Shown piece by piece: positions 1 through 64,000 of a DNA stretch of 64,000 bases. Below the pieces are notes generated by a model, which had not been told where the DNA came from, made no database searches, and worked only from the letters and a program-made list of their open reading frames with translations. The position numbers and the translations under genes were made by a program. This DNA comes from an uncultured Clostridia bacterium (GTDB lineage: Bacteria; CAYTYR01; UBA6262). The stretch spans positions 194,754 through 258,753 of the forward strand of contig CAYTYR010000001.1 in assembly GCA_964441745.1 (NCBI GenBank), in the 5' to 3' direction. The first letter of the stretch is position 1. Each line of letters begins with the position of its first letter.

Positions 1-735
1 TCCTGAAAGTATCGCATCAAATTTGCATATTGGGCATTGAGTCACATAACTCCTCCAGTCATCCACAATTATGGATACACTTCCTGAGGACATATGTTTT
101 GACTTCTCTTTTGCGGCCTCAATCATCTTCTTAACGCGATCTATTCGATCAAGTTTAAAAGTAGAAATAAATTGTTTGTCGTCTTTTGTTATAATATGGG
201 CATATTCCGATATTATCTTTCTGGACTGAAGAAGTGATAACAACCGTAATGCAAGAAAAGCCACCCTCTGGACTTCAAAGCTCTGAAATGATGGCAAAAC
301 AGAATGGACACTAGCATTTCTATATCTGGATAATAATTGCATATATGCATTAAGTTCTTGTTTGTGCTCTGGCAATAATACATAAAACAATGAAATACAA
401 TCATTTAACTCTTTTGTATTATATTTAAATGACCGCAAATCAATATCATATGGCCTTAAATTAAAACCTTTTGGTAAGGAACCAGGGCAAGAGAATAATA
501 CCTGGAGCTCAATAGGTAAATCCTTAAATATAAGTACTGGATTATTGCTAATTATAAACGTTTTCAGCATTAACTCTATTGCAATCCCCAAATTTCCTAA
601 AGCGGACTGGCTTCTTAAATTGTCAGTTTTATTTGCTTTGTGAAATATTTCCAATCCTATTTTTAAGTAGCTAATTGCTGAACCTTTAAATTCCTCTAAT
701 AAATACTGTGCTATAGAATCTGCATAATTTTTCAT
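1..735 (-). CDS. HEPN-like protein with CxxC motif (partial, runs off window; not in ORF track)
   Basis: Manual translation, open for 245 codons from ATG 735: MKNYADSIAQ...LGIAIELMLK...SRYRNASVHS (R-x4-H)...TQCPICKF. Confidence 0.7.
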   Translation of the reverse strand, partial: MKNYADSIAQYLLEEFKGSAISYLKIGLEIFHKANKTDNLRSQSALGNLGIAIELMLKTFIISNNPVLIFKDLPIELQVLFSCPGSLPKGFNLRPYDIDLRSFKYNTKELNDCISLFYVLLPEHKQELNAYMQLLSRYRNASVHSVLPSFQSFEVQRVAFLALRLLSLLQSRKIISEYAHIITKDDKQFISTFKLDRIDRVKKMIEAAKEKSKHMSSGSVSIIVDDWRSYVTQCPICKFDAILSG

Positions 736-788
736 ATTTTAGTTTAGTGTCCTTCGATTCAAAGTACTATGCCTTGGGGTAGCCTCTT

Positions 789-1094
789 CTATCTTATTAC
801 TTTCTTTGGTGGATATATTCTAACTCTCCCAGGAAGAAGATGATATCCTCTTGATATTCTTATCGAAATCTTCTCTTTTAAGAACAATTTTGCACCCTTT
901 ATAGTCTTAAAGGTTCTTCTTCTCTCTATTGGTTTAGTATAGCCCCAATACAGTCGCCCACCGCAACCACCAATTGATTGGACAGATCCATAACGAAAAT
1001 ATACTGTTCTTGCTCTTCTTCTAATTGCATAAGCTTTTGAACTGATCCCCTTAACATTCCAGTCATTTCTACCGACATAGAGTAATTTCGCCAT
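789..1094 (-). CDS. small basic protein, WGR-domain-like
   Basis: SD-like AAAGGGA upstream. VYFRYGSV...TFKTIKGAKLFLKEKISIRISRGY resembles the WGR pattern. Confidence 0.55.
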   Translation of the reverse strand: MAKLLYVGRNDWNVKGISSKAYAIRRRARTVYFRYGSVQSIGGCGGRLYWGYTKPIERRRTFKTIKGAKLFLKEKISIRISRGYHLLPGRVRIYPPKKVIR

Positions 1095-1151
1095 ACTTTA
1101 TATCCCTTTTACAGTTTTGAGTATTCCAGAGGATATGATACTTATTTTCAT

Positions 1152-1485
1152 GGGTCATCTCCAAAGTGAGTGGATGAATAAATCTATTATATAGACGGTA
1201 AAACGGCTTAAAAAACTCTACTTGAAAATAGGCTTGAAAATATAGTATAAAAGACGTATGAAAATAACCCGACTTTCACAAGCTTATGACTTTCCAGGAT
1301 TCAAGGCATTGACAAACGGAAGTGGCACTGCCCCCCCCCTTGTTTGTCGAAGGCCTCAATAACAAAATCAGGGTGTTTCAACGAAGAGCCTACGGGCTCA
1401 AGGATCAAGAATATCTACGGCTCAAAGTCCTTACGTGTATGCTTCCAAAACTGTCAGATTCATCCACTTGAAAAGGAGAAGAGCC
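1152..1485 (+). mobile_element. internally deleted ISL3-family element (334 bp)
   Basis: Imperfect terminal IRs GGGTCATCTCCAAAGTGAGTGGATGAAT and GGCTCTTCTCCTTTTCAAGTGGATGAAT (20/28). Keeps a transposase-like start (MKITRLSQAYDFPGF, 1258) and the ISL3 C-terminus (VEGLNNKIRVFQRRAYGLKDQEYLRLKVLTCML). Confidence 0.85.
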
Positions 1486-1670
1486 GAAATTCCTATTATA
1501 TTACTTACTGTTTTAGGTATTGCGATCCCAGGGTTAATACGTTTTACATAATTTTCCTGGGAACCGTCTAATTGGCATTTAATCATTCCTATTTCCACTA
1601 TTTTATCTTTTTCAATCCATAATCCTGTAGTTTCAAGATCTAGGATAACTAAAGAATTATTAAGCTTCAT
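1486..1670 (-). pseudogene. truncated DnaQ-like (DEDD) 3'-5' exonuclease
   Basis: ExoI motif LDLETTG and INPGIAIP. The frame enters the ISL3 IR at 1485 and the rest of the gene is absent. Confidence 0.8.
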
Positions 1671-1742
1671 TATTTATCTCCTTAAAAACTAACAGTTACT
1701 TTTAGAGTCAGCGGGCGAGAATTTAGTTTTTCTTGTATTCCC

Positions 1743-2180
1743 CTAAATACTTTCAACTTTCAGTGCCTTCCCCCGTTGTTTTCCTTTAATAATACGCCCT
1801 GCCTTATTTATTATTTCGTCAAATTGTTCTTGATTAATAGCCTTACCAAATGCCCCAACCTGTATACCTAAATCTGAATATAGCCTGACAGGTTTACCAT
1901 AGACAACCGTAGAACCAATTATATATGTACATTTTGCTTGGTGAAATTCTTTTAGATCCTCCTCGCTTGGAGTAACCTTATCAATAACAACCATATGGCC
2001 GTAAGCTAATCCTTCTCTTGATAATATGATAATATCTGCATTTTTATTTTGGGTAAATCGAAAACGACCTAAATTCTCACATAAAAGATCTGTAGACAAA
2101 TACGATTTCAATTCTTCCGGGCATTGAAATATGTCTTTACTTAAACCATAAATAATAATTTTCTCATCCACTATATCCAC
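1743..2180 (-). CDS. hypothetical protein, possible EVE/PUA-like fold (true start may be GTG 2171)
   Basis: 145-aa ORF with GGAGG SD. YGKPVRL...GKAINQEQFDEII resembles EVE-like C-termini. Confidence 0.6.
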   Translation of the reverse strand: MDIVDEKIIIYGLSKDIFQCPEELKSYLSTDLLCENLGRFRFTQNKNADIIILSREGLAYGHMVVIDKVTPSEEDLKEFHQAKCTYIIGSTVVYGKPVRLYSDLGIQVGAFGKAINQEQFDEIINKAGRIIKGKQRGKALKVESI

Positions 2181-2229
2181 CTCCGATTTAGATTACAAGT
2201 ATTAGGCCTGTGTTGGGGTGTCCCAAAAA

Positions 2230-3972
2230 TTATTCGTTAATCAGACTATATAAATAGTCGACCAATCTTTTCTTCCTATTTTCAACAAATTCACCATAAC
2301 TCAACTTCTTTTTATAAATACCTTTCCATAGAAAATGCTTATCGAGATTCTTACAGCACTCTTTATTTAGATAATCATATGGGGACTGCTTTTTGATTTC
2401 CTCATTTGTTTTATCCGTAATAAGCATTCTATTAATAATAATATTCAGATCAGATTCTTCTATATCTTTTACTTCAACGCATTTCTTAGGGTAAATATGG
2501 TGGTCATGTAAGATAGAGTCTGCTAAGTACTCATGAGAATAGATATCTTCTGCCCCATTGATTAGTGGCATACATAAGATTGCTTTGTACCTCGCATCTC
2601 CCGATGAATTGATATCATCTATTCTCTCTTTAATCATTCCTTTGGATAGCCAAAACTTAATATCTGATGGTATCTTCTCCCTTTTGCCAATTTGGATATA
2701 CTGCCTCAAAAGGCAATAGTGGTCACTAACGGTGGTATCTGAATGTTTCTCATATGCCCTCGCAAAAATGCTCCCCCAATACCAGTGTTTTATTTTTTCT
2801 TTAAATCCTGCCTTATACTTTTCATCATACTCCTTATAAACATCTATCCACCACAATATAGCTGCCAACGTAACAATCATAGGTGTATACGGAATATACT
2901 TCTTTTGACATGCCCCAAAATCCCATCTTAACTTTTTAAGTGCTTTTGCCGTATATAAGCATGCGTGGTCCCAGTCTTCTTTAAAATCTTTTCTGAATGA
3001 ATCCTTAGCTTTGCGCTCTGACCTTAGGTCGATATTGTATTTCTTCTGAACATTCTTCAAGTCTTTTTGCACGCATGTTGGATTATCGGAACCGTTCTTT
3101 GTCTGCCGGATCAATAGAAGTACTTTTAATAAATAGATCGGGTCTAAATCGTACTGCTTAAATACATCATGTTTTCTAAAACTATACTTCCACATCTCCC
3201 GTAAATTAATATGATATGCATTCACCCGCGCGCTTACTAGGTCAAATGCAGTCAAATCAGTGCCGGCCTCATTTAATAGCCTGAATATGTTGGTATGATC
3301 CTGCGGATTCAGCTTCCTTATTACATATTCCACGGGGCACTTATAATTTAAAATGCGCTTTCGCACATCGAGTACATTATTAATATATTTTTTGTGGATT
3401 TTAGCTTTTTTATCAAATGCTTTTACAAACCACTTTTTTATATATTTTTCACTCAAAATATATTCAACAGGTATTAGCTTATCTTTGCCTTGAAGCTCAT
3501 AATTCTCCCTATCATCTTCTTCTGTCGGCCGAGGAATAACAAAAGTAGGCTTATCTATATCTACTGGTAACCTATTAGGGTTTACCGTGATATCTAGGAA
3601 TATCTTGTATTTCTTGCCATCCCCCTCTAAGGAATCGCTTGGCCTAAAAGAACTCGGGGCATTCATTGTGTAAAGAAATGTCCTAAGTCGTTGTTGCCCA
3701 TCAATTACGTAGTATTTAGGTCGAAATGCATAGGCTTCCCTATTATTAAAAGAATTCCTCCCAAGATCAGTATTTTCCATGTAGCGAAGAAAAAGTAGTG
3801 TTCCTATAGGATAATGCCTGATGATACTCTCGACCAACATAGCCATTTGTTTTGGCTTCCAGACAAACTCTCTCTGAAAGCTTGGCAAACACACATAATC
3901 AGTCTTCATCTTTTTAATTAAGGAGTTAATTAATTCTGGCTTTACATCTTTCTCTTTACTTATTTTTGCCAT
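2230..3972 (-). CDS. GmrSD-family (DUF262 plus HNH-like DUF1524) restriction endonuclease
   Basis: LPSFQREFVW, YPIGTLL, VIDGQQRL, IFRLLN, then C-terminal DHHIYPK...NRMLITDKTN. Confidence 0.85.
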   Translation of the reverse strand: MAKISKEKDVKPELINSLIKKMKTDYVCLPSFQREFVWKPKQMAMLVESIIRHYPIGTLLFLRYMENTDLGRNSFNNREAYAFRPKYYVIDGQQRLRTFLYTMNAPSSFRPSDSLEGDGKKYKIFLDITVNPNRLPVDIDKPTFVIPRPTEEDDRENYELQGKDKLIPVEYILSEKYIKKWFVKAFDKKAKIHKKYINNVLDVRKRILNYKCPVEYVIRKLNPQDHTNIFRLLNEAGTDLTAFDLVSARVNAYHINLREMWKYSFRKHDVFKQYDLDPIYLLKVLLLIRQTKNGSDNPTCVQKDLKNVQKKYNIDLRSERKAKDSFRKDFKEDWDHACLYTAKALKKLRWDFGACQKKYIPYTPMIVTLAAILWWIDVYKEYDEKYKAGFKEKIKHWYWGSIFARAYEKHSDTTVSDHYCLLRQYIQIGKREKIPSDIKFWLSKGMIKERIDDINSSGDARYKAILCMPLINGAEDIYSHEYLADSILHDHHIYPKKCVEVKDIEESDLNIIINRMLITDKTNEEIKKQSPYDYLNKECCKNLDKHFLWKGIYKKKLSYGEFVENRKKRLVDYLYSLINE

Positions 3973-4084
3973 TATGTGCACACTCTTCTTTTATAATAAA
4001 CAGGATCTTTGGAAACTTAAGATTTCTCGGGGCAAAGCACTCATTGTAAATAAATGAGTATCGTGTCCCCTGATATGGTGCGTT

Positions 4085-4555
4085 CTAATAATGAACACCT
4101 TCGGCAAGCATAAATTCTTCAAGACAGATACATTTTACTTTAAAATCTTGACATACATTTGGGATACGTGCGGCAGCCCCAGTCTTTAACTTTTCCTCCG
4201 TGACTATAATCGCATTATGGACCCTCGCCGCAGCTATGAGGAAAGGATCGGATACAGGCTTTCCTTTAGATATTTTCTCAGATCTGACTAGATTTCTGTA
4301 TTGCTCCCTTTCAAACATTGTTTTGAGAAAATTCAGCTCTTCAGTATTTGGCGCAAGGAATATATATTTGTGTTTTCCAAGCCAATCAATAAGACGCTTA
4401 TCATGAGTATACTCTTGTAATTCTCTATACACTTCTCTTACAGAACGCAAACTTCCATTGTCCGATAGAGTATTAACTATGCTCCATACTGTAGGCATTA
4501 CGGGTGGATAATAATTTGCTAAGGCTCCAAATGAACTAGAATCAAAAATATACAT
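4085..4555 (-). CDS. PIN-domain protein (DUF4411-like)
   Basis: YIFDSS, VREVYRE, SDPFLIAAA, IVTEE, RIPNVC. Start overlaps the upstream stop codon. Confidence 0.85.
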   Translation of the reverse strand: MYIFDSSSFGALANYYPPVMPTVWSIVNTLSDNGSLRSVREVYRELQEYTHDKRLIDWLGKHKYIFLAPNTEELNFLKTMFEREQYRNLVRSEKISKGKPVSDPFLIAAARVHNAIIVTEEKLKTGAAARIPNVCQDFKVKCICLEEFMLAEGVHY

Positions 4556-5706
4556 TATTGCCGTCCTAAGTAACTCTCAAGATTATTGATGTAGCGAGCC
4601 TTAATATTAAGATGAGAAGCGAGATCGGCTTTGTTAATACGCTTACTGTAATAATTGGTGAATGCCAATGTAGCAAACCCCTCACCAACATATGCCAAAC
4701 GAGTGCGATAGTAGTCGCCACTGGATTTCACATTTTTTCTGGCACGCAGGTAATCTTCATTCCATTCCTTTGACTTCTTTTCATAGATTTCCTGACTTAC
4801 CTTCTTTTTATCTAATAATTTGCGGAGGATGACTTCACGACTGACTGAATACCTTTCTGCTAAATGAGCAACTATATCATCATTTATCGTTTCTATTCCT
4901 TTTATATCCTTCATAAATTGTTCCTCTGGCACTAATACCTCAGCTGCAAAATTATTACATTTAATTTCAAGCCTTTGTTCACTATCTATCATTTCACTGA
5001 TATAATTCTCGTTGATGTCAGTTACTCCATTTACTCCAACTAGAATGTGCCCCAGTTCATGTATAAGAGTAAATACTTGACGGGAAAAGGCGGTTGAATT
5101 ATTAATCATAATTACGGGAAATTCTTCGTCTAGCAAGCTGAATCCGGATATGAAACGATCTTCAAATGAATCTTTAAAAGTAAATATGCCTGATTCTTCT
5201 AACATATGACGACAATATTTAAACATTTGTTCTGGGGAATGAAAGGAAAATTGCTTTGAAATGCTCAACCCAATTCGTTCACGTATTAAATTAGATAGTT
5301 CCTTAATAGAATAATCTACTACTTTTATTTCGCGAAATATTAGCCTAACTGGCTTGCTATCTGTTATCAATTTTTTCAGTGAAGCCTGGTAATTCATTCC
5401 TAAACGTAACATAAAAAAAGTATCAGAGCTAAATCTCCTTATTTCACTTTCGGGAAGTCTACGGAATTTATGTACTGGGTCCTCTATTTTTGGAGGCTTT
5501 GGAAAGAAGAACACAGCTAAAGGTATCCTGAGATGTTTATATGCTAAATCTTCCAAACAAGTAAATGAAGGGAAATCAGCTCCAGTTTCCCACATACTAA
5601 TCTCTTCTGGACTGCGATGCATCCTTTGGGCAAGTTCCTCTATAGAAATCCGACTACGCTCTCTTGCCCAGGTAATTATTCTTGGATTAATGCTTTCAAC
5701 TTTCAT
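4555..5706 (-). CDS. XRE HTH plus ImmA/IrrE-family metallopeptidase
   Basis: N-terminal HTH (WARERSRISIEELA...ISMWETG), RQVFTLIHELGH (HExxH), EIKCNNFAAEVLVP. Confidence 0.9.
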   Translation of the reverse strand: MKVESINPRIITWARERSRISIEELAQRMHRSPEEISMWETGADFPSFTCLEDLAYKHLRIPLAVFFFPKPPKIEDPVHKFRRLPESEIRRFSSDTFFMLRLGMNYQASLKKLITDSKPVRLIFREIKVVDYSIKELSNLIRERIGLSISKQFSFHSPEQMFKYCRHMLEESGIFTFKDSFEDRFISGFSLLDEEFPVIMINNSTAFSRQVFTLIHELGHILVGVNGVTDINENYISEMIDSEQRLEIKCNNFAAEVLVPEEQFMKDIKGIETINDDIVAHLAERYSVSREVILRKLLDKKKVSQEIYEKKSKEWNEDYLRARKNVKSSGDYYRTRLAYVGEGFATLAFTNYYSKRINKADLASHLNIKARYINNLESYLGRQ

Positions 5707-5830
5707 AATTAAATTCCTCTTATTTAGGTATTGGTGGTGGTGGTACTTAGTAAGTTACCACCTAACCCCAAAAAAACCATCCTGATTATTCTCCTTATTT
5801 CCTAATAAAACTGAAACATCCTTCTTTATT

Positions 5831-6556
5831 TTAATAGCTCCAGTTTTCATGTCGAAGGGGTATTCGATTCAATCCTTCTTTATAGAATCGCCACTTCGCC
5901 AAGAACTGATCCATGAGGGCAACAAATCTTTCATTGTGGCGTCGTTCCAGAAGGTGAGTCATCTCATGGACTACTATGTATTCAATATATTCTTTGGGCT
6001 TCTTTGCTAATTCGAGATTCAGCCATATCCGCTTCGGGACTCTACTACATGTACCCCACCGAGTCCGCATCTTCCTTATTCCAAACTTGTTCACCTTAAC
6101 ATTCATTATTTTTTCGTATTGAGAGATTATCCCGGGTATAATCTCTTTCAAGTTTTGGCGGTACCACTCGTCTAATATTTCCTGCCTCTTCTTCAGTCCT
6201 GTGTTTGGCCGAATAAACATCTCCATTGTTTCGTGCTTTATAGTTACCTTTGGCGGAGCGTTATGCTCTATCACGCACAACAGATAGCGTTTGCCCAGGT
6301 AGTAATGACTTTCTCTTGTTATGCATTCCCTTGGAGCCTCTCTTACTTGATTGCGAAACTTATTTTGCTGTTTCTTAATCCAGCTCAGCTTTGAGATAGC
6401 GAACACCCTGATGGTATCCATATCCATACGCAGGGGTGCGGCTATCCTCACTCTGCCGGATGGCGGATAAACACTCAGATGTACATTTTTAATGTCTTTC
6501 TGCGCCACATCAACAGAAATATCACCCAACATTATCTGCTTCATCTCAATACTCAT
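5831..6556 (-). CDS. M48/YgjP (DUF45) metal-dependent hydrolase associated with type I R-M
   Basis: MRTRWGTC, EYIVVHEMTHL...HNERF. Overlaps the hsdR stop. Confidence 0.9.
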   Translation of the reverse strand: MSIEMKQIMLGDISVDVAQKDIKNVHLSVYPPSGRVRIAAPLRMDMDTIRVFAISKLSWIKKQQNKFRNQVREAPRECITRESHYYLGKRYLLCVIEHNAPPKVTIKHETMEMFIRPNTGLKKRQEILDEWYRQNLKEIIPGIISQYEKIMNVKVNKFGIRKMRTRWGTCSRVPKRIWLNLELAKKPKEYIEYIVVHEMTHLLERRHNERFVALMDQFLAKWRFYKEGLNRIPLRHENWSY

Positions 6557-9500
6557 TTTGTTGTTTTATAATTTGAAAGATTCTTTCAACTTCATCTTTG
6601 TCGTGCAGTACTTCATATATAGCTTGTTTGATCAAATTTTCGCTTGGGATGTTACCCCGCCAATCAGCTCTCCTGCTAGAATATACTGCGTCATTCACTA
6701 ATCCTGCCGATTTCGCACTATTCCCAAGATTGTGATACAGTGCACGTTGTGCATTTGTCTTTATTTCTGCAGGCAGATCGTCTTGAGCAGGATTCGTCAC
6801 TCTTTTTGCAAGTTCGGCAATCTTTTTCAAATACTCTTCATATGAAATAGCGTTCTCTTTTCTTTCTTTAATAATTGCACTTAGGAGCTTGGACATCTCA
6901 TCAAAGTACGCCGGGTCAATTAAATGATCTTTAATAATTTTGGCTCTTACATTTCCAGCAATCGTTTCAGCGACCGCTTCTTTGCTACTTCTTATTCCTT
7001 CGGGAAGATTATTAATTGCCTCGGCAATGCCGCTATTTATCATAATATCAAGCAATGACTGATCACCAAACGGATCAATCCGCCTACTATCTTCCGCTTG
7101 AATATAGGTATCAATCAGGTGTCGCATATCGGCCTCATAGGTTTTAAGGTCTAGTTTTTCACCGCTCGCCATACGAATCTCTTCTCTCAATTTCAAATAT
7201 TTATCAACCTTATTTTCTATCATTTCAATTTCACCAGCACTGTATCCGGCTTCACTCATCTCGTCCGCAATATTAGCGTAGGATCGTACCAATCCAACCG
7301 CATGCTTGTAGAGCGCGGTTCTCTTCATTTCGCTATCTTTCAAGTCTTGTTTATTTTCCGGGTTACCACAAAAATAATGGATGTGCGCCAAACTATCTTT
7401 TGGCGGCAATACAGGCTCACAAACCAAAGCTATGGCCTCAAGTGCATCATCTAATCGCTCCTTGCCTTTGGCTAAACGATCTTTCAGTAGAATATCTATA
7501 TCTTTCTTTTCAAAAGTCTCACAATCCAATTCAGAAGCGTAAACCGAATAGGCGCCTTCTAACTTTGTGAATAGATCTTTATAATCCACGATATATCCGA
7601 AATCCTTATCTTCACTATCCAAGCGATTCACACGACAGATAGCCTGAAATAGCCCATGATCTTGCATTTTCTTGTCTATATACAAATAGGTACAAGGCGG
7701 CGCATCAAAACCAACCAGGAGCTTATCCACCACAATGAGCAGTTTCATATTTGCCGGCTCTTTGATAAATATTGTCCTGGCTTTGTCCTCGTAGGTTTCT
7801 GATTTTGATTTGCCTGGCTCTGGAGATATCTCTTTTAGTAAATCGGAGTATACTTTATACACATACTCCTTCTCAGTCTCAGTATTTTCACCCGTTCCTT
7901 CGGTAGCAATGTCTTTGGTGGCAGGATTATACGAAGTAATCAGAGCGCATCTGCCTTTAAGTGATGTATTTTGAAACAGCTCAAAATAACGCGTTGCTTC
8001 ATAAATACTTCCCGCAATCAAAATCGCATTTCCAAATTCAGAGTTAAGCCGTGGTTTTGTGCTAAAGTCAAATACTACATCTTGCACGATTTTTTCCAAC
8101 CGTGATTTGGAACTCAATACCTGTTGCATCGTGCCCCATTTTCTTTTCAGTTCATGCTTTTGGAAATCATTAAGCCCTTTGGTTTTGGCTTCAAACCACG
8201 CATCCACTCTTTCCTTAGAAGAAAGCCTCGTATCAATATCACGTGCCTCATACATCAGATCCAAAACTACGCCGTCCTCCACTGCTTCATTAAATTTATA
8301 GGTGTGAATATACCTGCCAAATACTTGTTGGCTCGTTTGCTTATCTTTCTTAAGCAGAGGTGTTCCGGTAAAGCCGATAAATACGGCGTTCTTTAAAATC
8401 GCTTTCATTACCTTGTGCATCTTCCCTGATTCAGAGCGATGACACTCATCCACAAATACAAACAGTTCACCCACAGTATTACTCGGACCACTCTTCAGTT
8501 CTTCAATATAAGCATCAAAATTATCTACACCACGAGCGCCGAATTTATGAATGAGAGAACAAAGCAGGCGAGGCAAAGGATTATTCAATTGCTCCATCAA
8601 ATCCTTGCCGCTTGTTGTGCGCTTAATTTCTCTTTCACCGGCTTCATGGAATACGCGCTCTATCTGCTTATCCAGCTCAATCCGATCAGTCAAAATTACC
8701 ACACGCGCATTGGGATTGTTTTCTAGTATCCACTTAGCAAGCCAGACCATAATCAAACTCTTGCCACTTCCTTGGGTGTGCCAAATAATTCCGCCTTCGC
8801 GCCTGCGAACAAAATCCTGCGCAACTTTGATGCCAAAATACTGATGTGTTCTAGGTAGTTTCTTAATCCCACAATCAAATAATACAAAGTTATACAATAT
8901 TTCTAAAAGTCTTTTTTTATCGCACATCTTGAGCAAGTATTTATCTAGCTGAAGCATACTATCGTCTTGCTCGTCTTCTTTCCATTTCAAAAAATACTTT
9001 TCTGGCGTAAGAATAGTCCCATATCTCAAACCTTCAGTATCGTTGCCGGCAAAAACGAATTGGATCGTAGAAAAAAATGATTGGATAAACTCTTTTTGTT
9101 GATTGACGATGTTCTGCCGGATACCATCACCAACAGACACAACGCTTCTTTTGAGCTCCAATACGCCAAGGGCGATGCCGTTCACATACAAAACAATGTC
9201 GGGCCGTTTTTCACGATTGCCTTGAATCGTTACCTCTTCAGCAATAGCAAAATTATTCTTTTCTGGATTTTCCCAATCAATCAGCTTCACTTGTTGATTA
9301 TTTTCACCGGCATTTTCTACAACGCCAATCCCATAGCGAAGTAATTTATAAATGTTTTGATTATTGGTGTAGAGGTTTTCAGTGAAGTTGTTGGCAGCAG
9401 TGCGAAGTTTATCCAATGCTCGCGCAATCAAGGTATCGCTATATCCACGGCTGGACAGATATTTCCTCACCTCTGATTCTTCGATATTGGTATTATCCGG

Positions 9501-9602
9501 TCGATCCGCCCAGTTGCCAAGGTAGTCATATTTAAGCCGCTCTCGAAACAACTCAATCACGCGGTTTTGGGTGATGCGCTCAATGTTGCCGATGTTATTC
9601 AT
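6546..9602 (-). CDS. hsdR: type I restriction enzyme subunit R
   Basis: RPDIVLYVNG...LELK nuclease, WHTQGSGKS, DECHRS, GFTGTP, QAICRVNR. Start moved to ATG 9602 (GGAG SD, coupled to the herA stop). Confidence 0.95.
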   Translation of the reverse strand: MNNIGNIERITQNRVIELFRERLKYDYLGNWADRPDNTNIEESEVRKYLSSRGYSDTLIARALDKLRTAANNFTENLYTNNQNIYKLLRYGIGVVENAGENNQQVKLIDWENPEKNNFAIAEEVTIQGNREKRPDIVLYVNGIALGVLELKRSVVSVGDGIRQNIVNQQKEFIQSFFSTIQFVFAGNDTEGLRYGTILTPEKYFLKWKEDEQDDSMLQLDKYLLKMCDKKRLLEILYNFVLFDCGIKKLPRTHQYFGIKVAQDFVRRREGGIIWHTQGSGKSLIMVWLAKWILENNPNARVVILTDRIELDKQIERVFHEAGEREIKRTTSGKDLMEQLNNPLPRLLCSLIHKFGARGVDNFDAYIEELKSGPSNTVGELFVFVDECHRSESGKMHKVMKAILKNAVFIGFTGTPLLKKDKQTSQQVFGRYIHTYKFNEAVEDGVVLDLMYEARDIDTRLSSKERVDAWFEAKTKGLNDFQKHELKRKWGTMQQVLSSKSRLEKIVQDVVFDFSTKPRLNSEFGNAILIAGSIYEATRYFELFQNTSLKGRCALITSYNPATKDIATEGTGENTETEKEYVYKVYSDLLKEISPEPGKSKSETYEDKARTIFIKEPANMKLLIVVDKLLVGFDAPPCTYLYIDKKMQDHGLFQAICRVNRLDSEDKDFGYIVDYKDLFTKLEGAYSVYASELDCETFEKKDIDILLKDRLAKGKERLDDALEAIALVCEPVLPPKDSLAHIHYFCGNPENKQDLKDSEMKRTALYKHAVGLVRSYANIADEMSEAGYSAGEIEMIENKVDKYLKLREEIRMASGEKLDLKTYEADMRHLIDTYIQAEDSRRIDPFGDQSLLDIMINSGIAEAINNLPEGIRSSKEAVAETIAGNVRAKIIKDHLIDPAYFDEMSKLLSAIIKERKENAISYEEYLKKIAELAKRVTNPAQDDLPAEIKTNAQRALYHNLGNSAKSAGLVNDAVYSSRRADWRGNIPSENLIKQAIYEVLHDKDEVERIFQIIKQQNEY

Positions 9603-11736
9603 GGGCATCTCCTGCCACGTTTTCCCCTGACTCAACACGGGAATCGTCAGTATTTGTTTTTGCGGATTGCTGCCAATCATCAGCAATCTTTTTCCAGTCA
9701 GCCGATCTTTCACTTTCACCAGTCCAGACATCCCAGAAATCAGGATCATCAGACTGAGGTTGTTGTTCTTTGGGCAAGTGATTCATGCGAACCAACACAG
9801 GAAGCTCCGAAGCCCAGCCAAGGAGAATTGCATTCTGTGATGGTAAAGAGGGTAAGTCTCTTAAAAGACCCCTCAAATTATCAGGAACAAGTTTATTCAC
9901 TAATTCCTGATCATGGTCATTACTGATACGATGCAATAAGAATGTATTACATTGAGATAGCACTGTAGGAGATAGTTCTGAAGGTCGTTGAGAGGACAGA
10001 ACTAATCCAAGACCAAACTTACGCCCTTCACGGGCTATCTTTTCAAAAACCTGACAACACATTGAAGACGCATCCTGGTTTTCTGTATCTTCTTTGTATC
10101 TCTTTACAAAGGTATGTGCTTCTTCCATTACCAAAACAGTGGGCAATGTTTTATGTTCAGCGTGTAATTTGCGATACCGTTGTAAAGCTTCAAATGTCAT
10201 ACGTGCAATCACGGCTGTTATAATGTGAATAATTTCGGGGGGCACTAAGGAAAGGTCCAAAATAGTAACAGTTCCATTTTCAGCATTATTGCTCCCAATA
10301 TGTTCAGTTAGCCAACCATCCAGAGTTTCACTGGACTCTCCAGTAATGGTTTTCATTCGTGTATCAGAAAGCATTGTACGGATACGCATAACAAGAAAAT
10401 CTGTGTATTGGGTAACATTTTCTTGAATAGAAAGTTGCTGAATATGATCAGCAAATGCAACTCCATCAAAAGCTATTGGGCAATCTTCCTCTGGGCCTTC
10501 TTGATATATAATTCCACCAAGCTTATCAATCAAGACAATACATGCGTCAATAATATTCTTAACAACCAGCTCAGTAAAAGCACTATAGTATTCGACATCT
10601 TTTTGAGTTTGCTTATCCTTAAATGTTTTGAAGGTTGCACGCAACGTATTATCAATTTGGGATTTAATATTGGCCATCTCTGATGTATATTCTGGAAAAG
10701 ATGGAATCTTATTATTAACATCCTCTCCAACTGCTTTAAGTCGAAACCCGAACTTTGTTTCCTCTGACTTTAACGCGCCACTTCGTAAATCACGTTGGAT
10801 AGATATGAGAACTGTTGACAGATATCGACGGAGTTCCAGGCTTTGCTCTTCATTTGTTTGAGTGGCGGAAATGACATGCCCAGATTTGATTTCCCTCAAT
10901 GCTCTTTTTAGCAGCGGTCGCTGTGTCTTCCCACTTGCCTGAGTAAAAGCGGACCATTCAGCGCTATTCCAGAACCAAAGAGGCACTTGCAATTGTTTTA
11001 AAGTGTCTTTTGTGTCAACCGAATATATTCGCGCATTTTTAAAATCTTTAAACGCTCGGGAATATTCGCCATTCGGATCAAGCACAATAAACCTAGCATT
11101 TGCTTTACTCTCATTTTTTTCAACAGCCTCTAAACACCAACGAATCAATCCTGCGACTGAACACGATTTCCCGCTTCCAGTATTACCCAAGACTGCCAAA
11201 TGACGACCAAATAAGCGATCAGGATCAATAAGCACATTTGCATTGCCTGCCAAAGGACTTGTGCCGATTTTGACTCTTCGTTTATCGCCAGATTCGACAA
11301 TTGATCGCAACTGTATTTGGGTAGGAAGAATAACACTATCCCCAACTGACGGAAATACTTCTACCCCACGACGAAATTTGAAAAGGTGATCACCTTTATC
11401 ATCCTTACCATCAAAAGATAACGTACCTAACGGATTCAAACTCATTTTACGTAATGGATACGGCAAATCAACTAAACCGAAATCCTGCATTCCTTTGCGT
11501 TTGGGGTATTGCGATCGTTCTATTGTGATCCACTCAACCTGTCCAACCAAGTATCCTTCATCACTAGGAATAAGCACATAGTTGTTGATGCGCGGAAACG
11601 CACGTGGAGTGCCAGTATTTAATGCAACCGAATCTGGAGCTTCTATATCAAGTAATACTTTGATTTCATCAGGGGAAACAAAATCAATTGTACCAATTCG
11701 AAGTGAATCAGCATAAGCAAAAGGGGAAATAGTCAT
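9595..11736 (-). CDS. HerA-like ATPase (DUF87, N-terminal HAS barrel)
   Basis: GNTGSGKS, VLDPNGEY, VMEEAH, IAREGRKFG, SQRP. Confidence 0.9.
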   Translation of the reverse strand: MTISPFAYADSLRIGTIDFVSPDEIKVLLDIEAPDSVALNTGTPRAFPRINNYVLIPSDEGYLVGQVEWITIERSQYPKRKGMQDFGLVDLPYPLRKMSLNPLGTLSFDGKDDKGDHLFKFRRGVEVFPSVGDSVILPTQIQLRSIVESGDKRRVKIGTSPLAGNANVLIDPDRLFGRHLAVLGNTGSGKSCSVAGLIRWCLEAVEKNESKANARFIVLDPNGEYSRAFKDFKNARIYSVDTKDTLKQLQVPLWFWNSAEWSAFTQASGKTQRPLLKRALREIKSGHVISATQTNEEQSLELRRYLSTVLISIQRDLRSGALKSEETKFGFRLKAVGEDVNNKIPSFPEYTSEMANIKSQIDNTLRATFKTFKDKQTQKDVEYYSAFTELVVKNIIDACIVLIDKLGGIIYQEGPEEDCPIAFDGVAFADHIQQLSIQENVTQYTDFLVMRIRTMLSDTRMKTITGESSETLDGWLTEHIGSNNAENGTVTILDLSLVPPEIIHIITAVIARMTFEALQRYRKLHAEHKTLPTVLVMEEAHTFVKRYKEDTENQDASSMCCQVFEKIAREGRKFGLGLVLSSQRPSELSPTVLSQCNTFLLHRISNDHDQELVNKLVPDNLRGLLRDLPSLPSQNAILLGWASELPVLVRMNHLPKEQQPQSDDPDFWDVWTGESERSADWKKIADDWQQSAKTNTDDSRVESGENVAGDAHE

Positions 11737-13097
11737 TTATCTCCTTCTAGTTCTTTTCTGCCCGTTTCACTTTGTTGTGTCCCGAAACGAGACCTTAGGA
11801 TTTCACTCATTCGAAAGGTCGCACGATCAATTGCTGATTTTGGCAGGTACTGATCAACAAGGGTTTTAAAGTCGCCCAAGTGGTTTCCAATAAGCAAGGT
11901 AATTTGCGAAGGCCTGCCAAGCTTATCATAGGTTCTCATAATTCGATCTAGCTTGTCATCATAGGAAATTACAACTAAGTGTGTTGAAGGAATGGTTAAC
12001 ATGTCTTCAATAGAACGGTTGATATGTTCATCCCCAAAGCTGTAGCCATAAGTTATTAAGGCACTATTGGGCCGGCAGACTCCAGCTGCAAAATCACGAA
12101 AAAGTTCTACATATGGATACTCAGAAGTTTCCCGGTCCTTTGACGCATTAGGATAAATCATTACATTGTGGGCAGTGGCGCCAGCAAGTGCTGGTGCTTT
12201 CAAAAAGGGATCGAGGGTTTTAGCACCAAAAGGAAGTCCTATACGCCGAATTTCTTCACCACACTGAACCCAATCAATAGAACCATGCAATTTTACAAAA
12301 CGGGCAACGCCCTCTAAGTAACGAGGTTCACCGCGAATTCCTGGGGGATTGTAATGCATATCTAAATCAAGACGCGATGACCGAAAAATGGGCATCAGGC
12401 TACCAACAAAACGATCCAAAAGATGAAGCCCAGCAATTTCTGCTCCTGCTTCAATAAGTCGGTCGTAATTAGTAGTAAAAATTTGTAAACGATCGCTCGT
12501 ACCTGTACGACTGGCAAAACTCATTAGAAAGTTCACAAGTATATTAAAAGCTTCAATACGTATTGATTCTTCGGCACAAGCAATACCAGATTCACTGACC
12601 AAAATTGATTGTGCGAAATCATTTAACTTCTTTTCAATTTCGGTTTGCAGCTTAATATTTTTCTTTTTATTTGGAGACAATATTTCTAGTCCGCGCAGGA
12701 GTTCATTGGATACACGAATCTGATCTTCGAAGTTGCCTTCCTTACGCCCGGCTTTTTCTGCTGAAACTTTGGCAATAGCAGCAATTTTATCGTTGTACAT
12801 AGAAAAGACACTAGTGCCCATATCTGTAGCAACTGGCCCCCCGACAAGATGGTGTATAGCATGGGTCAACCCGGAACCAATCAACAGAGACAAATGTTCC
12901 GATTGAAAAAGCGAGGTCAGCCATGGCTCTATGCGCGGACGGAGTTCTTTAATCCCGAACTCTTTATCTTTTTCAATCCAAGCACAATCAGAATCGCCGA
13001 TAATCTTAAATTTCCCGGGCTCACCATCAAATTGAACGGGAGAATGGTCTTCGCGTGTTTTGATAATATTAGGCTGCTGAGTTTTTTCTGCTGTCAT
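11733..13097 (-). CDS. SIR2-family protein (putative NADase)
   Basis: LLIGSG, FTTNYDRLIE, KLHGSIDW, GYSFGDEHIN. Confidence 0.9.
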   Translation of the reverse strand: MTAEKTQQPNIIKTREDHSPVQFDGEPGKFKIIGDSDCAWIEKDKEFGIKELRPRIEPWLTSLFQSEHLSLLIGSGLTHAIHHLVGGPVATDMGTSVFSMYNDKIAAIAKVSAEKAGRKEGNFEDQIRVSNELLRGLEILSPNKKKNIKLQTEIEKKLNDFAQSILVSESGIACAEESIRIEAFNILVNFLMSFASRTGTSDRLQIFTTNYDRLIEAGAEIAGLHLLDRFVGSLMPIFRSSRLDLDMHYNPPGIRGEPRYLEGVARFVKLHGSIDWVQCGEEIRRIGLPFGAKTLDPFLKAPALAGATAHNVMIYPNASKDRETSEYPYVELFRDFAAGVCRPNSALITYGYSFGDEHINRSIEDMLTIPSTHLVVISYDDKLDRIMRTYDKLGRPSQITLLIGNHLGDFKTLVDQYLPKSAIDRATFRMSEILRSRFGTQQSETGRKELEGDK

Positions 13098-14275
13098 TTT
13101 ATACCCCCATATGATTCTGGTTTTACCAACCTCGTTTTGCCAGTTAGCAATTCCTGCATCATGCCCTGCTTGAGCATGATGTATTTATTGCGCTTTTGCG
13201 CCAAGCTCTCAATCTCGGCATCCATATCGGAGAGAATGGCAGCGATTGCTGATTGTTCTGTTTTGTCTTTTGGAATAAATAATTCTAATTCGTTCAAACT
13301 CTTCTTTTGAATATTTGGTAAACCCGAACCAATTCTCAAACCCATAATTGATTTTTCTTTGAATTTTAAAAATTGATATAAAAATCCTTTATCTAAATCA
13401 GTATTTATAATTTTTAATGCATAACAATGCCCGCCTAACCAGAAGTTAGTTTTACAATAATTAACAAAACCGCAGGAATTACCACCTTCGCTTATTGTAA
13501 TTGTGTTTTCAACCATATTCCATTTATCTGTATAACCTGATGTTTCAATTCCACCGTTCCAATCGGGGTATTCTCCTGATGCAGTTAATTCTGACTTGTT
13601 TAACTGCTCTCCCTTCTTTATTTCTGTTATGCTACCAAAAACATTAGTCTCCCACTCACCGCTAAAACCTGGCAATCTTCTTTTGCCAGTGAGGAGTTGT
13701 TGCCCCGTGCCTTGTTTGATGGCTTTCTTTTTGGCGATCAGTTTTTCCAAGTGTTCAATCAGCACATCAGTGTTGGAGAGAACAGTCGCAATAAAGGATT
13801 GTTCGGATTTAGTCGGGGGTAATGGAATGCAATATTTAGCAACTGACATACCAGTTAATTGAGGAATACCACCACTTTCTGAAAATATTTTTACTTTATG
13901 ATTAATATATTCAGTTAAAAATGTTGCATCAATATTTTTATCTGGAAATAAAACAAGCAATCTGCCAATTGCACTATAACCACCACTTCTTGAAAATGCG
14001 GTTCCCAATCCAACCCCTCTACCCACAATGGTTAAACTGTCTCCATTATATTCTGCAACATCATAATAACCATATAACCCATAATTTGAAACTGTGTTTG
14101 AATAAACAGGATATTTGAATTTATCATCTTGATATGTAGAATAGTTCTCTTCTTTCAAATCTCTTCCTACTGAAATGGAAGTAAAAGAACCTACTGGTTT
14201 CACTTCCCAATCCTCTGGGATTACTCCCAGATCTGTTTTCTTATAACCTTTTTTAATCGTTGCGGCTGTTACCAT
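13094..14275 (-). CDS. hsdS: type I R-M specificity subunit S
   Basis: IPEDWEV and two TRDs separated by PPTKSEQ...MQ(Q/E)LLTGK-type conserved helices. Confidence 0.95.
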   Translation of the reverse strand: MVTAATIKKGYKKTDLGVIPEDWEVKPVGSFTSISVGRDLKEENYSTYQDDKFKYPVYSNTVSNYGLYGYYDVAEYNGDSLTIVGRGVGLGTAFSRSGGYSAIGRLLVLFPDKNIDATFLTEYINHKVKIFSESGGIPQLTGMSVAKYCIPLPPTKSEQSFIATVLSNTDVLIEHLEKLIAKKKAIKQGTGQQLLTGKRRLPGFSGEWETNVFGSITEIKKGEQLNKSELTASGEYPDWNGGIETSGYTDKWNMVENTITISEGGNSCGFVNYCKTNFWLGGHCYALKIINTDLDKGFLYQFLKFKEKSIMGLRIGSGLPNIQKKSLNELELFIPKDKTEQSAIAAILSDMDAEIESLAQKRNKYIMLKQGMMQELLTGKTRLVKPESYGGIK

Positions 14276-16644
14276 AAAAATCCCATCTTTTTAAGATGTG
14301 CCTCTACTTTACTAGTAAGAGTTTCGGCTTCGCTAATGAGTATTGGCAATGGTGTGGCATACCGCTCGGCAAGTTCTTTAATACGCTGGGTCAGGCGTTG
14401 GCTGATGCGATCCATTTCGCCCTTGACTGCCTGCTCTAGAGTTGCCATCCATTTGTCATCTACTACCAAAATCTTAATCTCTGATTCGGTAAGTGCCTTG
14501 TATTTAGCGATTACCTTGTCATCAAGCGCCTTTTCGGCTTCTTTAATTTCTTTCTTTTCTTTAGATATTTGTTCTCCAAGCGCAAGACACTCTTCCATTA
14601 CTTTCAGCTCTGCAGCATCGTCTTTATTACCTTTGATTTCATTAATTCTACTTGTTACACTCGCTTTGTTTATTTTTTCAAAATCAGTAAAATATCCGTC
14701 ATCTCCGCCATTTTCTTCAATGAGTTCTTCAATTTCTCGGATGGTGTTATCAAGTTTGTCTTGTAGCTCTACTATTGTCTGCTTTTCACTGGCAAAATAG
14801 CGGTTGATAACCAAATATTTGGGTGCGAGGTCGCATTCTCCTTCGCCTTTTTTCCCTTCTACTGGATCAAGCTCTGCCTTCCATCCATCAACGGCAATCA
14901 GATACATATCGTCTTGCATTGTCTCTGCCCAATACCCCATCAAATGCTGATAAATATCGTACTTATCAATTAAATTAGTTTTGCTGAATGCCGACAAAAT
15001 ATCCTCAGATATTCTATGGATAATTTCCTTTGGTTTTGCTCCAACGGTCAATTTCTTAAGAAGAACTGTATTCTTTTCTTTCCAAGCGGCAAAAGTCGCT
15101 TCCATTACTTTGGCGTATTTGGTAAATTCTGGATGTGAAAAAATGGCATGCTTGATTTCTTCCTGTGCGATCTTGAGCTTGCTGTATCCCTTTCTCTTAC
15201 TCTTACCAAGAAGCGAGGTTTTGAGGGTCGGATACACGCTCCAGTAGTTTTGTAAATCTTCAATATCTTGAGTTGGAATGTCACCCTTAAGATGTGCTTC
15301 AATGTCTTGAATGTCTTCGGCTTCTTGACTGTCTATGTAGCGAGGAATATTAAGGTTAAATTCATTCTTCTCAATCTCGACCACACTAACCATGCGCGAG
15401 TATTTTGGGATTTCCAGTTGTTTATTAAATACATCTACAATCTTATGAATATCCTGGGCACGCAAGCGGTTCTTGTTACCATCCTTTACAAAGCCCATGC
15501 CCGCATCAATCATAAAAATCCCTTTGCGGCTATCAGCATTTTCTTTGTCAAGAACGATGATACACGCAGGAATACCAGTGCCATAGAAAAGGTTGGCTGG
15601 TAGTCCGATAATACCCTTAATATAGCCACGGGATATAAGGTTGGTGCGAATCCCTGCTTCAGCATTGCCACGAAAGAGCACGCCATGAGGGAGAATACAT
15701 GCGCCTTTTCCAGTAGTTTTCAGTGAACGAATAATATGAAGAAGAAAAGCATAGTCGCCATTTTTGGGAGGCGGAGTGCCAAAATCCTGAAACCTTCCGA
15801 ACACATCATGTACAGGATCAACGCCATTGCTCCATGATTTGAACGAGAACGGAGGGTTAGCTATGACAAAATCAAAGGTCTTGAGTTGACTGCCATCTTT
15901 GAAAAGCGGGGTTGAAAGAGTATTTTCTCTTTCAATTACCGAAGTTGGATTGTTATGTAAAATCATGTTCATCCGCGCCAAAGCTGCAGTGGCATTATCC
16001 ATTTCCTGACCGTAAAGTTTAACATTTTTATCTGTTTCATCCGCTACTTTCAAAAGTAAAGAACCAGAACCGCAAGTAGGATCATAAACGGTTGGAGTCT
16101 CGTTTGTCGTACTAGCAATACCAATGGTCTTGGCGATTATACGACTCACTTCCGCAGGCGTATAGAATTGTCCTTTGCTCTTACCGCTCTCGGTGGCGAA
16201 GTGTTTCATTAAATATTCATAAGCATCCCCTAGAATATCATCACCTTCAGCGCGGTTTTTACTAAAATCCAGTGCAGGGTTTTCAAAAATAGCGATCAAA
16301 TTGGAGAGTTTCTTGACCATGTCTGGACCACTGCCCAGCTTTTCCGCATTGTTAAAGTCAGGCATCTCTGAAAGCTTATTGGCTTCGGCGATGGGTGCAA
16401 TTATTTTCTTATTGATATCGTCGCCAATAGTCGTCTTACCTTTAAGCGCCACCATATCCTTAAAGCTTGAACCATTAGGGATAGTGATGGGAGCATAGGG
16501 TACGCCAACATATTTATCAGAGATATATTTAATAAACAACAAAACCAGAACATAGTCTTTGTACTGGGAGGCGTCCATCCCACCCCTAAGTTCATCGCAG
16601 CTTTTCCAAATTGAACTATAGAGTTGTGATTTTTTGATTGCCAT
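14269..16644 (-). CDS. hsdM: type I R-M N6-adenine methyltransferase subunit M
   Basis: GQFYTP, YDPTCGSG, ANPPF, PHGVLFRG. Confidence 0.95.
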   Translation of the reverse strand: MAIKKSQLYSSIWKSCDELRGGMDASQYKDYVLVLLFIKYISDKYVGVPYAPITIPNGSSFKDMVALKGKTTIGDDINKKIIAPIAEANKLSEMPDFNNAEKLGSGPDMVKKLSNLIAIFENPALDFSKNRAEGDDILGDAYEYLMKHFATESGKSKGQFYTPAEVSRIIAKTIGIASTTNETPTVYDPTCGSGSLLLKVADETDKNVKLYGQEMDNATAALARMNMILHNNPTSVIERENTLSTPLFKDGSQLKTFDFVIANPPFSFKSWSNGVDPVHDVFGRFQDFGTPPPKNGDYAFLLHIIRSLKTTGKGACILPHGVLFRGNAEAGIRTNLISRGYIKGIIGLPANLFYGTGIPACIIVLDKENADSRKGIFMIDAGMGFVKDGNKNRLRAQDIHKIVDVFNKQLEIPKYSRMVSVVEIEKNEFNLNIPRYIDSQEAEDIQDIEAHLKGDIPTQDIEDLQNYWSVYPTLKTSLLGKSKRKGYSKLKIAQEEIKHAIFSHPEFTKYAKVMEATFAAWKEKNTVLLKKLTVGAKPKEIIHRISEDILSAFSKTNLIDKYDIYQHLMGYWAETMQDDMYLIAVDGWKAELDPVEGKKGEGECDLAPKYLVINRYFASEKQTIVELQDKLDNTIREIEELIEENGGDDGYFTDFEKINKASVTSRINEIKGNKDDAAELKVMEECLALGEQISKEKKEIKEAEKALDDKVIAKYKALTESEIKILVVDDKWMATLEQAVKGEMDRISQRLTQRIKELAERYATPLPILISEAETLTSKVEAHLKKMGFLW

Positions 16645-16740
16645 ATTTAACTTTTACCTTCCTTTAACTACTTATATACTTCATTTTTCCTGAATCTCCA
16701 AAAAAGGTTGTCTTCTCCCTTACCGTAATCATCTTTACTA

Positions 16741-16944
16741 TTACTCTTCCAGAAAAAAGCCAGCGGATTTTTTGAGGACCTTGGCTATTTTGACTAAGGT
16801 TTCGATTGATGGCACAGAGATTCCTGTTTCATATCGGGAAATGCTTTTTTGCTTTGCAGTGATCTTTTGTGCAAGCTGAGTCTGAGTTAGATCAAGCTCT
16901 ACACGGGCCAGCTTAATTTTTTTACCTAGTTTTTTGGCATCCAT
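16741..16944 (-). CDS. XRE-family HTH regulator
   Basis: LTQTQLA...ISRYETG...PSIETLVKIA. Start ATG 16944 follows an AGAGG SD. Confidence 0.85.
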   Translation of the reverse strand: MDAKKLGKKIKLARVELDLTQTQLAQKITAKQKSISRYETGISVPSIETLVKIAKVLKKSAGFFLEE

Positions 16945-16979
16945 AAGTCCTCTTTTTTGAAATAGCTTGAAAATAATCC

Positions 16980-17088
16980 TTGACAACAATATACCCTGAA
17001 AGGTATAATATAGTCATCTAAAGGGGTATATACTTTTTCTAATATACCTTCAAGGCAATAATATATGCCTATTTTGCAATAAATGCAA
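16980..17088. promoter_or_regulatory. convergent sigma70 promoters with repeated palindromic operators
   Basis: Plus: TTGACA-18-TATAAT (16980-17009). Minus: TTGCAT-17-TATATT (17088-17060). TATACC-N6-GGTATA at 16990-17007, variant at 17043-17060, half-site to 17030. Confidence 0.65.
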
Positions 17089-17098
17089 GGACTTTTTA

Positions 17099-17290
17099 AT
17101 GAGCGTTTTGGCAGTTGAGGAAAATATAAAACCAGAGATACATGAAGTCAGTTTAGACTGGCAGGATAATCCTGCCGTTCAAAAACTGTTAGATGTTGTT
17201 GTTTCTATTATTGCCGAAGAATATATCCAGATAGCAAAGAAGAATCCAGAGGTATTTACAAATAATCAAGGGGGTGTGAAATGCGAGTAG
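17099..17290 (+). CDS. small hypothetical protein overlapping the recombinase start
   Basis: 63-aa ORF downstream of the consensus promoter, with AAGGA SD. Confidence 0.55.
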   Translation: MSVLAVEENIKPEIHEVSLDWQDNPAVQKLLDVVVSIIAEEYIQIAKKNPEVFTNNQGGVKCE

Positions 17291-18606
17291 CCATTTATGC
17301 GAGGTATTCATCGGAGAACCAAAGCGAGAAAAGCATTGATGATCAAATAAGGGTATGCAAAAACTATATCCTGGCCAATGGGATGAGCTTTGAAGAGAAG
17401 CATATATACACTGATGCGGCTATTTCCGGCTCTATCGTAAACCGTCCGGGACTACAAGCCATGGAGAAAGCCGCTGAAAACAAGGAGTTTGAGGCTGTAG
17501 CCGTAGATGATCTATCAAGGTTATCAAGAAGTAATCACCAAATGCTGACCTTAGTCCTTAATTTTAACTATCATCAGATAAAGCTAATCTCTGTATCTGA
17601 TGGGATCATTGCCGATGATGACAACTCCAAGCTTGGCATTCACATCCGGGGCCTTATGAATGAGCTCTATCTTGATGACCTTAAGAAAAAGACTATGCGC
17701 GGGCTGGAAGGACAGAAAATAAGGGGCTTTAGCGTAGGGGAAAAGGTCTATGGATACTATACTGAGCCGGTTGGGGAATTAAAGCTGGATAAAAGAGGCC
17801 AGCCTAAATATGAAGGCAGAGTGCACAAGATAAATATTGAGCAAGCGGATATAGTCAAGAGGGTCTATAAGGAATTTGTTGATGGAAAAAGCCTATATGC
17901 CATAGTAAATGGCCTTAATAGTGATAAAACCCCTACTAAAAGAGGCTATCCTGGGGGTTGGAATATATCCAGCCTAAGCCGAATCTTGAAGAATGAGAAG
18001 TATACCGGCCTATGGATATGGAGAAAATGGAAAAATGTCAGGGATCCTATGTCCGGGAAGGTAAAAAAGGTAGATAGGTCAAAAGAAGAGCAAATAGCCA
18101 GGTTTAATGAACATTTGGCTATAATTGATAAAGAAACCTGGGAAAAAGCCCAGGCAAGATGGGGTATTCTCCAGGGAGCCTGGCCAGTAAGAAAGAGCTC
18201 TCTTAATAAAGGAGTGGTCCAAAAAAGCTATGTGCACGCCACCCCTTCTCACTTATTATCGGGTATCATGAAATGTCATGCCTGTGGTGGCGCTATTGTG
18301 CTTATTAGCGGTAAAGGCAGCGGGTACTATGGTTGCGCCTATAATGCTAAAAGAAAAACCTGTAATAATACCCTGCTGGTGCCGCGAATACGCATTGAGC
18401 AAGCTATAATAGCAGACCTAAAAGCAAAGATATTGACCGCGGAAAACGTAGCCTATATATATAAGAATGTAGAAAAAGTAGCTGCCAAAGGACTAAACGA
18501 GGTTCCTGAGCTTATTAAGAAAAAGAAGGCCCAAGCTGATAAGTTGCTATTGGAAATACAGAATTATCTGAATTACATTAAATGGGATTTAGACCCTATT
18601 ACATGA
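17281..18606 (+). CDS. large serine recombinase, probably C-terminally truncated
   Basis: AIYARYSS catalytic Ser, RPGL, DDLSRLSR, recombinase domain, CHACG...YYGC zinc ribbon. Ends abruptly inside the coiled coil. Confidence 0.9.
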   Translation: MRVAIYARYSSENQSEKSIDDQIRVCKNYILANGMSFEEKHIYTDAAISGSIVNRPGLQAMEKAAENKEFEAVAVDDLSRLSRSNHQMLTLVLNFNYHQIKLISVSDGIIADDDNSKLGIHIRGLMNELYLDDLKKKTMRGLEGQKIRGFSVGEKVYGYYTEPVGELKLDKRGQPKYEGRVHKINIEQADIVKRVYKEFVDGKSLYAIVNGLNSDKTPTKRGYPGGWNISSLSRILKNEKYTGLWIWRKWKNVRDPMSGKVKKVDRSKEEQIARFNEHLAIIDKETWEKAQARWGILQGAWPVRKSSLNKGVVQKSYVHATPSHLLSGIMKCHACGGAIVLISGKGSGYYGCAYNAKRKTCNNTLLVPRIRIEQAIIADLKAKILTAENVAYIYKNVEKVAAKGLNEVPELIKKKKAQADKLLLEIQNYLNYIKWDLDPIT

Positions 18607-18702
18607 TACATACCAAAATTCAAACCCTTGCGTTATTGGATGACAGTCACAAGGGTTCGAATTGGTACTATTTGGCTTGCCAGCCGTAGCTTTAGCGAAG
18701 GC

Positions 18703-18792
18703 TGGCGGAGGCGGAAGGATTCGAACCTTCGGTCCAGTTACCCAGACTCCGGTTTTCAAGACCGGTGCACTCAACCGCTATGCGACGCCTCC
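18703..18792 (-). tRNA. tRNA-Ser(UGA)
   Basis: GGAGGCG acceptor, CCGGT-CTTGAAA-ACCGG anticodon arm, long variable arm, GGTTCGAATCC, encoded CCA. Confidence 0.95.
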
Positions 18793-18804
18793 ATTATTTC
18801 TTTT

Positions 18805-19042
18805 CTGGTTTTTACCCCCTTGAAGTCTACGACTTCATACAGGGAGTACAGGCAAGACCGGTGCACTCAACCGCTATGCGACGCCTCCAACTCCACTGTG
18901 TAATATCTAATTTCCGTTCATCTATATTTGAAACCCGGCCGGTTTTTACCCCCTTGAAGTCTACGACTTCATACAGGGAGTACAGGCAAGACCGGTGCAC
19001 TCAACCGCGGAGTTTATCCGCCAATAGGCGGACGACTCCTCC
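18805..19042 (-). repeat. two 5'-half copies of tRNA-Ser(UGA), each with a 40-nt hairpin in the anticodon loop
   Basis: Copies at 18805-18888 and 18939-19042, with identical inserts at 18813-18852 and 18947-18986. Confidence 0.9.
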
Positions 19043-19050
19043 AATATATT

Positions 19051-19356
19051 TTATTGTGATTCCTTGGCTTTCCGAGTCCAGTTGCCCCCGAGTTTTTGCC
19101 AATTACTAAAAGAATATTTTACGTCTCTAACCCCGCTAATCATTTTTATCATGCGGTCAACATTTTTTAAGGCCCCGATCACTTCAGCATCAATACTGGG
19201 GTCAACCTTTGTACCATTAAAGACCACTTTCCCGGAAACATGAACATTCCCGCTGGTGGCACTAATCTTAAGATGTTGGGTGTCTATCCCTTTTTTGACA
19301 AATTCAGCATTGGCTTTGACATTCAATTCCCAATCTTTAACTTTAGCTATAGGCAT
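19051..19356 (-). CDS. small protein, BON-domain-like
   Basis: GGAGG SD. DWELNVK...LKISATSGNVHVSG...ISGVRDV. Confidence 0.6.
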   Translation of the reverse strand: MPIAKVKDWELNVKANAEFVKKGIDTQHLKISATSGNVHVSGKVVFNGTKVDPSIDAEVIGALKNVDRMIKMISGVRDVKYSFSNWQKLGGNWTRKAKESQ

Positions 19357-19387
19357 GGATATCCTCCATGATCAGATTAACCGGAGA

Positions 19388-20662
19388 TTAAGGTTTATTT
19401 ATGACCGTCACTCCGTTAGTATATTTTTGTAATACTTCCGGTACGAGTACGCTGCCGTCTTTTTGCTGATAATTTTCCAAAATAGCGGCAAAAGCCCTGC
19501 CAATCGCTACTCCAGACCCATTCAGGGTATGGACAAATTGCAGCGTTTTGGTGTCATCACGATATTTTATATTCATCCGCCGGGCTTGATAATCAGTAAA
19601 ATTACTGCATGATGAGATTTCCCGATACCGGCTTTCCCCAGGCATCCATACTTCCAGGTCATAAGTCTTGGCGCTGGAAAAACCCAAGTCTCCGGAACAT
19701 AGGGCTACTACCCGATAGGGAATTTTTAGCATTTGCAGGACTTCTTCCGCGTCATGCGTCAAATCTTCCAATTCCTGGAATGAATTTTCCGGCTTAACGA
19801 ATTTAACCATCTCCACTTTATTAAATTGATGATTACGGATCAATCCCCTGGTGTCTTTGCCGTAGGAGCCAGCTTCCCGCCGGAAACAGGCCGTATAGCA
19901 AACATATTTCCTGGGTAAGAGAGCTGTGTCCAGTATTTCGTCGCGGTGCATATTGGTTACCGGCACTTCAGCCGTAGGAATAAGATATAATTCATCGTCC
20001 CGGCATTTAAATAATTCAGCTTCAAATTTAGGCAACTGCCCGGTACCTTGCATACTCTGCGGATTCACTAAAAAGGGAACCCATACTTCCTGGTACCCAT
20101 GCTTTTGGATATGTGTGTCCAGGAAGAAAGAGATAATTGCCCGTTCCAGCATTGCGCCGTGATTCTTAAGAATAGCAAATCTGGCGCCACTCAGCTTGGC
20201 TGCTGTCTTAAAATCCAGGATGTCTAGCGTTTCCCCGACATCAGTATGATCCCTGGCGATGAAATCAAAGTTTGGCTTGACACCCCATTCACGGATCACT
20301 TTATTGTCTTTTTCATCTTTCCCGCTGGGCACACTAGTATCTGGTAAATTAGGGATATTGAGCAACTCCTGGTTTATTTCTTCTTCCAGGACTTTAATTT
20401 CTGGATCTACTGCTTTAATCTCAGCCGACACGACTTGCATTTCCTGGATCAATTGGCTGGCATCCTGTTTTGCTTTTTTCAACACCGCGATCTCATCGCT
20501 GGCTTTGTTGCGCCTGGCTTTTAAGTCTTCAGCTTTAAGCAATAACGTTTTTCTTTGTTTGTCTTTGTCCAATAATCCCTGCAAACTGTACTTTGGACCA
20601 CGTTTGGATAGCTCTGTTTGTATTAACGCTGCGTTTTCCCTGATCTTCTTAATATCCAGCAT
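19388..20662 (-). CDS. serS: seryl-tRNA synthetase
   Basis: MLDIK, LIPTAEVP, FRREAG, HQFNKVE, EISSCSN, HTLNGSG. Confidence 0.98.
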   Translation of the reverse strand: MLDIKKIRENAALIQTELSKRGPKYSLQGLLDKDKQRKTLLLKAEDLKARRNKASDEIAVLKKAKQDASQLIQEMQVVSAEIKAVDPEIKVLEEEINQELLNIPNLPDTSVPSGKDEKDNKVIREWGVKPNFDFIARDHTDVGETLDILDFKTAAKLSGARFAILKNHGAMLERAIISFFLDTHIQKHGYQEVWVPFLVNPQSMQGTGQLPKFEAELFKCRDDELYLIPTAEVPVTNMHRDEILDTALLPRKYVCYTACFRREAGSYGKDTRGLIRNHQFNKVEMVKFVKPENSFQELEDLTHDAEEVLQMLKIPYRVVALCSGDLGFSSAKTYDLEVWMPGESRYREISSCSNFTDYQARRMNIKYRDDTKTLQFVHTLNGSGVAIGRAFAAILENYQQKDGSVLVPEVLQKYTNGVTVINKP

Positions 20663-20680
20663 CTGTATCGCTCTTTTCTG

Positions 20681-21127
20681 TTAGGTGATAAATTTTAATT
20701 CGGTATGCCATACTAATGGCCCATTTACTTCTGTGGCCATTTTTTTTATTTTCACATTTTGAAAAGCTACCCGCTTAATGCTGCCTTTCTTGCGATGCTT
20801 GTTCCGGTTATAATTCTCGCCGGATAATTCCGCTTTCAGATGAAGCGGGTCAAAAGAAAGAATTTGCACAGAGGCAATCGCCTTTTCTCGTTCATTGATC
20901 TGTTTTAAAATCTCGTTCAAGAAGTTAACCAGCAACTCTTCCTTGGAAGCGCCTTGCACACTGATCTTTATCTTCTCAAGTTCTCTTATCTCGAGGACAT
21001 TAAACATCATTTTCAGCATGCCTTGGGCAGCATAGTCAAATATTTGCTGTTGTTCATCAGCGTTTATCTTTAAACCAATCGTACCAAATTCCTTATATTG
21101 ATCAAATGGTTCAAACTTTTTTATCAT
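20681..21127 (-). CDS. archease-like protein (degenerate motifs)
   Basis: IGLKINA...[28 protein letters not shown]...IKRV match the archease layout. Start placed at MIKKF. Confidence 0.65.
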
Positions 21128-23594
21128 CCTGGTTATCCTGTTCATCCTTAAGCGTTTCATCTTCATGAATAAGCCGGGCAATGGACACGAGCTTATCGCC
21201 TTCTTGCAGCCTGATCAGCCGGACCCCTTGGGTATTTCGGCCCATAGTGCCAATGGATTTAACTGGCTGGCGGTTGACCACGCCCTTCTGGGTAATCAGC
21301 ATAATATCGTCATTATCGGTCACGCGTTTAATAGCGATCACCTGCCCATTACGCTGGTTAGCCTTAATATTGATAACGCCTTTGCCGCCTCGGCTCTGGG
21401 TCCGGTATTCTTTGACCTTGGTTTTCTTGCCATAACCGTTTTCCGTTGCTACCAGGATGATCTCTTCCTTTTTGACAACTTCCATCCCAACCACTTGGTC
21501 TTCCGGGCGCAGCTCAATGCCGCGCACTCCTTTTCCCACCCGGCCGATGGGCCGTACTCCTTTTTCTTCAAAATGGATGGCCAGGCCGTTGCGGGTGCCA
21601 ATTATTATTTCCTGTGATCCATCCGTCATTTTGACGCCCATCAATTCATCATTATCGTCCAGGTTAATGGCGATGATCCCGCCGGCCCGCGGATTACTAT
21701 ACTCGCTCAGAGGTGTCTTTTTCACTACTCCTCTTTTGGTGATCATAATAAGGTGCTGGTTTTCTTTATTAAAATCATGAATGGTGATAGCCGCTGTTAC
21801 CATTTCATCCGGTTTATATAATTTAACCAAATTGACGATGGCTTTCCCTTTCGCCACTCGTCCGCCCTCCGGGATTTCATATACTTTGATCCAATATACC
21901 CGTCCAATATTGCTAAAGAGCAGCATATAGTCATGGGTGGAGGTGACAAAAACATCTTCAATAAAGTCATCCTCCCGCGTAGTGACTCCGGTCACGCCTT
22001 TACCGCCCCGGTTTTGGGAATGATAAGTAGAGGCCGGGATCCTTTTGACATAGCCGGCGTTAGAAATCGTCACCACTACGGATTCCTCTTCGATCAGGTC
22101 TTCCATCGACAGGTCTTCTGCTTCCTGGCTGATGATCTTGGTACGGCGTTTATCATCATATTTTTCTTTAATCTGCAGCAATTCTTCCTTGATCAAGGCT
22201 AAGACTTTTTTAGGATCAGCCAGTATCGCTTTTAGCCGCTCGATCGTTTTGAGTAATTCCAGGTATTCCCGTTCCAGCTTTTCCAATTCCAATCCGGTTA
22301 ATTGCTGTAACCGCATATCTAAAATTGCCTGGGCTTGTATCTTGGACAAGCCAAAATTCTCCATTAAGGCCAGGCGCGCGGCATCTACATCTTTTGATTC
22401 TTTAATGGTTTTAACTACTTTATTGATATTGTCAACAGCGATCTTCAATCCTTCCAGGATATGAGCCCTGGCTTCAGCTTTGGCCAAATCAAACTTGGTT
22501 CGCCGAATTGTGATTTCCTGCCGGTGTTTCAGATAGAGCGACAGCATTTCCCTTAAGTTTAGCACCCGCGGCCGGTTGTTGACCAGCGCCAGCATGATGA
22601 TACCAAAAGATGTTTGCATCTGGGTGTGCTTCATGAGCTGGTTGATGACCAATTCAGTATTCGTGTCTCGTTTGAGCTCGATCACTACCCGGATACCTTC
22701 ACGGTCAGATTCGTCACGCAAGTCAGTGATGCCTTCAATCCTTTTTTCCTTAACCAGATCGGCAATACTTTCTAAAAGGCTGGCTTTGTTTACCTGGTAG
22801 GGCAGCTCTTTAATAATGATCGCCTCTTTGCCGCTGCCGATGGCTTCTGTTTCTACGACCGACTGCAGCATAATTGAGCCACGGCCAGTCAGATACGCAT
22901 CCCGGATACCGCTTTTGCCGCGAATGGTGGCTGCGGTCGGGAAATCCGGGCCTTTGATGAATTTCATCAGATCTTTGATCTCCGCGGTCGGGGTATCGAT
23001 TAAATAAACCAGCGCATCAATAACTTCGCCCAGGTTATGCGGCGGGATATTCGTCGCCATACCAACAGCTATACCGCTGGACCCATTGACCAGGAGATTG
23101 GGGAAAGCGGCTGGCAAGACAGTCGGTTCTTCCCGGTAATTATCAAAGGTTGGAATAAAATCAACAGTGTTTCTATCAATATCTTTTAACAGTTCTTCAG
23201 CCAGGGCTTCCATCCGGACTTCTGTATAACGATAGGCGGCCGCCGGGTCGCCATCGATTGAACCAAAGTTTCCCTGGCCATCTATTAATGGATGCCGCAG
23301 AGAAAATTCCTGCACCATTCTGACAATACTGTCATAGACGGACGCATCACCATGCGGATGGTATTTACCCAGCACATCACCAACCACGGTTGCGCTTTTA
23401 CGATAAGCTTTATTATGTACTAATCCCAATTCTTTCATCGCATATAATATACGGCGATGTACCGGCTTGAGCCCATCGCGGACGTCCGGCAAAGCACGGC
23501 CAACTATTACGCTCATCGCATAATCTATATAAGAGCCCTTCATTTCCTCTTCAATATTGCGGGGTATAATATTATCTTTAATTACTTCGGCCAT
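21111..23594 (-). CDS. gyrA: DNA gyrase subunit A
   Basis: [25 protein letters not shown], GyrA-box QNRGGKG. Confidence 0.98.
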
Positions 23595-23630
23595 TATTCT
23601 AAACTCCTAGGGTAAAATTATATCGCTATG

Positions 23631-27440
<3,810 letters not shown>

Positions 27441-27464
27441 TTATGCCCTTAAGATTATATATTA

Positions 27465-27767
27465 TTAGCTGATATCGCCAATTTTTGCAATAATTTCTTT
27501 GATTAGGGGTTTTTTGATCTTTTTATTAAATTCTGTTTTAATTTCCGGTTTAAGCAAACTGACTTGCTGCAGCCAGGCGGAAGAATCAACCTTGATTTCC
27601 AGCCGGCCAGCGATCAGTTTGTCCAAGCGGGCATGCTTGGCTGCCTGGCTGAATTTTTTTTCCCAGAAGGCAGCCAACACTTGCCGTTCTTCCAGGCCAT
27701 TCATAAAAAAGATATCTTTAATGGCTTCTGGCAATGGCTTAAAATTTTTTAGGCTTCTTTTATTCAT
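27465..27767 (-). CDS. DUF721/DciA-family protein
   Basis: W...A.HAR, LEIKVDSSAWLQQV. Lies between recF and gyrB. Confidence 0.8.
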   Translation of the reverse strand: MNKRSLKNFKPLPEAIKDIFFMNGLEERQVLAAFWEKKFSQAAKHARLDKLIAGRLEIKVDSSAWLQQVSLLKPEIKTEFNKKIKKPLIKEIIAKIGDIS

Positions 27768-28870
27768 TCTGTCCTGGAGCAGGTGTTATTATGCACTTGG
27801 TATATCGCCCTGGGGGCGGTAATATTCTTGATCCGTTCCTGGTCTGTCGCCGCTAAAAAAACCTGCTCCTGGCCTCGTAAATATTGGACCATCTGCTCTT
27901 GCGTTTGGGCGTCTATCTCGGCAAAAATATCATCCCCAAGAATGAGCGGGCGCTGTTTTTGTTCTTGTTCAATGATCGCGGCTTGGCTTAATCTTAATAT
28001 ATACGCGGTAAGCGTTTGTTCTCCTTGCGACCCGAAGAGACGCAGCTGCTTGGCTCCGTCTCCTTTGTCCATGCTTACTTCGAGATCATCACGTTGCGGC
28101 CCGATCAAGGTCCGGGCTTGTTTAATTTCTTCCTGCTGGATCATGAGCCATACCTTAGGCCAATTTTTCTCTTCCACCGGGCAATTTGTTTTATACTCCA
28201 GGTTTATTTTCCTGTTTGGTTCCTGGCATAAGGCTTGCCATACTTGATTGGCCGTTTTTTGCAGAATGGTAATAATCTGCCGCCGCTTACCGGTAAGATA
28301 GTCAGCTTCTGCCTGTAACTGCTGGTTCCAAATATCCAAACTATCCGGTTTTTGCCGCTCATCCCTGATTTGCTTCAGGATTTCGTTCCGGGATAATATA
28401 ATTCTCTTTAGTTTCAGCAGACGATAGCTGTATTCCGCTTCTAGCTGTATCAGTAATTGATTAAGAAAACTTCTTCTTAATACTGGTTCGCCACTGATCA
28501 GTTCCCCGTCTTTACTGGACAGCATCACTGCCGGAGCAATGGTCCTGAGCCCCCCAGGAGAAGAAATAAATTTCTTATTAACCTGTATTTTTTTTTCCTG
28601 ATCCTTGGCCAGCCTGATGCCGATCTGCTGTGTGCCGATAGGATTAATAATTTCCGCGGTAATATATCCTTCAGGCTGTCCCCAGCGGATCATTTCCTGT
28701 TCATCAAAAACCCGCAAAGATCGTCCTAAATGCAGGAAAAAAATAGCTTCCAGTAAATTACTTTTGCCAGCGGCATTAGCCCCGAGAATTATATTGAGCC
28801 CTGGCTGAAAATCAATCTTGAAATCAGAGTAGTTCCTGATCTCGCGCAACTCTAGTGTTTTTAGATACAT
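27764..28870 (-). CDS. recF: DNA replication/repair protein RecF
   Basis: GANAAGKSNLLEAI, GPQRDD, GSQGEQ, DDIFAEID. Confidence 0.95.
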   Translation of the reverse strand: MYLKTLELREIRNYSDFKIDFQPGLNIILGANAAGKSNLLEAIFFLHLGRSLRVFDEQEMIRWGQPEGYITAEIINPIGTQQIGIRLAKDQEKKIQVNKKFISSPGGLRTIAPAVMLSSKDGELISGEPVLRRSFLNQLLIQLEAEYSYRLLKLKRIILSRNEILKQIRDERQKPDSLDIWNQQLQAEADYLTGKRRQIITILQKTANQVWQALCQEPNRKINLEYKTNCPVEEKNWPKVWLMIQQEEIKQARTLIGPQRDDLEVSMDKGDGAKQLRLFGSQGEQTLTAYILRLSQAAIIEQEQKQRPLILGDDIFAEIDAQTQEQMVQYLRGQEQVFLAATDQERIKNITAPRAIYQVHNNTCSRTE

Positions 28871-28874
28871 GGCC

Positions 28875-29984
28875 CTACAGCCGCATAGGCATAATTACAT
28901 ACAAGTATTCTTCATCGCTTTGTGGCTTGATCACTCCCGGACTCATTGGATTGCTTAGCTCCAGGATAATATTGGGAGTAGCCAGATTTTTTAGCGCTTC
29001 TATTAAATATTTGGGGTTGTAGGCGACTTCAAATTTGTTGCCAGTATACTCTATCTCTAGCTCTTCCTGCGCTTCGCCTAGCCCTTGAGCCATACCGGAA
29101 ATAATCGCTTTGTTGTTGGCCAACTCCAGCTTAATAGATTCGGCTTTTTCTGAGGCGACCAAAGACATTCTTTTAATCGCGCTTAAGAACTTAGCTGTGT
29201 CCAGAATCAGGTCCAACGAATGTTCTTTGGGAATAACTTGTTTATAATTGGGAAATTTCCCTTCAATTAGCCGTGATACCAGCGTAGTAGCGCCAACCTT
29301 GTACGATATCTGGTTTTCAGTAAGCTCGATCTTGACTATCTTTTTATCATCATCATCACCGATTAAGCGGTTAATTTCCCGTAAGGCTTTTGACGGAATA
29401 ATTACGTCTAATTTATTTTTTGTTCCCTTACTAATTTTCCCGCCATTGATATAGGCTAATCTCCGGCCGTCAGTTGCTATCATCTCGAGGTTATTATTAG
29501 ATGTTTGCAGTAAGACTCCGGTTAAAACATACCTGGTTTCATCATTAGAAATAGCGAATATTGTTTTCTGGATCATGTTTTTCAGGGTACCCATTGGCGC
29601 TTCAAAAGCATTTTCTTCCTTAAAATCAGGAATTATCGGGAATTCGTCTTTAGGTAACCCCATAATCTTATAAACAATCTTGCCACAAGTGAGAATAACT
29701 TTATATTCTGGGGTCACTTCTAATTGTACATCTTGGCTTGGTAATTCACGGACAATATCAAAAAGCATCTTAGCTGGCAGGGTGATTGATCCTTCTTTGA
29801 TTATTTCTGTCGCTATCTCTGTTTTTATTCCCACTTCCAAGTCTGTGGCGGCTAGTTTTAGTTTATCTTTTTGTGTCTCCAGGAGAATATTAGCTAATAC
29901 CGGCAAGCTTACCCGATTGGAAATAATTGACTGGACGCTTTGTACTCCTTTGAGTAATTCAGCTTGGGAACAAACGATTTTCAT
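28875..29984 (-). CDS. dnaN: DNA polymerase III beta clamp
   Basis: ATDLE, ETRYVLTG, ATDGRRL, VIMPMRL. AAGGAGG SD. Confidence 0.97.
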   Translation of the reverse strand: MKIVCSQAELLKGVQSVQSIISNRVSLPVLANILLETQKDKLKLAATDLEVGIKTEIATEIIKEGSITLPAKMLFDIVRELPSQDVQLEVTPEYKVILTCGKIVYKIMGLPKDEFPIIPDFKEENAFEAPMGTLKNMIQKTIFAISNDETRYVLTGVLLQTSNNNLEMIATDGRRLAYINGGKISKGTKNKLDVIIPSKALREINRLIGDDDDKKIVKIELTENQISYKVGATTLVSRLIEGKFPNYKQVIPKEHSLDLILDTAKFLSAIKRMSLVASEKAESIKLELANNKAIISGMAQGLGEAQEELEIEYTGNKFEVAYNPKYLIEALKNLATPNIILELSNPMSPGVIKPQSDEEYLYVIMPMRL

Positions 29985-29987
29985 CAC

Positions 29988-30199
29988 TTCCTCCTTTTAT
30001 ATATTATAATAGTAGTAATTTATCTATTTAAAACAACAACAATATTAATAATAAGGCAAAGAATATGTGTATAATAGCATAAAACATTGATAGCGCAAGT
30101 AAATAATGAACTAATAAGATGTGTACAAAAGAGAATGTTATAAACACTACTAACAATAAACACCGGGAAAAATAAATATGCACAAAAAAAGCAAGTTAC
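29988..30199. other. oriC unwinding region (dnaA-dnaN intergenic)
   Basis: Very AT-rich. Minus-strand DnaA box TTATACACA (30066-30074) followed by TTA/TTG/CTA triplet runs. Confidence 0.75.
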
Positions 30200-31570
30200 T
30201 CAGAGCTTATTCTTTAATTCCATGATAATTTTGTTAATTAAAGCGGCAAAAAACGGATCCACATTCATTTTCTTGCTTATTTTTTCACAAGCATACATTA
30301 CCGTAGTATGATCCCGCCCGCCAAAAGCGGCGCCGATCTCCGGTAGAGAATATTCGGTCAATGAGCGGGAAAGGTACATCGCGATCTGGCGCGGAAAAGC
30401 GATAGCATCAGTTCTTTTTTTGCTTTGCATATCCTTAAAATCAATATGAAAGTGCTTCGCCACCGCTTCCTGAATCTGCCGCATGGTGATGTTCGGCTCA
30501 ACATCTTTGGTGGGCAACAGATCTTTTAAGATCTCTTCTGCGAGCTCCAAAGTGACTCGTTTGCCGGTTAAGGAAGAAAAAGCCACGACCCGGATCAAAG
30601 CGCCTTCCAACTCCCGGATATTAGCTTTGATCTTATTAGCAATAAACAGCATAACTTCTTCCGGAGCGTTTATTTTTTCCAGTTCAGCCTTACGCCGTAA
30701 AATAGCGATCCTGGTCTCCAGGTCCGGCGGCTGGATGTCTGTCACCAAGCCCCATTCAAAGCGGGTAGTCAACCGTTCTTCTAATGCCGGTATTTCCTTA
30801 GGCGGCCGGTCACTGGAAAAGATCAACTGCTTATGATTATCATATAAAGCGTTAAAAGTATGGAAAAACCCTTCCTGTGAACTGCCCTTTCCGCCAAAAA
30901 ACTGGACATCATCTACCAAAAGCACATCAACGTGGCGATATTTATTCCGGAACTCTCCAGGCTTGGAAAAACGGATGGAATCAATAAACTCGTTCACAAA
31001 GCGTTCGCTAGTCACATATAATAAACGCAGCTGCGGATAGGTTGCTTTGATATAATGGCCTATAGCATGTAAAAGGTGAGTTTTCCCCAGCCCCACCCCT
31101 CCATAGATAAAGAAAGGATTATAGGCTTTGCCTGGTTCTTTAGCCACAGCCTGGGCTGCCGCTTGGGCAAAACGGTTACTCGGGCCGATCACAAAACTAT
31201 CGAAGGTATATTTAGGATTAAAAAACACGTCAGCAAAGGTAGACTCTGGAGTAGTCACGGGGATAGGCTCGATCTCTTCTTTGGTGATCTGCGTAGCAGG
31301 CTCTTTAAAGGCTGGAGATAATAAAAAATTAAGAGAAATTTGAGCGTCGCCATTTTCATGGTGTTTAACAAAGAAATCTATGACCGGGCGCGATAAATGC
31401 TCTATCCACCACTCCTGGAAAAAACGGTTTGGAACCTCCAGGGTTAGTGTGTTGGCATCAAACCCCACAAATTTAACAGGTTTTACCCACAGGTCAAAAG
31501 TTTCTTCTTCCAGGGTTGTTTTAATTTGATTAAGGGTTAATTCCCAAGATTCTAAAGGATTTTTCAGCAT
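30200..31570 (-). CDS. dnaA: chromosomal replication initiator
   Basis: YGGVGLGKTHL, LLVDDVQF, NIRELEGAL, FGGRDHTTV. Start moved to ATG 31570. Confidence 0.98.
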   Translation of the reverse strand: MLKNPLESWELTLNQIKTTLEEETFDLWVKPVKFVGFDANTLTLEVPNRFFQEWWIEHLSRPVIDFFVKHHENGDAQISLNFLLSPAFKEPATQITKEEIEPIPVTTPESTFADVFFNPKYTFDSFVIGPSNRFAQAAAQAVAKEPGKAYNPFFIYGGVGLGKTHLLHAIGHYIKATYPQLRLLYVTSERFVNEFIDSIRFSKPGEFRNKYRHVDVLLVDDVQFFGGKGSSQEGFFHTFNALYDNHKQLIFSSDRPPKEIPALEERLTTRFEWGLVTDIQPPDLETRIAILRRKAELEKINAPEEVMLFIANKIKANIRELEGALIRVVAFSSLTGKRVTLELAEEILKDLLPTKDVEPNITMRQIQEAVAKHFHIDFKDMQSKKRTDAIAFPRQIAMYLSRSLTEYSLPEIGAAFGGRDHTTVMYACEKISKKMNVDPFFAALINKIIMELKNKL

Positions 31571-31593
31571 AAAGTAAGTCTCTATAAAAAAGG

Positions 31594-31625
31594 TTATCCA
31601 CATAATTATTCACAAATGTGGATAA
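31594..31625. promoter_or_regulatory. three DnaA boxes upstream of dnaA
   Basis: TTATCCACA 31594-31602, TTATTCACA 31606-31614, TGTGGATAA 31617-31625. Confidence 0.9.
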
Positions 31626-31779
31626 GTGTTATTTCCTATTGCTAAATATTCAAAAATACAGTACCAGCAGAAGGAACGACCCCTAGTATTTTTGCTTTAT
31701 TTTTAGGATGGAGTTATTCTACTAAAAAAAGCAAAATAAGTCAAGTGAAAAATGCAGGACACAATACGCTATTTTAATC

Positions 31780-31809
31780 TTGACAGGCAGCGGAAGAATA
31801 TAGTATAAT
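31780..31809 (+). promoter_or_regulatory. rpmH operon promoter
   Basis: TTGACA-18-TATAAT. Confidence 0.7.
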
Positions 31810-31848
31810 CAGTACTCAATATAATAAACAACACTTCGAGGAGGAACA

Positions 31849-31983
31849 ATGCTGCCGACATTTCGACCCAATAAGCGCAAAAGAAAAAAAACCCACGGAT
31901 TTAGAAAAAGAATGAAAACCCGTGGCGGACGTAGGGTACTCAAGGCTCGCCAGGCTAAAGGGCGCAAAAGAATAGCTGTTTAA
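31849..31983 (+). CDS. rpmH: 50S ribosomal protein L34 (not in ORF track)
   Basis: [44 protein letters not shown] with GAGGAGG SD. Confidence 0.97.
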
Positions 31984-31984
31984 A

Positions 31985-32362
31985 ATGATAGAGAGCTTAA
32001 GCTTAGGACTGGAACGGCAGGAGAAAATCAAAAAGAAACAAGACTTCAAAACCGTCTTTGCCGCAGGAAAGCGATATAGCAATAGCTTGATTAGTATCGT
32101 TTTTAACAGCCAACCGGTAATTCCGGGGAAGAGTTCTTCCCGGGGCCGCAGGTTGGGTGTTATGGTTTCACGAAAAGTAGGCAATGCCGTGCAGAGAAAC
32201 CGGCTGAAACGATATACGCGGGAAATATTCAGGCTGCACAAGCAAGATTTTAAAAAGCCAGTAGATCTTGTGGTGATTCTGAAGCCCGCGGCCAGGGACG
32301 TGACGCGAGACATTTTTCAAACAGGATTCCTTGAATTATGCAAAAAAGCGCGCCTGCTATAA
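31985..32362 (+). CDS. rnpA: RNase P protein component
   Basis: RLGVMVSRKVGNAVQRNRLKR. Confidence 0.95.
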   Translation: MIESLSLGLERQEKIKKKQDFKTVFAAGKRYSNSLISIVFNSQPVIPGKSSSRGRRLGVMVSRKVGNAVQRNRLKRYTREIFRLHKQDFKKPVDLVVILKPAARDVTRDIFQTGFLELCKKARLL

Positions 32363-32366
32363 TATA

Positions 32367-32579
32367 ATGATACTCAATAAACTAGTTATTGGCATAATAA
32401 AAACCTATCAAATGGGTTCTAAGCACTTTCCTCGAGTATGCCGGTTCACCCCTTCCTGTTCCCAATATTGCCTGGAGGCGGTGGAAAAGTACGGTCTCGC
32501 TCGAGGTCTTTTTTTAGGCTTGAAAAGAATACTGAAGTGTCATCCGTTCCATCCCGGCGGACATGACCCTATCCCATAA
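32367..32579 (+). CDS. yidD: membrane protein insertion efficiency factor
   Basis: CRFTPSCSQY, RILKCHPFHPGGHDP. Confidence 0.92.
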   Translation: MILNKLVIGIIKTYQMGSKHFPRVCRFTPSCSQYCLEAVEKYGLARGLFLGLKRILKCHPFHPGGHDPIP

Positions 32580-32595
32580 ATAAAGGAAAAACTGC

Positions 32596-34179
32596 ATGGA
32601 AAAAAGAGTTTTAATTGCCACTTTTTTATCAATGATGATCATATTTTTATTTTGGCAGTCATTTCAAAAGCCACCAGTGGCAAATAACCAGGCAACTCAG
32701 GCAAAGGTGATGGCCTCAGGGCCAGTAGCTGCCATTGCCACGCCAGAAATCTCCAATATGGCCCAGCCCGGTCCAACAGAATCCTTGGCCCAGGCAGAAC
32801 AACTGGTAAACATTGAGACGAGTACGTCTAAAATAAGTCTTGGTACCAGAGGTGGCGGTATTGTCGGATGGCAGATTAAAGATAAGAACGGCAAATGGGT
32901 AGATCTGGCTCCCAATTCTGCTAATAAACGACACCAGCTAAGCCTAGACACAAAACAAGCTCCCTATTTATCTGCCATACTATTTAATGCTGACAAAAAG
33001 GAAGTAATTTTAAAAGATTCTGAGCAAGCAACAGTTACTCTTATAGGCAAAACCCCGGAAGGATTAGAAGTTATCCGTAAATATATGTTTACTGGTGAAG
33101 GGTATCTGGTAAAAACCAGCGGTATATTTAAAAATGCAGCCAATACTCTAATAGCCGTGCCTGATTTTAACCTTTGGTGGGGCCCGGGATTAAATCCGCT
33201 GAATAATAAGGCAGAACAAAATACCGTAAATGCCTGGCTCGATGGTAAAATAGCAAGAAAGATTAAACCCGAAGGTAAAACAGGAGAAATACAGTGGGCC
33301 TCGCTGGACAGCCAATATTTTATTGTGGCGCTGCTCCCTGATCAGACCCCCTTCTCTGGCGTTACCAGTGCGAGAAATAACGAAAAAAAGGCTTCTGTCG
33401 GTTTAACGCAAAAAGAAACTCTTTTGTCACCAGGCGAAACCAGTCAATTCCAGCTTGCTGTTTATGCCGGGCCCAAAGAATACTACACCCTGAAAGCTCT
33501 GGGACCGAAACTTGAGGAAATGGTCGGGTTTGGGTCTTTAGGTAAATTTGTTTATGTAATATTAGAGTATATTAATAAAATAGTGCATAATTATGGCTGG
33601 GCGATCATTATCCTTACTTTGCTGATGCAGGTCATTCTCCTGCCCTTGACCCTGAAAAGTTACAAGTCTATGGCGGAGATGCAGAAACTGCAGCCTTTAA
33701 TGAAACAGTTGCAGGAAAAATATAAAAATGAACCGCAGCGGCTGAATGTAGAAGTGATGAATTTGTATAAAACCCACAAGGTTAATCCTTTTGGCGGGTG
33801 TCTCCCCATGCTGCTGCAGTTGCCGATCTTTTTTGCGCTTTTTAATACGATTAAAAACGCCGTAGAATTAAGAAACGCCCCTTTTATTTTCTGGATCAAG
33901 GACCTTTCATTACCAGACACTATTTTTACCCTTGGCGGTATTAATGTCAATATCCTTCCTCTACTCATGGGTCTAGGTATGTTTATACAGCAAAAAATGA
34001 CCTCTACCGATCCACAACAGGCAAAAATGATGATGTTTATGCCAGTGATCTTTACCGTGATGTTTTGGCGCTTTCCCAGTGGCTTAGTCTTGTATTGGTT
34101 TGTCAACAGCCTGGTGTCTATGGTCGGGCAGTATCTGGTTACGCATAAAAAATCGCCGAAGGTAGAAATAGTAAGTTAA
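32596..34179 (+). CDS. yidC: membrane protein insertase
   Basis: YAGPK, NYGWAII, NPFGGCLP, WIKDLS, PSGLVLYW. Confidence 0.96.
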   Translation: MEKRVLIATFLSMMIIFLFWQSFQKPPVANNQATQAKVMASGPVAAIATPEISNMAQPGPTESLAQAEQLVNIETSTSKISLGTRGGGIVGWQIKDKNGKWVDLAPNSANKRHQLSLDTKQAPYLSAILFNADKKEVILKDSEQATVTLIGKTPEGLEVIRKYMFTGEGYLVKTSGIFKNAANTLIAVPDFNLWWGPGLNPLNNKAEQNTVNAWLDGKIARKIKPEGKTGEIQWASLDSQYFIVALLPDQTPFSGVTSARNNEKKASVGLTQKETLLSPGETSQFQLAVYAGPKEYYTLKALGPKLEEMVGFGSLGKFVYVILEYINKIVHNYGWAIIILTLLMQVILLPLTLKSYKSMAEMQKLQPLMKQLQEKYKNEPQRLNVEVMNLYKTHKVNPFGGCLPMLLQLPIFFALFNTIKNAVELRNAPFIFWIKDLSLPDTIFTLGGINVNILPLLMGLGMFIQQKMTSTDPQQAKMMMFMPVIFTVMFWRFPSGLVLYWFVNSLVSMVGQYLVTHKKSPKVEIVS

Positions 34180-34214
34180 TTATCTTAAAGCAGCATCACA
34201 AGGAGTGTTTGTTT

Positions 34215-34886
34215 ATGAAAGAAATTGAAGTCGAAGGAAAAACCGTAGAAGAAGCTATCAGCAAGGCATTGGCAGACCTAAAAGTAAATCTTGAGCAAGT
34301 GGAGATTAAGATCGTCAATGAGGGCAAGGCCGGATTGTTCGGATTAATGGGCGCCACCCCTGCTCTGATTAAAGTCAGCTTAAAGGAAGATACAGGAAGG
34401 CCTAACGAAATTAGCAGCCAGGCTAAAAAGGTCATAGATACTATTTTAGCTAAGATGCAGGTAGATAGCGAAACTAAGATTGCGATGGAAGACAACAAAA
34501 TAATGGTCGATATTGACAGCCTTGACAGCGCTTTGCTGATCGGAAAAAAAGGCCAGACCCTGGAAGCCTTCCAATACATTGTTAATTTAATTATTAATAA
34601 GGAGATTAAAGCAGGCCAATATAAGGGCATAACCCTGGAAAACAAATACAAAATTATTATTGATACCGAAGGCTATCTGCTCCGTCGGGAAGAAGCCTTG
34701 GCGAAGATGGCAAAAAGCTTAGCCGAAAAAGTAAAACAATCAGGGCAGAAAACCACCCTGGAGCCAATGTCGGCCCACGATCGCCGGGTAATTCACCTGG
34801 CGTTACAAGAGATGGCTGGTATTAAGACGGAAAGCGAAGGCGAAGGATCTTTTAGAAGAGTAATAATATATCCGGCTGAGACTTAA
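34215..34886 (+). CDS. jag: Jag/EloR RNA-binding protein (KH plus R3H)
   Basis: GKTVEEAI, LIGKKGQTL, PMSAHDRRVIH. Confidence 0.93.
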   Translation: MKEIEVEGKTVEEAISKALADLKVNLEQVEIKIVNEGKAGLFGLMGATPALIKVSLKEDTGRPNEISSQAKKVIDTILAKMQVDSETKIAMEDNKIMVDIDSLDSALLIGKKGQTLEAFQYIVNLIINKEIKAGQYKGITLENKYKIIIDTEGYLLRREEALAKMAKSLAEKVKQSGQKTTLEPMSAHDRRVIHLALQEMAGIKTESEGEGSFRRVIIYPAET

Positions 34887-34916
34887 ACGAATAAATAATA
34901 ATATCTTCCCCCACGT

Positions 34917-34943
34917 CCCCTGCTCTGATGAGCAGGGGTTTTT
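34917..34943 (+). terminator. intrinsic terminator after jag
   Basis: CCCCTGCTC-TGAT-GAGCAGGGG-TTTTT. Confidence 0.85.
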
Positions 34944-34983
34944 CATTGCTTTTGGCCAGGGTTTGGTATAAGATAATAATATC

Positions 34984-36372
34984 ATGAAAGAAAAAACAAT
35001 AATCACAGATACGATCGCCGCTATAGCTACGGCTCCGGGCGAAGGTGGCTTGGCCGTAATCAGGATCAGCGGCAGCCAAGCGGCTAAAATATTAAGCAGA
35101 ATATTCAATTCCCAGCACGGTATTGATGTGGCCAAAATGACTACGCACCGGCTTTATTACGGAACTGTTGCCGCCGGGGCGGCCCAGGGGGAAGCCGTGC
35201 TGGTGACCATTATGCGCTCACCGCATTCTTATACGGGGGAACCCGTGGTGGAAATATTTGCCCATGGCGGGATCTTGATCGCCAAAAGTATTTTGCAAAG
35301 TATTGTCGGCAAAGAGGCCAGGCTGGCAGAGCCGGGAGAATTTACCAAGAGAGCTTTCTTGAACGGCAAGATGGATTTGAGTCAGGCTGAAGCTGTCGCT
35401 GATATCATAGCGGCAAAAACAGCAACAGCCCTTAAAATAGGATTAAACCAGCTGGAAGGGAAATTAGCCGGAGAAATAAAACTAATTAAGAAAAAAATCG
35501 TTAATATTATAGCGCTAATAGAAGCGGAGATAGACTATGCGGAAGAAGAGATTACACGCGTTGATACAGCTAAGCTAAGAATAGCAATTAATGACCACAA
35601 AAATAGTATAGACCGCCTTATGGCAACATATGAGCAGGGCAGAGTAATTAAAAACGGTGTGGCGATCGCTATTATTGGCCGGCCTAATGTCGGGAAATCC
35701 AGCCTCTTAAATTGTTTATTAAAAGAGGAAAGGGCGATTGTCACCGCAATCCCTGGCACGACGAGAGATGTGATCGAAGAGGTCATAAATATCCAAGGGA
35801 TTCCCGTGAGATTGATGGATACGGCCGGGGTCAGGAATTCGACAGGGGTTATTGAAAAAATAGGCCTGATCAAAACGACCAAAGCTATACAAAAAGCAGA
35901 TTTAATACTGTGGGTCATTGATGGTAGTAAGTATTTTGATATAAAAAACAGGGAGCCATTGAAGAAAATTAAGAATAAGCCAGTAATTATAGTGATTAAT
36001 AAAAAAGATTTGCAGCAGCGTATAGGCATTAAGGATCTAGAGCATATAAAAGATTATCCAATAGTGCATCTGAGCGCCAAAACAGGAAAGGGCTTAAAAG
36101 AACTGGAAAGAACTATTGCCCAAAAAGCATTACATAATAGTACAGGGCAATCGGAGCTACTCATTATCACCAATCAACGGCAATACGAGTGTTTAAATAG
36201 AGCCAGTAGCAGCCTAACCCAGGCTTTGGATTCGTTGGAGAAGCAATTAGGATTGGAATTTGTCGCTGTCGATTTAAGAAAAAGCTTAACCAGTATAGGG
36301 GAGCTGGTTGGAGAAGTGGTTAATGACGATATTTTGCAGGTAATATTCTCCAAATTTTGTGTAGGAAAGTAA
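34984..36372 (+). CDS. mnmE: tRNA modification GTPase
   Basis: DTIAAIAT, GRPNVGKSS, DTAG, NKKD, FCVGK. Confidence 0.97.
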   Translation: MKEKTIITDTIAAIATAPGEGGLAVIRISGSQAAKILSRIFNSQHGIDVAKMTTHRLYYGTVAAGAAQGEAVLVTIMRSPHSYTGEPVVEIFAHGGILIAKSILQSIVGKEARLAEPGEFTKRAFLNGKMDLSQAEAVADIIAAKTATALKIGLNQLEGKLAGEIKLIKKKIVNIIALIEAEIDYAEEEITRVDTAKLRIAINDHKNSIDRLMATYEQGRVIKNGVAIAIIGRPNVGKSSLLNCLLKEERAIVTAIPGTTRDVIEEVINIQGIPVRLMDTAGVRNSTGVIEKIGLIKTTKAIQKADLILWVIDGSKYFDIKNREPLKKIKNKPVIIVINKKDLQQRIGIKDLEHIKDYPIVHLSAKTGKGLKELERTIAQKALHNSTGQSELLIITNQRQYECLNRASSSLTQALDSLEKQLGLEFVAVDLRKSLTSIGELVGEVVNDDILQVIFSKFCVGK

Positions 36373-36396
36373 AAGTGACTAAAGAGGAGGAAGGGC

Positions 36397-37296
36397 ATGG
36401 CTAAAGTGAAAGTCGGCTTAGCTTTAGGTGGTGGCGGGGCTAGGGGATTAGCGCATTTAGGCGTATTACAAATAATGGAAGAAGAACATATCCCCATAGA
36501 TGTAATATCAGGGACAAGCATGGGAGCCATAATAGGGGCTTTATACGCTTATGAGCCTGATATTAAGGTATTACTATCAAAAGTCAGAAAATGTGTCGAA
36601 ACAGGGGCTTTCAGGGCTCTCATGGTAGATTTAAATAGAGAAAAAGATAGGGAAGGCCTACTATATAAATTCAGCGGGTTTATTAAGCGGGCATATTTAA
36701 GTACTATTATTAAGGCCAGATTGAGCGTAATTCCAAAAGACCGGATTGAGAACGTCATTGTTGAATTATTGCCAGATATAAATATTGAAGACCTAAAAAT
36801 ACCTTTTTGTGCAACTGCTACAAACTTATTTAAAGGCGAAGAAATTGTTATTACCAAAGGATCCCTGCGTAAAGCAGTATTGGCCAGCGCGAGCATCCCG
36901 GGGATTCTGCCTCCGGTAGAATGGAATGGCGATTTGTTGGCTGATGGCGGATCCGTAAGCGAGTGTCCCATTAATGGTTGCAAGCAGATCGGGGCAGATG
37001 TTGTTATAGCTATAAATGTAAAAAGCAGAAAAAGATATTTGGAGCGCCTGGATAATGGACTGGAAGTAATCTCCAGAGCCAATTACGTAACTGGGACCAA
37101 GTTAAATGAACTTAACCTGCTAAAGGCGGATATAGTAATAAGCCCGGCAGTTGGGAATATTCATTGGGCTCACTTTAAAAGGATCGACCATTGTCTAAAG
37201 CGTGGCGAAAGAGCTGTTTGGTCAAGATTGGAAGAAATTAGGGAAATAATCAAAAAAGCGAGAATTAAGAGATTCATTGGTCAAATCTTTCAATAA
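36397..37296 (+). CDS. patatin-like phospholipase
   Basis: GGGARG, GTSMG, DGG. Confidence 0.9.
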   Translation: MAKVKVGLALGGGGARGLAHLGVLQIMEEEHIPIDVISGTSMGAIIGALYAYEPDIKVLLSKVRKCVETGAFRALMVDLNREKDREGLLYKFSGFIKRAYLSTIIKARLSVIPKDRIENVIVELLPDINIEDLKIPFCATATNLFKGEEIVITKGSLRKAVLASASIPGILPPVEWNGDLLADGGSVSECPINGCKQIGADVVIAINVKSRKRYLERLDNGLEVISRANYVTGTKLNELNLLKADIVISPAVGNIHWAHFKRIDHCLKRGERAVWSRLEEIREIIKKARIKRFIGQIFQ

Positions 37297-37306
37297 GCAT
37301 GATAAA

Positions 37307-37363
37307 TGTTCCACGTGGAACATTTTTGGGGTAAAAGAGTGTTTTATTGTTTCACGTGAAACA
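37307..37363. promoter_or_regulatory. two parS sites
   Basis: TGTTCCACGTGGAACA 37307-37322 and TGTTTCACGTGAAACA 37348-37363. Confidence 0.93.
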
Positions 37364-37379
37364 TTTTAAGGAGATTTTA

Positions 37380-38108
37380 GTGGAAAATACAGAAAAATTG
37401 CTTGTAGAGGCAGCAAATTCGATAGGTATATGCTTGTCCAAAGAGCAAAAAGAAGCTTTTTTATTGTATCTAAGGATCTTACAAGATCAGAGTAAAATTA
37501 CTAATATAGTGGCCAATAGTGAAGCAGAAGAGATAATCCGGAGACATTTTATTGATTCTATAGCTATTCCTCCCATTCTTCACCGCCTTTTTACTGAACA
37601 AAAACAAATACGGCTGTTAGATATCGGAACTGGCGGGGGATTTCCTGGTGTTCCATTGAAGATAATGTATCCGGCAATAAACTTAAATCTAATAGAGGCC
37701 ACTAATAAAAAGGTTGATTTTGTAAAAGAGGTAATTCAAAAATTAGCACTGAGCACTGTTAGCATAGTTTGGGGTAGGGCTGAGGAATTTGGCCATGAAG
37801 GCCAATATAGAGGAAAGTATGATGTAGTTGTGGCTAGAGCTTTAGCAGAATTGAATGTTTTATTAGAATTGTCATTGCCCTTTATAAAAGAACAAGGGAT
37901 TTTTGTTGCTTATAAAGGACCAAAATACCAGGAAGAGATAGCCAGGGCAAAAAAGGCGCTGCTTGTGCTTGGAGGAGAAGTTCAGGATCTGATAGAAATG
38001 GATAGGGCTGGGAATAAACGCGCCTTTGTAATCATTCAGAAGGTCTCTGATACTCCGGCAAAATATCCTAGAAGGCCAGGAATTCCTCAAAAAAGGCCAA
38101 TTTTATAA
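37380..38108 (+). CDS. rsmG: 16S rRNA m7G527 methyltransferase
   Basis: HFIDS, DIGTGGGFPG, RAEE, ARA, YPRRPG. GTG start after AAGGAG. Confidence 0.95.
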   Translation: MENTEKLLVEAANSIGICLSKEQKEAFLLYLRILQDQSKITNIVANSEAEEIIRRHFIDSIAIPPILHRLFTEQKQIRLLDIGTGGGFPGVPLKIMYPAINLNLIEATNKKVDFVKEVIQKLALSTVSIVWGRAEEFGHEGQYRGKYDVVVARALAELNVLLELSLPFIKEQGIFVAYKGPKYQEEIARAKKALLVLGGEVQDLIEMDRAGNKRAFVIIQKVSDTPAKYPRRPGIPQKRPIL

Positions 38109-38124
38109 CAAAAATGACCAAAAT

Positions 38125-38207
38125 TGTTCCACGTGAAACATTTTAGGGCAAAACAATGGTTAATATTATTGTTCCACGTGAAACAATACAATGTTTCACG
38201 TGGCACA
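38125..38207. promoter_or_regulatory. three parS sites
   Basis: TGTTCCACGTGAAACA at 38125 and 38170, and TGTTTCACGTGGCACA at 38192. Confidence 0.9.
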
Positions 38208-38227
38208 ACTATAGGGGTGATTAATAA

Positions 38228-39166
38228 ATGAAGCTAAAAAAAGAGCGCATCCATATCCTAACCCTAATTATTTTGGCTGCTGTATTACTGAGTTATATAG
38301 GATATATCTTTTATTTGCATACGCGTATTAAAGTTTTACAAACTCAGAATGTAGAAGTTATGGATCAAATGAGAATGCTATATGAACTGCAAAAACATGT
38401 TGAATTCTACAATGAAGATTCGAACCAGGGAGGCGCTATACAGCCTGCTAATGGAGACTCGTATTGCTCCAAAGAAACAAAGAATTTTAAAATATATGCC
38501 CATACTGAGGAAGTATGCGCTGAGGTTGCTAATGGCATAGAAGACACATATCAAAAAATTATTGAGGATTTGCACTTTAAAATAAAGCCAGCAAAAAAAA
38601 TTAAAATATATATATTTAAAGACAATGAAGAATATCGCGATAAGATCCGGCAGCCAATGTGGTCTGTCGGCAGGGTTATTTATAATAAAAATAGTTTTTA
38701 TTCCTATGAAGGAGTTAACTTGTCCGGGCTTATCCCACACGAAATCACGCATCTTTTGTTATACAATTTTATGGAGCGGCAATATGAGCCAGTTAGTATG
38801 CGCTGGCTGTCAGAAGGATTGGCAACATATGAAGAAAGCAAAATTATCCGTAGTTCATTAATTAATAATCTATATGGTAAAATTGCACTGCTTAAACAAG
38901 GTCAGTATTTTTCTATGCCAGACCTAATATCAGCGGAGGTACTTAAAACACATGATAATAATCTGATTAATCTATGGTATGCCCAGTCTTTTAGTATGGT
39001 AGAGTTTATGATCACACAGTTAGGTAAGAAAGAATTCAATGCTTTTTGCTTGAATTTAAAAGAATACAATAATGTCGAAAAAGCTCTTATAAGTACCTAT
39101 GGTGATAAGTTTAAAACCCTTGATGATTTTCAAAGAAATTGGCTGGAATATATCCGATCTCTATAA
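38228..39166 (+). CDS. membrane-anchored gluzincin (peptidase MA-like) protein
   Basis: N-terminal TM helix, PHEITH...WLSEGLATY, YAQSFSMV. Confidence 0.8.
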   Translation: MKLKKERIHILTLIILAAVLLSYIGYIFYLHTRIKVLQTQNVEVMDQMRMLYELQKHVEFYNEDSNQGGAIQPANGDSYCSKETKNFKIYAHTEEVCAEVANGIEDTYQKIIEDLHFKIKPAKKIKIYIFKDNEEYRDKIRQPMWSVGRVIYNKNSFYSYEGVNLSGLIPHEITHLLLYNFMERQYEPVSMRWLSEGLATYEESKIIRSSLINNLYGKIALLKQGQYFSMPDLISAEVLKTHDNNLINLWYAQSFSMVEFMITQLGKKEFNAFCLNLKEYNNVEKALISTYGDKFKTLDDFQRNWLEYIRSL

Positions 39167-39229
39167 TTAATTTCAGTCCTTTTGTAGATTTTTCTTGCAT
39201 TATTTATTAATTTTTGTTACAATAAATAC

Positions 39230-40066
39230 ATGAGCAAAATAATTGCAGTAGCTAATCAAAAAGGCGGGGTAGGAAAAACGACAACCGCCATTAACCTTTC
39301 TGCCTATCTTGCCCAACAAGGCCAAGAGACGCTACTGATTGATATGGACCCGCAAGGCAATACAACCGCTGGCGTTGGTATCGGTAAGAGTGAATTGAAA
39401 AGCACTATCTATAATGTGCTCATGGAAGATGCAAGTATAGAAGAGTCGATCATGTCTACAGATGTAGACTGGTTAGATATAGTTCCTGCCAATATTCACC
39501 TGATCGGGGCCGAAATAGAACTTGTTAATGTGTTTGCCCGCGAAACCCGTCTCCAGAAAGCTCTGCACAAATTATCTAGTGTTTACAAATATGTAGTGAT
39601 CGATTGCCCTCCTTCTTTAGGACTGCTTACGGTTAACAGTCTTACTGCTGCAGATTCAGTTTTAATTCCCATGCAATGTGAATATTATGCCCTGGAAGGA
39701 TTAGGGCAATTATTGAACACTATTGAACTGATCAGGAAAAGCCTTAATCCCGGTCTGCGCGTAGAAGGGGTATTGTTAACTATGTTTGATTCAAGGGTTA
39801 ACTTATCTGGCCAGGTGGTCGATGAAGTGCGCAAACACCTCAAGAATAAAGTTTACTCGACGGTAATCCCCCGGTCTGTGCGTCTCTCCGAAGCCCCCAG
39901 CCATGGCAAACCAATCGTGATCTATGACTCTCATTCTAAAGGGGCGCTAGCCTATGCTGAGCTGGCCAAAGAAGTAATCAATCATACGCAAAAAGAAGAA
40001 ATCCAGGCAGAACCTCAAGCTGAGGTCCAGGCAGAACCTCAGGAAAGTATTGTAAGTAATAACTAA
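39230..40066 (+). CDS. parA: chromosome partitioning ATPase ParA/Soj
   Basis: NQKGGVGKTT, DCPPSLG, QCEYYALEG. Confidence 0.97.
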   Translation: MSKIIAVANQKGGVGKTTTAINLSAYLAQQGQETLLIDMDPQGNTTAGVGIGKSELKSTIYNVLMEDASIEESIMSTDVDWLDIVPANIHLIGAEIELVNVFARETRLQKALHKLSSVYKYVVIDCPPSLGLLTVNSLTAADSVLIPMQCEYYALEGLGQLLNTIELIRKSLNPGLRVEGVLLTMFDSRVNLSGQVVDEVRKHLKNKVYSTVIPRSVRLSEAPSHGKPIVIYDSHSKGALAYAELAKEVINHTQKEEIQAEPQAEVQAEPQESIVSNN

Positions 40067-40082
40067 TTGTGGAGGCCAAACA

Positions 40083-40934
40083 ATGCACAAAGCATTAGGT
40101 AAAGGACTGGAAGCATTAATCCCCGGCGTTACATTGACTGACGGGGATGTTTCCTTAGGCGAATCCATTACCCATGTGAGGCTGGACAATATTACGCCTA
40201 ATAAATATCAAGCGCGGCATTATTTTAACGAAGAAAAAATCAAGGAATTAGCCTCCTCTATTAAAAATAATGGGTTGGTCCATCCTTTGCTGGTACGCCG
40301 GCTGGATGGCGGCTACGAATTAATCGCCGGGGAGCGGCGTTGGCGGGCGGCTAAGGAAGCAGGACTGGATGTTGTCCCGGCAATTGTGAAAGAAGTAAAT
40401 GATATTGAAATGTTTGAATTGTCATTAGTAGAAAATATCCAACGTGAAAACCTGAATCCATTAGAGGAAGCAGAGGCGTATCGGCAATTAATGGATAATT
40501 TTAATCTAAACCAAGAACAGCTTTCCCAGAGAATTGGCAAAGACCGGTCTTCTGTGGCTAATATGCTGAGGTTGCTTAAACTGCCAGACGAAGTAAAAAC
40601 AGAGATATTAAACGGCAACCTGTCAGCTGGTCATGCCCGGGCGATCATGGGACTGGAAAGCCTGGAAGACCAGGAATCTCTAGCACAGCGTATCTCCGGA
40701 GAAAAATTAAGCGTCCGGGAAGCGGAAGAAGTAGTCAAGAAGCTAAGAAAAATATCCATCACCACGACTAAACCAAAAAATGTTCATGTTTTAGAAGCAG
40801 AAGAAGAACTGCAACGATCCTTAGGCGCGCATGTTAATATTAAATATCGTAAAGGCAAAGGAAAGATAGAGGTAAAATTCTATTCAGATACTGATTTAGA
40901 GAGAATCATGAACGTCATGAAAGGCATCCGGTAA
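40083..40934 (+). CDS. parB: chromosome partitioning protein ParB/Spo0J
   Basis: ALGKGL, IAGERRWRA, ENIQRENL, HTH. Confidence 0.97.
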   Translation: MHKALGKGLEALIPGVTLTDGDVSLGESITHVRLDNITPNKYQARHYFNEEKIKELASSIKNNGLVHPLLVRRLDGGYELIAGERRWRAAKEAGLDVVPAIVKEVNDIEMFELSLVENIQRENLNPLEEAEAYRQLMDNFNLNQEQLSQRIGKDRSSVANMLRLLKLPDEVKTEILNGNLSAGHARAIMGLESLEDQESLAQRISGEKLSVREAEEVVKKLRKISITTTKPKNVHVLEAEEELQRSLGAHVNIKYRKGKGKIEVKFYSDTDLERIMNVMKGIR

Positions 40935-40936
40935 GC

Positions 40937-40985
40937 AAAAGCGCTTATAACTATTAGCCATTTGCCATACGCTATAAGCGTTTTT
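40937..40985. terminator. probable bidirectional terminator
   Basis: AAAAGCGCTTATA...TATAAGCGTTTTT between convergent genes. Confidence 0.6.
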
Positions 40986-40987
40986 AG

Positions 40988-42235
40988 CTACGGTATTACC
41001 GTCATTATTTTCCTGGCTTGGTCCGGATATTTAGCGATAAAGAGCAACTCGTCATTAGTTAATGGTTTCTGGGTGTGTACATTTGCATACCGGGTTAGTT
41101 CTAAAACCTTAGCCGCTTCCTTGTCATTTTTAAATTGAACCTCCAGCTTACCATAGACATTACGGAATCCTTTAATACCGCTATATTCGCCGGCGATGAT
41201 CTGGCGCCCTGTTTCAATAATTTCCGGCTCGCCCCGCCCTAACACCTCGAAATCATACAACTCGTAGTTTCTGCGATCTTTTAGAGCGCCGTCAGCATGA
41301 ATACCAGATTCATGGGCAAAAGCATTAGCTCCTACTCCAGGCTGGTTGATGGGAATGGGCACATCAAAAGCGTACGACATGTATTTAGCCAGCTTCCAGG
41401 CCTTAGACAGGTCGATCCGGTCATCGATTGGGTACTGGCCGCCGAAAGTACTGGAATATTTAATGGCCAGGATCACTGAGACAAGGTCAGCATTTCCGGC
41501 TCGTTCTCCCATTCCGTTTACCGTGGTATTAATAAAGGCATTTACTCCGGAATCAATTGCGGCTTTGGCCCCGGCCACAGAAGTGCCGACAACCATCCCT
41601 AAATCATTATGACAGTGCAGCTCTATATCTATTTTTACTACTTGCGCCAGTTTCCTGATCCGCTCATAAATGGAGAAAGAATCATCATAGCCCAGGGTAT
41701 CGCAATAGCGGATGCGGTCTGCGCCCGCATTCTTCGCGGCAGTTGCAAACTCTATTAAATACTCCATCCTGGTCCGGGAAGCGTCTTCCGCGTTTACGCC
41801 AATAGCTTCTGCCCCTAATTTTTTAGCGAGTTTCACCCCGGCTACCATTTCCTTAATAACGCCTTTATGATCGAGTTTCCCCTTGAATTTGTTGACGATC
41901 ATCTGATCGCTGGTAGAAATAGACATATTAAGATATTTTAGTTTTGGTACCTTGGCAAAAGCAGTTTCTACATCTTCAGGAGTAGCTCTGATCCAGCCGC
42001 TCAAACGAATGGGGGATAGGACCCCTTTAGCTGCCAGGTCCAGATTGGCATTCAGGTAATTAGTCTCGTGGCGAGTGACTGGGAAGCCAAACTCTGACTG
42101 AAAAATCCCCATGTCATTAAGCATTAGGTTCAGCATTGTTTTTTGCAGTTTAGATAAGCCTAGCCGTGCTGTTTGTACGCCATCCCGGTTGGTCACATCG
42201 ATAAAATAAATTTTATTCTGGTTTTTCTTTGCCAT
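40988..42235 (-). CDS. homocitrate synthase / LeuA-family (DRE-TIM) enzyme
   Basis: DVTNRDGVQ, HCHNDLG, GMGERAGN, AHESGIHADG. Start ATG 42235 after AGAGGAG. Confidence 0.85.
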   Translation of the reverse strand: MAKKNQNKIYFIDVTNRDGVQTARLGLSKLQKTMLNLMLNDMGIFQSEFGFPVTRHETNYLNANLDLAAKGVLSPIRLSGWIRATPEDVETAFAKVPKLKYLNMSISTSDQMIVNKFKGKLDHKGVIKEMVAGVKLAKKLGAEAIGVNAEDASRTRMEYLIEFATAAKNAGADRIRYCDTLGYDDSFSIYERIRKLAQVVKIDIELHCHNDLGMVVGTSVAGAKAAIDSGVNAFINTTVNGMGERAGNADLVSVILAIKYSSTFGGQYPIDDRIDLSKAWKLAKYMSYAFDVPIPINQPGVGANAFAHESGIHADGALKDRRNYELYDFEVLGRGEPEIIETGRQIIAGEYSGIKGFRNVYGKLEVQFKNDKEAAKVLELTRYANVHTQKPLTNDELLFIAKYPDQARKIMTVIP

Positions 42236-42265
42236 AGGTTCTCCTCTTTTAAGTACAGGTTTCTT

Positions 42266-42361
42266 GGTGTAAGTTTTAGAAGTAAGTTTGGTCTGAAGTC
42301 TAAGGTTGTTAGGCTCTAAACCAAAGACTTTAGCCCTACTTCCATACCTACCTCTACAACC
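42266..42361 (-). repeat. ~96-bp intergenic hairpin repeat, copy 1
   Basis: Shares a 24-nt identical block (GAAGTAAGTTTGGTCTGAAGTCTA) and TACTTCCATACCTAC with the reverse complement of 49086-49181. Confidence 0.8.
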
Positions 42362-42383
42362 TTCACCATATAACCACTGGTTT

Positions 42384-43577
42384 TTAGTAGTACTTGTTAA
42401 TAACCGCTTCGATCCGGTCCATGCCAGCTTTGATCTTATCAAAACTGGTAGCATAAGATAGGCGGACATAGTTATCATTGCCGAATCCAGAGCCGGGAAT
42501 GACCGCAACTTTAGCTTCGTTGAGCCAAAACTCAGCCAGCCCCAGAGAATCTTTGATTTCCACCCCGTTCAAGGTTTTCTTTAATAGTTTGGAAATGTTA
42601 ACAAAAACATAAAAAGCGCCTTCCGGCGTTAAGCATTTTATTTTCTTGATGGCCTTGACCCGTTCCACCATATAATCGCGCCTTTTCTTGAATTCCAGGC
42701 GCATTTTTTCGACTTCATCTTGCGGCCCGTTAATTGCCGTGACGGCTGCTTTTTGGACAAAAGAGACAGGATTAGACGTAGAATGATCCTGCAAATTAGC
42801 CATAGCCTGCACTATATCCTGCCGTGCCGCGGCATAGCCGATACGCCAGCCAGTCATGGCATAGGTTTTGGAAACACCGTTAATAATGATCGTGCGCTCT
42901 TTAATGGCTGGGCCAAAACTGGCGATACTGACCGGTTTTTGGTCAGAATAGACCAGCTTTTCATAAATTTCATCAGAAATTACCAGGAAATTTTTATCCA
43001 CGGCAATTTTCGCGAAGGCTTCCAGCTCCTGGGCCGTGTACATCATGCCTGTGGGATTAGACGGGCTGTTCAGGATCAACAACTTCGTTTTGGACCGGAC
43101 CTTAGATAATAATTGTTCAGGAGAAATTTTAAAATTATTCTTTTCAGCAGTCTTGATAATGACTGGTTTACCGCCGCTGAGCTTGATCATTTCCAGGTAG
43201 CTGACCCAGTAAGGTGAGGCCAAAATGACCTCATCGCCTTTCTCGCACAAGACCATAATAGCATTATACAGGGAATGCTTGGCCCCGCAGGAAACAATAA
43301 TTTCCGCCGGCTGGAAATCTAAGCCATTATCCCGTTTAAGCTTGGCCGCAATGGCTGATTTTAATTCCGGGATCCCGGAAGTGGCGGTATATTTGGTAAA
43401 TCCTGACTGCAAAGCCCTGACCGCTGCTTCCTTTATATATGATGGGGTGTCAAAATCCGGTTCTCCAGCGCCAAATCCGATGACATCTATACCCTGGGCG
43501 CGCAGTTGATTAACCTTGGCAGTTATGCCTAAAGTAGGTGAAGGACTGATTAAAGTCGTTCTTTTTGCTAGCTGCAT
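42384..43577 (-). CDS. aspC: aspartate aminotransferase (class I/II PLP)
   Basis: GAGEPDF, NSPSNPTG, SDEIY, SKTYAMTGWRIGY. Confidence 0.9.
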   Translation of the reverse strand: MQLAKRTTLISPSPTLGITAKVNQLRAQGIDVIGFGAGEPDFDTPSYIKEAAVRALQSGFTKYTATSGIPELKSAIAAKLKRDNGLDFQPAEIIVSCGAKHSLYNAIMVLCEKGDEVILASPYWVSYLEMIKLSGGKPVIIKTAEKNNFKISPEQLLSKVRSKTKLLILNSPSNPTGMMYTAQELEAFAKIAVDKNFLVISDEIYEKLVYSDQKPVSIASFGPAIKERTIIINGVSKTYAMTGWRIGYAAARQDIVQAMANLQDHSTSNPVSFVQKAAVTAINGPQDEVEKMRLEFKKRRDYMVERVKAIKKIKCLTPEGAFYVFVNISKLLKKTLNGVEIKDSLGLAEFWLNEAKVAVIPGSGFGNDNYVRLSYATSFDKIKAGMDRIEAVINKYY

Positions 43578-43617
43578 AAGTAATTTCGTCTTTCTTGGTA
43601 ATTAGTTAGCTTCTAAC

Positions 43618-44085
43618 TTATTTTTCATCCAGGCTAATAACAATTTCTTCCGGCTTAAACCAAAGGGCAATTTCCCGTTCAGCGTCCTTGGGGTCGCTTG
43701 AGGCGTGGATGACGTTCTCATAGACTCCCTTGGTGGTAATGCGGCCATAGGCTCCCCTGATGGTGGTAGGATCAGCCTCTTCCGGATTAGTCGCTCCAGC
43801 TATTTTGCGTACCCGGGTAATGGCGTCTTCTCCCTGGTAAACAAAAGCGATCACCCGCTCAAAGCGCTTGCCATGAAGCTTGCCGCGGAAATATTTTAGT
43901 AAGTCTTCGAAAAAGGGCTTATCCTTAAGGTGTTGATAATGTTTTTCCGCCAATTCGCGTGAAACACAGACTACCTTAGCCCCGACAATTTCCAGTTTAG
44001 CCTCAGAAAGCTTAGTTAAAATATTGCCGGTTAATGATTTTTGCAATCCATCCGGTTTGATCAAGACCAATGTTTTCTCAATCAT
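43618..44085 (-). CDS. ndk: nucleoside diphosphate kinase
   Basis: TLVLIKPD, GATNP, TIRG, NVIHASS. Confidence 0.95.
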   Translation of the reverse strand: MIEKTLVLIKPDGLQKSLTGNILTKLSEAKLEIVGAKVVCVSRELAEKHYQHLKDKPFFEDLLKYFRGKLHGKRFERVIAFVYQGEDAITRVRKIAGATNPEEADPTTIRGAYGRITTKGVYENVIHASSDPKDAEREIALWFKPEEIVISLDEK

Positions 44086-44255
44086 AAATAACCCCTAGTA
44101 GTAAGTTTATGTAAAGTGGTCTTTTAACATAAAATATAGGGGTTTGTCAAGAGAAGAATATACTGGGAAAACTTATAACTCATTGACTTTATAAAGTGAA
44201 ATATGCTATCGTATTTTTTTAAAGGTACAATTTATTTCCAAAGAAAGGTCTCCCC

Positions 44256-44558
44256 ATGCTTAAGGCTATTCAAAAAATCCATAAAACCGAAACAGAAGAA
44301 AACACAAAAATAAAAAATGCGCAAATTGAAGCTGACCAGATCCTGGCGCAGGCAGAAGTGGAAGCCGCACAGATAGTAACTAAGGCCTTAGCCCAGGCAG
44401 AACAGGACAGCCAACAGATATTAGCGCAAACTAAAGAAAAAAGCCAAACCGAGATAACCCTGATTAAGCAAAAATATCAGGCAGAAATAACCGACCTGGT
44501 CAATAAGGCCAGCAAAAAAGCAGCCAAAGCCATAGAAGTAGCGATGAAAGGCCTGTAA
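44256..44558 (+). CDS. V/A-type ATPase subunit G/H
   Basis: Charged coiled coil heading the ATPase operon. Confidence 0.75.
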   Translation: MLKAIQKIHKTETEENTKIKNAQIEADQILAQAEVEAAQIVTKALAQAEQDSQQILAQTKEKSQTEITLIKQKYQAEITDLVNKASKKAAKAIEVAMKGL

Positions 44559-46657
44559 TGTCTATTGTCAAAATGAAAAAGATGCAATTATTTGCTCATA
44601 AAGAGATCAGGCAGAGACTGCTGGAATTTCTGCAGCAAGAAGGGGTTGTTCAGATAGACCCCTTAGATCATAGCCAAATGCAATCAGGATTATTGACTTA
44701 TTCTGCTGTCTCTTCCCAGGATATTGATGAAACTTTGCAGGCCTTAAGGCAAATGGTTGCTTTTCTGCAGAAACATAGCCAGGTCCGTATCCCCGGGCAG
44801 ATCCTGCTGGATCACCAGCAATGGACTCAGATTACACAGCATTTCAATTTTTTGGAATGTTATCATAAATGCCGCCAGGCAGAAGAAGATCTTAACCGGC
44901 TAGAAACAAAAAAACAGCAGCTAACCAGCCAACGACAGCAGCTTGTACCCTGGTTGACAGTAGGTATCCGCTTACAGGATTTACAAGCCAGCCCATATGT
45001 AACTTATCTGGTTGGCAGTCTGAAACAAAAAAAACAGGACGCGTGCCTAAAAAAACTGCAAGAAGAGATCCCCGCATTACACTATGAAATAATTTCACAG
45101 GATAAGGACAAGACATACCTATTAATAATTACATTACACGAGCATCAGGAGCAGGTTTTAGCAATACTGAAGCTAAATGATTTTAGCCAATATAATTTCC
45201 CGAAGATCAAAGTCACGCCAAAACGGCTTGATGTCCGTTTAACTCAAGAGTTGGGAAGAATAGACAAAACCTTGGAACATCTCTCAGAAGAGATCAAGAG
45301 CCTTAGCCAGAATCTTCCGAAACTTGTCAGCTTAATAGATTATTATCAAAATATCCGGGAAAATAAAATAGTACAGCGCTGGTTCCTGGAGAGCGATAAG
45401 ACTTTCGTTATTACCGGCTGGCTGCCAGCAAAACAAGAACCTGCTTTTCGTAAAGCCCTCTCCCAGCATTTCCAGGAAGTAGAGCTTATAACTACTATGC
45501 CGTGCGCTGACGATCTTCCGCCGGTAGAAATAGAAAACAAAAAATTAATCAAACCTTTTGAGGTGATTACAGAGCTCTATGGCTATCCAATATATACAGG
45601 AATAGACCCCACAATTTATTTAGCGCCGTTTTTTGCCTTATTTTTCGGGATTTGCCTGGGTGATGCAGGGTATGGCGTAGTCGTTGCGGTTATTGCTGCT
45701 GTCCTGTTATGGAAAATGAGAGCACGCTTAAATCCCGGCTCCTGGCGTTTTTTGACCTTATTCCTGGTGGGCGGAATTAGTACTATTATTGCCGGTATGG
45801 CTATGGGTAGTTGGTTTGGTATATCGGTTAAATACAAGTTATTTGATCCTCTTTCCCAACTGATGCTGTTTCTGGGGATTGCCCTGGGCTTAGGAGTAAT
45901 TCATATCTTTACCGGCTTGCTTATAAAAATGAAAGAAAACATTGGTGATAATGGATTTTGGGCTGGACTATGGGATCAAGGGACCTGGATCTTATTAATA
46001 ATATCTCTAATTGTATATGGTATATTACAAAGCATGGGTTTTTGGCCTGGGATAGCCGCGGCAAGTGCTTTTAGCGCGATCTTCTCCGCTGGCCTGATCG
46101 TGCTTTTTCAAGCCCGCAATCAGGATAAAAATGCTACTGATAAGTTAGATAGCTATCAATTATTATATCTTTTACTGGATCTCGGTATCACGGCCTGGAT
46201 CTTAAAAATACTTGCGCCGCTGGGGATGATCACTACGGTCGTATTTGGCAGTGCTATTATTTACCGCTGCCGGCATAATATAAAGGGATTTTTTGCCAGG
46301 CTGGGATTGGGTTTGTACGCATTATATGGGTTTACCAGCTATTTTGGCGATATTTTGTCCTATTCCCGCTTAATGGCCTTAGGCCTGGTTGGTGGTATCA
46401 TTGCCATGGTTATTAATATCATTGCCGGTATTGCCAAAGAACTGATCCCCGGAGTTGGTCTGTTAGTGGCTATTCTAATTCTCTTAGCCGGGCATGCTTT
46501 TAATTTAGTAATGAGCATGCTTAGCGCTTTTGTGCATACAGCTAGATTACAATATCTGGAATTTTTTAATAAATTTTATGTCAGCGGTGGGAAAAAGTTT
46601 AAACCTTTTAACTGGACCTACAAAAATGTGATCCTGACCGATAACATAAAAAAATAG
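44558..46657 (+). CDS. ntpI: V/A-type ATPase subunit I
   Basis: IDPT, GDAGYG, SYSRLMAL, HTARLQYLEFF. Confidence 0.93.
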   Translation: MSIVKMKKMQLFAHKEIRQRLLEFLQQEGVVQIDPLDHSQMQSGLLTYSAVSSQDIDETLQALRQMVAFLQKHSQVRIPGQILLDHQQWTQITQHFNFLECYHKCRQAEEDLNRLETKKQQLTSQRQQLVPWLTVGIRLQDLQASPYVTYLVGSLKQKKQDACLKKLQEEIPALHYEIISQDKDKTYLLIITLHEHQEQVLAILKLNDFSQYNFPKIKVTPKRLDVRLTQELGRIDKTLEHLSEEIKSLSQNLPKLVSLIDYYQNIRENKIVQRWFLESDKTFVITGWLPAKQEPAFRKALSQHFQEVELITTMPCADDLPPVEIENKKLIKPFEVITELYGYPIYTGIDPTIYLAPFFALFFGICLGDAGYGVVVAVIAAVLLWKMRARLNPGSWRFLTLFLVGGISTIIAGMAMGSWFGISVKYKLFDPLSQLMLFLGIALGLGVIHIFTGLLIKMKENIGDNGFWAGLWDQGTWILLIISLIVYGILQSMGFWPGIAAASAFSAIFSAGLIVLFQARNQDKNATDKLDSYQLLYLLLDLGITAWILKILAPLGMITTVVFGSAIIYRCRHNIKGFFARLGLGLYALYGFTSYFGDILSYSRLMALGLVGGIIAMVINIIAGIAKELIPGVGLLVAILILLAGHAFNLVMSMLSAFVHTARLQYLEFFNKFYVSGGKKFKPFNWTYKNVILTDNIKK

Positions 46658-46710
46658 TTTAGAATTTAGATATTAGAATTTAGAATTTGTATCAAAAGAG
46701 GAGGATAACA

Positions 46711-47196
46711 ATGGAATTAGGTTTTATGTTAGCTATTTTGGGAGCAGTAACAGTTGCCGGCCTGGGAGGGATTGGGTCAGCTACTGGAGTCGCGATTGCT
46801 GGCGCCGCGGCCAGTGGAATATTAAGTGAAGAACCAGAAAAATTCGGTAACACGATTGTTCTAGTCGCTTTACCAGGAACACAAGGTTTTTATGGATTTG
46901 CGATCGGGGTCATAATGCTATATTATATGGGACTTTTTGCGGCAACACCCAAAAGTATCAGTGTTGCCCAAGGGCTGGCCTTTCTGGCAACAGGCTTTTT
47001 CTGCGGCTTGGTGCAGTGGTGGTCAGCAGTATATCAGGGTAAAGTTTGCGCGTCAGCCGCCAGTATTGTGGCTAAGAATCCGGAACACTCTATGAAAGGC
47101 GTGGTTTACGCAGTTATGGTAGAGACATATGCTGTCTTGGCATTCCTGACCGCACTGATCGTCATATTAAAAGGAATAGTCCCGGGATTGCAGTAA
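46711..47196 (+). CDS. ntpK: V/A-type ATPase subunit K (4-TM proteolipid)
   Basis: LPGTQGFYG, YQG, MVETYA. Confidence 0.93.
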   Translation: MELGFMLAILGAVTVAGLGGIGSATGVAIAGAAASGILSEEPEKFGNTIVLVALPGTQGFYGFAIGVIMLYYMGLFAATPKSISVAQGLAFLATGFFCGLVQWWSAVYQGKVCASAASIVAKNPEHSMKGVVYAVMVETYAVLAFLTALIVILKGIVPGLQ

Positions 47197-47220
47197 ATTT
47201 AGCGATTTTTGGAGATAAGA

Positions 47221-47823
47221 ATGTCATTGGAAAAAATTATTGAAAGAATTACCCAGGAGTCGCTGGCCCAAGCCAACGAAATAATAGGACAAGCCAGGCA
47301 TCAAGCTTCGGTGATCCTGTCTCAGGCCAGGGCCGAAGCCGCGAGCCAGGCAAAAAGCAGAGTAGAGCAAGCCCAGCGTGAAGCAGATAACCTGGCCCAG
47401 CGGGAAAAAGCTATCGCCCAATTGGAATTACGTAAAAATATGCTGGCCGCTAAACAGGAATTAATTAGTGCCATCTATAAAAACGTAGCAGAAAAAATAG
47501 CAACGATGCCGGATAAAGAATATGTCTTGTTTATCAAAAATCAAGTACTGAACGCAGTGGAAACAGGTAAAGAACAAATTATCTTTTCCCCAACAGAGGC
47601 CAGCCGGGTAGGAAATAAATTTATCTCCGAAATAAACCAGGAATTAAAAAAAGCAGGACGGGCAGGGGAATTAACCGTGGGGCCGCCAAGTAACCAGATG
47701 ACCCGGGGGTTTTTATTACTACAGGGGCCAATAGCACTGAACTATTCCCTGGATTCTATCCTGGTCCGGCTGCGTGAAGAAACCGAGTTAAAAGTGGCCG
47801 AGATCCTTTTTAAGGAGAAATAA
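47221..47823 (+). CDS. ntpE: V/A-type ATPase subunit E
   Basis: MSLEKIIERI coiled coil, GFLL, NYSLD; operon position. Confidence 0.88.
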   Translation: MSLEKIIERITQESLAQANEIIGQARHQASVILSQARAEAASQAKSRVEQAQREADNLAQREKAIAQLELRKNMLAAKQELISAIYKNVAEKIATMPDKEYVLFIKNQVLNAVETGKEQIIFSPTEASRVGNKFISEINQELKKAGRAGELTVGPPSNQMTRGFLLLQGPIALNYSLDSILVRLREETELKVAEILFKEK

Positions 47824-48765
47824 ATGAGCACAGCGTATGTACAGGCTGTGGCTAAAATCAGGGCACTCGAGTCTAAGCTGTTAAATAGCCAGACTTTAGA
47901 GCAGTTGGCTAATACAGCTAATTTTGGCGATGCTCTCAATGAAGTCAAACCACGGCTCTATGGCGTTGCCACGGAGCGGATACAAAACCTGCCGGAGGCA
48001 TTGGATAGTATTAACCAGGAAGAAAAATACCTGTTTGCCTGTACGGCACAACTGGTAAATGATCCTGTTCTGGCTGAGCTCATGGCTGGGTATAACCGTC
48101 TAACAGGCATAAAAGAAATAATTAAAAATACCCTCAGCTCCCGGGAACAAGTACCGTCTGTAATAAAAACCTGGCCAGAATATATCAAAGAAGCCTGGAT
48201 CATGGCGCAAAAACAATATAGCGAGGCGGCTGATCTAAAAATCGTTGATTTTATCATTGACACTTACTACTGGCAAGCGCTGCAAGAAGCCTTCGGACAG
48301 CGCCGCTCTTTCTGGCTAAAAGATCTCTGCCGGTTGTCCGTAGATTTTTATAATCTCAAAGCCTGGCTCCGGTTTAAAATAAATGCCATTGCGCCTAAAA
48401 ATATTACGGTTTTATTTTTAAGAGGCGGTGAAATTGACCGCACCATATTCCTAAAATCGATGGAGATGGCTGCGGATGATTTTATTCAGGTACTAAAGTA
48501 TAAGCCATACGCGCCTGAATTAACAGCAGTCTGGCAGCAAGTTAAACAAAATGGAGAGTGGCAGCCGCTAGATCTTTTTTTTACTAATTACCTGATCAAG
48601 TACCTGCGCGCAACAAAGCTGGTCTATGACGGGCCTGAACCAGTATTGGCTTATCTGCTCGTCAGGCTGGCGGAATTGAATAATATTAAGGTGATCCTGA
48701 GCGGGAAATTCTATAATCTGCCTAAAGAACTTATTACCCGTCGGTTGAGTAAAACCTATGTCTAA
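47824..48765 (+). CDS. ntpC: V/A-type ATPase subunit C
   Basis: KIRALESKLL, GPEPVLAYL...ELNNIKVIL. Confidence 0.88.
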   Translation: MSTAYVQAVAKIRALESKLLNSQTLEQLANTANFGDALNEVKPRLYGVATERIQNLPEALDSINQEEKYLFACTAQLVNDPVLAELMAGYNRLTGIKEIIKNTLSSREQVPSVIKTWPEYIKEAWIMAQKQYSEAADLKIVDFIIDTYYWQALQEAFGQRRSFWLKDLCRLSVDFYNLKAWLRFKINAIAPKNITVLFLRGGEIDRTIFLKSMEMAADDFIQVLKYKPYAPELTAVWQQVKQNGEWQPLDLFFTNYLIKYLRATKLVYDGPEPVLAYLLVRLAELNNIKVILSGKFYNLPKELITRRLSKTYV

Positions 48766-49075
48766 AACAGGAAAAATTTGCTTTATTGGTGAAAAAGCGG
48801 TGGTCAGTCCATTTCGGGTTTGCGGCGCAGATGTATATTATTTTAGCCCGGACACATGGCCTGATACTACTAAAAAAATAGCGGAGCAAGACTATCAAAT
48901 TATTTTCATTACGGAAGAAGTTGCTCCTTACATGATTAAGGCGCCTGAGACCAATATTGTTGTTTTGCCTAATACCGAAAGTATGTTTTTTAAAACAGGC
49001 AAAGCCAGCCAGGGTGCGGAAGAATTACGGCAGATTATTATTAAGGCGGTCGGGACGGATATACTGGTAGAATAA
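48758..49075 (+). CDS. ntpF: V/A-type ATPase subunit F
   Basis: KICFIGE, YQIIFITE, KAVGTDI. Confidence 0.88.
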   Translation: MSKTGKICFIGEKAVVSPFRVCGADVYYFSPDTWPDTTKKIAEQDYQIIFITEEVAPYMIKAPETNIVVLPNTESMFFKTGKASQGAEELRQIIIKAVGTDILVE

Positions 49076-49085
49076 AAAGGTTGTT

Positions 49086-49181
49086 GGTTTTAGAAGTAGG
49101 TATGGAAGTAAGTCTTAGGTTTGAGGCTTAGAGACTAACTTCCATAGACTTCAGACCAAACTTACTTCCAAAACATACACC
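49086..49181 (+). repeat. ~96-bp intergenic hairpin repeat, copy 2
   Basis: Matches copy 1 (42266-42361); imperfect internal inverted symmetry. Confidence 0.8.
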
Positions 49182-49226
49182 TAATAACTTTTCTCTAATT
49201 GACAAGAGTATTTAGATGGAGGAATC

Positions 49227-50972
49227 ATGAGTGGCGGGAAGATTGTAAAAGTTTCCGGGCCGCTGGTAATTGCCAGCGATTTAAATGAGGTTAAAATGTA
49301 TGATGTCGTCAAGGTTGGGCTGCCCCAATTGATCGGTGAAGTTATCGGCCTTGATGGCAACACTGCTTTTATCCAGGTATACGAAGAAACCTCCGGGATC
49401 GGGCCTGATGAACCGGTAATCAGTACCGGGGCGCCGCTTAGTGTAGAATTAGGACCTGGCTTGATCGGCGGTATCTACGATGGTATTCAGCGTCCCTTGA
49501 CCGTGATCCAGCAAATGAGCGGAAGCTGGATCGCCCGGGGTATTGATATCCCCAAGCTGGACCGGAAAAAGAAATGGCCTTTCCAGGCTAAAGTAAACAA
49601 AGGGGACCAGTTAATTACCGGAGATATCATCGGGACAGTCCAGGAAACAGAACTGGTAGAACAGAAGATCATGGTGCCTCCAGGTTTGGCCGGAGAAGTG
49701 ACCATGATCAAATCAGGCGATTTTACTGTGGAAGAAGTGGTGTGTCAATTAAAACAGGATGGACAAAGTATAGATATAAAAATGGCTCAACACTGGCCGG
49801 TTCGCGCGATGCGCCCGATCAAGGAAAAACTGCCTCCAATCGAGCCTCTAGTAACTGGGCAGAGAGTTATTGATACATTTTTCCCGGTAGCTAAAGGCGG
49901 CACAGCTTGCATTCCTGGCCCCTTCGGATCCGGTAAGACCGTCGTCCAGCACCAATTGGCCAAATGGGCTGATGCGCAGATAATTGTTTATGTAGGATGT
50001 GGGGAACGCGGCAACGAAATGACCGATGTTTTGCAGGAGTTCCCTAAACTGAAAGATCCACGCAGTGGAGAACCACTGATCAAAAGAACGGTCTTGATCG
50101 CCAATACCAGCAATATGCCAGTTTCCGCGCGTGAAGCCTCGGTTTATACCGGGATAACGATCGCAGAATATTTCCGGGATATGGGCTATACTGTTGCTTT
50201 AATGGCTGATTCTACCAGCCGTTGGGCAGAAGCGCTCAGGGAAATGTCTGGCCGCCTGGAAGAAATGCCCGGCGAAGAGGGATATCCGGCCTATTTATCG
50301 ATGAGGCTGGCTGAATTTTATGAACGGGCGGGCAGGGTAAATTGCGCCGGCAGCGAAGAACGCGAAGGAAGCTTATCCGTGATCGGAGCAGTCAGCCCCC
50401 CTGGCGGCGATCTTTCTGACCCAGTGGTCCAAAGCACTCTGCGGGTAGTTAAAGTATTCTGGAGCCTGGAAGATAAGTTGGCTTACAAACGGCATTTCCC
50501 GGCTATTAACTGGCTGAATAGCTATTCTTTATATTTAGATAATATTAGCGCATATCTGGGGAAAAAGATCGGCCCTGATTTCCTGGTTTTACGGCGGGAA
50601 GCGATCAAACTTTTGCAAGATGAAGCTTCTTTAGAGGAAATTGTGCGTCTAGTCGGTGTGGAATCATTGTCTCCTAATGACCGGCTGACTTTGGCTACAG
50701 CTAAAAGTATCCGGGAGGATTTCCTGCACCAGATGGCTTTTGACCCGGAAGACACCTATACTTCCTTGCAAAAACAGCGCCTGTTACTGAAATTAATCAT
50801 GCATTTCCATTATCTGGCCAAAGAAGGCATTGGCCGTAAACTTAATCTTGATGATATATTGAAAGATAAAGTTAAGGAAAAAATTGCTAAGGCTAAATAT
50901 ATCCCTGAGAATAATCTAAATGTTTTTGATGAAATATCCAAAGAAATCGATAATGTTTTTAAAGCGGTGTAA
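49227..50972 (+). CDS. ntpA: V/A-type ATPase subunit A
   Basis: [25 protein letters not shown]. Confidence 0.97.
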
Positions 50973-51040
50973 TTTTTTAAACAGTCATACCTACTTCTAC
51001 AACTTTTAACTTACTGCTATCTTTACAAGGAGAAAAAGGC

Positions 51041-52438
51041 ATGTCCAAGGCTAAAGAATATTCAACAGTCACCAGTATTACCGGCCCTTTGCTGATGGTC
51101 GAGCATACGGCCGGGATAAAGTATAGCGAAATAGCAGAAATAGTCCTGAAAAACGGGGAAGTGCGTCATGGCCGGGTGCTCGAAATAAATAAGGATAAAG
51201 CCCTGGTCCAACTATTTGAAGGTTCGATGGGTTTAAATTTAGCCGACAGCCGGGTTCGTTTTTTAGGCAAAAGCTTGGAATTGGGAGTCAGCCTGGATAT
51301 GCTGGGACGGATCTTTAACGGGCTAGGCCAGCCGATCGATAAAGGGCCGAACATTATTCCTGAAATAAAACTGGATATTAATGGACAGCCGATCAATCCT
51401 TGTGCCCGGGATTATCCAAATGAATTTATCCAGACCGGGATTAGCGCTATTGATGGAATGACTACCCTGGTCCGCGGTCAGAAACTGCCGATTTTTTCCG
51501 CCTCAGGATTGCCGCATAACGAATTAGCGGCACAAATAGCCCGGCAAGCTAAAGTATTAGGCCAGGATGAACAATTTGCCGTAGTTTTTGGCGCGATGGG
51601 CATCACTTTTGAAGAAGCGGATTACTTTATTACTGATTTTAAAAAAACCGGCGCTATTGAACGGGCTGTTTTGTTTATGAACCTGGCTGATGATCCGGCG
51701 ATTGAACGTATTGCCACTCCACGGATGGCGCTGACCTGCGCTGAATACCTGGCTTTTGAAAAAGGCATGCATGTGCTGGTCATTCTTACCGACATGACTA
51801 ATTTCTGCGAAGCCTTGCGCCAGATCTCCGCGGCCAGAAAGGAGATCCCCGGCCGCCGTGGTTATCCCGGGTATATGTATACCGAATTAGCTACTATTTA
51901 TGAACGGGCCGGCAGGATCATCGGACAGAAAGGATCTATCACCCAGTTCCCGATCCTGACTATGCCGGATGATGATAAAACCCACCCGATCCCTGACCTA
52001 ACCGGCTATATTACTGAAGGCCAGGTAATCTTAAGCCGTGAATTACACCGCCGCGGCGTTTACCCGCCAATTGATATTCTGCCTTCATTATCACGTCTAA
52101 AAGAAAAGGGTATCGGTGAAAACAAAACGAGGGGTGATCATGGCAGTGTTACCAGCCAGATCTTCAGCTCTTATGCCCGCGGCAAGGAAGTAAAAGAGTT
52201 AGCAATAATTTTAGGGGAAGCGGCCTTGTCCGAAACAGATAAGCTCTATGCCAAATTTAGCGATGAATTAGAAGGCTCCTTTATCAGTCAGAAAGAAAAT
52301 GATGAACGCAGTATTACGGAGACTCTGGATCTGTGCTGGAAACTTTTACTGCAATTCCCGCGTAATGAATTGAAGCGGATCAAAGATGCGGATATAGAAA
52401 AGTATTTTCTGAAAGGCCAGCAATCCGAGGATAAATAA
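51041..52438 (+). CDS. ntpB: V/A-type ATPase subunit B
   Basis: [32 protein letters not shown]. Confidence 0.97.
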
Positions 52439-53067
52439 TGCGGCTTAATGTCAATCCTACCAGGATGGAACTAATTAAATTACGCCAGCGGACAGCTATT
52501 GCCCGGCGTGGGCATAAGTTATTGAAAGATAAACAAGATGAGCTGATGCGCACTTTTATGGAATTAATTACCAAGCTTAAAAATAGCCGGCAGGAGGCGG
52601 AAAAGGCACTGCAAGAAGCAACCGCCAGCTATATCCTGAATAAAGCGCAAATCGGCGAAAAAACGATTGACCAGCTCTGGCAGGGGTTAAAAGCAGAGGT
52701 AGAAGTGACCTGGAGCTGGGAACCGCTAATGAACTTGAAATTACCGCGTTATCAGGTAGTTGCTAAGGCCCAGGATATCAGCTCTGGTTACCTGCAGCCA
52801 ACCTTTGCCCTGGACCAGATGACTGAACAATATAAAAAACTTCTGGCGCAACTGGCAGCCTTGGCTGAGCAGGAAAAAGTTATTAAATTGCTAGCTGAAG
52901 AAATAGGGAAAACCCGCCGCCGGGTCAATGCCCTGGAATATATTTTGATCCCGAATCTGATAGAAACCATGCGCTACATTAACATGAAGCTCATTGAAAA
53001 CGAGCGCGGGACAATTACGAGATTGATGAAAATCAAGGATCTAGTTCATAAAAAAGCAGCTACTTAA
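52438..53067 (+). CDS. ntpD: V/A-type ATPase subunit D
   Basis: NPTRMEL, GHKLLKDK, TRRRVNALE. Confidence 0.95.
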   Translation: MRLNVNPTRMELIKLRQRTAIARRGHKLLKDKQDELMRTFMELITKLKNSRQEAEKALQEATASYILNKAQIGEKTIDQLWQGLKAEVEVTWSWEPLMNLKLPRYQVVAKAQDISSGYLQPTFALDQMTEQYKKLLAQLAALAEQEKVIKLLAEEIGKTRRRVNALEYILIPNLIETMRYINMKLIENERGTITRLMKIKDLVHKKAAT

Positions 53068-53246
53068 ATAATCGTCGGAATCCGGAATATTTAGAGAGAC
53101 AGAGAGACAGAATTAAGTTGACACAGCGCTAAAACAGGGGTATTTTTATATTGGGGTATAGTTGAAAAACAGATAAGGGAGGCAGGCATAATATAGAACC
53201 GTTTTTATTAGTAGGTGAGCCCGGATTAATAGGAAGGGTCTATTTT

Positions 53247-54437
53247 ATGTCTTCTTTATTTTATAACTTAATCATTGTTTTTGGCGCTATTGCCGCTTCC
53301 TATATAATCCTGCGGCATTTGTGGAAAAAGGAATCTACCGAAGAAAACGAAAACATTCTTTCTCAACTGGATGAAGCCAGGAAAAAGATCCAGACCTATT
53401 CTTCAGAATTAAATGATCTTTTAGGATTGATGAGTTCTTTTCACCGCGTGAATTCCGCGCCAACCACCTTGAATATGGATGAAGTAGCCTGGTTGGCCTT
53501 GGATAATGCCCTGAAAATATTAGGGGCAATAAAAGGTTCTTTGTTTGTAATAAATAAGCGGACCAATCAGCTGGAACTTAAGGCAGCGATTGGTTATGAC
53601 CTGAACAATTTACCAGGGGCGAATTTATCTGTCGAGCAAGTTGAAAATGGGGCACACCCGAAAGAATCCTTTCCTTCCACCCCCTCTAAAAAGGGTTCTT
53701 TTATTAGCGTGCCGCTAAAGGTCCAGAACCGTATTATCGGCATTATTAATGTTAATGAAAAGATCGACGACAGGCAGTTCGCCCCTGAAGATTTACGCGT
53801 CTTAACCGCTCTCGCCGACCAAACCGCCATTATTTTAGAAAATCTGACTTTATATAAGGATTTACAGCAAGTATATTTAGGCGTGATCAAAACGCTTTCT
53901 TTGGTTGTGGACGCCAAAGACCATTATACATTCGGGCATTCAGAACGGGTGACCAAATATGTAGTGGAAATGGCCATAGAAATGAAATTGAGCCCGGAGC
54001 TGAAGAAATTAGCTGAAGCAGCCGCGATCATCCATGATATCGGCAAGATTGGCATTAAAGAAGAGATCTTGCTTAAAACCGGCCGCCTGACAGACAGCGA
54101 ATTTGAAGAAATAAAGAAACATCCAGTCATCGGACGGGATATGGTCAGGCCAATGGAGTTCCTGAGCGAATTGGCGCCATTAATATATTATCACCACCAG
54201 CATTTTGATGGCGGTGGATATCCGGATAAGGCTAAAGGGGACCAAATACCACTGGTCGCCAGGATGATCACGATAGCGGATTCTTTTGACGCGATGATCA
54301 GTGACCGGCCGTACCGGAGCGGATTACCCGTAGAAACCGCTATTAAAGAGCTCAAGCGGTGTTCCAGCACACAATTTGATCCTGACCTGGTAACTGTATT
54401 CCTGAAAGTCTTAAGACGTAATTTAAAGATAGCGTAG
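53247..54437 (+). CDS. TM-GAF-HD-GYP phosphodiesterase
   Basis: N-terminal TM, GAF (SVPLKV...F.PEDLRVL), GHSERV, HDIGKIG, GGGYP, DRPYR. Confidence 0.9.
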   Translation: MSSLFYNLIIVFGAIAASYIILRHLWKKESTEENENILSQLDEARKKIQTYSSELNDLLGLMSSFHRVNSAPTTLNMDEVAWLALDNALKILGAIKGSLFVINKRTNQLELKAAIGYDLNNLPGANLSVEQVENGAHPKESFPSTPSKKGSFISVPLKVQNRIIGIINVNEKIDDRQFAPEDLRVLTALADQTAIILENLTLYKDLQQVYLGVIKTLSLVVDAKDHYTFGHSERVTKYVVEMAIEMKLSPELKKLAEAAAIIHDIGKIGIKEEILLKTGRLTDSEFEEIKKHPVIGRDMVRPMEFLSELAPLIYYHHQHFDGGGYPDKAKGDQIPLVARMITIADSFDAMISDRPYRSGLPVETAIKELKRCSSTQFDPDLVTVFLKVLRRNLKIA

Positions 54438-54445
54438 AGGAAAAG

Positions 54446-54592
54446 ATGTCTTGCCCTTTCTTGAAAAAAATGGAAACAGATCTCTGTATTGCCTATCCAA
54501 ACCGCCCCATCGTAGTTAATGACGGGTGTAAATTAAGCTTTTGCGAAAGTAAGAATTATGTGCAGTGCCCCACTCTAAAAGAAAGAAAATAA
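54446..54592 (+). CDS. small Cys-rich protein, 48 aa (not in ORF track)
   Basis: AGAGG SD. MSCPFLKKMETDLCIAYPNRPIVVNDGCKLSFCESKNYVQCPTLKERK fills the gap between two genes. Confidence 0.7.
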   Translation: MSCPFLKKMETDLCIAYPNRPIVVNDGCKLSFCESKNYVQCPTLKERK

Positions 54593-54595
54593 AAG

Positions 54596-55270
54596 ATGAG
54601 CTTATATGTCGTTGCCACCCCCATCGGTAATTTGGGGGATATTACTTTCAGGGCGATAGAAACCCTGAAAAAAGTCAACCTGATCGCGTGTGAAGATACA
54701 CGGTATACCAGGAAATTGCTAAGCCATTATGATCTTCATACGCCGGTGACCAGCTACTATGAATATAATAAGATAAAAAAACTTGATTATTTACTTGAGC
54801 AATTGATCAGCGGCAAAGATATTGCCCTGGTTTCCGATAGCGGGACTCCCGGGATTTCTGATCCCGGATTCCTGATTATCAGCGCAGCGATTAAAAACAA
54901 AATACCAGTAATCTCCATCCCCGGGCCGGCCGCGGTCATCAGCGCCTTAGTTACGGCCGGATTACCCACTGACAGTTTTGTCTTTGAAGGATTTTTGCCG
55001 CGTAAAAAAGGAAAGCTGAAAAAAGCCTTAACCGAATTAGCTGCTTTGGAAAGAACCATCGTTTTTTACGAATCTCCATATCGTATTACAGCCACGCTTA
55101 AAATCATGCAAGAGGCCATCGGTAACCAATATGTAGTAATAGCCAGGGAGCTGACGAAACATTTTGAAGAAGTACTGCGCGGTGATTTAGCTGCTCTGAT
55201 CCCCCGCCTGGAAGCACAGCCGCTTAAAGGAGAAGTGGTAGTTTTATTTAATCCTTCTTTTACTAATTGA
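54596..55270 (+). CDS. rsmI: 16S rRNA C1402 2'-O-methyltransferase
   Basis: LYVVATPIGNLGDIT, CEDTR, SDSGTPGISDPG, YESPYR, ARELTK. Confidence 0.96.
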   Translation: MSLYVVATPIGNLGDITFRAIETLKKVNLIACEDTRYTRKLLSHYDLHTPVTSYYEYNKIKKLDYLLEQLISGKDIALVSDSGTPGISDPGFLIISAAIKNKIPVISIPGPAAVISALVTAGLPTDSFVFEGFLPRKKGKLKKALTELAALERTIVFYESPYRITATLKIMQEAIGNQYVVIARELTKHFEEVLRGDLAALIPRLEAQPLKGEVVVLFNPSFTN

Positions 55271-55726
55271 ATCCTGCCAGCAAACCAGCTATAATAAATA
55301 AGATTATGTAGTGAAGTGATGCGCCCTTAGCTCATCCGCCAGCGCTAAACATCTTGCCGCTAAACGCGGCTATTCACCGCAGCGACAACATAGCTTCGGC
55401 GGACAAGGTTGTCTGCCTGCCGACAGGCAGGGAGCGAATGACGGAGTTTACCCGCCGGTAATAGTGGCGGGAAACCGATCAAGAAGGATCCGGAAAACCC
55501 CGAGAAATAAAGGAATTGATTGATATATAAAGGAAATTCAAAGCCTGCCAGTTTGTACCAATCCGTATGAATTTGCCTCTTTTTAGCCCTCACATGGACA
55601 CTTTTTGGACACCAAACCGAGCGACTGATTATATAGTCGGATTTTCATCATTTATTGACCGTTGGACACGCTACCTGAAAAACCATGGTAATCAAAACAT
55701 TAGTAAGGATGGGTCAAAGGATAAAA

Positions 55727-57667
55727 ATGAAAAGCGAATTTATCAACTGGTTTATTAAAGAAGAAAAATACTTACAGAATTACCCTTTAGAAACAAATGA
55801 ATTTGTGAGATTGTGCCAAAGAATGGGTGTTTTTGTAAGCGCAGTTGATCTGGAAGAATATGAGAAATCTAAATTAATTTATCCAATATTAAGATTTAAT
55901 AGGCCCATATATGAAGAAGAGGGGGTTGAGTTCAGAAGAAAAGGGCAAGTCCTTAGGGCACACGCAGATTACGTAATAAATGCTGATGAAGAATTCATAA
56001 GAAAGTATAAAGAAAAAAAGTATTCTAGTTATAGTTTTGGAGAGCATGAATGGCTGGTAAAATGGGTAGATGCAGGTTTACTATATGACCCGAGTAAGAG
56101 ACGCTTTATTCCTTGGGTAAATTTTAAGGCAAAAAGATTAAGTTATGATAATCAGAAAATTTTAAGCTTTTATTCAAATTTTCAATTGCTTTGGATTGAT
56201 TTAATTAAGGAGAAAAGAGCTTTCTTTAAAACAATATACAAAGAAAAGGCCAATGAGCATTTATTAGGAGAAATTAGAAAATATGATAAATATTTAGAAT
56301 TCTTGCTTTCAATTCAAAGTGTATATTACCCTTATGCACATTCTGATTCAAGAACAATTAGTATTACTGGAATAGATGAAAAGAAATGGCTTCTGAAGAA
56401 AAAGGCATTTAACTATAAAAGGATTCTTCAGCTTTCAAATATGAGAGAAAAAGATGTTTTGGAATTATATAGGTTACTATCCGAAAAAGCTTTAAGTATC
56501 CTTGGTGTTCATACCAGTGATTGGGTATATCTTTGGAAAAGTATTTCCTGGAATAGGAAAGATGAATTAAAAGGACAAATTAGAAAAGGTATTGAGTACT
56601 TCCAATGGGCTGTAATGATAAAAAGAGTTATAGAGGAATATTATAAAAAAGAGATTCCTGATTTGGAGGAGATAAAAACTATTTATGGTAGCAATATATT
56701 AAAATATATAAAACATGACTTTAATAAGGTAAAAAGCTATCATTTGCAGAAAAAAAGTAGATATTTCGATGATAAAAATAATATCGACTATTATCATGAC
56801 AAATATAAAAGATTGTTTTATCTTTCAAACGATTTCAAGTTAGATTATCAGCCAAAGGTTTTAGTTTTCGTCGAAGGGGGGACAGAAGAATATATTTTCG
56901 CCCGTATATTTAAATGGTATTATGGCTCTCCTGAACATTTAGGTATAAACTTTATCAATTTTAAAGGTGTAGATAAGCTGCTATCTACTGCTAAAAACAT
57001 GGAAAGGCTTAGAAAATTTATCATAGGCCTACAAAAGAAATTAAGAAGCAGAGTACTTTCTGACGATGAAAGAAGGGAATTAAAACAGCTCATAAGAAAG
57101 TTTAGAAACTTAGACATAGTGGTTTCTAATTGGACATCTTTTTTGAGTTATAACTTGGAAAAATGGCAAATAATACCTTTTTTTGTTTCAGATAATGAAG
57201 GGGGAATAAAGCATTTTCTGGAAGCTGAAAAGCCAATAAGATTTGCTAATGTAGTATATAATATCCCTCTTAAATGGAAGTTCTTATGGGGTATTGATAA
57301 TGATAATAAGCCATTTAAGGGCAGCAGTTTGGAGCTTGCAAATTTTAGCGATGAAGAATTATCAAAATCTATTGGGGCTATTTTGCATAAAACTATTGAT
57401 AAATCTCTAATTGAAAGAATAAGAGAAAAGGATACAGGCATAAATAAGATTGACCCTGAGGTTAAAATAAACAAAATGAAGATAGTGAAATTACTTTTTG
57501 ATAATCTATTTATAGAATTTAAAGGCAGGGAAACAGAATTATTAAGAAGGCCAATATTTAATGTTGTTGAAAGAATTACTAACTTATCAGTGCTTAATCA
57601 TCTTCCTGTAGATACAAAGATTGAATTAGAAAATAAAGAGTTTATTAAAAAAGAACTAAATTGTTAG
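55727..57667 (+). CDS. hypothetical protein with C-terminal OLD-like TOPRIM motif
   Basis: VLVFVEGGTEEY...LGINFINFKG...FFVSDNE. AT-rich. Start ATG 55727 after AAGGA. Confidence 0.75.
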   Translation: MKSEFINWFIKEEKYLQNYPLETNEFVRLCQRMGVFVSAVDLEEYEKSKLIYPILRFNRPIYEEEGVEFRRKGQVLRAHADYVINADEEFIRKYKEKKYSSYSFGEHEWLVKWVDAGLLYDPSKRRFIPWVNFKAKRLSYDNQKILSFYSNFQLLWIDLIKEKRAFFKTIYKEKANEHLLGEIRKYDKYLEFLLSIQSVYYPYAHSDSRTISITGIDEKKWLLKKKAFNYKRILQLSNMREKDVLELYRLLSEKALSILGVHTSDWVYLWKSISWNRKDELKGQIRKGIEYFQWAVMIKRVIEEYYKKEIPDLEEIKTIYGSNILKYIKHDFNKVKSYHLQKKSRYFDDKNNIDYYHDKYKRLFYLSNDFKLDYQPKVLVFVEGGTEEYIFARIFKWYYGSPEHLGINFINFKGVDKLLSTAKNMERLRKFIIGLQKKLRSRVLSDDERRELKQLIRKFRNLDIVVSNWTSFLSYNLEKWQIIPFFVSDNEGGIKHFLEAEKPIRFANVVYNIPLKWKFLWGIDNDNKPFKGSSLELANFSDEELSKSIGAILHKTIDKSLIERIREKDTGINKIDPEVKINKMKIVKLLFDNLFIEFKGRETELLRRPIFNVVERITNLSVLNHLPVDTKIELENKEFIKKELNC

Positions 57668-57744
57668 TTATTTGCCCTATGGATTTTCTTGAAGTTTAGC
57701 TAAAGAGATGATAAAATACAGCTTAGATAATATTAAGAGGCACT

Positions 57745-59127
57745 ATGACCAAAAAAGAAATTGAAAGTTTACTTAAGGAAAATGAAAACATTGAACTCAA
57801 ATCCTCTCTTGCCGTAATGGAGGAAATCATTGAGTCTGTTTCTGCTTTTGCCAATACCAGAGGCGGAAAGATTTTAATTGGCGTTGACAATGCGAGTAGA
57901 GTTATTGGTTTGCAAATCGGCAAAGGAACGTTAGAAACCCTTGCTAACCGGATCGCCCAAAATACCGATCCTAAAATCCATCCGCATATCAGTGTTGAAA
58001 AGATAGACGGCAAAGAGATTATAATTATAGAAGTCAAGGAAAGCCTGGACCGGCTTGTTCTTGCTTTTGGCCGTCCTTTCAAAAGAGTGGGCAAAGCCAC
58101 GGTTAAGATGAGCAAAGATGAGTACGAGCGGCTGATACTTGAAAAGCACAAAGATAAATTCCAGTTTGATAAGCAGCTTTGCGAGGAAGCCAAACTTGAA
58201 GACATAGACCAAAAAAAGATTAAAACTTATCTTAAATTACGTCAGAAAAACAGAAATATATCCTCGCAAATAAAGATGCCGCTTAACCAGTTTTTAGCCA
58301 ATTTAAAAGCCGTAAGCGGTAAAAAACCCACCAACGCCGGCATTTTATTCTTCGGTAAGAATCCTCTTAACCTTATTTCTCATGCTCAGCTAAGATTGGT
58401 GCGGATCAAAGGAGTAAAGATATACGGCAACATTTTAGACAGGTTGGATTGCGAAGGCACGTTATGGGAAATGGTTGATCAGGCTGAGGATTTTCTCAGA
58501 AAAAGCATTCGTTTGCTTGGTTTCCGGACCGAGCAGAGTTTTCGGAGAGAGGACAGGTTTGAATATCCCATCAGGGCGTTAAGGGAAGCCATTATCAATG
58601 GCCTGATACACAGAGATTATTTCAATCTGGCTGATGTGAGAGTCTTTATATTCGATGATCGGATTGAAATAGTCAGCCCCGGGCCCTTTCCCGAAGGAGT
58701 AAGCCCTAAAAAACCAGAACATAAACCGGTAAATAAAATTCTTTCAAGCTTGATGTATGATATTGGCTATATCGAAAAATATGGTTCGGGAATATACTTG
58801 GAAAACGAACTCTGCCTCAAGAACAAAAATCCCAAGCCTATTTACGAAATAGATCCCGTTCAAACAAAAGTAATATTCAAATCGCAGGTTAAGGACATTA
58901 CCGTGATTGAGATTGATGAAACAATAATGAGCCAAATAAATGAGAGACAGAAAAAAGCGGTGGCATACATTAGAGAAAGAGGAAGTATAAAAAGAGAAGA
59001 ATACATTAAGATAAATAATATTTCTCATACTATCGCTTCAAAGGAATTAAAGAACTTAACTAAAAAGAATATCTTTAAAACAACAGGAAAAGGGAAATAC
59101 TTAAAATACGAGTTGACGCAAGGTTGA
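57745..59127 (+). CDS. AlbA_2/Schlafen-like plus HATPase_c_4 plus wHTH protein
   Basis: ENENIELK, VSAFANTRGGKILIGV, ALREAIINGLIHRDY, IEKYGSG, C-terminal HTH. Confidence 0.88.
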   Translation: MTKKEIESLLKENENIELKSSLAVMEEIIESVSAFANTRGGKILIGVDNASRVIGLQIGKGTLETLANRIAQNTDPKIHPHISVEKIDGKEIIIIEVKESLDRLVLAFGRPFKRVGKATVKMSKDEYERLILEKHKDKFQFDKQLCEEAKLEDIDQKKIKTYLKLRQKNRNISSQIKMPLNQFLANLKAVSGKKPTNAGILFFGKNPLNLISHAQLRLVRIKGVKIYGNILDRLDCEGTLWEMVDQAEDFLRKSIRLLGFRTEQSFRREDRFEYPIRALREAIINGLIHRDYFNLADVRVFIFDDRIEIVSPGPFPEGVSPKKPEHKPVNKILSSLMYDIGYIEKYGSGIYLENELCLKNKNPKPIYEIDPVQTKVIFKSQVKDITVIEIDETIMSQINERQKKAVAYIRERGSIKREEYIKINNISHTIASKELKNLTKKNIFKTTGKGKYLKYELTQG

Positions 59128-59144
59128 CGCAAGGTTGACGCAAG
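59112..59144 (+). repeat. 3 x 11-bp tandem repeat spanning a stop codon
   Basis: (GTTGACGCAAG)3. Confidence 0.9.
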
Positions 59145-59631
59145 AAAAAGAAGAGACACAGCTTATCAACTGAGCCAATTTCTTGAGACAGAGAACTTTA
59201 TTATTTAAGGGATAAAAGTTATGCTAAAAGACGAAAATATTCATCAATTAATTTTCAAGCTACAAGCAAAAATAGAACATGCAGAAAATATGTCATCCGG
59301 AAGCATTGAAGACGAAAGCCAGATTGATGATTTACGCCTCGAGTTTTTAAAAATAGAGGAAGCTATATAAAAGAATAACATATTTCTATGAGGTTTTGGC
59401 CCATACATAGGTGAGATATTAAAAAGGTTGTATGAGTTCTTAATTGGATGCATGTCTGCCAGTTCTCTGATGATAGAAATATCATTAATACTGGAGGTGA
59501 AAACGATGTTAACCGTAACGGCGGGGACAGTGCTCCTGGGGTGACCTGGTGACAAATGTTTCCAATATTACGAAGAGGACTATATAACTGATTCAATTAA
59601 TCCCCGTTTTCCTCAAGGTAAAAATTAGGCC

Positions 59632-59680
59632 TTGACATCTTATTTCATATATGATACACTTTTGTCATAATTATGAAAAG
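59632..59680 (+). promoter_or_regulatory. AbiE promoter and palindromic operator
   Basis: TTGACA-17-TACACT, and palindrome TCATAATTATGA over the start codon. Confidence 0.6.
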
Positions 59681-60311
59681 CAGTAGTAATCTAATTGAAC
59701 AGTTAAAATCTCTACCGTACTTCAGTAAAAGTACGGTAAAACAGCTTGGTAAGCAGCTTGGGCTTAAAAAGGCTTCGGTTGATACCTATATCAGCCGTTT
59801 TCTCAAGCGTAAAGAGATTATCCAGCTTAAAAAGGGTCTTTATGTCGCCACTGATTTTTACAATAAAAACAGGAGCGATATTTCCTATTCGTTTTATCTC
59901 GCCAACATCCTGCGGACGCCATCGTATGTAAGCTCTTGGACGGCGCTCCAGTATTATAATTTAACCACCGAATCGATCTATACCATAACCTCGATTACCC
60001 GAAAGGTCACCCGGACATATAATACAAAGGCAGGAACCTTTGCTTACCAGTCAGTGAAAAAGGAATTATTTTCTGATTTTTCCTTGGTTAAAGGATCTCT
60101 CGAATCGCCGACAGGGAAATTTGATTTTTTCATCGCGTCTCCCGCCAAGGCGCTTTTTGACCTGCTATATTTTAAAAAACATCAGTTTCGCGGGGTGCGA
60201 TTTGAAGATATAGATAGGCTAATTGAAGAAATGCGCATTGATATTGAAGAAATGGACGAAAAAGATCGGAGCGCCTTTTTTACCATGATCAAGAATTATT
60301 TAAAACTATGA
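59673..60311 (+). CDS. AbiEi-like type IV TA antitoxin
   Basis: wHTH LKKGLY, PSYVSSWTALQYYNL, IASPAKALFDLLY. Confidence 0.85.
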   Translation: MKSSSNLIEQLKSLPYFSKSTVKQLGKQLGLKKASVDTYISRFLKRKEIIQLKKGLYVATDFYNKNRSDISYSFYLANILRTPSYVSSWTALQYYNLTTESIYTITSITRKVTRTYNTKAGTFAYQSVKKELFSDFSLVKGSLESPTGKFDFFIASPAKALFDLLYFKKHQFRGVRFEDIDRLIEEMRIDIEEMDEKDRSAFFTMIKNYLKL

Positions 60312-61576
60312 GTGAACAGATTCTCGCCACATTAAAAAGAAAGCTCGATGATCTTTCCGCTTATGGCGAAGTTGATGCGGAAACGAAACGTAACGCCCTT
60401 AAAGAAGAGCTGCAGTTTTACGTTCTTAATTTTATTTATCATCACCCGGAGTACGGCAAATGGATTATGTATGGTGGTTCCGCGCTTCGCATCTGCCATG
60501 AACTTGACCGAATGTCGGTTGATTTAGATTTTGAAGTTACGCAGGCGATAACTGAAAAGTTTTTAGAAGAACTGAAAAAGGAAATTGAAAAGCACTTCGC
60601 CAGCACTTACGGTACCGAACCCGATTTTCTCACCATAAAAACAACCACCGGCAGAGGACTCCTTCTTAAATTCCATGTTGGCAAAGAATTAATCATCGGC
60701 CATCCTTCTACGCAAGTACACGTTAAAATTGACCTTAACCATTTTACTGCCCCAAAGACAGTAACTGAGCGCATACCGATAAATCGCGACCAGTTTTCCT
60801 TTGTCATTACCACCTATAATATGTCCGCGCTTATGGCCAGCAAAATTGCCGCGATTTTCCTGCGCGGGACCCGTGGTGTGGGAGAAGCGGTGTATGAGGA
60901 AAAAGGGCGCGATATTTATGACCTTCTCTGGTATATGACTAAAAAAATAATGCCTGACCTTGATTACCTCATCGCCAAAGGCATTGACGTAAAGGATCCA
61001 CGAGCGCTTTTTGACAAGCTTACGCTGCAGATGAACAAAGTAAGCGACGTTAATCTCAAACATGATCTCCGGCCGCTCTTTGTAAATCAGACATATATTG
61101 AAAACTGGCTGAAAAACTGGCGGGAAAGCTACTTGCGGCTCCTGGAAGGATATAAAATCACCACAGTGACAACATTGGAAAGCGTAAGGATACAGCAGGA
61201 ATTTTATACGGACACTCGTTATTTTGCATATTGGTATAAAACAGAAGATGGAAAATCAGCGCGGATAGTTTATGCTCTAAGCGACTATTGGATTATGTAC
61301 GGAGAGGGTGATTTGCCGACGAAAATAAACGATCAAATTATCCAGCTGGTTGCGGATGACATAAAAGATAAGCTTAATGACAAAATAAAACAGTATATAA
61401 CCTTGTTTTATGAAAAATCAGAGGCCTATTTCAAGAAAACAAACAGGATAATGCTTGGCGATAGCATAACCACCAAACTTATCAGAATGACGGCTGATAA
61501 ACTAAACCAGAAGGAGCAGATTGTGCTTAATAGATCTGCTCTGCTTTCCTGCGAGCTGGATGATTTATTGAAATAA
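60308..61576 (+). CDS. AbiEii/AbiGii nucleotidyltransferase toxin
   Basis: YGGSALRICH...RMSVDLDF, ASKIAA, KGRDIYDL. ATGA overlap with the antitoxin gene. Confidence 0.9.
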   Translation: MSEQILATLKRKLDDLSAYGEVDAETKRNALKEELQFYVLNFIYHHPEYGKWIMYGGSALRICHELDRMSVDLDFEVTQAITEKFLEELKKEIEKHFASTYGTEPDFLTIKTTTGRGLLLKFHVGKELIIGHPSTQVHVKIDLNHFTAPKTVTERIPINRDQFSFVITTYNMSALMASKIAAIFLRGTRGVGEAVYEEKGRDIYDLLWYMTKKIMPDLDYLIAKGIDVKDPRALFDKLTLQMNKVSDVNLKHDLRPLFVNQTYIENWLKNWRESYLRLLEGYKITTVTTLESVRIQQEFYTDTRYFAYWYKTEDGKSARIVYALSDYWIMYGEGDLPTKINDQIIQLVADDIKDKLNDKIKQYITLFYEKSEAYFKKTNRIMLGDSITTKLIRMTADKLNQKEQIVLNRSALLSCELDDLLK

Positions 61577-61742
61577 GGGGTTAGCCTGACTTTCCATAGT
61601 CAAAGGATGTTAAAATTCTTTTTGACGAAACCGTGAAGTTATGGTATATATCAGTGTTACCTAGTGGATACTTTTTGGACACTAGAGGTAAAAATAGACA
61701 TCACGGTCAAAAGCTAGATTTGAAATTTCTCTTATATATAAA

Positions 61743-61810
61743 GCGCCCTTAGCTCAGTTTCAGCCTGAGGCTGATCCGCCTCTGGCGGAGGATTAGAGCG
61801 ACTGACTACG
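61743..61810 (+). repeat. 5'-half copy of tRNA-Arg(ACG) with hairpin insert in the D-loop
   Basis: GCGCCCTTAGCTCAGTT-[insert]-GGATTAGAGCGACTGACTACG, ending right after the anticodon. Confidence 0.9.
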
Positions 61811-61844
61811 TTGACACTAGTAATATTCAGAAATGATAACACAT

Positions 61845-61922
61845 GCGCCCTTAGCTCAGTTGGATTAGAGCGACTGACTACGAATCAGTAGGCCACAGGT
61901 TCGAATCCTGTAGGGCGCGCCA
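61845..61922 (+). tRNA. tRNA-Arg(ACG)
   Basis: Cloverleaf, CTGA-CTACGAA-TCAG, GGTTCGAATCC, CCA. Confidence 0.96.
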
Positions 61923-62045
61923 TTTACTCTCCTAGAATTTATTATTAAGTAAAAAGTAAATGGCCCGCCGACGCTTATTGGCGGGCAAACCACAGATTAG
62001 GAAAAACAGATTACACAGATTAAAGCAAAATCCGCTAAATATTTT

Positions 62046-62480
62046 ATGGCTGAGGCGCTGAAAGAAGCGAAAAAAGCAGCGCTTAAAAACGAAGTACCAA
62101 TAGGCGCTGTAGTAGTGCATAAAAACAAAATAATTGGCCGTGGCCATAACCTCTCGATCAAGAATAACAATCCGACAGCCCATGCGGAAGTATTAGCCTT
62201 AGGGCAGGCAGCAAAAAAGATCAAGAATTATCGTCTCGTAGATGCGGATATGTATGTGACCATAGAACCATGCGCCATGTGCGCGGGAGCGATGGTTTGG
62301 GCCAGGATCAGGAATTTATATTTCGGAGCCAAGGATGCAAAAGCCGGGGCCTGTGGCAGCGTGTTTAATATTACTAATAATAAGAAACTGAATCACCGCA
62401 TCAATATACATCAGGGTATTCTGGAAGCAGAGAGCCGTCGGCTTATCCAGGAGTTCTTTAAAAAGAAAAGAAAAAAGTAA
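62046..62480 (+). CDS. tadA: tRNA adenosine-34 deaminase
   Basis: EVPIGAV, PTAHAE, EPCAMC, LNH. Confidence 0.95.
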   Translation: MAEALKEAKKAALKNEVPIGAVVVHKNKIIGRGHNLSIKNNNPTAHAEVLALGQAAKKIKNYRLVDADMYVTIEPCAMCAGAMVWARIRNLYFGAKDAKAGACGSVFNITNNKKLNHRINIHQGILEAESRRLIQEFFKKKRKK

Positions 62481-62481
62481 T

Positions 62482-62708
62482 GGAAGGGTGGCTCCCGATG
62501 TTAATCGGGACTCCCTGCGGTCGCGAGATATAGGGTAGAGCCAGTCTCGCCTGTCCTCCGTGTATGAAGCCGAAGGCTTCAACGGGGGGAAAACTGGTCG
62601 TGATGGAGGCGTCGCATAGTGGTTGCCCGCCGTAGGCGGGTAACAGTGCATCCGGTATCGCCTGTCCTCCCTGTATTGAAGTCGAAGACTTCAAGGGAGG
62701 GAAAACCG
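62482..62708 (+). repeat. two degenerate tRNA-Ser 5'-halves with anticodon-loop hairpin inserts
   Basis: Halves at 62482-62598 and 62605-62708, with inserts at 62550-62589 and 62661-62701. Confidence 0.85.
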
Positions 62709-62723
62709 AAAATAATATGTGTT

Positions 62724-62811
62724 GGAAGGGTGGCCGAGCTGGTCTAAGGCGCCAGTCTCGAAAACTGGTATGGTCGTAAGGCCATCGTGAGTTCGAATCT
62801 CACCCCTTCCG
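62724..62811 (+). tRNA. tRNA-Ser(CGA), CCA not encoded
   Basis: CCAGT-CTCGAAA-ACTGG, long variable arm, GTTCGAATC. Confidence 0.93.
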
Positions 62812-63093
62812 TATTAAATAATTAGTCTGGCAAAAAAATTTAATGTTCTTAACCTTGTCTGCTTGTAAAAATGCGTATAAGTATAGAGAAGCAAGGGGAT
62901 GACCCGCCAAAAAGATCGGCGGGCAGGCAGTGAGTTCTTTTAGATGTCCGGCAAAAAAGTGTTTTTTTGCCGGGTCAACAAGAGGAAGGGGTTCAGCGAG
63001 CCCGTTCTGTGTGGCGAGCGACGACGAAACAGCCCGCCAAAGTTCGTTGGCGGGCCCTTGTGGAGCGAAACGAGCTTGCGTAGTGAAGCGACT

Positions 63094-63183
63094 GGAGAGA
63101 TGGCCGAGCGGTTGAAGGCGTACGCCTGGAGAGCGTATGTGGGGGTGACCTCACCCAGGGTTCGAATCCCTGTCTCTCCGCCA
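63094..63183 (+). tRNA. tRNA-Ser(GGA)
   Basis: TACGC-CTGGAGA-GCGTA, long variable arm, GGTTCGAATCC, CCA. Confidence 0.93.
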
Positions 63184-63794
63184 TTACTTCACATTTTTCT
63201 CCCCCTGTCTTCAGAAACTCCCCAAACCCCGCTCAAAGGGGCTACCGCCCCTATTGCGTTCGCTCGGCTGATTTGCCAGCAAATCAAGCCGCCGGCTCAC
63301 TATTACCCCTTGGGAAGTTTCCCAAAATCTCCAAATGTGAAAAAACGCGGAGCTTTTTAACCGAAATTCGAACTTTCTTCGAAGAAAATCCTTCGACTTA
63401 GCCCTTCGATAAACTCAGGGTTCGCTCAGGACAGGTCCCTTCGGAAAGCTCTTAGAAAGTGAGTTGTCATGCTCCCTCCTACGGAGCCTGTGCGCTCACA
63501 TCTCGCGCCCGTTGCTGGCTAAGTGCTCCTTCTTCGTCGCACCAGCAACCCTCTTTTCCGTTCGCTCCTCCTTCGACTACGCTCAGGACTTCGCTCTCTT
63601 GGTTCGCCCCCGCTCTGCGGGGTCGTAGGGCTTAAGTACTAAGACATGGTTCCGGTCAAAAATTCCTTCCCCACAAAAATTATTTTTACAATATTAGCTT
63701 CCAAACAGGTTTGTTTTGGTGTATAATAGTTTTAGAATAATACATATATTACAATACTTGTATTATAATATCATTTATTTAGGAAGTCAAGGAA

Positions 63795-64000
63795 ATGTTG
63801 GCTCAAAACATAAAGAGATTAAGAAAAAAGAAAGGTATTTCACAAGAGAAACTTGCTCGTCTTGCTGACATTTCGTATAACACTATAGTAAAAATAGAAG
63901 CAGGAAAGGCAAATAATCCAACAATAGACACACTATCCAAAATAGCTGATATTTTCAAGGTTTCAATAGATGAGTTATTAGGAAGAAACAACAAGAGAGC
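63795..64000 (+). CDS. XRE-family HTH regulator (runs off window; not in ORF track)
   Basis: MLAQNIKRLRKKKGISQEKLARLADISYNTIVKIEAGKANNPTIDTLSKIADIFKVSIDELL. Confidence 0.9.
   Translation, partial: MLAQNIKRLRKKKGISQEKLARLADISYNTIVKIEAGKANNPTIDTLSKIADIFKVSIDELLGRNNKR

Follow-up and report, generated by a model that had tools for sequence, protein, structure and literature searches.

Type I restriction-modification (R-M) operons can house a second defence system among their own genes, and published nested systems include DarTG2 (PMC12255303), TgvAB (PMC11411939) and PrrC. A 'guilt-by-embedding' survey describes many kinds of defence genes embedded in such systems, and presents this as a general habit (10.1101/2024.01.29.577857). 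In the RRDM island of enteropathogenic E. coli (EPEC), which comprises RptR, HsdM, HsdS, DarT, DarG, HsdR and an M48 peptidase, the site between hsdS and hsdR has been called a potential hotspot for the recombination of defence systems (PMC12255303). TgvAB, from the type I R-M cluster of Vibrio cholerae VPI-2, protects when cloned alone, although more weakly than the whole cluster against several phages (PMC11411939). PrrC is kept latent on EcoprrI and becomes active when a T4 inhibitor acts on that enzyme (PMC1484252), and its gene is described as always linked to an R-M locus (PMC3458546).

Sir2-HerA has been described as a defence system in its own right. For type III, the one type of E. 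coli Sir2-HerA that has been studied, the reported triggers are phage proteins such as SSB and the DNA-mimic RecBCD inhibitor Gp5.9, and exposed DNA ends drive the ATPase of the complex, by which the ATP block on the NADase is lifted (PMC13434337). Further accounts of the Sir2-HerA mechanism are given in PMC11514289 and PMC11472057. Here, we analysed a stretch of 64,000 nucleotides (hereafter the window) from an uncultured Clostridia bacterium, in which a sir2-herA pair lies inside a type I R-M operon.

A Sir2-HerA pair between hsdS and hsdR

The operon consists of seven intact, co-oriented genes on the minus strand, with gene and motif matches far beyond chance. Directly upstream of hsdM lies a gene for an XRE-type HTH regulator (16741..16989; Pfam HTH_3, 8.6e-15), whose likely start is the ATG at 16944. 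It is followed by hsdM for the type I methyltransferase subunit (14269..16644, 791 aa; Pfam N6_Mtase, 1.8e-100, and HsdM_N), which matched the PADLOC model MTase_I PDLC03027 over its full length (1-810 of 810 positions), and by hsdS for the specificity subunit (13094..14275, 393 aa; Methylase_S in two stretches, 3.3e-40; PADLOC Specificity_I, 2.2e-80). The next two genes are sir2 (11733..13097, 454 aa; SIR2_2, 1.5e-07; PADLOC SIR2 PDLC04079, 2.7e-157), which by homology encodes the NADase effector of a Sir2-HerA pair, and herA for the ring ATPase partner (9595..11736, 713 aa; DUF87, 9.5e-25; PADLOC HerA PDLC04098, 5.2e-271, matched over positions 4-685 of 686). The operon is completed by hsdR for the restriction subunit (6546..9602, 1018 aa; HSDR_N, SWI2_SNF2 and T1R_D3-like; PADLOC REase_I PDLC03044, E = 0), and by the last backbone gene, for a YgjP-like/M48-family metallopeptidase (5831..6556; YgjP-like, 1.5e-58). 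In the PADLOC comparison, all genes were full length with respect to their models.

A sequence-only reading of this DNA had described the order hsdM-hsdS-sir2-herA-hsdR-M48 with an overlap at every junction, which was borne out by the open reading frame list, by the Pfam and PADLOC matches and by direct reading. The stop codon of hsdS and the start codon of sir2 share an ATGA at 13094-13097, as do the stop of sir2 and the start of herA at 11733-11736, while the herA stop and the hsdR start overlap within ATGAATAA at 9595-9602; hsdM and hsdS overlap at 14269-14275, and hsdR and the M48 gene at 6546-6556. The listed reading frame of hsdR starts further upstream, at 9749. Since the PADLOC REase_I model begins at residue 50 of that frame and the alignment with E. 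coli HsdR begins at 9602, the ATG at 9602 is likely the true start, in keeping with the 1018 aa product implied by the sequence-only reading. Judged from the stop/start codon overlaps, the seven genes most likely form one transcript with translational coupling; the promoter and terminator scans gave counts not above those of shuffled sequences (47 found against 37.2 expected, and 9 against 9.5, respectively).

The catalytic motifs, which had also been described as intact, were confirmed in alignments of Sir2, HerA, HsdR, HsdM and M48. The Sir2 motifs FTTNYD, KLHGS and GYSFGDEHINR are invariant across 24 relatives and were aligned to the solved Sir2 structure 8j4u_A; they contain N210 and D212 (FTTNYD) and H271 (KLHGS), which we take to be the Sir2 catalytic residues. 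The Walker A (GNTGSGKS) and Walker B (VLVMEEAH) motifs of HerA were aligned to the solved HerA structure 8wiv_A. Moreover, PD...ELK, TQGSGKS and DECH are present in HsdR by alignment to E. coli HsdR, DPTCGSG and NPPF in HsdM, and HEMTH in the M48 peptidase. The pair shows what defines a Sir2-HerA system, namely adjacent and co-oriented genes, Sir2 active-site motifs, and a HerA/FtsK-type ATPase with Walker A and B motifs.

The operon backbone and its genomic island

The annotated order of the E. coli RRDM-type operon is HTH-like, hsdM, hsdS, darT, darG, hsdR, M48. The window has the Hsd and M48 features of this backbone: its HsdM, HsdS and HsdR are full length and carry the methylase, nuclease and helicase motifs, and the M48 peptidase gene comes after them. 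Identity to the E. coli RRDM-type proteins was 50% for HsdR (full length), 55% for HsdM and 42% for M48, the last compared with WP_001122107.1, an accession named in PMC12255303. Judged by gene order and homology, the window's operon is a type I R-M system of the RRDM backbone family: regulator, hsdM, hsdS, cargo, hsdR, M48. We also considered whether the upstream 82-aa HTH_3 protein is an RptR homologue and rejected this, as BLASTP against E. coli RptR gave E = 1.1. By eye, the 100 nt upstream show one TATATA, an ordinary find in AT-rich DNA, and none of the TAGCTA-type palindromes of the RptR promoter.

The operon is bordered by a large serine recombinase gene (17281..18606, plus strand; Resolvase, Recombinase, Zn_ribbon_recom) and a tRNA-Ser gene (18792..18703, minus strand; ARAGORN), which form a conserved island edge. 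Three further defence genes of the island, all on the minus strand and identified by Pfam and PADLOC, encode an HTH-IrrE/M78 protein (5706..4555), a DUF4411 protein (4555..4085) and a GmrSD_N/HEC-05-like type IV restriction protein (3981..2230). The HTH gene, the recombinase, the tRNA-Ser and serS recur at 90-91% DNA identity in two sister genomes (G004 and G006), where homology ends at the HTH stop codon. At this tRNA-Ser/recombinase hotspot, G004 has a type I cassette that is unrelated and carries no cargo. All that was found in a third sister genome (G005) are hsdM-like remnants (75-78% identity) on a contig of 2.2 kb that has no long reading frames. Among the nine genomes of the phylum that the searched collection contains, one has this Sir2. 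GC content is 36-43% in the island genes and 44.6% in the genome as a whole, and the tetranucleotide composition of these genes is unusual. By its composition and its comparison with the sister genomes, the cassette is part of a horizontally acquired, variable defence island beside a tRNA-Ser and a serine recombinase. The locus shows that, in a phylum that is small and little sampled (nine genomes searched), whole defence cassettes are swapped at a hotspot marked by tRNA-Ser and a serine recombinase.

Contexts of related Sir2-HerA pairs

The search for relatives of the window's Sir2 gave 6981 matches at E <= 1e-10, of which the best 119 non-self matches were 65-80% identical. For the genomic contexts, metagenomes were scanned with a Sir2 alignment and the best 80 of 493 matches were taken, a non-random sample that contains near-duplicates (L064 = L066 and L069 = L070); at least one locus (L001) came from a genome-collection scan with the single Sir2 protein. 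A tblastn search with the window's Hsd proteins picked up hsd relatives in no more than 9 of the 81 loci and was too insensitive a method; the neighbouring genes were annotated by clustering, Pfam and PADLOC. Among the 81 related loci, herA follows sir2 in 80, the exception (L007) being a 1.6 kb contig.

Genes of a type I, type III or BREX system were found within three genes of the pair in 54 of the 78 assessable loci, which represent the best matches: type I in 16, type III in 18, BREX in 20, and none in 24. In 28 loci, genes of a single system lie on either side of the pair (type I in 4, type III in 10, BREX in 14), and among loci that extend 3 kb or more in each direction, 24 of 28 lie in methylation-based systems. 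The slots occupied are hsdS-hsdR or hsdM-hsdS in type I systems, DUF4391-mod in type III systems, and the space between split pglX halves in BREX. Shedu, HEC-01/02, RhuM, DUF2130 and AlbA_2 proteins occur as other cargo in these slots. Tight junctions are also found in the other hosts, for example in L005, where mod begins at 13466 and herA runs to 13467, and the junction overlaps are kept in L001, whose Sir2 is 80% identical to that of the window. The sequence-only reading had put forward such a survey and had held that its proposal would fail if the homologues mostly occurred outside R-M loci; in the metagenome sample most of them do stand beside methylation-based systems, but the type I operons on which the proposal was built account for the 16 loci only.

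Across all sampled contexts, Sir2 is 62-80% identical. On the Sir2 tree, 26 changes of host-system label are needed, 8 of them for type I, and a trio made up of the window, L001 and L003 stands apart from the main type I-rich clade. Within this trio the window's Sir2 groups with L003 at a support of 99, and around L003 the 10 kb upstream and the 8 kb downstream are free of hsd genes. Specific co-evolution of the Sir2-HerA clade with type I systems was rejected, since the tree has no type I-specific clade. In E. coli, the clade was found in 80 of 5426 genomes, with 61 of its 87 places on plasmids. Six E. coli contexts were inspected, namely Tn3-family transposons, an IS26/resolvase unit, a P2-like prophage hotspot, a conjugative region and a tRNA-Phe island, and an annotated restriction gene was nearby in none of the six. 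By homology and distribution, the Sir2-HerA pair is a member of a very abundant and conserved clade that acts as portable cargo. The high share in methylation-based systems, an absolute figure and not one relative to other defence systems, might indicate a functional link that plain co-transfer would not account for.

Discussion

We consider it probable that a self-sufficient Sir2-HerA abortive-infection module fills the hsdS-hsdR cargo slot and is co-expressed with the R-M genes. By analogy with published work on other systems, the R-M enzyme would cut incoming unmethylated DNA, and Sir2-HerA would meet the phages that escape it. As proposed from other Sir2-HerA systems, the pair would sense infection on its own and deplete NAD+, and the infected cell would then stop growing. 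The nesting would in this case serve the co-regulation and co-transfer of two complementary layers of defence, rather than a physical guard of the Hsd complex.

The sequence-only reading had proposed the latter, with Sir2-HerA guarding the R-M complex in the manner of PrrC: binding to HsdMSR would keep the pair latent until a phage inhibitor of the enzyme released it. Its comparison with PrrC is apt as far as the slot is concerned, and translational coupling to both hsdS and hsdR would favour co-assembly. The role of a specific guard nevertheless finds no specific support, because the clade, unlike PrrC, lives in type I, type III and BREX hosts, switches between them on the Sir2 tree, and stands alone in the six E. 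coli contexts. The linkage is not obligatory, and the host systems are not structurally related to one another; type I genes lie within three genes in only 16 of the 78 related loci, the closest partner of the window's Sir2 (L003, support 99) is hsd-free over the 10 kb and 8 kb on its two sides, and the 62-80% identity across contexts comes with no type I-specific clade. A guard of the PrrC type is for these reasons very unlikely. Unlikely too, though less so, is that the clade is a dedicated second line for methylation-based restriction, coupled functionally without binding and a non-random passenger, which might respond to DNA mimics that counter restriction (Ocr, ArdA or Gp5.9-like proteins) or to the DNA ends that restriction produces. 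Such coupling would account for the repeated capture into internal slots of type I, type III and BREX systems, for the 54 of 78 loci beside them, for the 28 loci with a single system on either side, and for the tight junctions in those hosts (e.g. L005 herA/mod); it would also suit the report that Gp5.9 triggers the E. coli type III Sir2-HerA and that DNA ends relieve its ATP checkpoint (PMC13434337). Yet all six inspected E. coli copies are alone in mobile elements, the same slots also house Shedu, HEC-01/02, RhuM, DUF2130 and AlbA_2 proteins, and embedding is a general habit of many defence genes (10.1101/2024.01.29.577857). If the recurrence of the clade in type I, type III and BREX systems does reflect function, it would offer a testable model of an abortive module backing up restriction.

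It is least credible that the pair is an inert or decaying insertion, a relic that parts hsdR from hsdMS and leaves one or both systems non-functional. The hsdM-like remnants in G005 fit such decay, but the genes of the window are full length with respect to their models, all checked motifs are intact, and the junction overlaps are kept in the 80%-identical relative L001. We therefore retain the reading of a self-sufficient module in a cargo slot. The locus had been put forward as the strongest protein-level candidate for an undescribed system, which no longer holds given that nested defence in type I R-M operons is published (DarTG2, TgvAB, PrrC and the 'guilt-by-embedding' survey). The window's locus is an ordinary case of layered defence, a known module in a known cargo slot, and not a new system. 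The words SIR2 and HerA are absent from the main text of the survey (10.1101/2024.01.29.577857), whose supplements may list them, and in the main texts consulted we found no printed description of Sir2-HerA inside a type I R-M or BREX system, which supplements may likewise contain.

The pair resembles the known Sir2-HerA systems (Nezha; the E. coli types I-III; the Paenibacillus and S. aureus systems; PDB 8j4u, 8su9, 8wld) in the adjacency of sir2 and herA, in the Sir2 active-site and HerA Walker motifs that it keeps, and in matching the top PADLOC SIR2 and HerA models nearly end to end. It is only distantly related to the solved examples (74.7 bits for Sir2 to 8j4u_A and 178.7 bits for HerA to 8wiv_A). 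The known systems form a Sir2 dodecamer on a HerA hexamer and deplete NAD+ with growth arrest upon infection; for the window's pair, these properties would follow by analogy. With PrrC/EcoprrI the locus has in common that the gene of an abortive-infection effector lies in the midst of hsd genes. In contrast, PrrC is an ABC-ATPase/RNase that is reported to be always R-M linked and silenced by the R-M enzyme (PMC1484252, PMC3458546), while the window's Sir2-HerA clade is often seen with no R-M genes at all, and also within other kinds of host system. The V. cholerae VPI-2 type I R-M cluster (PMC11411939) likewise embeds a second defence system in the same orientation, but its cargo, TgvAB, is a GmrSD-like type IV restriction system and that of the window is an NADase-ATPase abortive module. 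In the E. coli RRDM island, gene order, the hsdS-hsdR cargo slot and a homologous backbone are common to both loci, and in both a gene for a small DNA-binding protein lies directly upstream of hsdM. The two differ in their cargo (the DarTG2 toxin-antitoxin there, Sir2-HerA in the window), in their regulator, for which the window has an XRE protein with an HTH_3 domain and no relation to RptR, and in their junctions, which overlap in the window and are separated by gaps of 12-18 nt in the E. coli annotation. The slot and the type I R-M backbone are both documented already, and the window's locus adds one cargo to them, Sir2-HerA.

Organization of the hsd-sir2-herA operon

Genes in the window were called from a six-frame ORF list together with Pfam and PADLOC scans, which place seven co-oriented genes in one run on the minus strand, from a gene for a small HTH_3 protein (16989..16741) to one for a YgjP-like/M48 metallopeptidase (6556..5831). 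Between these lie hsdM (16644..14269, 791 aa), hsdS (14275..13094, 393 aa), a SIR2-like protein gene (13097..11733, 454 aa; PADLOC SIR2 PDLC04079, 2.7e-157), a HerA ATPase gene (11736..9595, 713 aa; PADLOC HerA PDLC04098, 5.2e-271) and hsdR, which ends at 6546. Direct reading of the junctions showed that hsdS and sir2 overlap by ATGA at 13094-13097, sir2 and herA by ATGA at 11733-11736, and herA and hsdR by ATGAATAA at 9595-9602. For hsdR the longest frame opens at 9749, while the PADLOC model match starts at residue 50, which is the ATG at 9602, and this is also where the E. coli HsdR alignment begins. The Sir2 motifs FTTNYD and KLHGS are invariant across 24 relatives and were aligned to the solved Sir2 8j4u. 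Intact motifs were also found in HerA (Walker A GNTGSGKS, Walker B VLVMEEAH), in HsdM (NPPF), in M48 (HEMTH) and, by alignment to E. coli HsdR, in HsdR (PD...ELK, TQGSGKS, DECH). The hsdM-hsdS-sir2-herA-hsdR-M48 order, the overlaps and the intact catalytic motifs described in the sequence-only reading were thus confirmed. Back to back with the upstream region of the HTH gene, a 12/12 match to a sigma-70-type promoter (TTGACA, 18 nt, TATAAT; 16980-17009, plus strand) faces the recombinase gene, in a scan whose overall yield did not exceed chance.

Related Sir2-HerA pairs in type I, type III and BREX loci

Among 8000 candidates scored, 6981 Sir2 relatives were found at E <= 1e-10, and the 119 non-self matches listed are 65-80% identical, with names such as Methylomonas, Pseudomonas, Burkholderia, Xanthomonas, Bordetella and others. 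The solved Sir2-HerA structures are only distantly related (Sir2 74.7 bits to 8j4u_A, HerA 178.7 bits to 8wiv_A). The matches listed from the genome-collection scan contain a single locus, L001, which carries a Sir2 80% and a HerA 88% identical to those of the window. Its genes are likewise arranged as hsdS-sir2-herA-hsdR with overlaps at the junctions, and the N-terminus of its HsdR is 72% identical. A metagenome scan with a 24-sequence Sir2 alignment gave 493 relatives, the best 80 of which were used, and herA follows sir2 in 80 of 81 loci, the exception being a 1.6 kb contig. Neighbours were taken from crude gene calls, three per side, and the 320 proteins were grouped into 180 clusters whose representatives were annotated with Pfam and PADLOC.

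The script scored 78 of the 81 loci, those with a flank of 300 nt or more on one side. Of these, 54 have a gene from a methylation-based system within three genes (type III 18, BREX 20, type I 16, the last including L057, where the methylase is on the opposite strand three genes off), and both flanks belong to one system in 28 (type III 10, BREX 14, type I 4). A survey of this clade in hsd operons had been proposed from the sequence alone; once run, it placed type I genes near these 16 of 78 loci and on both flanks in the 4 mentioned. With the flank requirement raised to 3 kb or more on each side, 28 loci remained, of which 24 had a methylation-system gene, 16 were flanked on both sides and 4 had none.

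The slots vary with the host system. In type I loci the pair follows hsdS, as in the window, or hsdM; in type III it lies between SNF2 helicase-DUF4391 and mod-res; and in BREX type 1 it separates the N- and C-terminal halves of a split pglX. Other occupants of these slots are Shedu, HEC-01/02, RhuM, DUF2130, YhcG-like and AlbA_2/Schlafen proteins. The split pglX was seen in L009, L035, L038, L051, L062, L063, L072 and L075, with the halves as separate genes matching positions 1-623 and 621-1172 of 1174 in PglX (e.g. L038:5824-7683 and L038:13487-15265); since the two genes surround Sir2-HerA, the split pglX is a cargo slot, in which the pair often stands together with Shedu, HEC-02 or AlbA_2 genes. 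A recurrent type III layout, HTH_17, SNF2 helicase (~1100 aa), DUF4391, [Sir2-HerA], mod, res, was observed in L005, L008, L010, L016, L020, L023, L025, L026 and L034, and its Sir2 sequences form one clade of 11 type III-linked rows in the Sir2 tree.

This quick maximum-likelihood tree holds 80 sequences, L028 and L058 being left out because the gene caller gave no Sir2 frame. The host-system label is clustered on the tree, yet switches frequently: 26 changes are needed (type I at least 8, BREX at least 13, type III at least 5) versus a shuffled mean of 45.0, and none of 200 shuffles was as low as 26. The window Sir2 groups with that of L001 (type I) and of L003 with a support of 99, outside the main type I-rich clade; L003 (RhuM-DUF2130-Sir2-HerA) has no hsd genes across 10 kb upstream and 8 kb downstream.

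In E. coli the clade is present in 80 of 5426 genomes, and 61 of its 87 places are on plasmids. Six of the 84 matching records were inspected, and no annotated restriction gene was found within 7-8 kb on each side. Their contexts are Tn3-family transposons (2), an IS26-bounded resolvase unit (1), a P2-like prophage between ogr and tail genes (1), a tRNA-Phe island (1) and a conjugative region after traN (1); a 154-aa "methyltransferase family protein" and a 225-aa "endonuclease" lie nearby in one stretch each. These copies indicate that Sir2-HerA can exist without R-M genes.

A variable defence island with a conserved edge

A Sir2 of this kind occurs in only 1 of 9 genomes of the host's phylum. 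Two sister genomes, G004 and G006, are 90-91% identical to the window from 16726/16741 to ~18586, which covers the HTH gene and a large serine recombinase, followed by tRNA-Ser and serS; the similarity ends at the stop codon of the HTH gene, and the hsd-sir2-herA region has no match in either genome. After the HTH gene, G004 carries an unrelated type I cassette without cargo (G004:C16, 9719-17003), with HsdM of 484 aa, HsdS of 399 aa and HsdR of 766 aa with EcoEI_R_C, and then AbiV-like and AlbA_2 proteins. Differing type I cassettes thus stand beside a conserved HTH-recombinase-tRNA-Ser edge (window 16726-18792), as if swapped at a fixed boundary. In another sister genome, a 2.2 kb contig without a long ORF (G005:C15:1-2196) contains pieces 75-78% identical to the window hsdM as well as an 89% match to a short segment upstream of hsdM, and looks like a decayed copy of this hsdM family.

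The 20 kb preceding the window (L096, G000:C1:174754-194753) are likewise defence and mobilome DNA, with IS110, IS21, RhuM, AbiEi/AbiEii, a second HTH-IrrE, a Cas4-like protein, a PD-(D/E)XK nuclease and a TIR protein. Conservation in G006 is confined to the first 1.6 kb of this stretch, which points to a variable island spanning some 35 kb. GC content is 36-43% in the island genes versus 44.6% for the genome. The tetranucleotide distance of these genes ranks among the top 1-6% of background windows, while the serS region is typical.

Several further features were observed. The operon is followed by an HTH-IrrE/M78 and DUF4411 (PIN-like) gene pair (4085-5706), resembling a pair located after hsdS inside the L039 type I operon (L039:5586-7232), and the second HTH-IrrE gene is 20 kb upstream (L096:13185-14375). 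A 583-aa GmrSD_N/HEC-05 (BrxU-like) protein at 2230-3981 is likely a modification-dependent type IV restriction enzyme, which would complement the type I system of the same island. The segments 1152-1205 and 1343-1489 match several contig ends of the same assembly (C2, C20, C28, C31, C32) at 98-100% identity and probably represent the termini of a repeated insertion element breaking the assembly.

Discussion

The best-supported interpretation of the locus is layered defence, in which a type I R-M system is combined with an autonomous Sir2-HerA. It rests on the anatomy, homology, portability and hotspot described here and, for activity and mechanism, on analogy with other Sir2-HerA systems. The type I enzyme would restrict unmethylated DNA, and Sir2-HerA, co-expressed from the tightly coupled gene string, would act alone as an abortive-infection module. 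Other Sir2-HerA systems deplete NAD+ and arrest growth. For the E. coli type III Sir2-HerA, PMC13434337 names two phage proteins as triggers, the SSB Gp2.5 and Gp5.9, a DNA mimic that inhibits RecBCD, and describes an ATP checkpoint on the NADase that is lifted by DNA ends.

It had been proposed that Sir2-HerA guards the R-M complex in the manner of PrrC, which, as PMC1484252 describes, is latent on EcoprrI and freed by a phage inhibitor. Such a guard is not supported by our data: prrC is always R-M linked according to PMC3458546, whereas the linkage of Sir2-HerA is facultative, its type I, type III and BREX hosts are structurally unrelated, and the Sir2 tree has no type I-specific clade. A looser functional tie, in which the clade would be adapted to DNA mimics that counter restriction or to DNA ends made by restriction, would fit the high share of embedded copies, a share counted for this clade alone; we consider it improbable, and many defence genes embed in these systems as a general habit, as 10.1101/2024.01.29.577857 and PMC12629846 describe.

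The locus had also been put forward as an undescribed system, a claim we do not maintain, since every element is already known: the habit of nesting, the slot, the backbone and the cargo. No description of Sir2-HerA inside a type I operon was found in main texts, though supplements may list one; SIR2 and HerA as words are absent from the main text of the embedding survey 10.1101/2024.01.29.577857.

A known counterpart of the backbone is in E. coli. A DNA search found hsdR relatives in 276 of 5426 complete genomes, with 282 matching records, and two of three records inspected encode an HTH-like protein, hsdM, hsdS, darT, darG, hsdR and M48, while the remaining one has an IS-truncated hsdR and M48. 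The M48 of this operon, WP_001122107.1, is the accession named in PMC12255303 on the EPEC "RRDM" island, a paper that demonstrates phage protection and regards the hsdS-hsdR site as a potential recombination hotspot for defence systems. The RRDM-type backbone shows full-length homology to the window proteins (HsdR 50%, HsdM 55%, M48 42% identity), whereas the window HTH_3 protein has no significant similarity to the RRDM regulator RptR (E = 1.1). Because the backbone is homologous, the HTH_3 protein is unlike RptR and the slot is filled by Sir2-HerA, the window carries the RRDM architecture with another regulator and another cargo.

Follow-up and report, generated by a model that had tools for sequence, protein, structure and literature searches.

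Why does the only tRNA-Ser(CGA) gene of an uncultured Clostridia bacterium stand behind two broken serine tRNA copies, each of them plugged by a small hairpin in the middle of its anticodon? In the window, as we call the whole stretch of 64,000 nt analysed here (genome G000 in our comparison), positions 62482–62723 hold two truncated tRNA-Ser(CGA) copies with two different bodies directly 5' of the intact tRNA-Ser(CGA) at 62724–62811. REP-like hairpins are usually seen as harmless intergenic litter, and here they are found repeatedly inside the anticodon of a serine tRNA.

Two arrays of plugged tRNA-Ser stubs

The array begins 1 nt past the stop codon of tadA (tRNA adenosine deaminase; ORF 62046–62480 of the ORF list) and, like tadA, all of its parts lie on the plus strand. 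In relatives (77–78% amino acid identity) an intact tRNA-Ser(CGA) is located at this very place, 1 nt past the tadA stop, and the position of the intact gene in G002 and G005 is the start position of stub 1. By its sequence stub 1 (62482–62549) has the alpha body, which is the body of the intact gene downstream. Its acceptor 5' strand (62482–62492) equals the first 11 nt of that gene, the D arm is replaced by 47 unrelated, hairpin-rich nucleotides (62493–62539) including a TCCCGAT..ATCGGGA hairpin, and the anticodon 5' strand and loop up to G35 follow at 62540–62549. The preliminary description had called this first half a copy of the downstream gene, which is right for the acceptor strand and the anticodon part, the D arm being replaced. 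Hairpin 1 (62550–62589) is a 40-nt member of the Ser-type subfamily of a CCTGT-headed, REP-like family (covariance model R1, E 3e-9; fold −20.9 kcal/mol, z −3.7). At 62590–62604 it is followed by the anticodon loop and 3' strand of the stub itself (AAAACTGG), as recognized by comparison with 62724–62811, and by TCGTGAT, which judging from the letters can be derived from the end of the alpha variable arm and the start of the T-stem via two short deletions.

Stub 2 (62605–62660; assigned from sequence and BLAST) has the beta body of the tRNA-Ser(UGA) type and reads CGA. Its first bases match tRNA-Ser(UGA) at 20 of 21 positions in BLAST, it carries a 20-nt CCCGCC..GGCGGG hairpin insert at 62625–62644, and its intact counterpart is the beta(CGA) gene, the working tRNA-Ser(CGA) of the sister genus (G001); the beta bodies are 92% alike. 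The suspected Ser(UGA)-like body with a CGA anticodon is real. Hairpin 2 (62661–62701, 41 nt; R1, E 6e-10; fold −20.1 kcal/mol, z −4.0) belongs to the Ser-type subfamily as well; a single indel separates it from the hairpin that plugs the alpha stub in G001, the TadA proteins being only 68% identical. At 62702–62723 come AAAACCG, which is the anticodon 3' strand of this stub, and 15 nt of A/T-rich spacer. The intact tRNA-Ser(CGA) at 62724–62811 (ARAGORN; 58.6 bits in Rfam) has the alpha body, is identical in sequence to the gene of G002 and is the sole CGA gene in the tRNA list of the genome. In an independent assembly of the probable source run one contig spans 62000–63183 with 0 differences, and together with homologous arrays in two other genomes this makes an assembly artefact unlikely; three other sequencing runs covered only pieces of the tRNA and of tadA.

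A twin array is located at 18.8 kb on the minus strand, at the BON locus. It consists of two stubs with identical hairpins (18986–18947 and 18852–18813) inserted at the same loop position as in the tadA array, so that the coordinates confirm the shared position of the 40–41 nt hairpins that had been proposed before. Stub A starts with a beta 5' half (18987–19042, assigned from sequence), in which G000 has a TCCGCC..GGCGGA hairpin replacing part of the D loop and G002 has none. The hairpin of stub A (18947–18986) is identical to that of G002 at 40 of 40 positions, and 18889–18946 comprise the 3' strand of the anticodon, remnants of variable arm and T-loop (CCGGGT and TTCAAAT) and a spacer with the leader AGTGGAGTT as its end. 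Stub B (18793–18888), which is absent from G002, comprises a 36-nt beta 5' half, the second hairpin, AAAACC and a 14-nt A-rich spacer, and is followed by the intact tRNA-Ser(UGA) with the beta body (18703–18792; ARAGORN and Rfam). A BLAST search of the tRNA against the genome recovered the halves of this array with 36/36 (E 4e-14) and 22/22 (E 8e-6) identical bases. Between G000 and G002 the stretch of stub A hairpin and spacer is identical at 95 of 97 positions (about 98%) and the tRNA at 89 of 90, compared with 244 of 306 (80%) for the neighbouring ORF. The spacers of the two units differ in length (52 nt vs 14 nt). Derivation of the 14-nt spacer in front of tRNA-Ser(UGA) from the A-rich 3' end of tadA was considered and dropped, as the 10 bases in common are low-complexity sequence. 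The same spacer also somewhat resembles the region of the BON stop codon in relatives.

A REP-like hairpin family and its junctions

The hairpins share a CCTGT head, a lower stem with a C-rich and a G-rich strand, a 5'-side bulge of 3–4 nt and an upper stem that varies. Folding energies of the inserts lie between −18 and −21 kcal/mol (z from −3.7 to −4.0), and none of 200 shuffles does as well. Among 21 aligned copies 95.9% of the cells are paired compared to 76.2% after shuffling (reached by 0 of 500 shuffles), and covariation is 0.473 vs 0.148 for shuffled alignments and at most 0.137 with the partners slid. The compensatory stem changes suggested from two arrays are real and extend over the whole alignment, where 9 of the 14 pairs show double changes.

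Scanning nine genomes of this small phylum with R1 gave counts ranging from 0 to 54: the six genomes of the genus have 40, 10, 40, 6, 3 and 54 matches, the sister genus has 3, and the other family has one weak match and none. Among the 38 of 40 matches listed for G000, 34 are outside the tRNA-Ser arrays in ordinary short intergenic gaps, a distribution that argues against an element aimed exclusively at tRNA anticodons as originally supposed; by a crude ORF call these 38 divide into 4 in the tRNA-Ser arrays, 28 between ORFs and 6 inside ORFs. In the sister genus all three matches are within tRNA-Ser stubs. The hairpin belongs to a lineage-specific REP-like palindromic repeat family and is not specific for tRNA genes.

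An orthologous gap shows how it inserts. G005 and G003 have the uninterrupted AATCTG(T/G)GTAATC, G000 has a hairpin exactly between ..TG and TAATC, and G002 has a different hairpin at the identical point. A target duplication is absent here and also when intact and filled anticodon loops are compared; the hairpin is inserted cleanly, with ..YG ahead of it and A-rich sequence behind. At the tRNA genes, empty and filled sites of different genomes differ by whole units, and no pair differing by the hairpin alone was seen inside a tRNA among the compared genomes.

The junction is similar throughout the family: of 22 full-length copies, 16 have T at −2, 16 have G at −1, 17 have A at +1 and 16 have A at +3. 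YYGAWAA occurs in only 3 of the 42 tRNAs (Ser-UGA, Ser-CGA and Phe-GAA), each time at the anticodon loop. The Ser-type subfamily is found at one loop position (G35^A36) across two tRNA bodies and three genomes, and as two tRNA-Ser bodies were hit at this one spot, it received no fewer than two insertions. Independent, position-specific insertion, as first proposed, is supported by G35^A36 in two bodies, but the junction itself (..TG^hairpin^A-rich) is a rule of the whole family rather than of the tRNA copies. Furthermore, the genome contains 7,788 YGAWAA sites, yet 4 of 40 matches in G000 and 3 of 3 in G001 are located in tRNA-Ser loops, so that an extra specificity or local copying of units is needed. 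Orientation differs too: the CCTGT strand is on the C-rich strand in 27 of 34 listed non-tRNA copies vs 0 of 4 tRNA copies, a comparison in which gene orientation is confounded with skew, and 19 of the 26 R1 copies between co-directional ORFs are antisense.

Rfam, applied to the whole window at the gathering threshold and to 61700–63300 at E ≤ 1, returned only tRNAs and sub-threshold chance matches, and in the literature, supplements aside, bacterial tRNA stubs plugged by a hairpin did not turn up, in line with the initial failure to match the system to a described family. A loose loop-plus-head pattern hit at least 120 loci in metagenomes, and among the matches listed none shows the hairpin together with a tRNA-Ser, although a pattern as loose as this says nothing about absence. 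In species genomes 8 loci matched the Ser-type pattern, two of which are relatives compared here, and ARAGORN found no tRNA in the other six.

Decay of whole genes and turnover of tRNA bodies

Arrays in the relatives hold 0, 1 or 2 units: G005 and G004 have no stubs at either locus, G002 carries a single one, located at BON and not at tadA, and in G000 both loci have two. Altogether seven distinct units can be compared, four from G000 (stub A being common to G002) and three from G001. All seven retain the anticodon 3' strand of their own body type and two of them retain relics of the variable arm or T-loop, from which we conclude that the stubs are decayed whole genes and not exchanged 5' halves. 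An exchange of 5' halves between tRNAs, as the preliminary description had it, is also at odds with the working genes, whose 5' and 3' halves always match. Every unit has lost the 3' half, kept the 5' half and lies upstream of a working gene, a polarity that would not be expected from random decay. The spacers between stub and next gene measure 7–52 nt and contain no ORF.

Four bodies of working tRNA-Ser(NGA) exist in the family, alpha, beta, gamma and delta, which are 48–70% alike, and in 4 of the 7 distinct units the stub and its successor have different bodies. The alpha body next to tadA is also present in the other family and is thus ancestral at this place. At tadA the order (asterisks denoting stubs) is alpha*, beta*, alpha in G000 and beta*, alpha*, beta in G001, an alternation that needs either a tandem alpha–beta ancestor or repeated replacement. 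G003 has an alpha-like 3' relic after its delta gene, the upstream side of which is unassembled. Indels associated with hairpins occur about as often as substitutions (three vs four in about 330 nt). G000 also has partial Arg, Val, Cys, Pro, Glu and Leu tRNA copies beside their genes, all except Leu with small TCCGCC/CCCGCC/TCAGCC-type hairpins at tRNA loop positions or replacing them; we read these partial copies as the same process elsewhere in the genome.

With moderate confidence we favour the explanation that a hairpin insertion kills a tRNA-Ser gene, a survivor beside it does the work and the dead copy decays to a 5' stub, arrays arising by repetition. The loop CU-YG^AAAA of tRNA-Ser(UGA/CGA), presented in a stem-loop, would fit the hairpin junction and was probably hit at least twice. 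As the insertion would destroy the gene, it could persist only beside a second working tRNA-Ser, which may be a tandem duplicate or have come in from elsewhere. Loss of the 3' half would follow in the dead copy, perhaps by selection if a tRNA-Ser that can be charged but has a destroyed anticodon does harm, and other small hairpins would go on accumulating in it. The predicted end product, lying ahead of a working gene, is a 5' stub, a hairpin and the anticodon 3' strand that belongs to the stub, and repeated rounds would give arrays and a turnover of tRNA-Ser bodies. A more ambitious version, which we find rather doubtful though worth stating, would have the hairpin subfamily home to G35^A36 of tRNA-Ser(YGA), with each kill being coupled, through the single-strand cut-and-join of the element or the repair it provokes, to a fresh downstream tRNA-Ser, thereby driving serial replacement and anticodon re-assignment, and with the stub-hairpin co-opted as a conserved tRNA leader.

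The turnover of bodies could also have come from outside, if an element with its own tRNA-Ser integrated into the resident gene without rebuilding it and later decayed to the indispensable tRNA, leaving the 5' stub, which the hairpin colonised or in which it is the scar of the element's end. The body switches behind stubs (beta* to gamma and alpha* to beta in G001, beta* to alpha in G000), the gamma and delta bodies, only 48–70% like any resident tRNA-Ser, and the alpha-like relic just past delta in G003 speak for such an origin; in addition, integration is a textbook source of tRNA fragments and tRNA-dependent lysogeny exists, according to the available parts of PMC9897764 and PMC10865867, respectively. 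Against it, only 7–52 nt without integrase or other element DNA separate stub and gene, no displaced Ser 3' half was found in G000 by BLAST, and stub B of G000 shares its body with the gene behind it. Moreover, the own 3' strand after the hairpin in 7/7 units points to insertion into an intact stem-loop and not to an att junction, and searching viral contigs with two hairpin patterns gave 7 loci, all of them chance matches without the hairpin. We consider this origin unlikely. Quite a different question is whether stub, hairpin and spacer are kept for a role in the transcript, where the hairpin might cap the 3' end of the upstream mRNA after the RNase P cut. REP hairpins of E. coli protect mRNA 3' ends. 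Both tRNAs are directly behind an ORF without a recognisable promoter of their own, and a scan for promoter and terminator consensus sequences inside both arrays, including sigma-70-like promoters, found nothing, with counts at or below shuffle level. The stem is kept by compensatory changes, hairpin 2 has hardly changed with respect to its G001 counterpart, and the stub A hairpin and spacer are as conserved as the tRNA; this conservation is not expected of junk unless the transfer was recent. However, a recent exchange of the tRNA block could equally give it, the 5' stubs decay and take up other hairpins, and arrays are absent at both loci in G004 and G005 and at tadA in G002, so that a selected leader seems improbable to us.

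The idea with which the analysis had started, a cassette of hairpin, spacer and fresh 5' half that would enter by recombination at G35^A36, push out the resident half and restore the gene, has the merit of reproducing the order of 5' half, hairpin, 3' strand, spacer, 5' half and rest of the gene. Its predicted clean reverse loss agrees with G002 and G005, where an intact gene occupies the identical place, the single body shared by all units of the BON array of G000 fits as well, and one-ended excision by a single-strand transposase could make the required circles. However, neither circles nor an enzyme are known, the unit spacers at 18.8 kb are unequal, and arrays mix alpha and beta (tadA) or beta and gamma (BON, G001), whose acceptor stems cannot pair with the other 3' half. 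Since a swapped 5' half that cannot pair would mean a dead gene, the cassette with a replacement 5' half was rejected for mixed-body arrays, and as a general explanation we regard it as very unlikely. A tRNA intron removed from the RNA, or a split tRNA with halves joined in trans, would be suggested by the position in the anticodon loop and the many partial tRNA copies of the organism, but this is already contradicted by the anatomy: the 3' half is absent from every unit, ARAGORN and Rfam call the intact genes only, and an intact gene for each anticodon lies beside the stubs. Furthermore, 40 nt are far below the size of a group I intron, of which Rfam finds none, and the site 35/36 is within the anticodon and not at 37/38, leaving practically no probability for it.

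Relation to known mobile elements and implications

IS200/IS605-type single-strand transposons insert without target duplication 3' of a short motif and in one orientation, recognise a hairpin and show a replication-linked orientation bias. Our hairpin resembles them in its insertion without target duplication beside a short conserved motif, but a single 40-nt hairpin is the whole insert instead of left-end and right-end hairpins, the tRNA copies are on the minority strand and no link to an enzyme was found. Small palindromic inserts are tolerated in working genes in the case of the Rickettsia palindromic elements (RPEs) and the intervening-sequence hairpins of 23S rRNA, with which the hairpins share loop positions inside functional, including structured RNA, genes; in contrast, every insert-bearing tRNA copy here is truncated and dead. 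RPEs are also mentioned in the available part of PMC3733652. The same part of that source describes GTAG- and CGTC-tagged REP superfamilies and REP families inside small target palindromes, and the anticodon stem-loop is such a palindrome.

The likeness to REP and REPIN sequences extends to the short, imperfectly palindromic sequence tagged at one end by a conserved motif, the tens of copies in short intergenic gaps, the copy number varying strongly between close relatives and an apparent strand bias. Differences are the invariant CCTGT head with no GTAG or CGTC at either end and the one subfamily that sits in tRNA-Ser anticodon loops. Unlike in REP/RAYT systems, the Y1 transposase genes are flanked by GGGGTCAG-containing repeats or TCCACC hairpins and not by the R1 hairpin, which is missing from the 220-nt flanks of all 8 Y1_Tnp matches in G000. 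At the family level Y1 is found in 7/7 vs 0/2 genomes and R1 in 7/7 vs a single weak match in 1/2, these genomes being kin and not independent. As a side observation, GGGGTCAG resembles the TIR motif given for 'TIRYT' genes in the available part of PMC3733652. A link to S23p cassettes was tried and rejected, several of the 7 genes having short tandem repeats in inverted runs at their flanks and not the R1 hairpin. One S23p gene has a type-2 hairpin nearby.

Dead partial tRNAs next to a working gene of the same isotype are also left by integrating elements (PMC9897764, available part), and in tRNA-dependent lysogeny (PMC10865867, available part) the resident is destroyed and replaced by an incoming tRNA, which resembles the body switches seen here; a replacement tRNA of the same isotype and foreign sequence is present in our case, given the four dissimilar bodies. 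The difference is that we see no element, integrase or displaced 3' fragment, and the 5' parts are plugged by hairpins and lie 7–52 nt away. Tandem trnF pseudogene arrays share the partial tRNA copies next to a working gene, but they are plastidic and, in the available part of PMC3786074, without hairpin insert or body switching.

In practical terms, the stubs can mislead tRNA annotation and can break assemblies. For biology, the arrays offer a natural system in which it can be followed how small palindromes choose their targets, stem-loop loops for example, and by what means an essential tRNA gene with only one copy gets through such insertions. Like fossils, the stubs let us read within one genus how tRNA genes died and were replaced, including a UGA-type body that was reused as a CGA tRNA.

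Dead tRNA-Ser copies at the tadA and BON loci

Two hairpin-split tRNA-Ser 5' halves had been reported ahead of tRNA-Ser(CGA), one of them from a UGA-type body, and we could confirm that both are present. One base past the end of the tadA ORF (62480, plus strand) GGAAGGGTGGC repeats the first 11 nt of tRNA-Ser(CGA) and opens stub 1. This continues with 47 unrelated hairpin-rich bases and GCCAGTCTCG, the 5' strand of the anticodon arm with its share of the loop. A hairpin of 40 nt (62550–62589, plus strand) separates these from AAAACTGG, the remaining loop and matching 3' strand, with TCGTGAT next. Stub 2 starts at 62605 (plus strand) with the 5' half of a tRNA-Ser(UGA)-type body, carrying an inserted 20-nt CCCGCC hairpin and the loop sequence ..TATCG. 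After its 41-nt hairpin (62661–62701, plus strand) come AAAACCG, an A/T-rich stretch of 15 nt and then the intact tRNA-Ser(CGA) gene, placed at 62723/62724–62811/62812 (plus strand) by ARAGORN and Rfam. Folding of the array hairpins is much more stable than that of shuffled sequences (z -3.7 to -4.0), and one contig of an independent assembly, from the probable source run, spans 62000–63183 with 0 differences.

On the minus strand at 18.8 kb, next to the BON ORF, tRNA-Ser(UGA) is preceded by two units (stubs A and B) that are built in the same way and whose hairpins are identical, the hairpin of stub B being clearly a copy of that of stub A. Between the window's own genome (G000) and its congener G002, which has one stub there, equivalent to stub A, the BON ORF is identical at 244/306 positions, the stub A hairpin plus spacer at 95/97, tRNA-Ser(UGA) at 89/90 and a trailer hairpin at 53/53. 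Judged from these alignments the stub A–tRNA block may be either constrained or recently exchanged. Over the stretch that runs from stub A through CCA we counted 4 point differences versus 3 indels linked to hairpins in G000: replacement of D-loop sequence, with lengthening of a palindrome, the 97 nt of stub B, and a hairpin of 31 nt past CCA. In this block hairpin events and substitutions are therefore of roughly equal frequency. The 31-nt insert (18672–18702, minus strand), directly 3' of CCA and absent from G002, forms a GCCAGCC..GGCTGGC hairpin; the 53-nt trailer hairpin beyond it is also conserved in G004 of the same genus.

Stubs as truncated genes and turnover of tRNA-Ser bodies

Only nine genomes represent the phylum in the collection. 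In the congeners G005 and G002 (TadA 77–78% identical) an intact tRNA-Ser(CGA) of body alpha, the working CGA body of the window, lies 1 nt past the tadA stop and starts at the exact place where stub 1 starts in G000. In G008 from another family tadA is followed by an alpha-type CGA gene and Ser(GGA), which marks alpha as the ancestral body at this locus; in G004 tadA gave no match. The order behind tadA in G000 is dead alpha, dead beta (the UGA-type body) and working alpha, and in the sister genus (G001) it is a beta remnant and an alpha stub, each carrying the hairpin, and then a working tRNA-Ser(CGA) of beta body. At the BON locus G005 and G004 have no stub, and G001 has a beta(UGA) stub with hairpin and a working tRNA-Ser(UGA) of a third body, gamma. 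The tRNA-Ser(CGA) of the congener G003 (C124:1–130, locus L108) has a fourth, unrelated body, delta, at the start of a contig that begins inside the gene, and 14 nt behind it lies the 3' end (~22 nt) of an alpha-like tRNA-Ser. As no tadA gene was found in the G003 assembly, the array may have broken the contig; the BON locus gave no match in G003 either. Alpha, gamma and delta are 48–70% alike mutually and versus beta, and the two beta genes 92%.

In each of the 7 distinct units the retained anticodon 3' strand belongs to the unit's own body, and stub A retains variable-arm and T-loop relics, showing that the stubs are truncated whole genes; by its sequence, TCGTGA in stub 1 is plausibly a tRNA relic as well. 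The exchange of tRNA 5' halves proposed in the preliminary description is contradicted by these own-body strands, and exchange of 5' halves alone fails as a model, since an acceptor strand of alpha, beta or gamma cannot stand in for that of another of these bodies.

Using BLAST of all 42 tRNAs against the G000 genome we also found partial copies of Arg(ACG), Val(GAC), Cys(GCA) (two), Pro(CGG), Glu(CUC) and Leu(CAA) adjoining their genes (Glu, both Cys, Val, Leu and Pro at C1:87750–87940, C5:35565–35700, C5:36040–36270, C5:53214–53231 and C19:9600–9730). In most of them small hairpins sit at or replace D-loop, anticodon-loop or T-loop positions, and the two Glu(CUC) copies, both 3' ends, lie in a 64-nt tandem repeat that combines the tRNA 3' end with a hairpin. 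The dead tRNA-Arg(ACG) 5' part (61743–61810, plus strand) upstream of tRNA-Arg(ACG) (61845–61922) is conserved in G002 (L009 2234–2300). Its D loop holds a double hairpin, TCAGCC..GGCTGA plus TCCGCC..GGCGGA, which recurs on contig 5 in the dead tRNA-Val(GAC) copy. The Arg part stops right past the anticodon; TTGACA comes next, separated by 17 nt from TGATAA. The tRNA-Arg(ACG) gene itself lies directly upstream of tadA (the two together span 61845–62480), the enzyme of which deaminates A34 of tRNA-Arg(ACG). This order was seen in 7/7 related loci scanned (L009–L013, L021, L022; Elusimicrobia-, Omnitrophota- and Endomicrobiales-labelled MAGs), with tRNA-Ser or tmRNA usually following tadA. In 20-kb bins contig 1 has a GC skew of about -0.10 to -0.14 as far as 220 kb, then +0.02 at 220–240 kb and +0.09 at ~257 kb, with genes running outward on both sides of the switch (window ~25000–55000, G000:C1 ~220–250 kb), which is probably the replication origin.

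Structure and copy number of the hairpin family

Simple genome scans revealed the same architecture (CCTGT head, C-run, 3–4 nt bulge, variable stem, G-run) at many non-tRNA places in G000. Our alignment has 21 copies. The window supplied three (one of its two identical 18.8-kb copies was set aside), G001 three more, contig 9 a Ser-like one and G000 a further 14 of 'type 1'. In this alignment 95.9% of cells agree with the two-helix structure versus 76.2% in shuffles (0/500 reach it), with double changes in 9/14 pairs and a covariation score of 0.473 versus 0.148 shuffled and <=0.137 with slid partners. The covariance model built from this alignment gave 157 matches over the nine genomes (E<=0.01), and copy number swings strongly: 40 in G000, 10 in G002, 40 in G003, 6 in G004, 3 in G005 and 54 in G006 within the genus, 3 in G001, and one weak match in G007 and none in G008 of the other family. 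Among the 38 G000 matches listed (40 in all) four are tRNA-Ser copies and 34 lie outside tRNA-Ser, which argues against the tRNA-targeted mini-element suggested earlier. Of these 34, 26 are flanked by ORFs that run in one direction, 19 being antisense and 7 sense to them; 2 lie between convergent ORFs and 6 inside ORFs by a crude ORF call. The CCTGT strand lies on the C-rich strand in 27/34 and on the opposite one in 4/4 tRNA copies. Hairpins of the TCCGCC..GGCGGA, CCCGCC..GGCGGG, TCAGCC..GGCTGA and TCCACC..GGTGGA types are strongly over-represented versus control hexamers in G000. A longer type-2 class (CCTGTCCCCGCG..CAGGGG, ~47 nt) is always found mid-tract in 7–8 nt tandem repeats, the unit of which varies by site (for example G000 C2:47042, C5:66337, C10:3043).

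Insertion, candidate movers and a proposed route

One orthologous gap reads AATCTG(T/G)GTAATC without a break in G005 and G003, and in G000 the hairpin sits precisely at the joint of ..TG and TAATC with no duplication; G002 has another hairpin at the identical point, and the tract is absent from G004. Among 22 full-length copies the flanking base is T at -2 in 16, G at -1 in 16, A at +1 in 17 and A at +3 in 16, a pattern that the Ser(UGA/CGA) loops, CU-YG^AAAA, fit. YYGAWAA occurs in only 3/42 tRNAs (Ser-UGA, Ser-CGA, Phe-GAA). With 7,788 YGAWAA sites in the genome this loose rule alone cannot give four Ser-loop matches plus 3/3 in G001, and stem-loop context or subfamily-specific recognition would have to sharpen it, unless units are copied locally. 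Alpha-type arms (CCAGT/ACTGG) and beta-type arms (CCGGT/ACCGG) carry the hairpin at one and the same position, which takes two or more insertions at that spot, and the position-specific insertion claimed before is upheld.

Eight Y1 (HUH) transposase matches were found in G000, and the CCTGT-headed hairpin is absent from their flanks, where GGGGTCAG-type repeats or TCCACC hairpins lie instead; GGGGTCAG matches the motif given for 'TIRYT' genes in PMC3733652. Y1 genes of 261–331 aa with a C-terminal extension lie at C8:5396–6343, C1:182.9 kb, C1:186.8 kb and C22:25815–26810, those on C8 and C22 flanked by repeats with GGGGTCAG and its complement, and C8 also has GACCCCATTGTTTACG-type runs downstream. 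The 217-aa Y1 gene at C8:48198–48851 resembles an IS200-type element, with AACCGTCTTTCCACC..GGTGGAA hairpins on both sides. Y1 genes are present in 7/7 genomes of the hairpin-bearing family versus 0/2 of the other, these kin not being independent. Seven S23p genes lie in cassettes mostly framed by short tandem-repeat runs, not by the CCTGT-headed hairpin.

A REP-like mobile hairpin that inserts into tRNA-Ser anticodon loops and disables the genes is the best supported reading, with decayed disrupt-and-replace integrations, a selected leader, a cassette model and an intron as rivals. The hairpin works like REP and IS200-type mini-elements and resembles the REPs sited in target palindromes (PMC3733652), but differs from REP/RAYT in two defining points, the tag test and the flanked-transposase test both being negative. 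The stubs resemble integration-derived tRNA fragments (PMC9897764) and the outcome of tRNA-dependent lysogeny (PMC10865867), but without any element here; decayed disrupt-and-replace integrations could be part of the story, and so could a selected leader. We found no description of hairpin-plugged tRNA stubs in the literature searched. If a REP-like hairpin does insert into the anticodon loop of a tRNA-Ser gene, the hairpin-bearing copy would persist only next to a working copy, which may arise via tandem duplication, paralogue reuse (e.g. beta from UGA to CGA) or import, and would then drop its 3' half and gather further hairpins.
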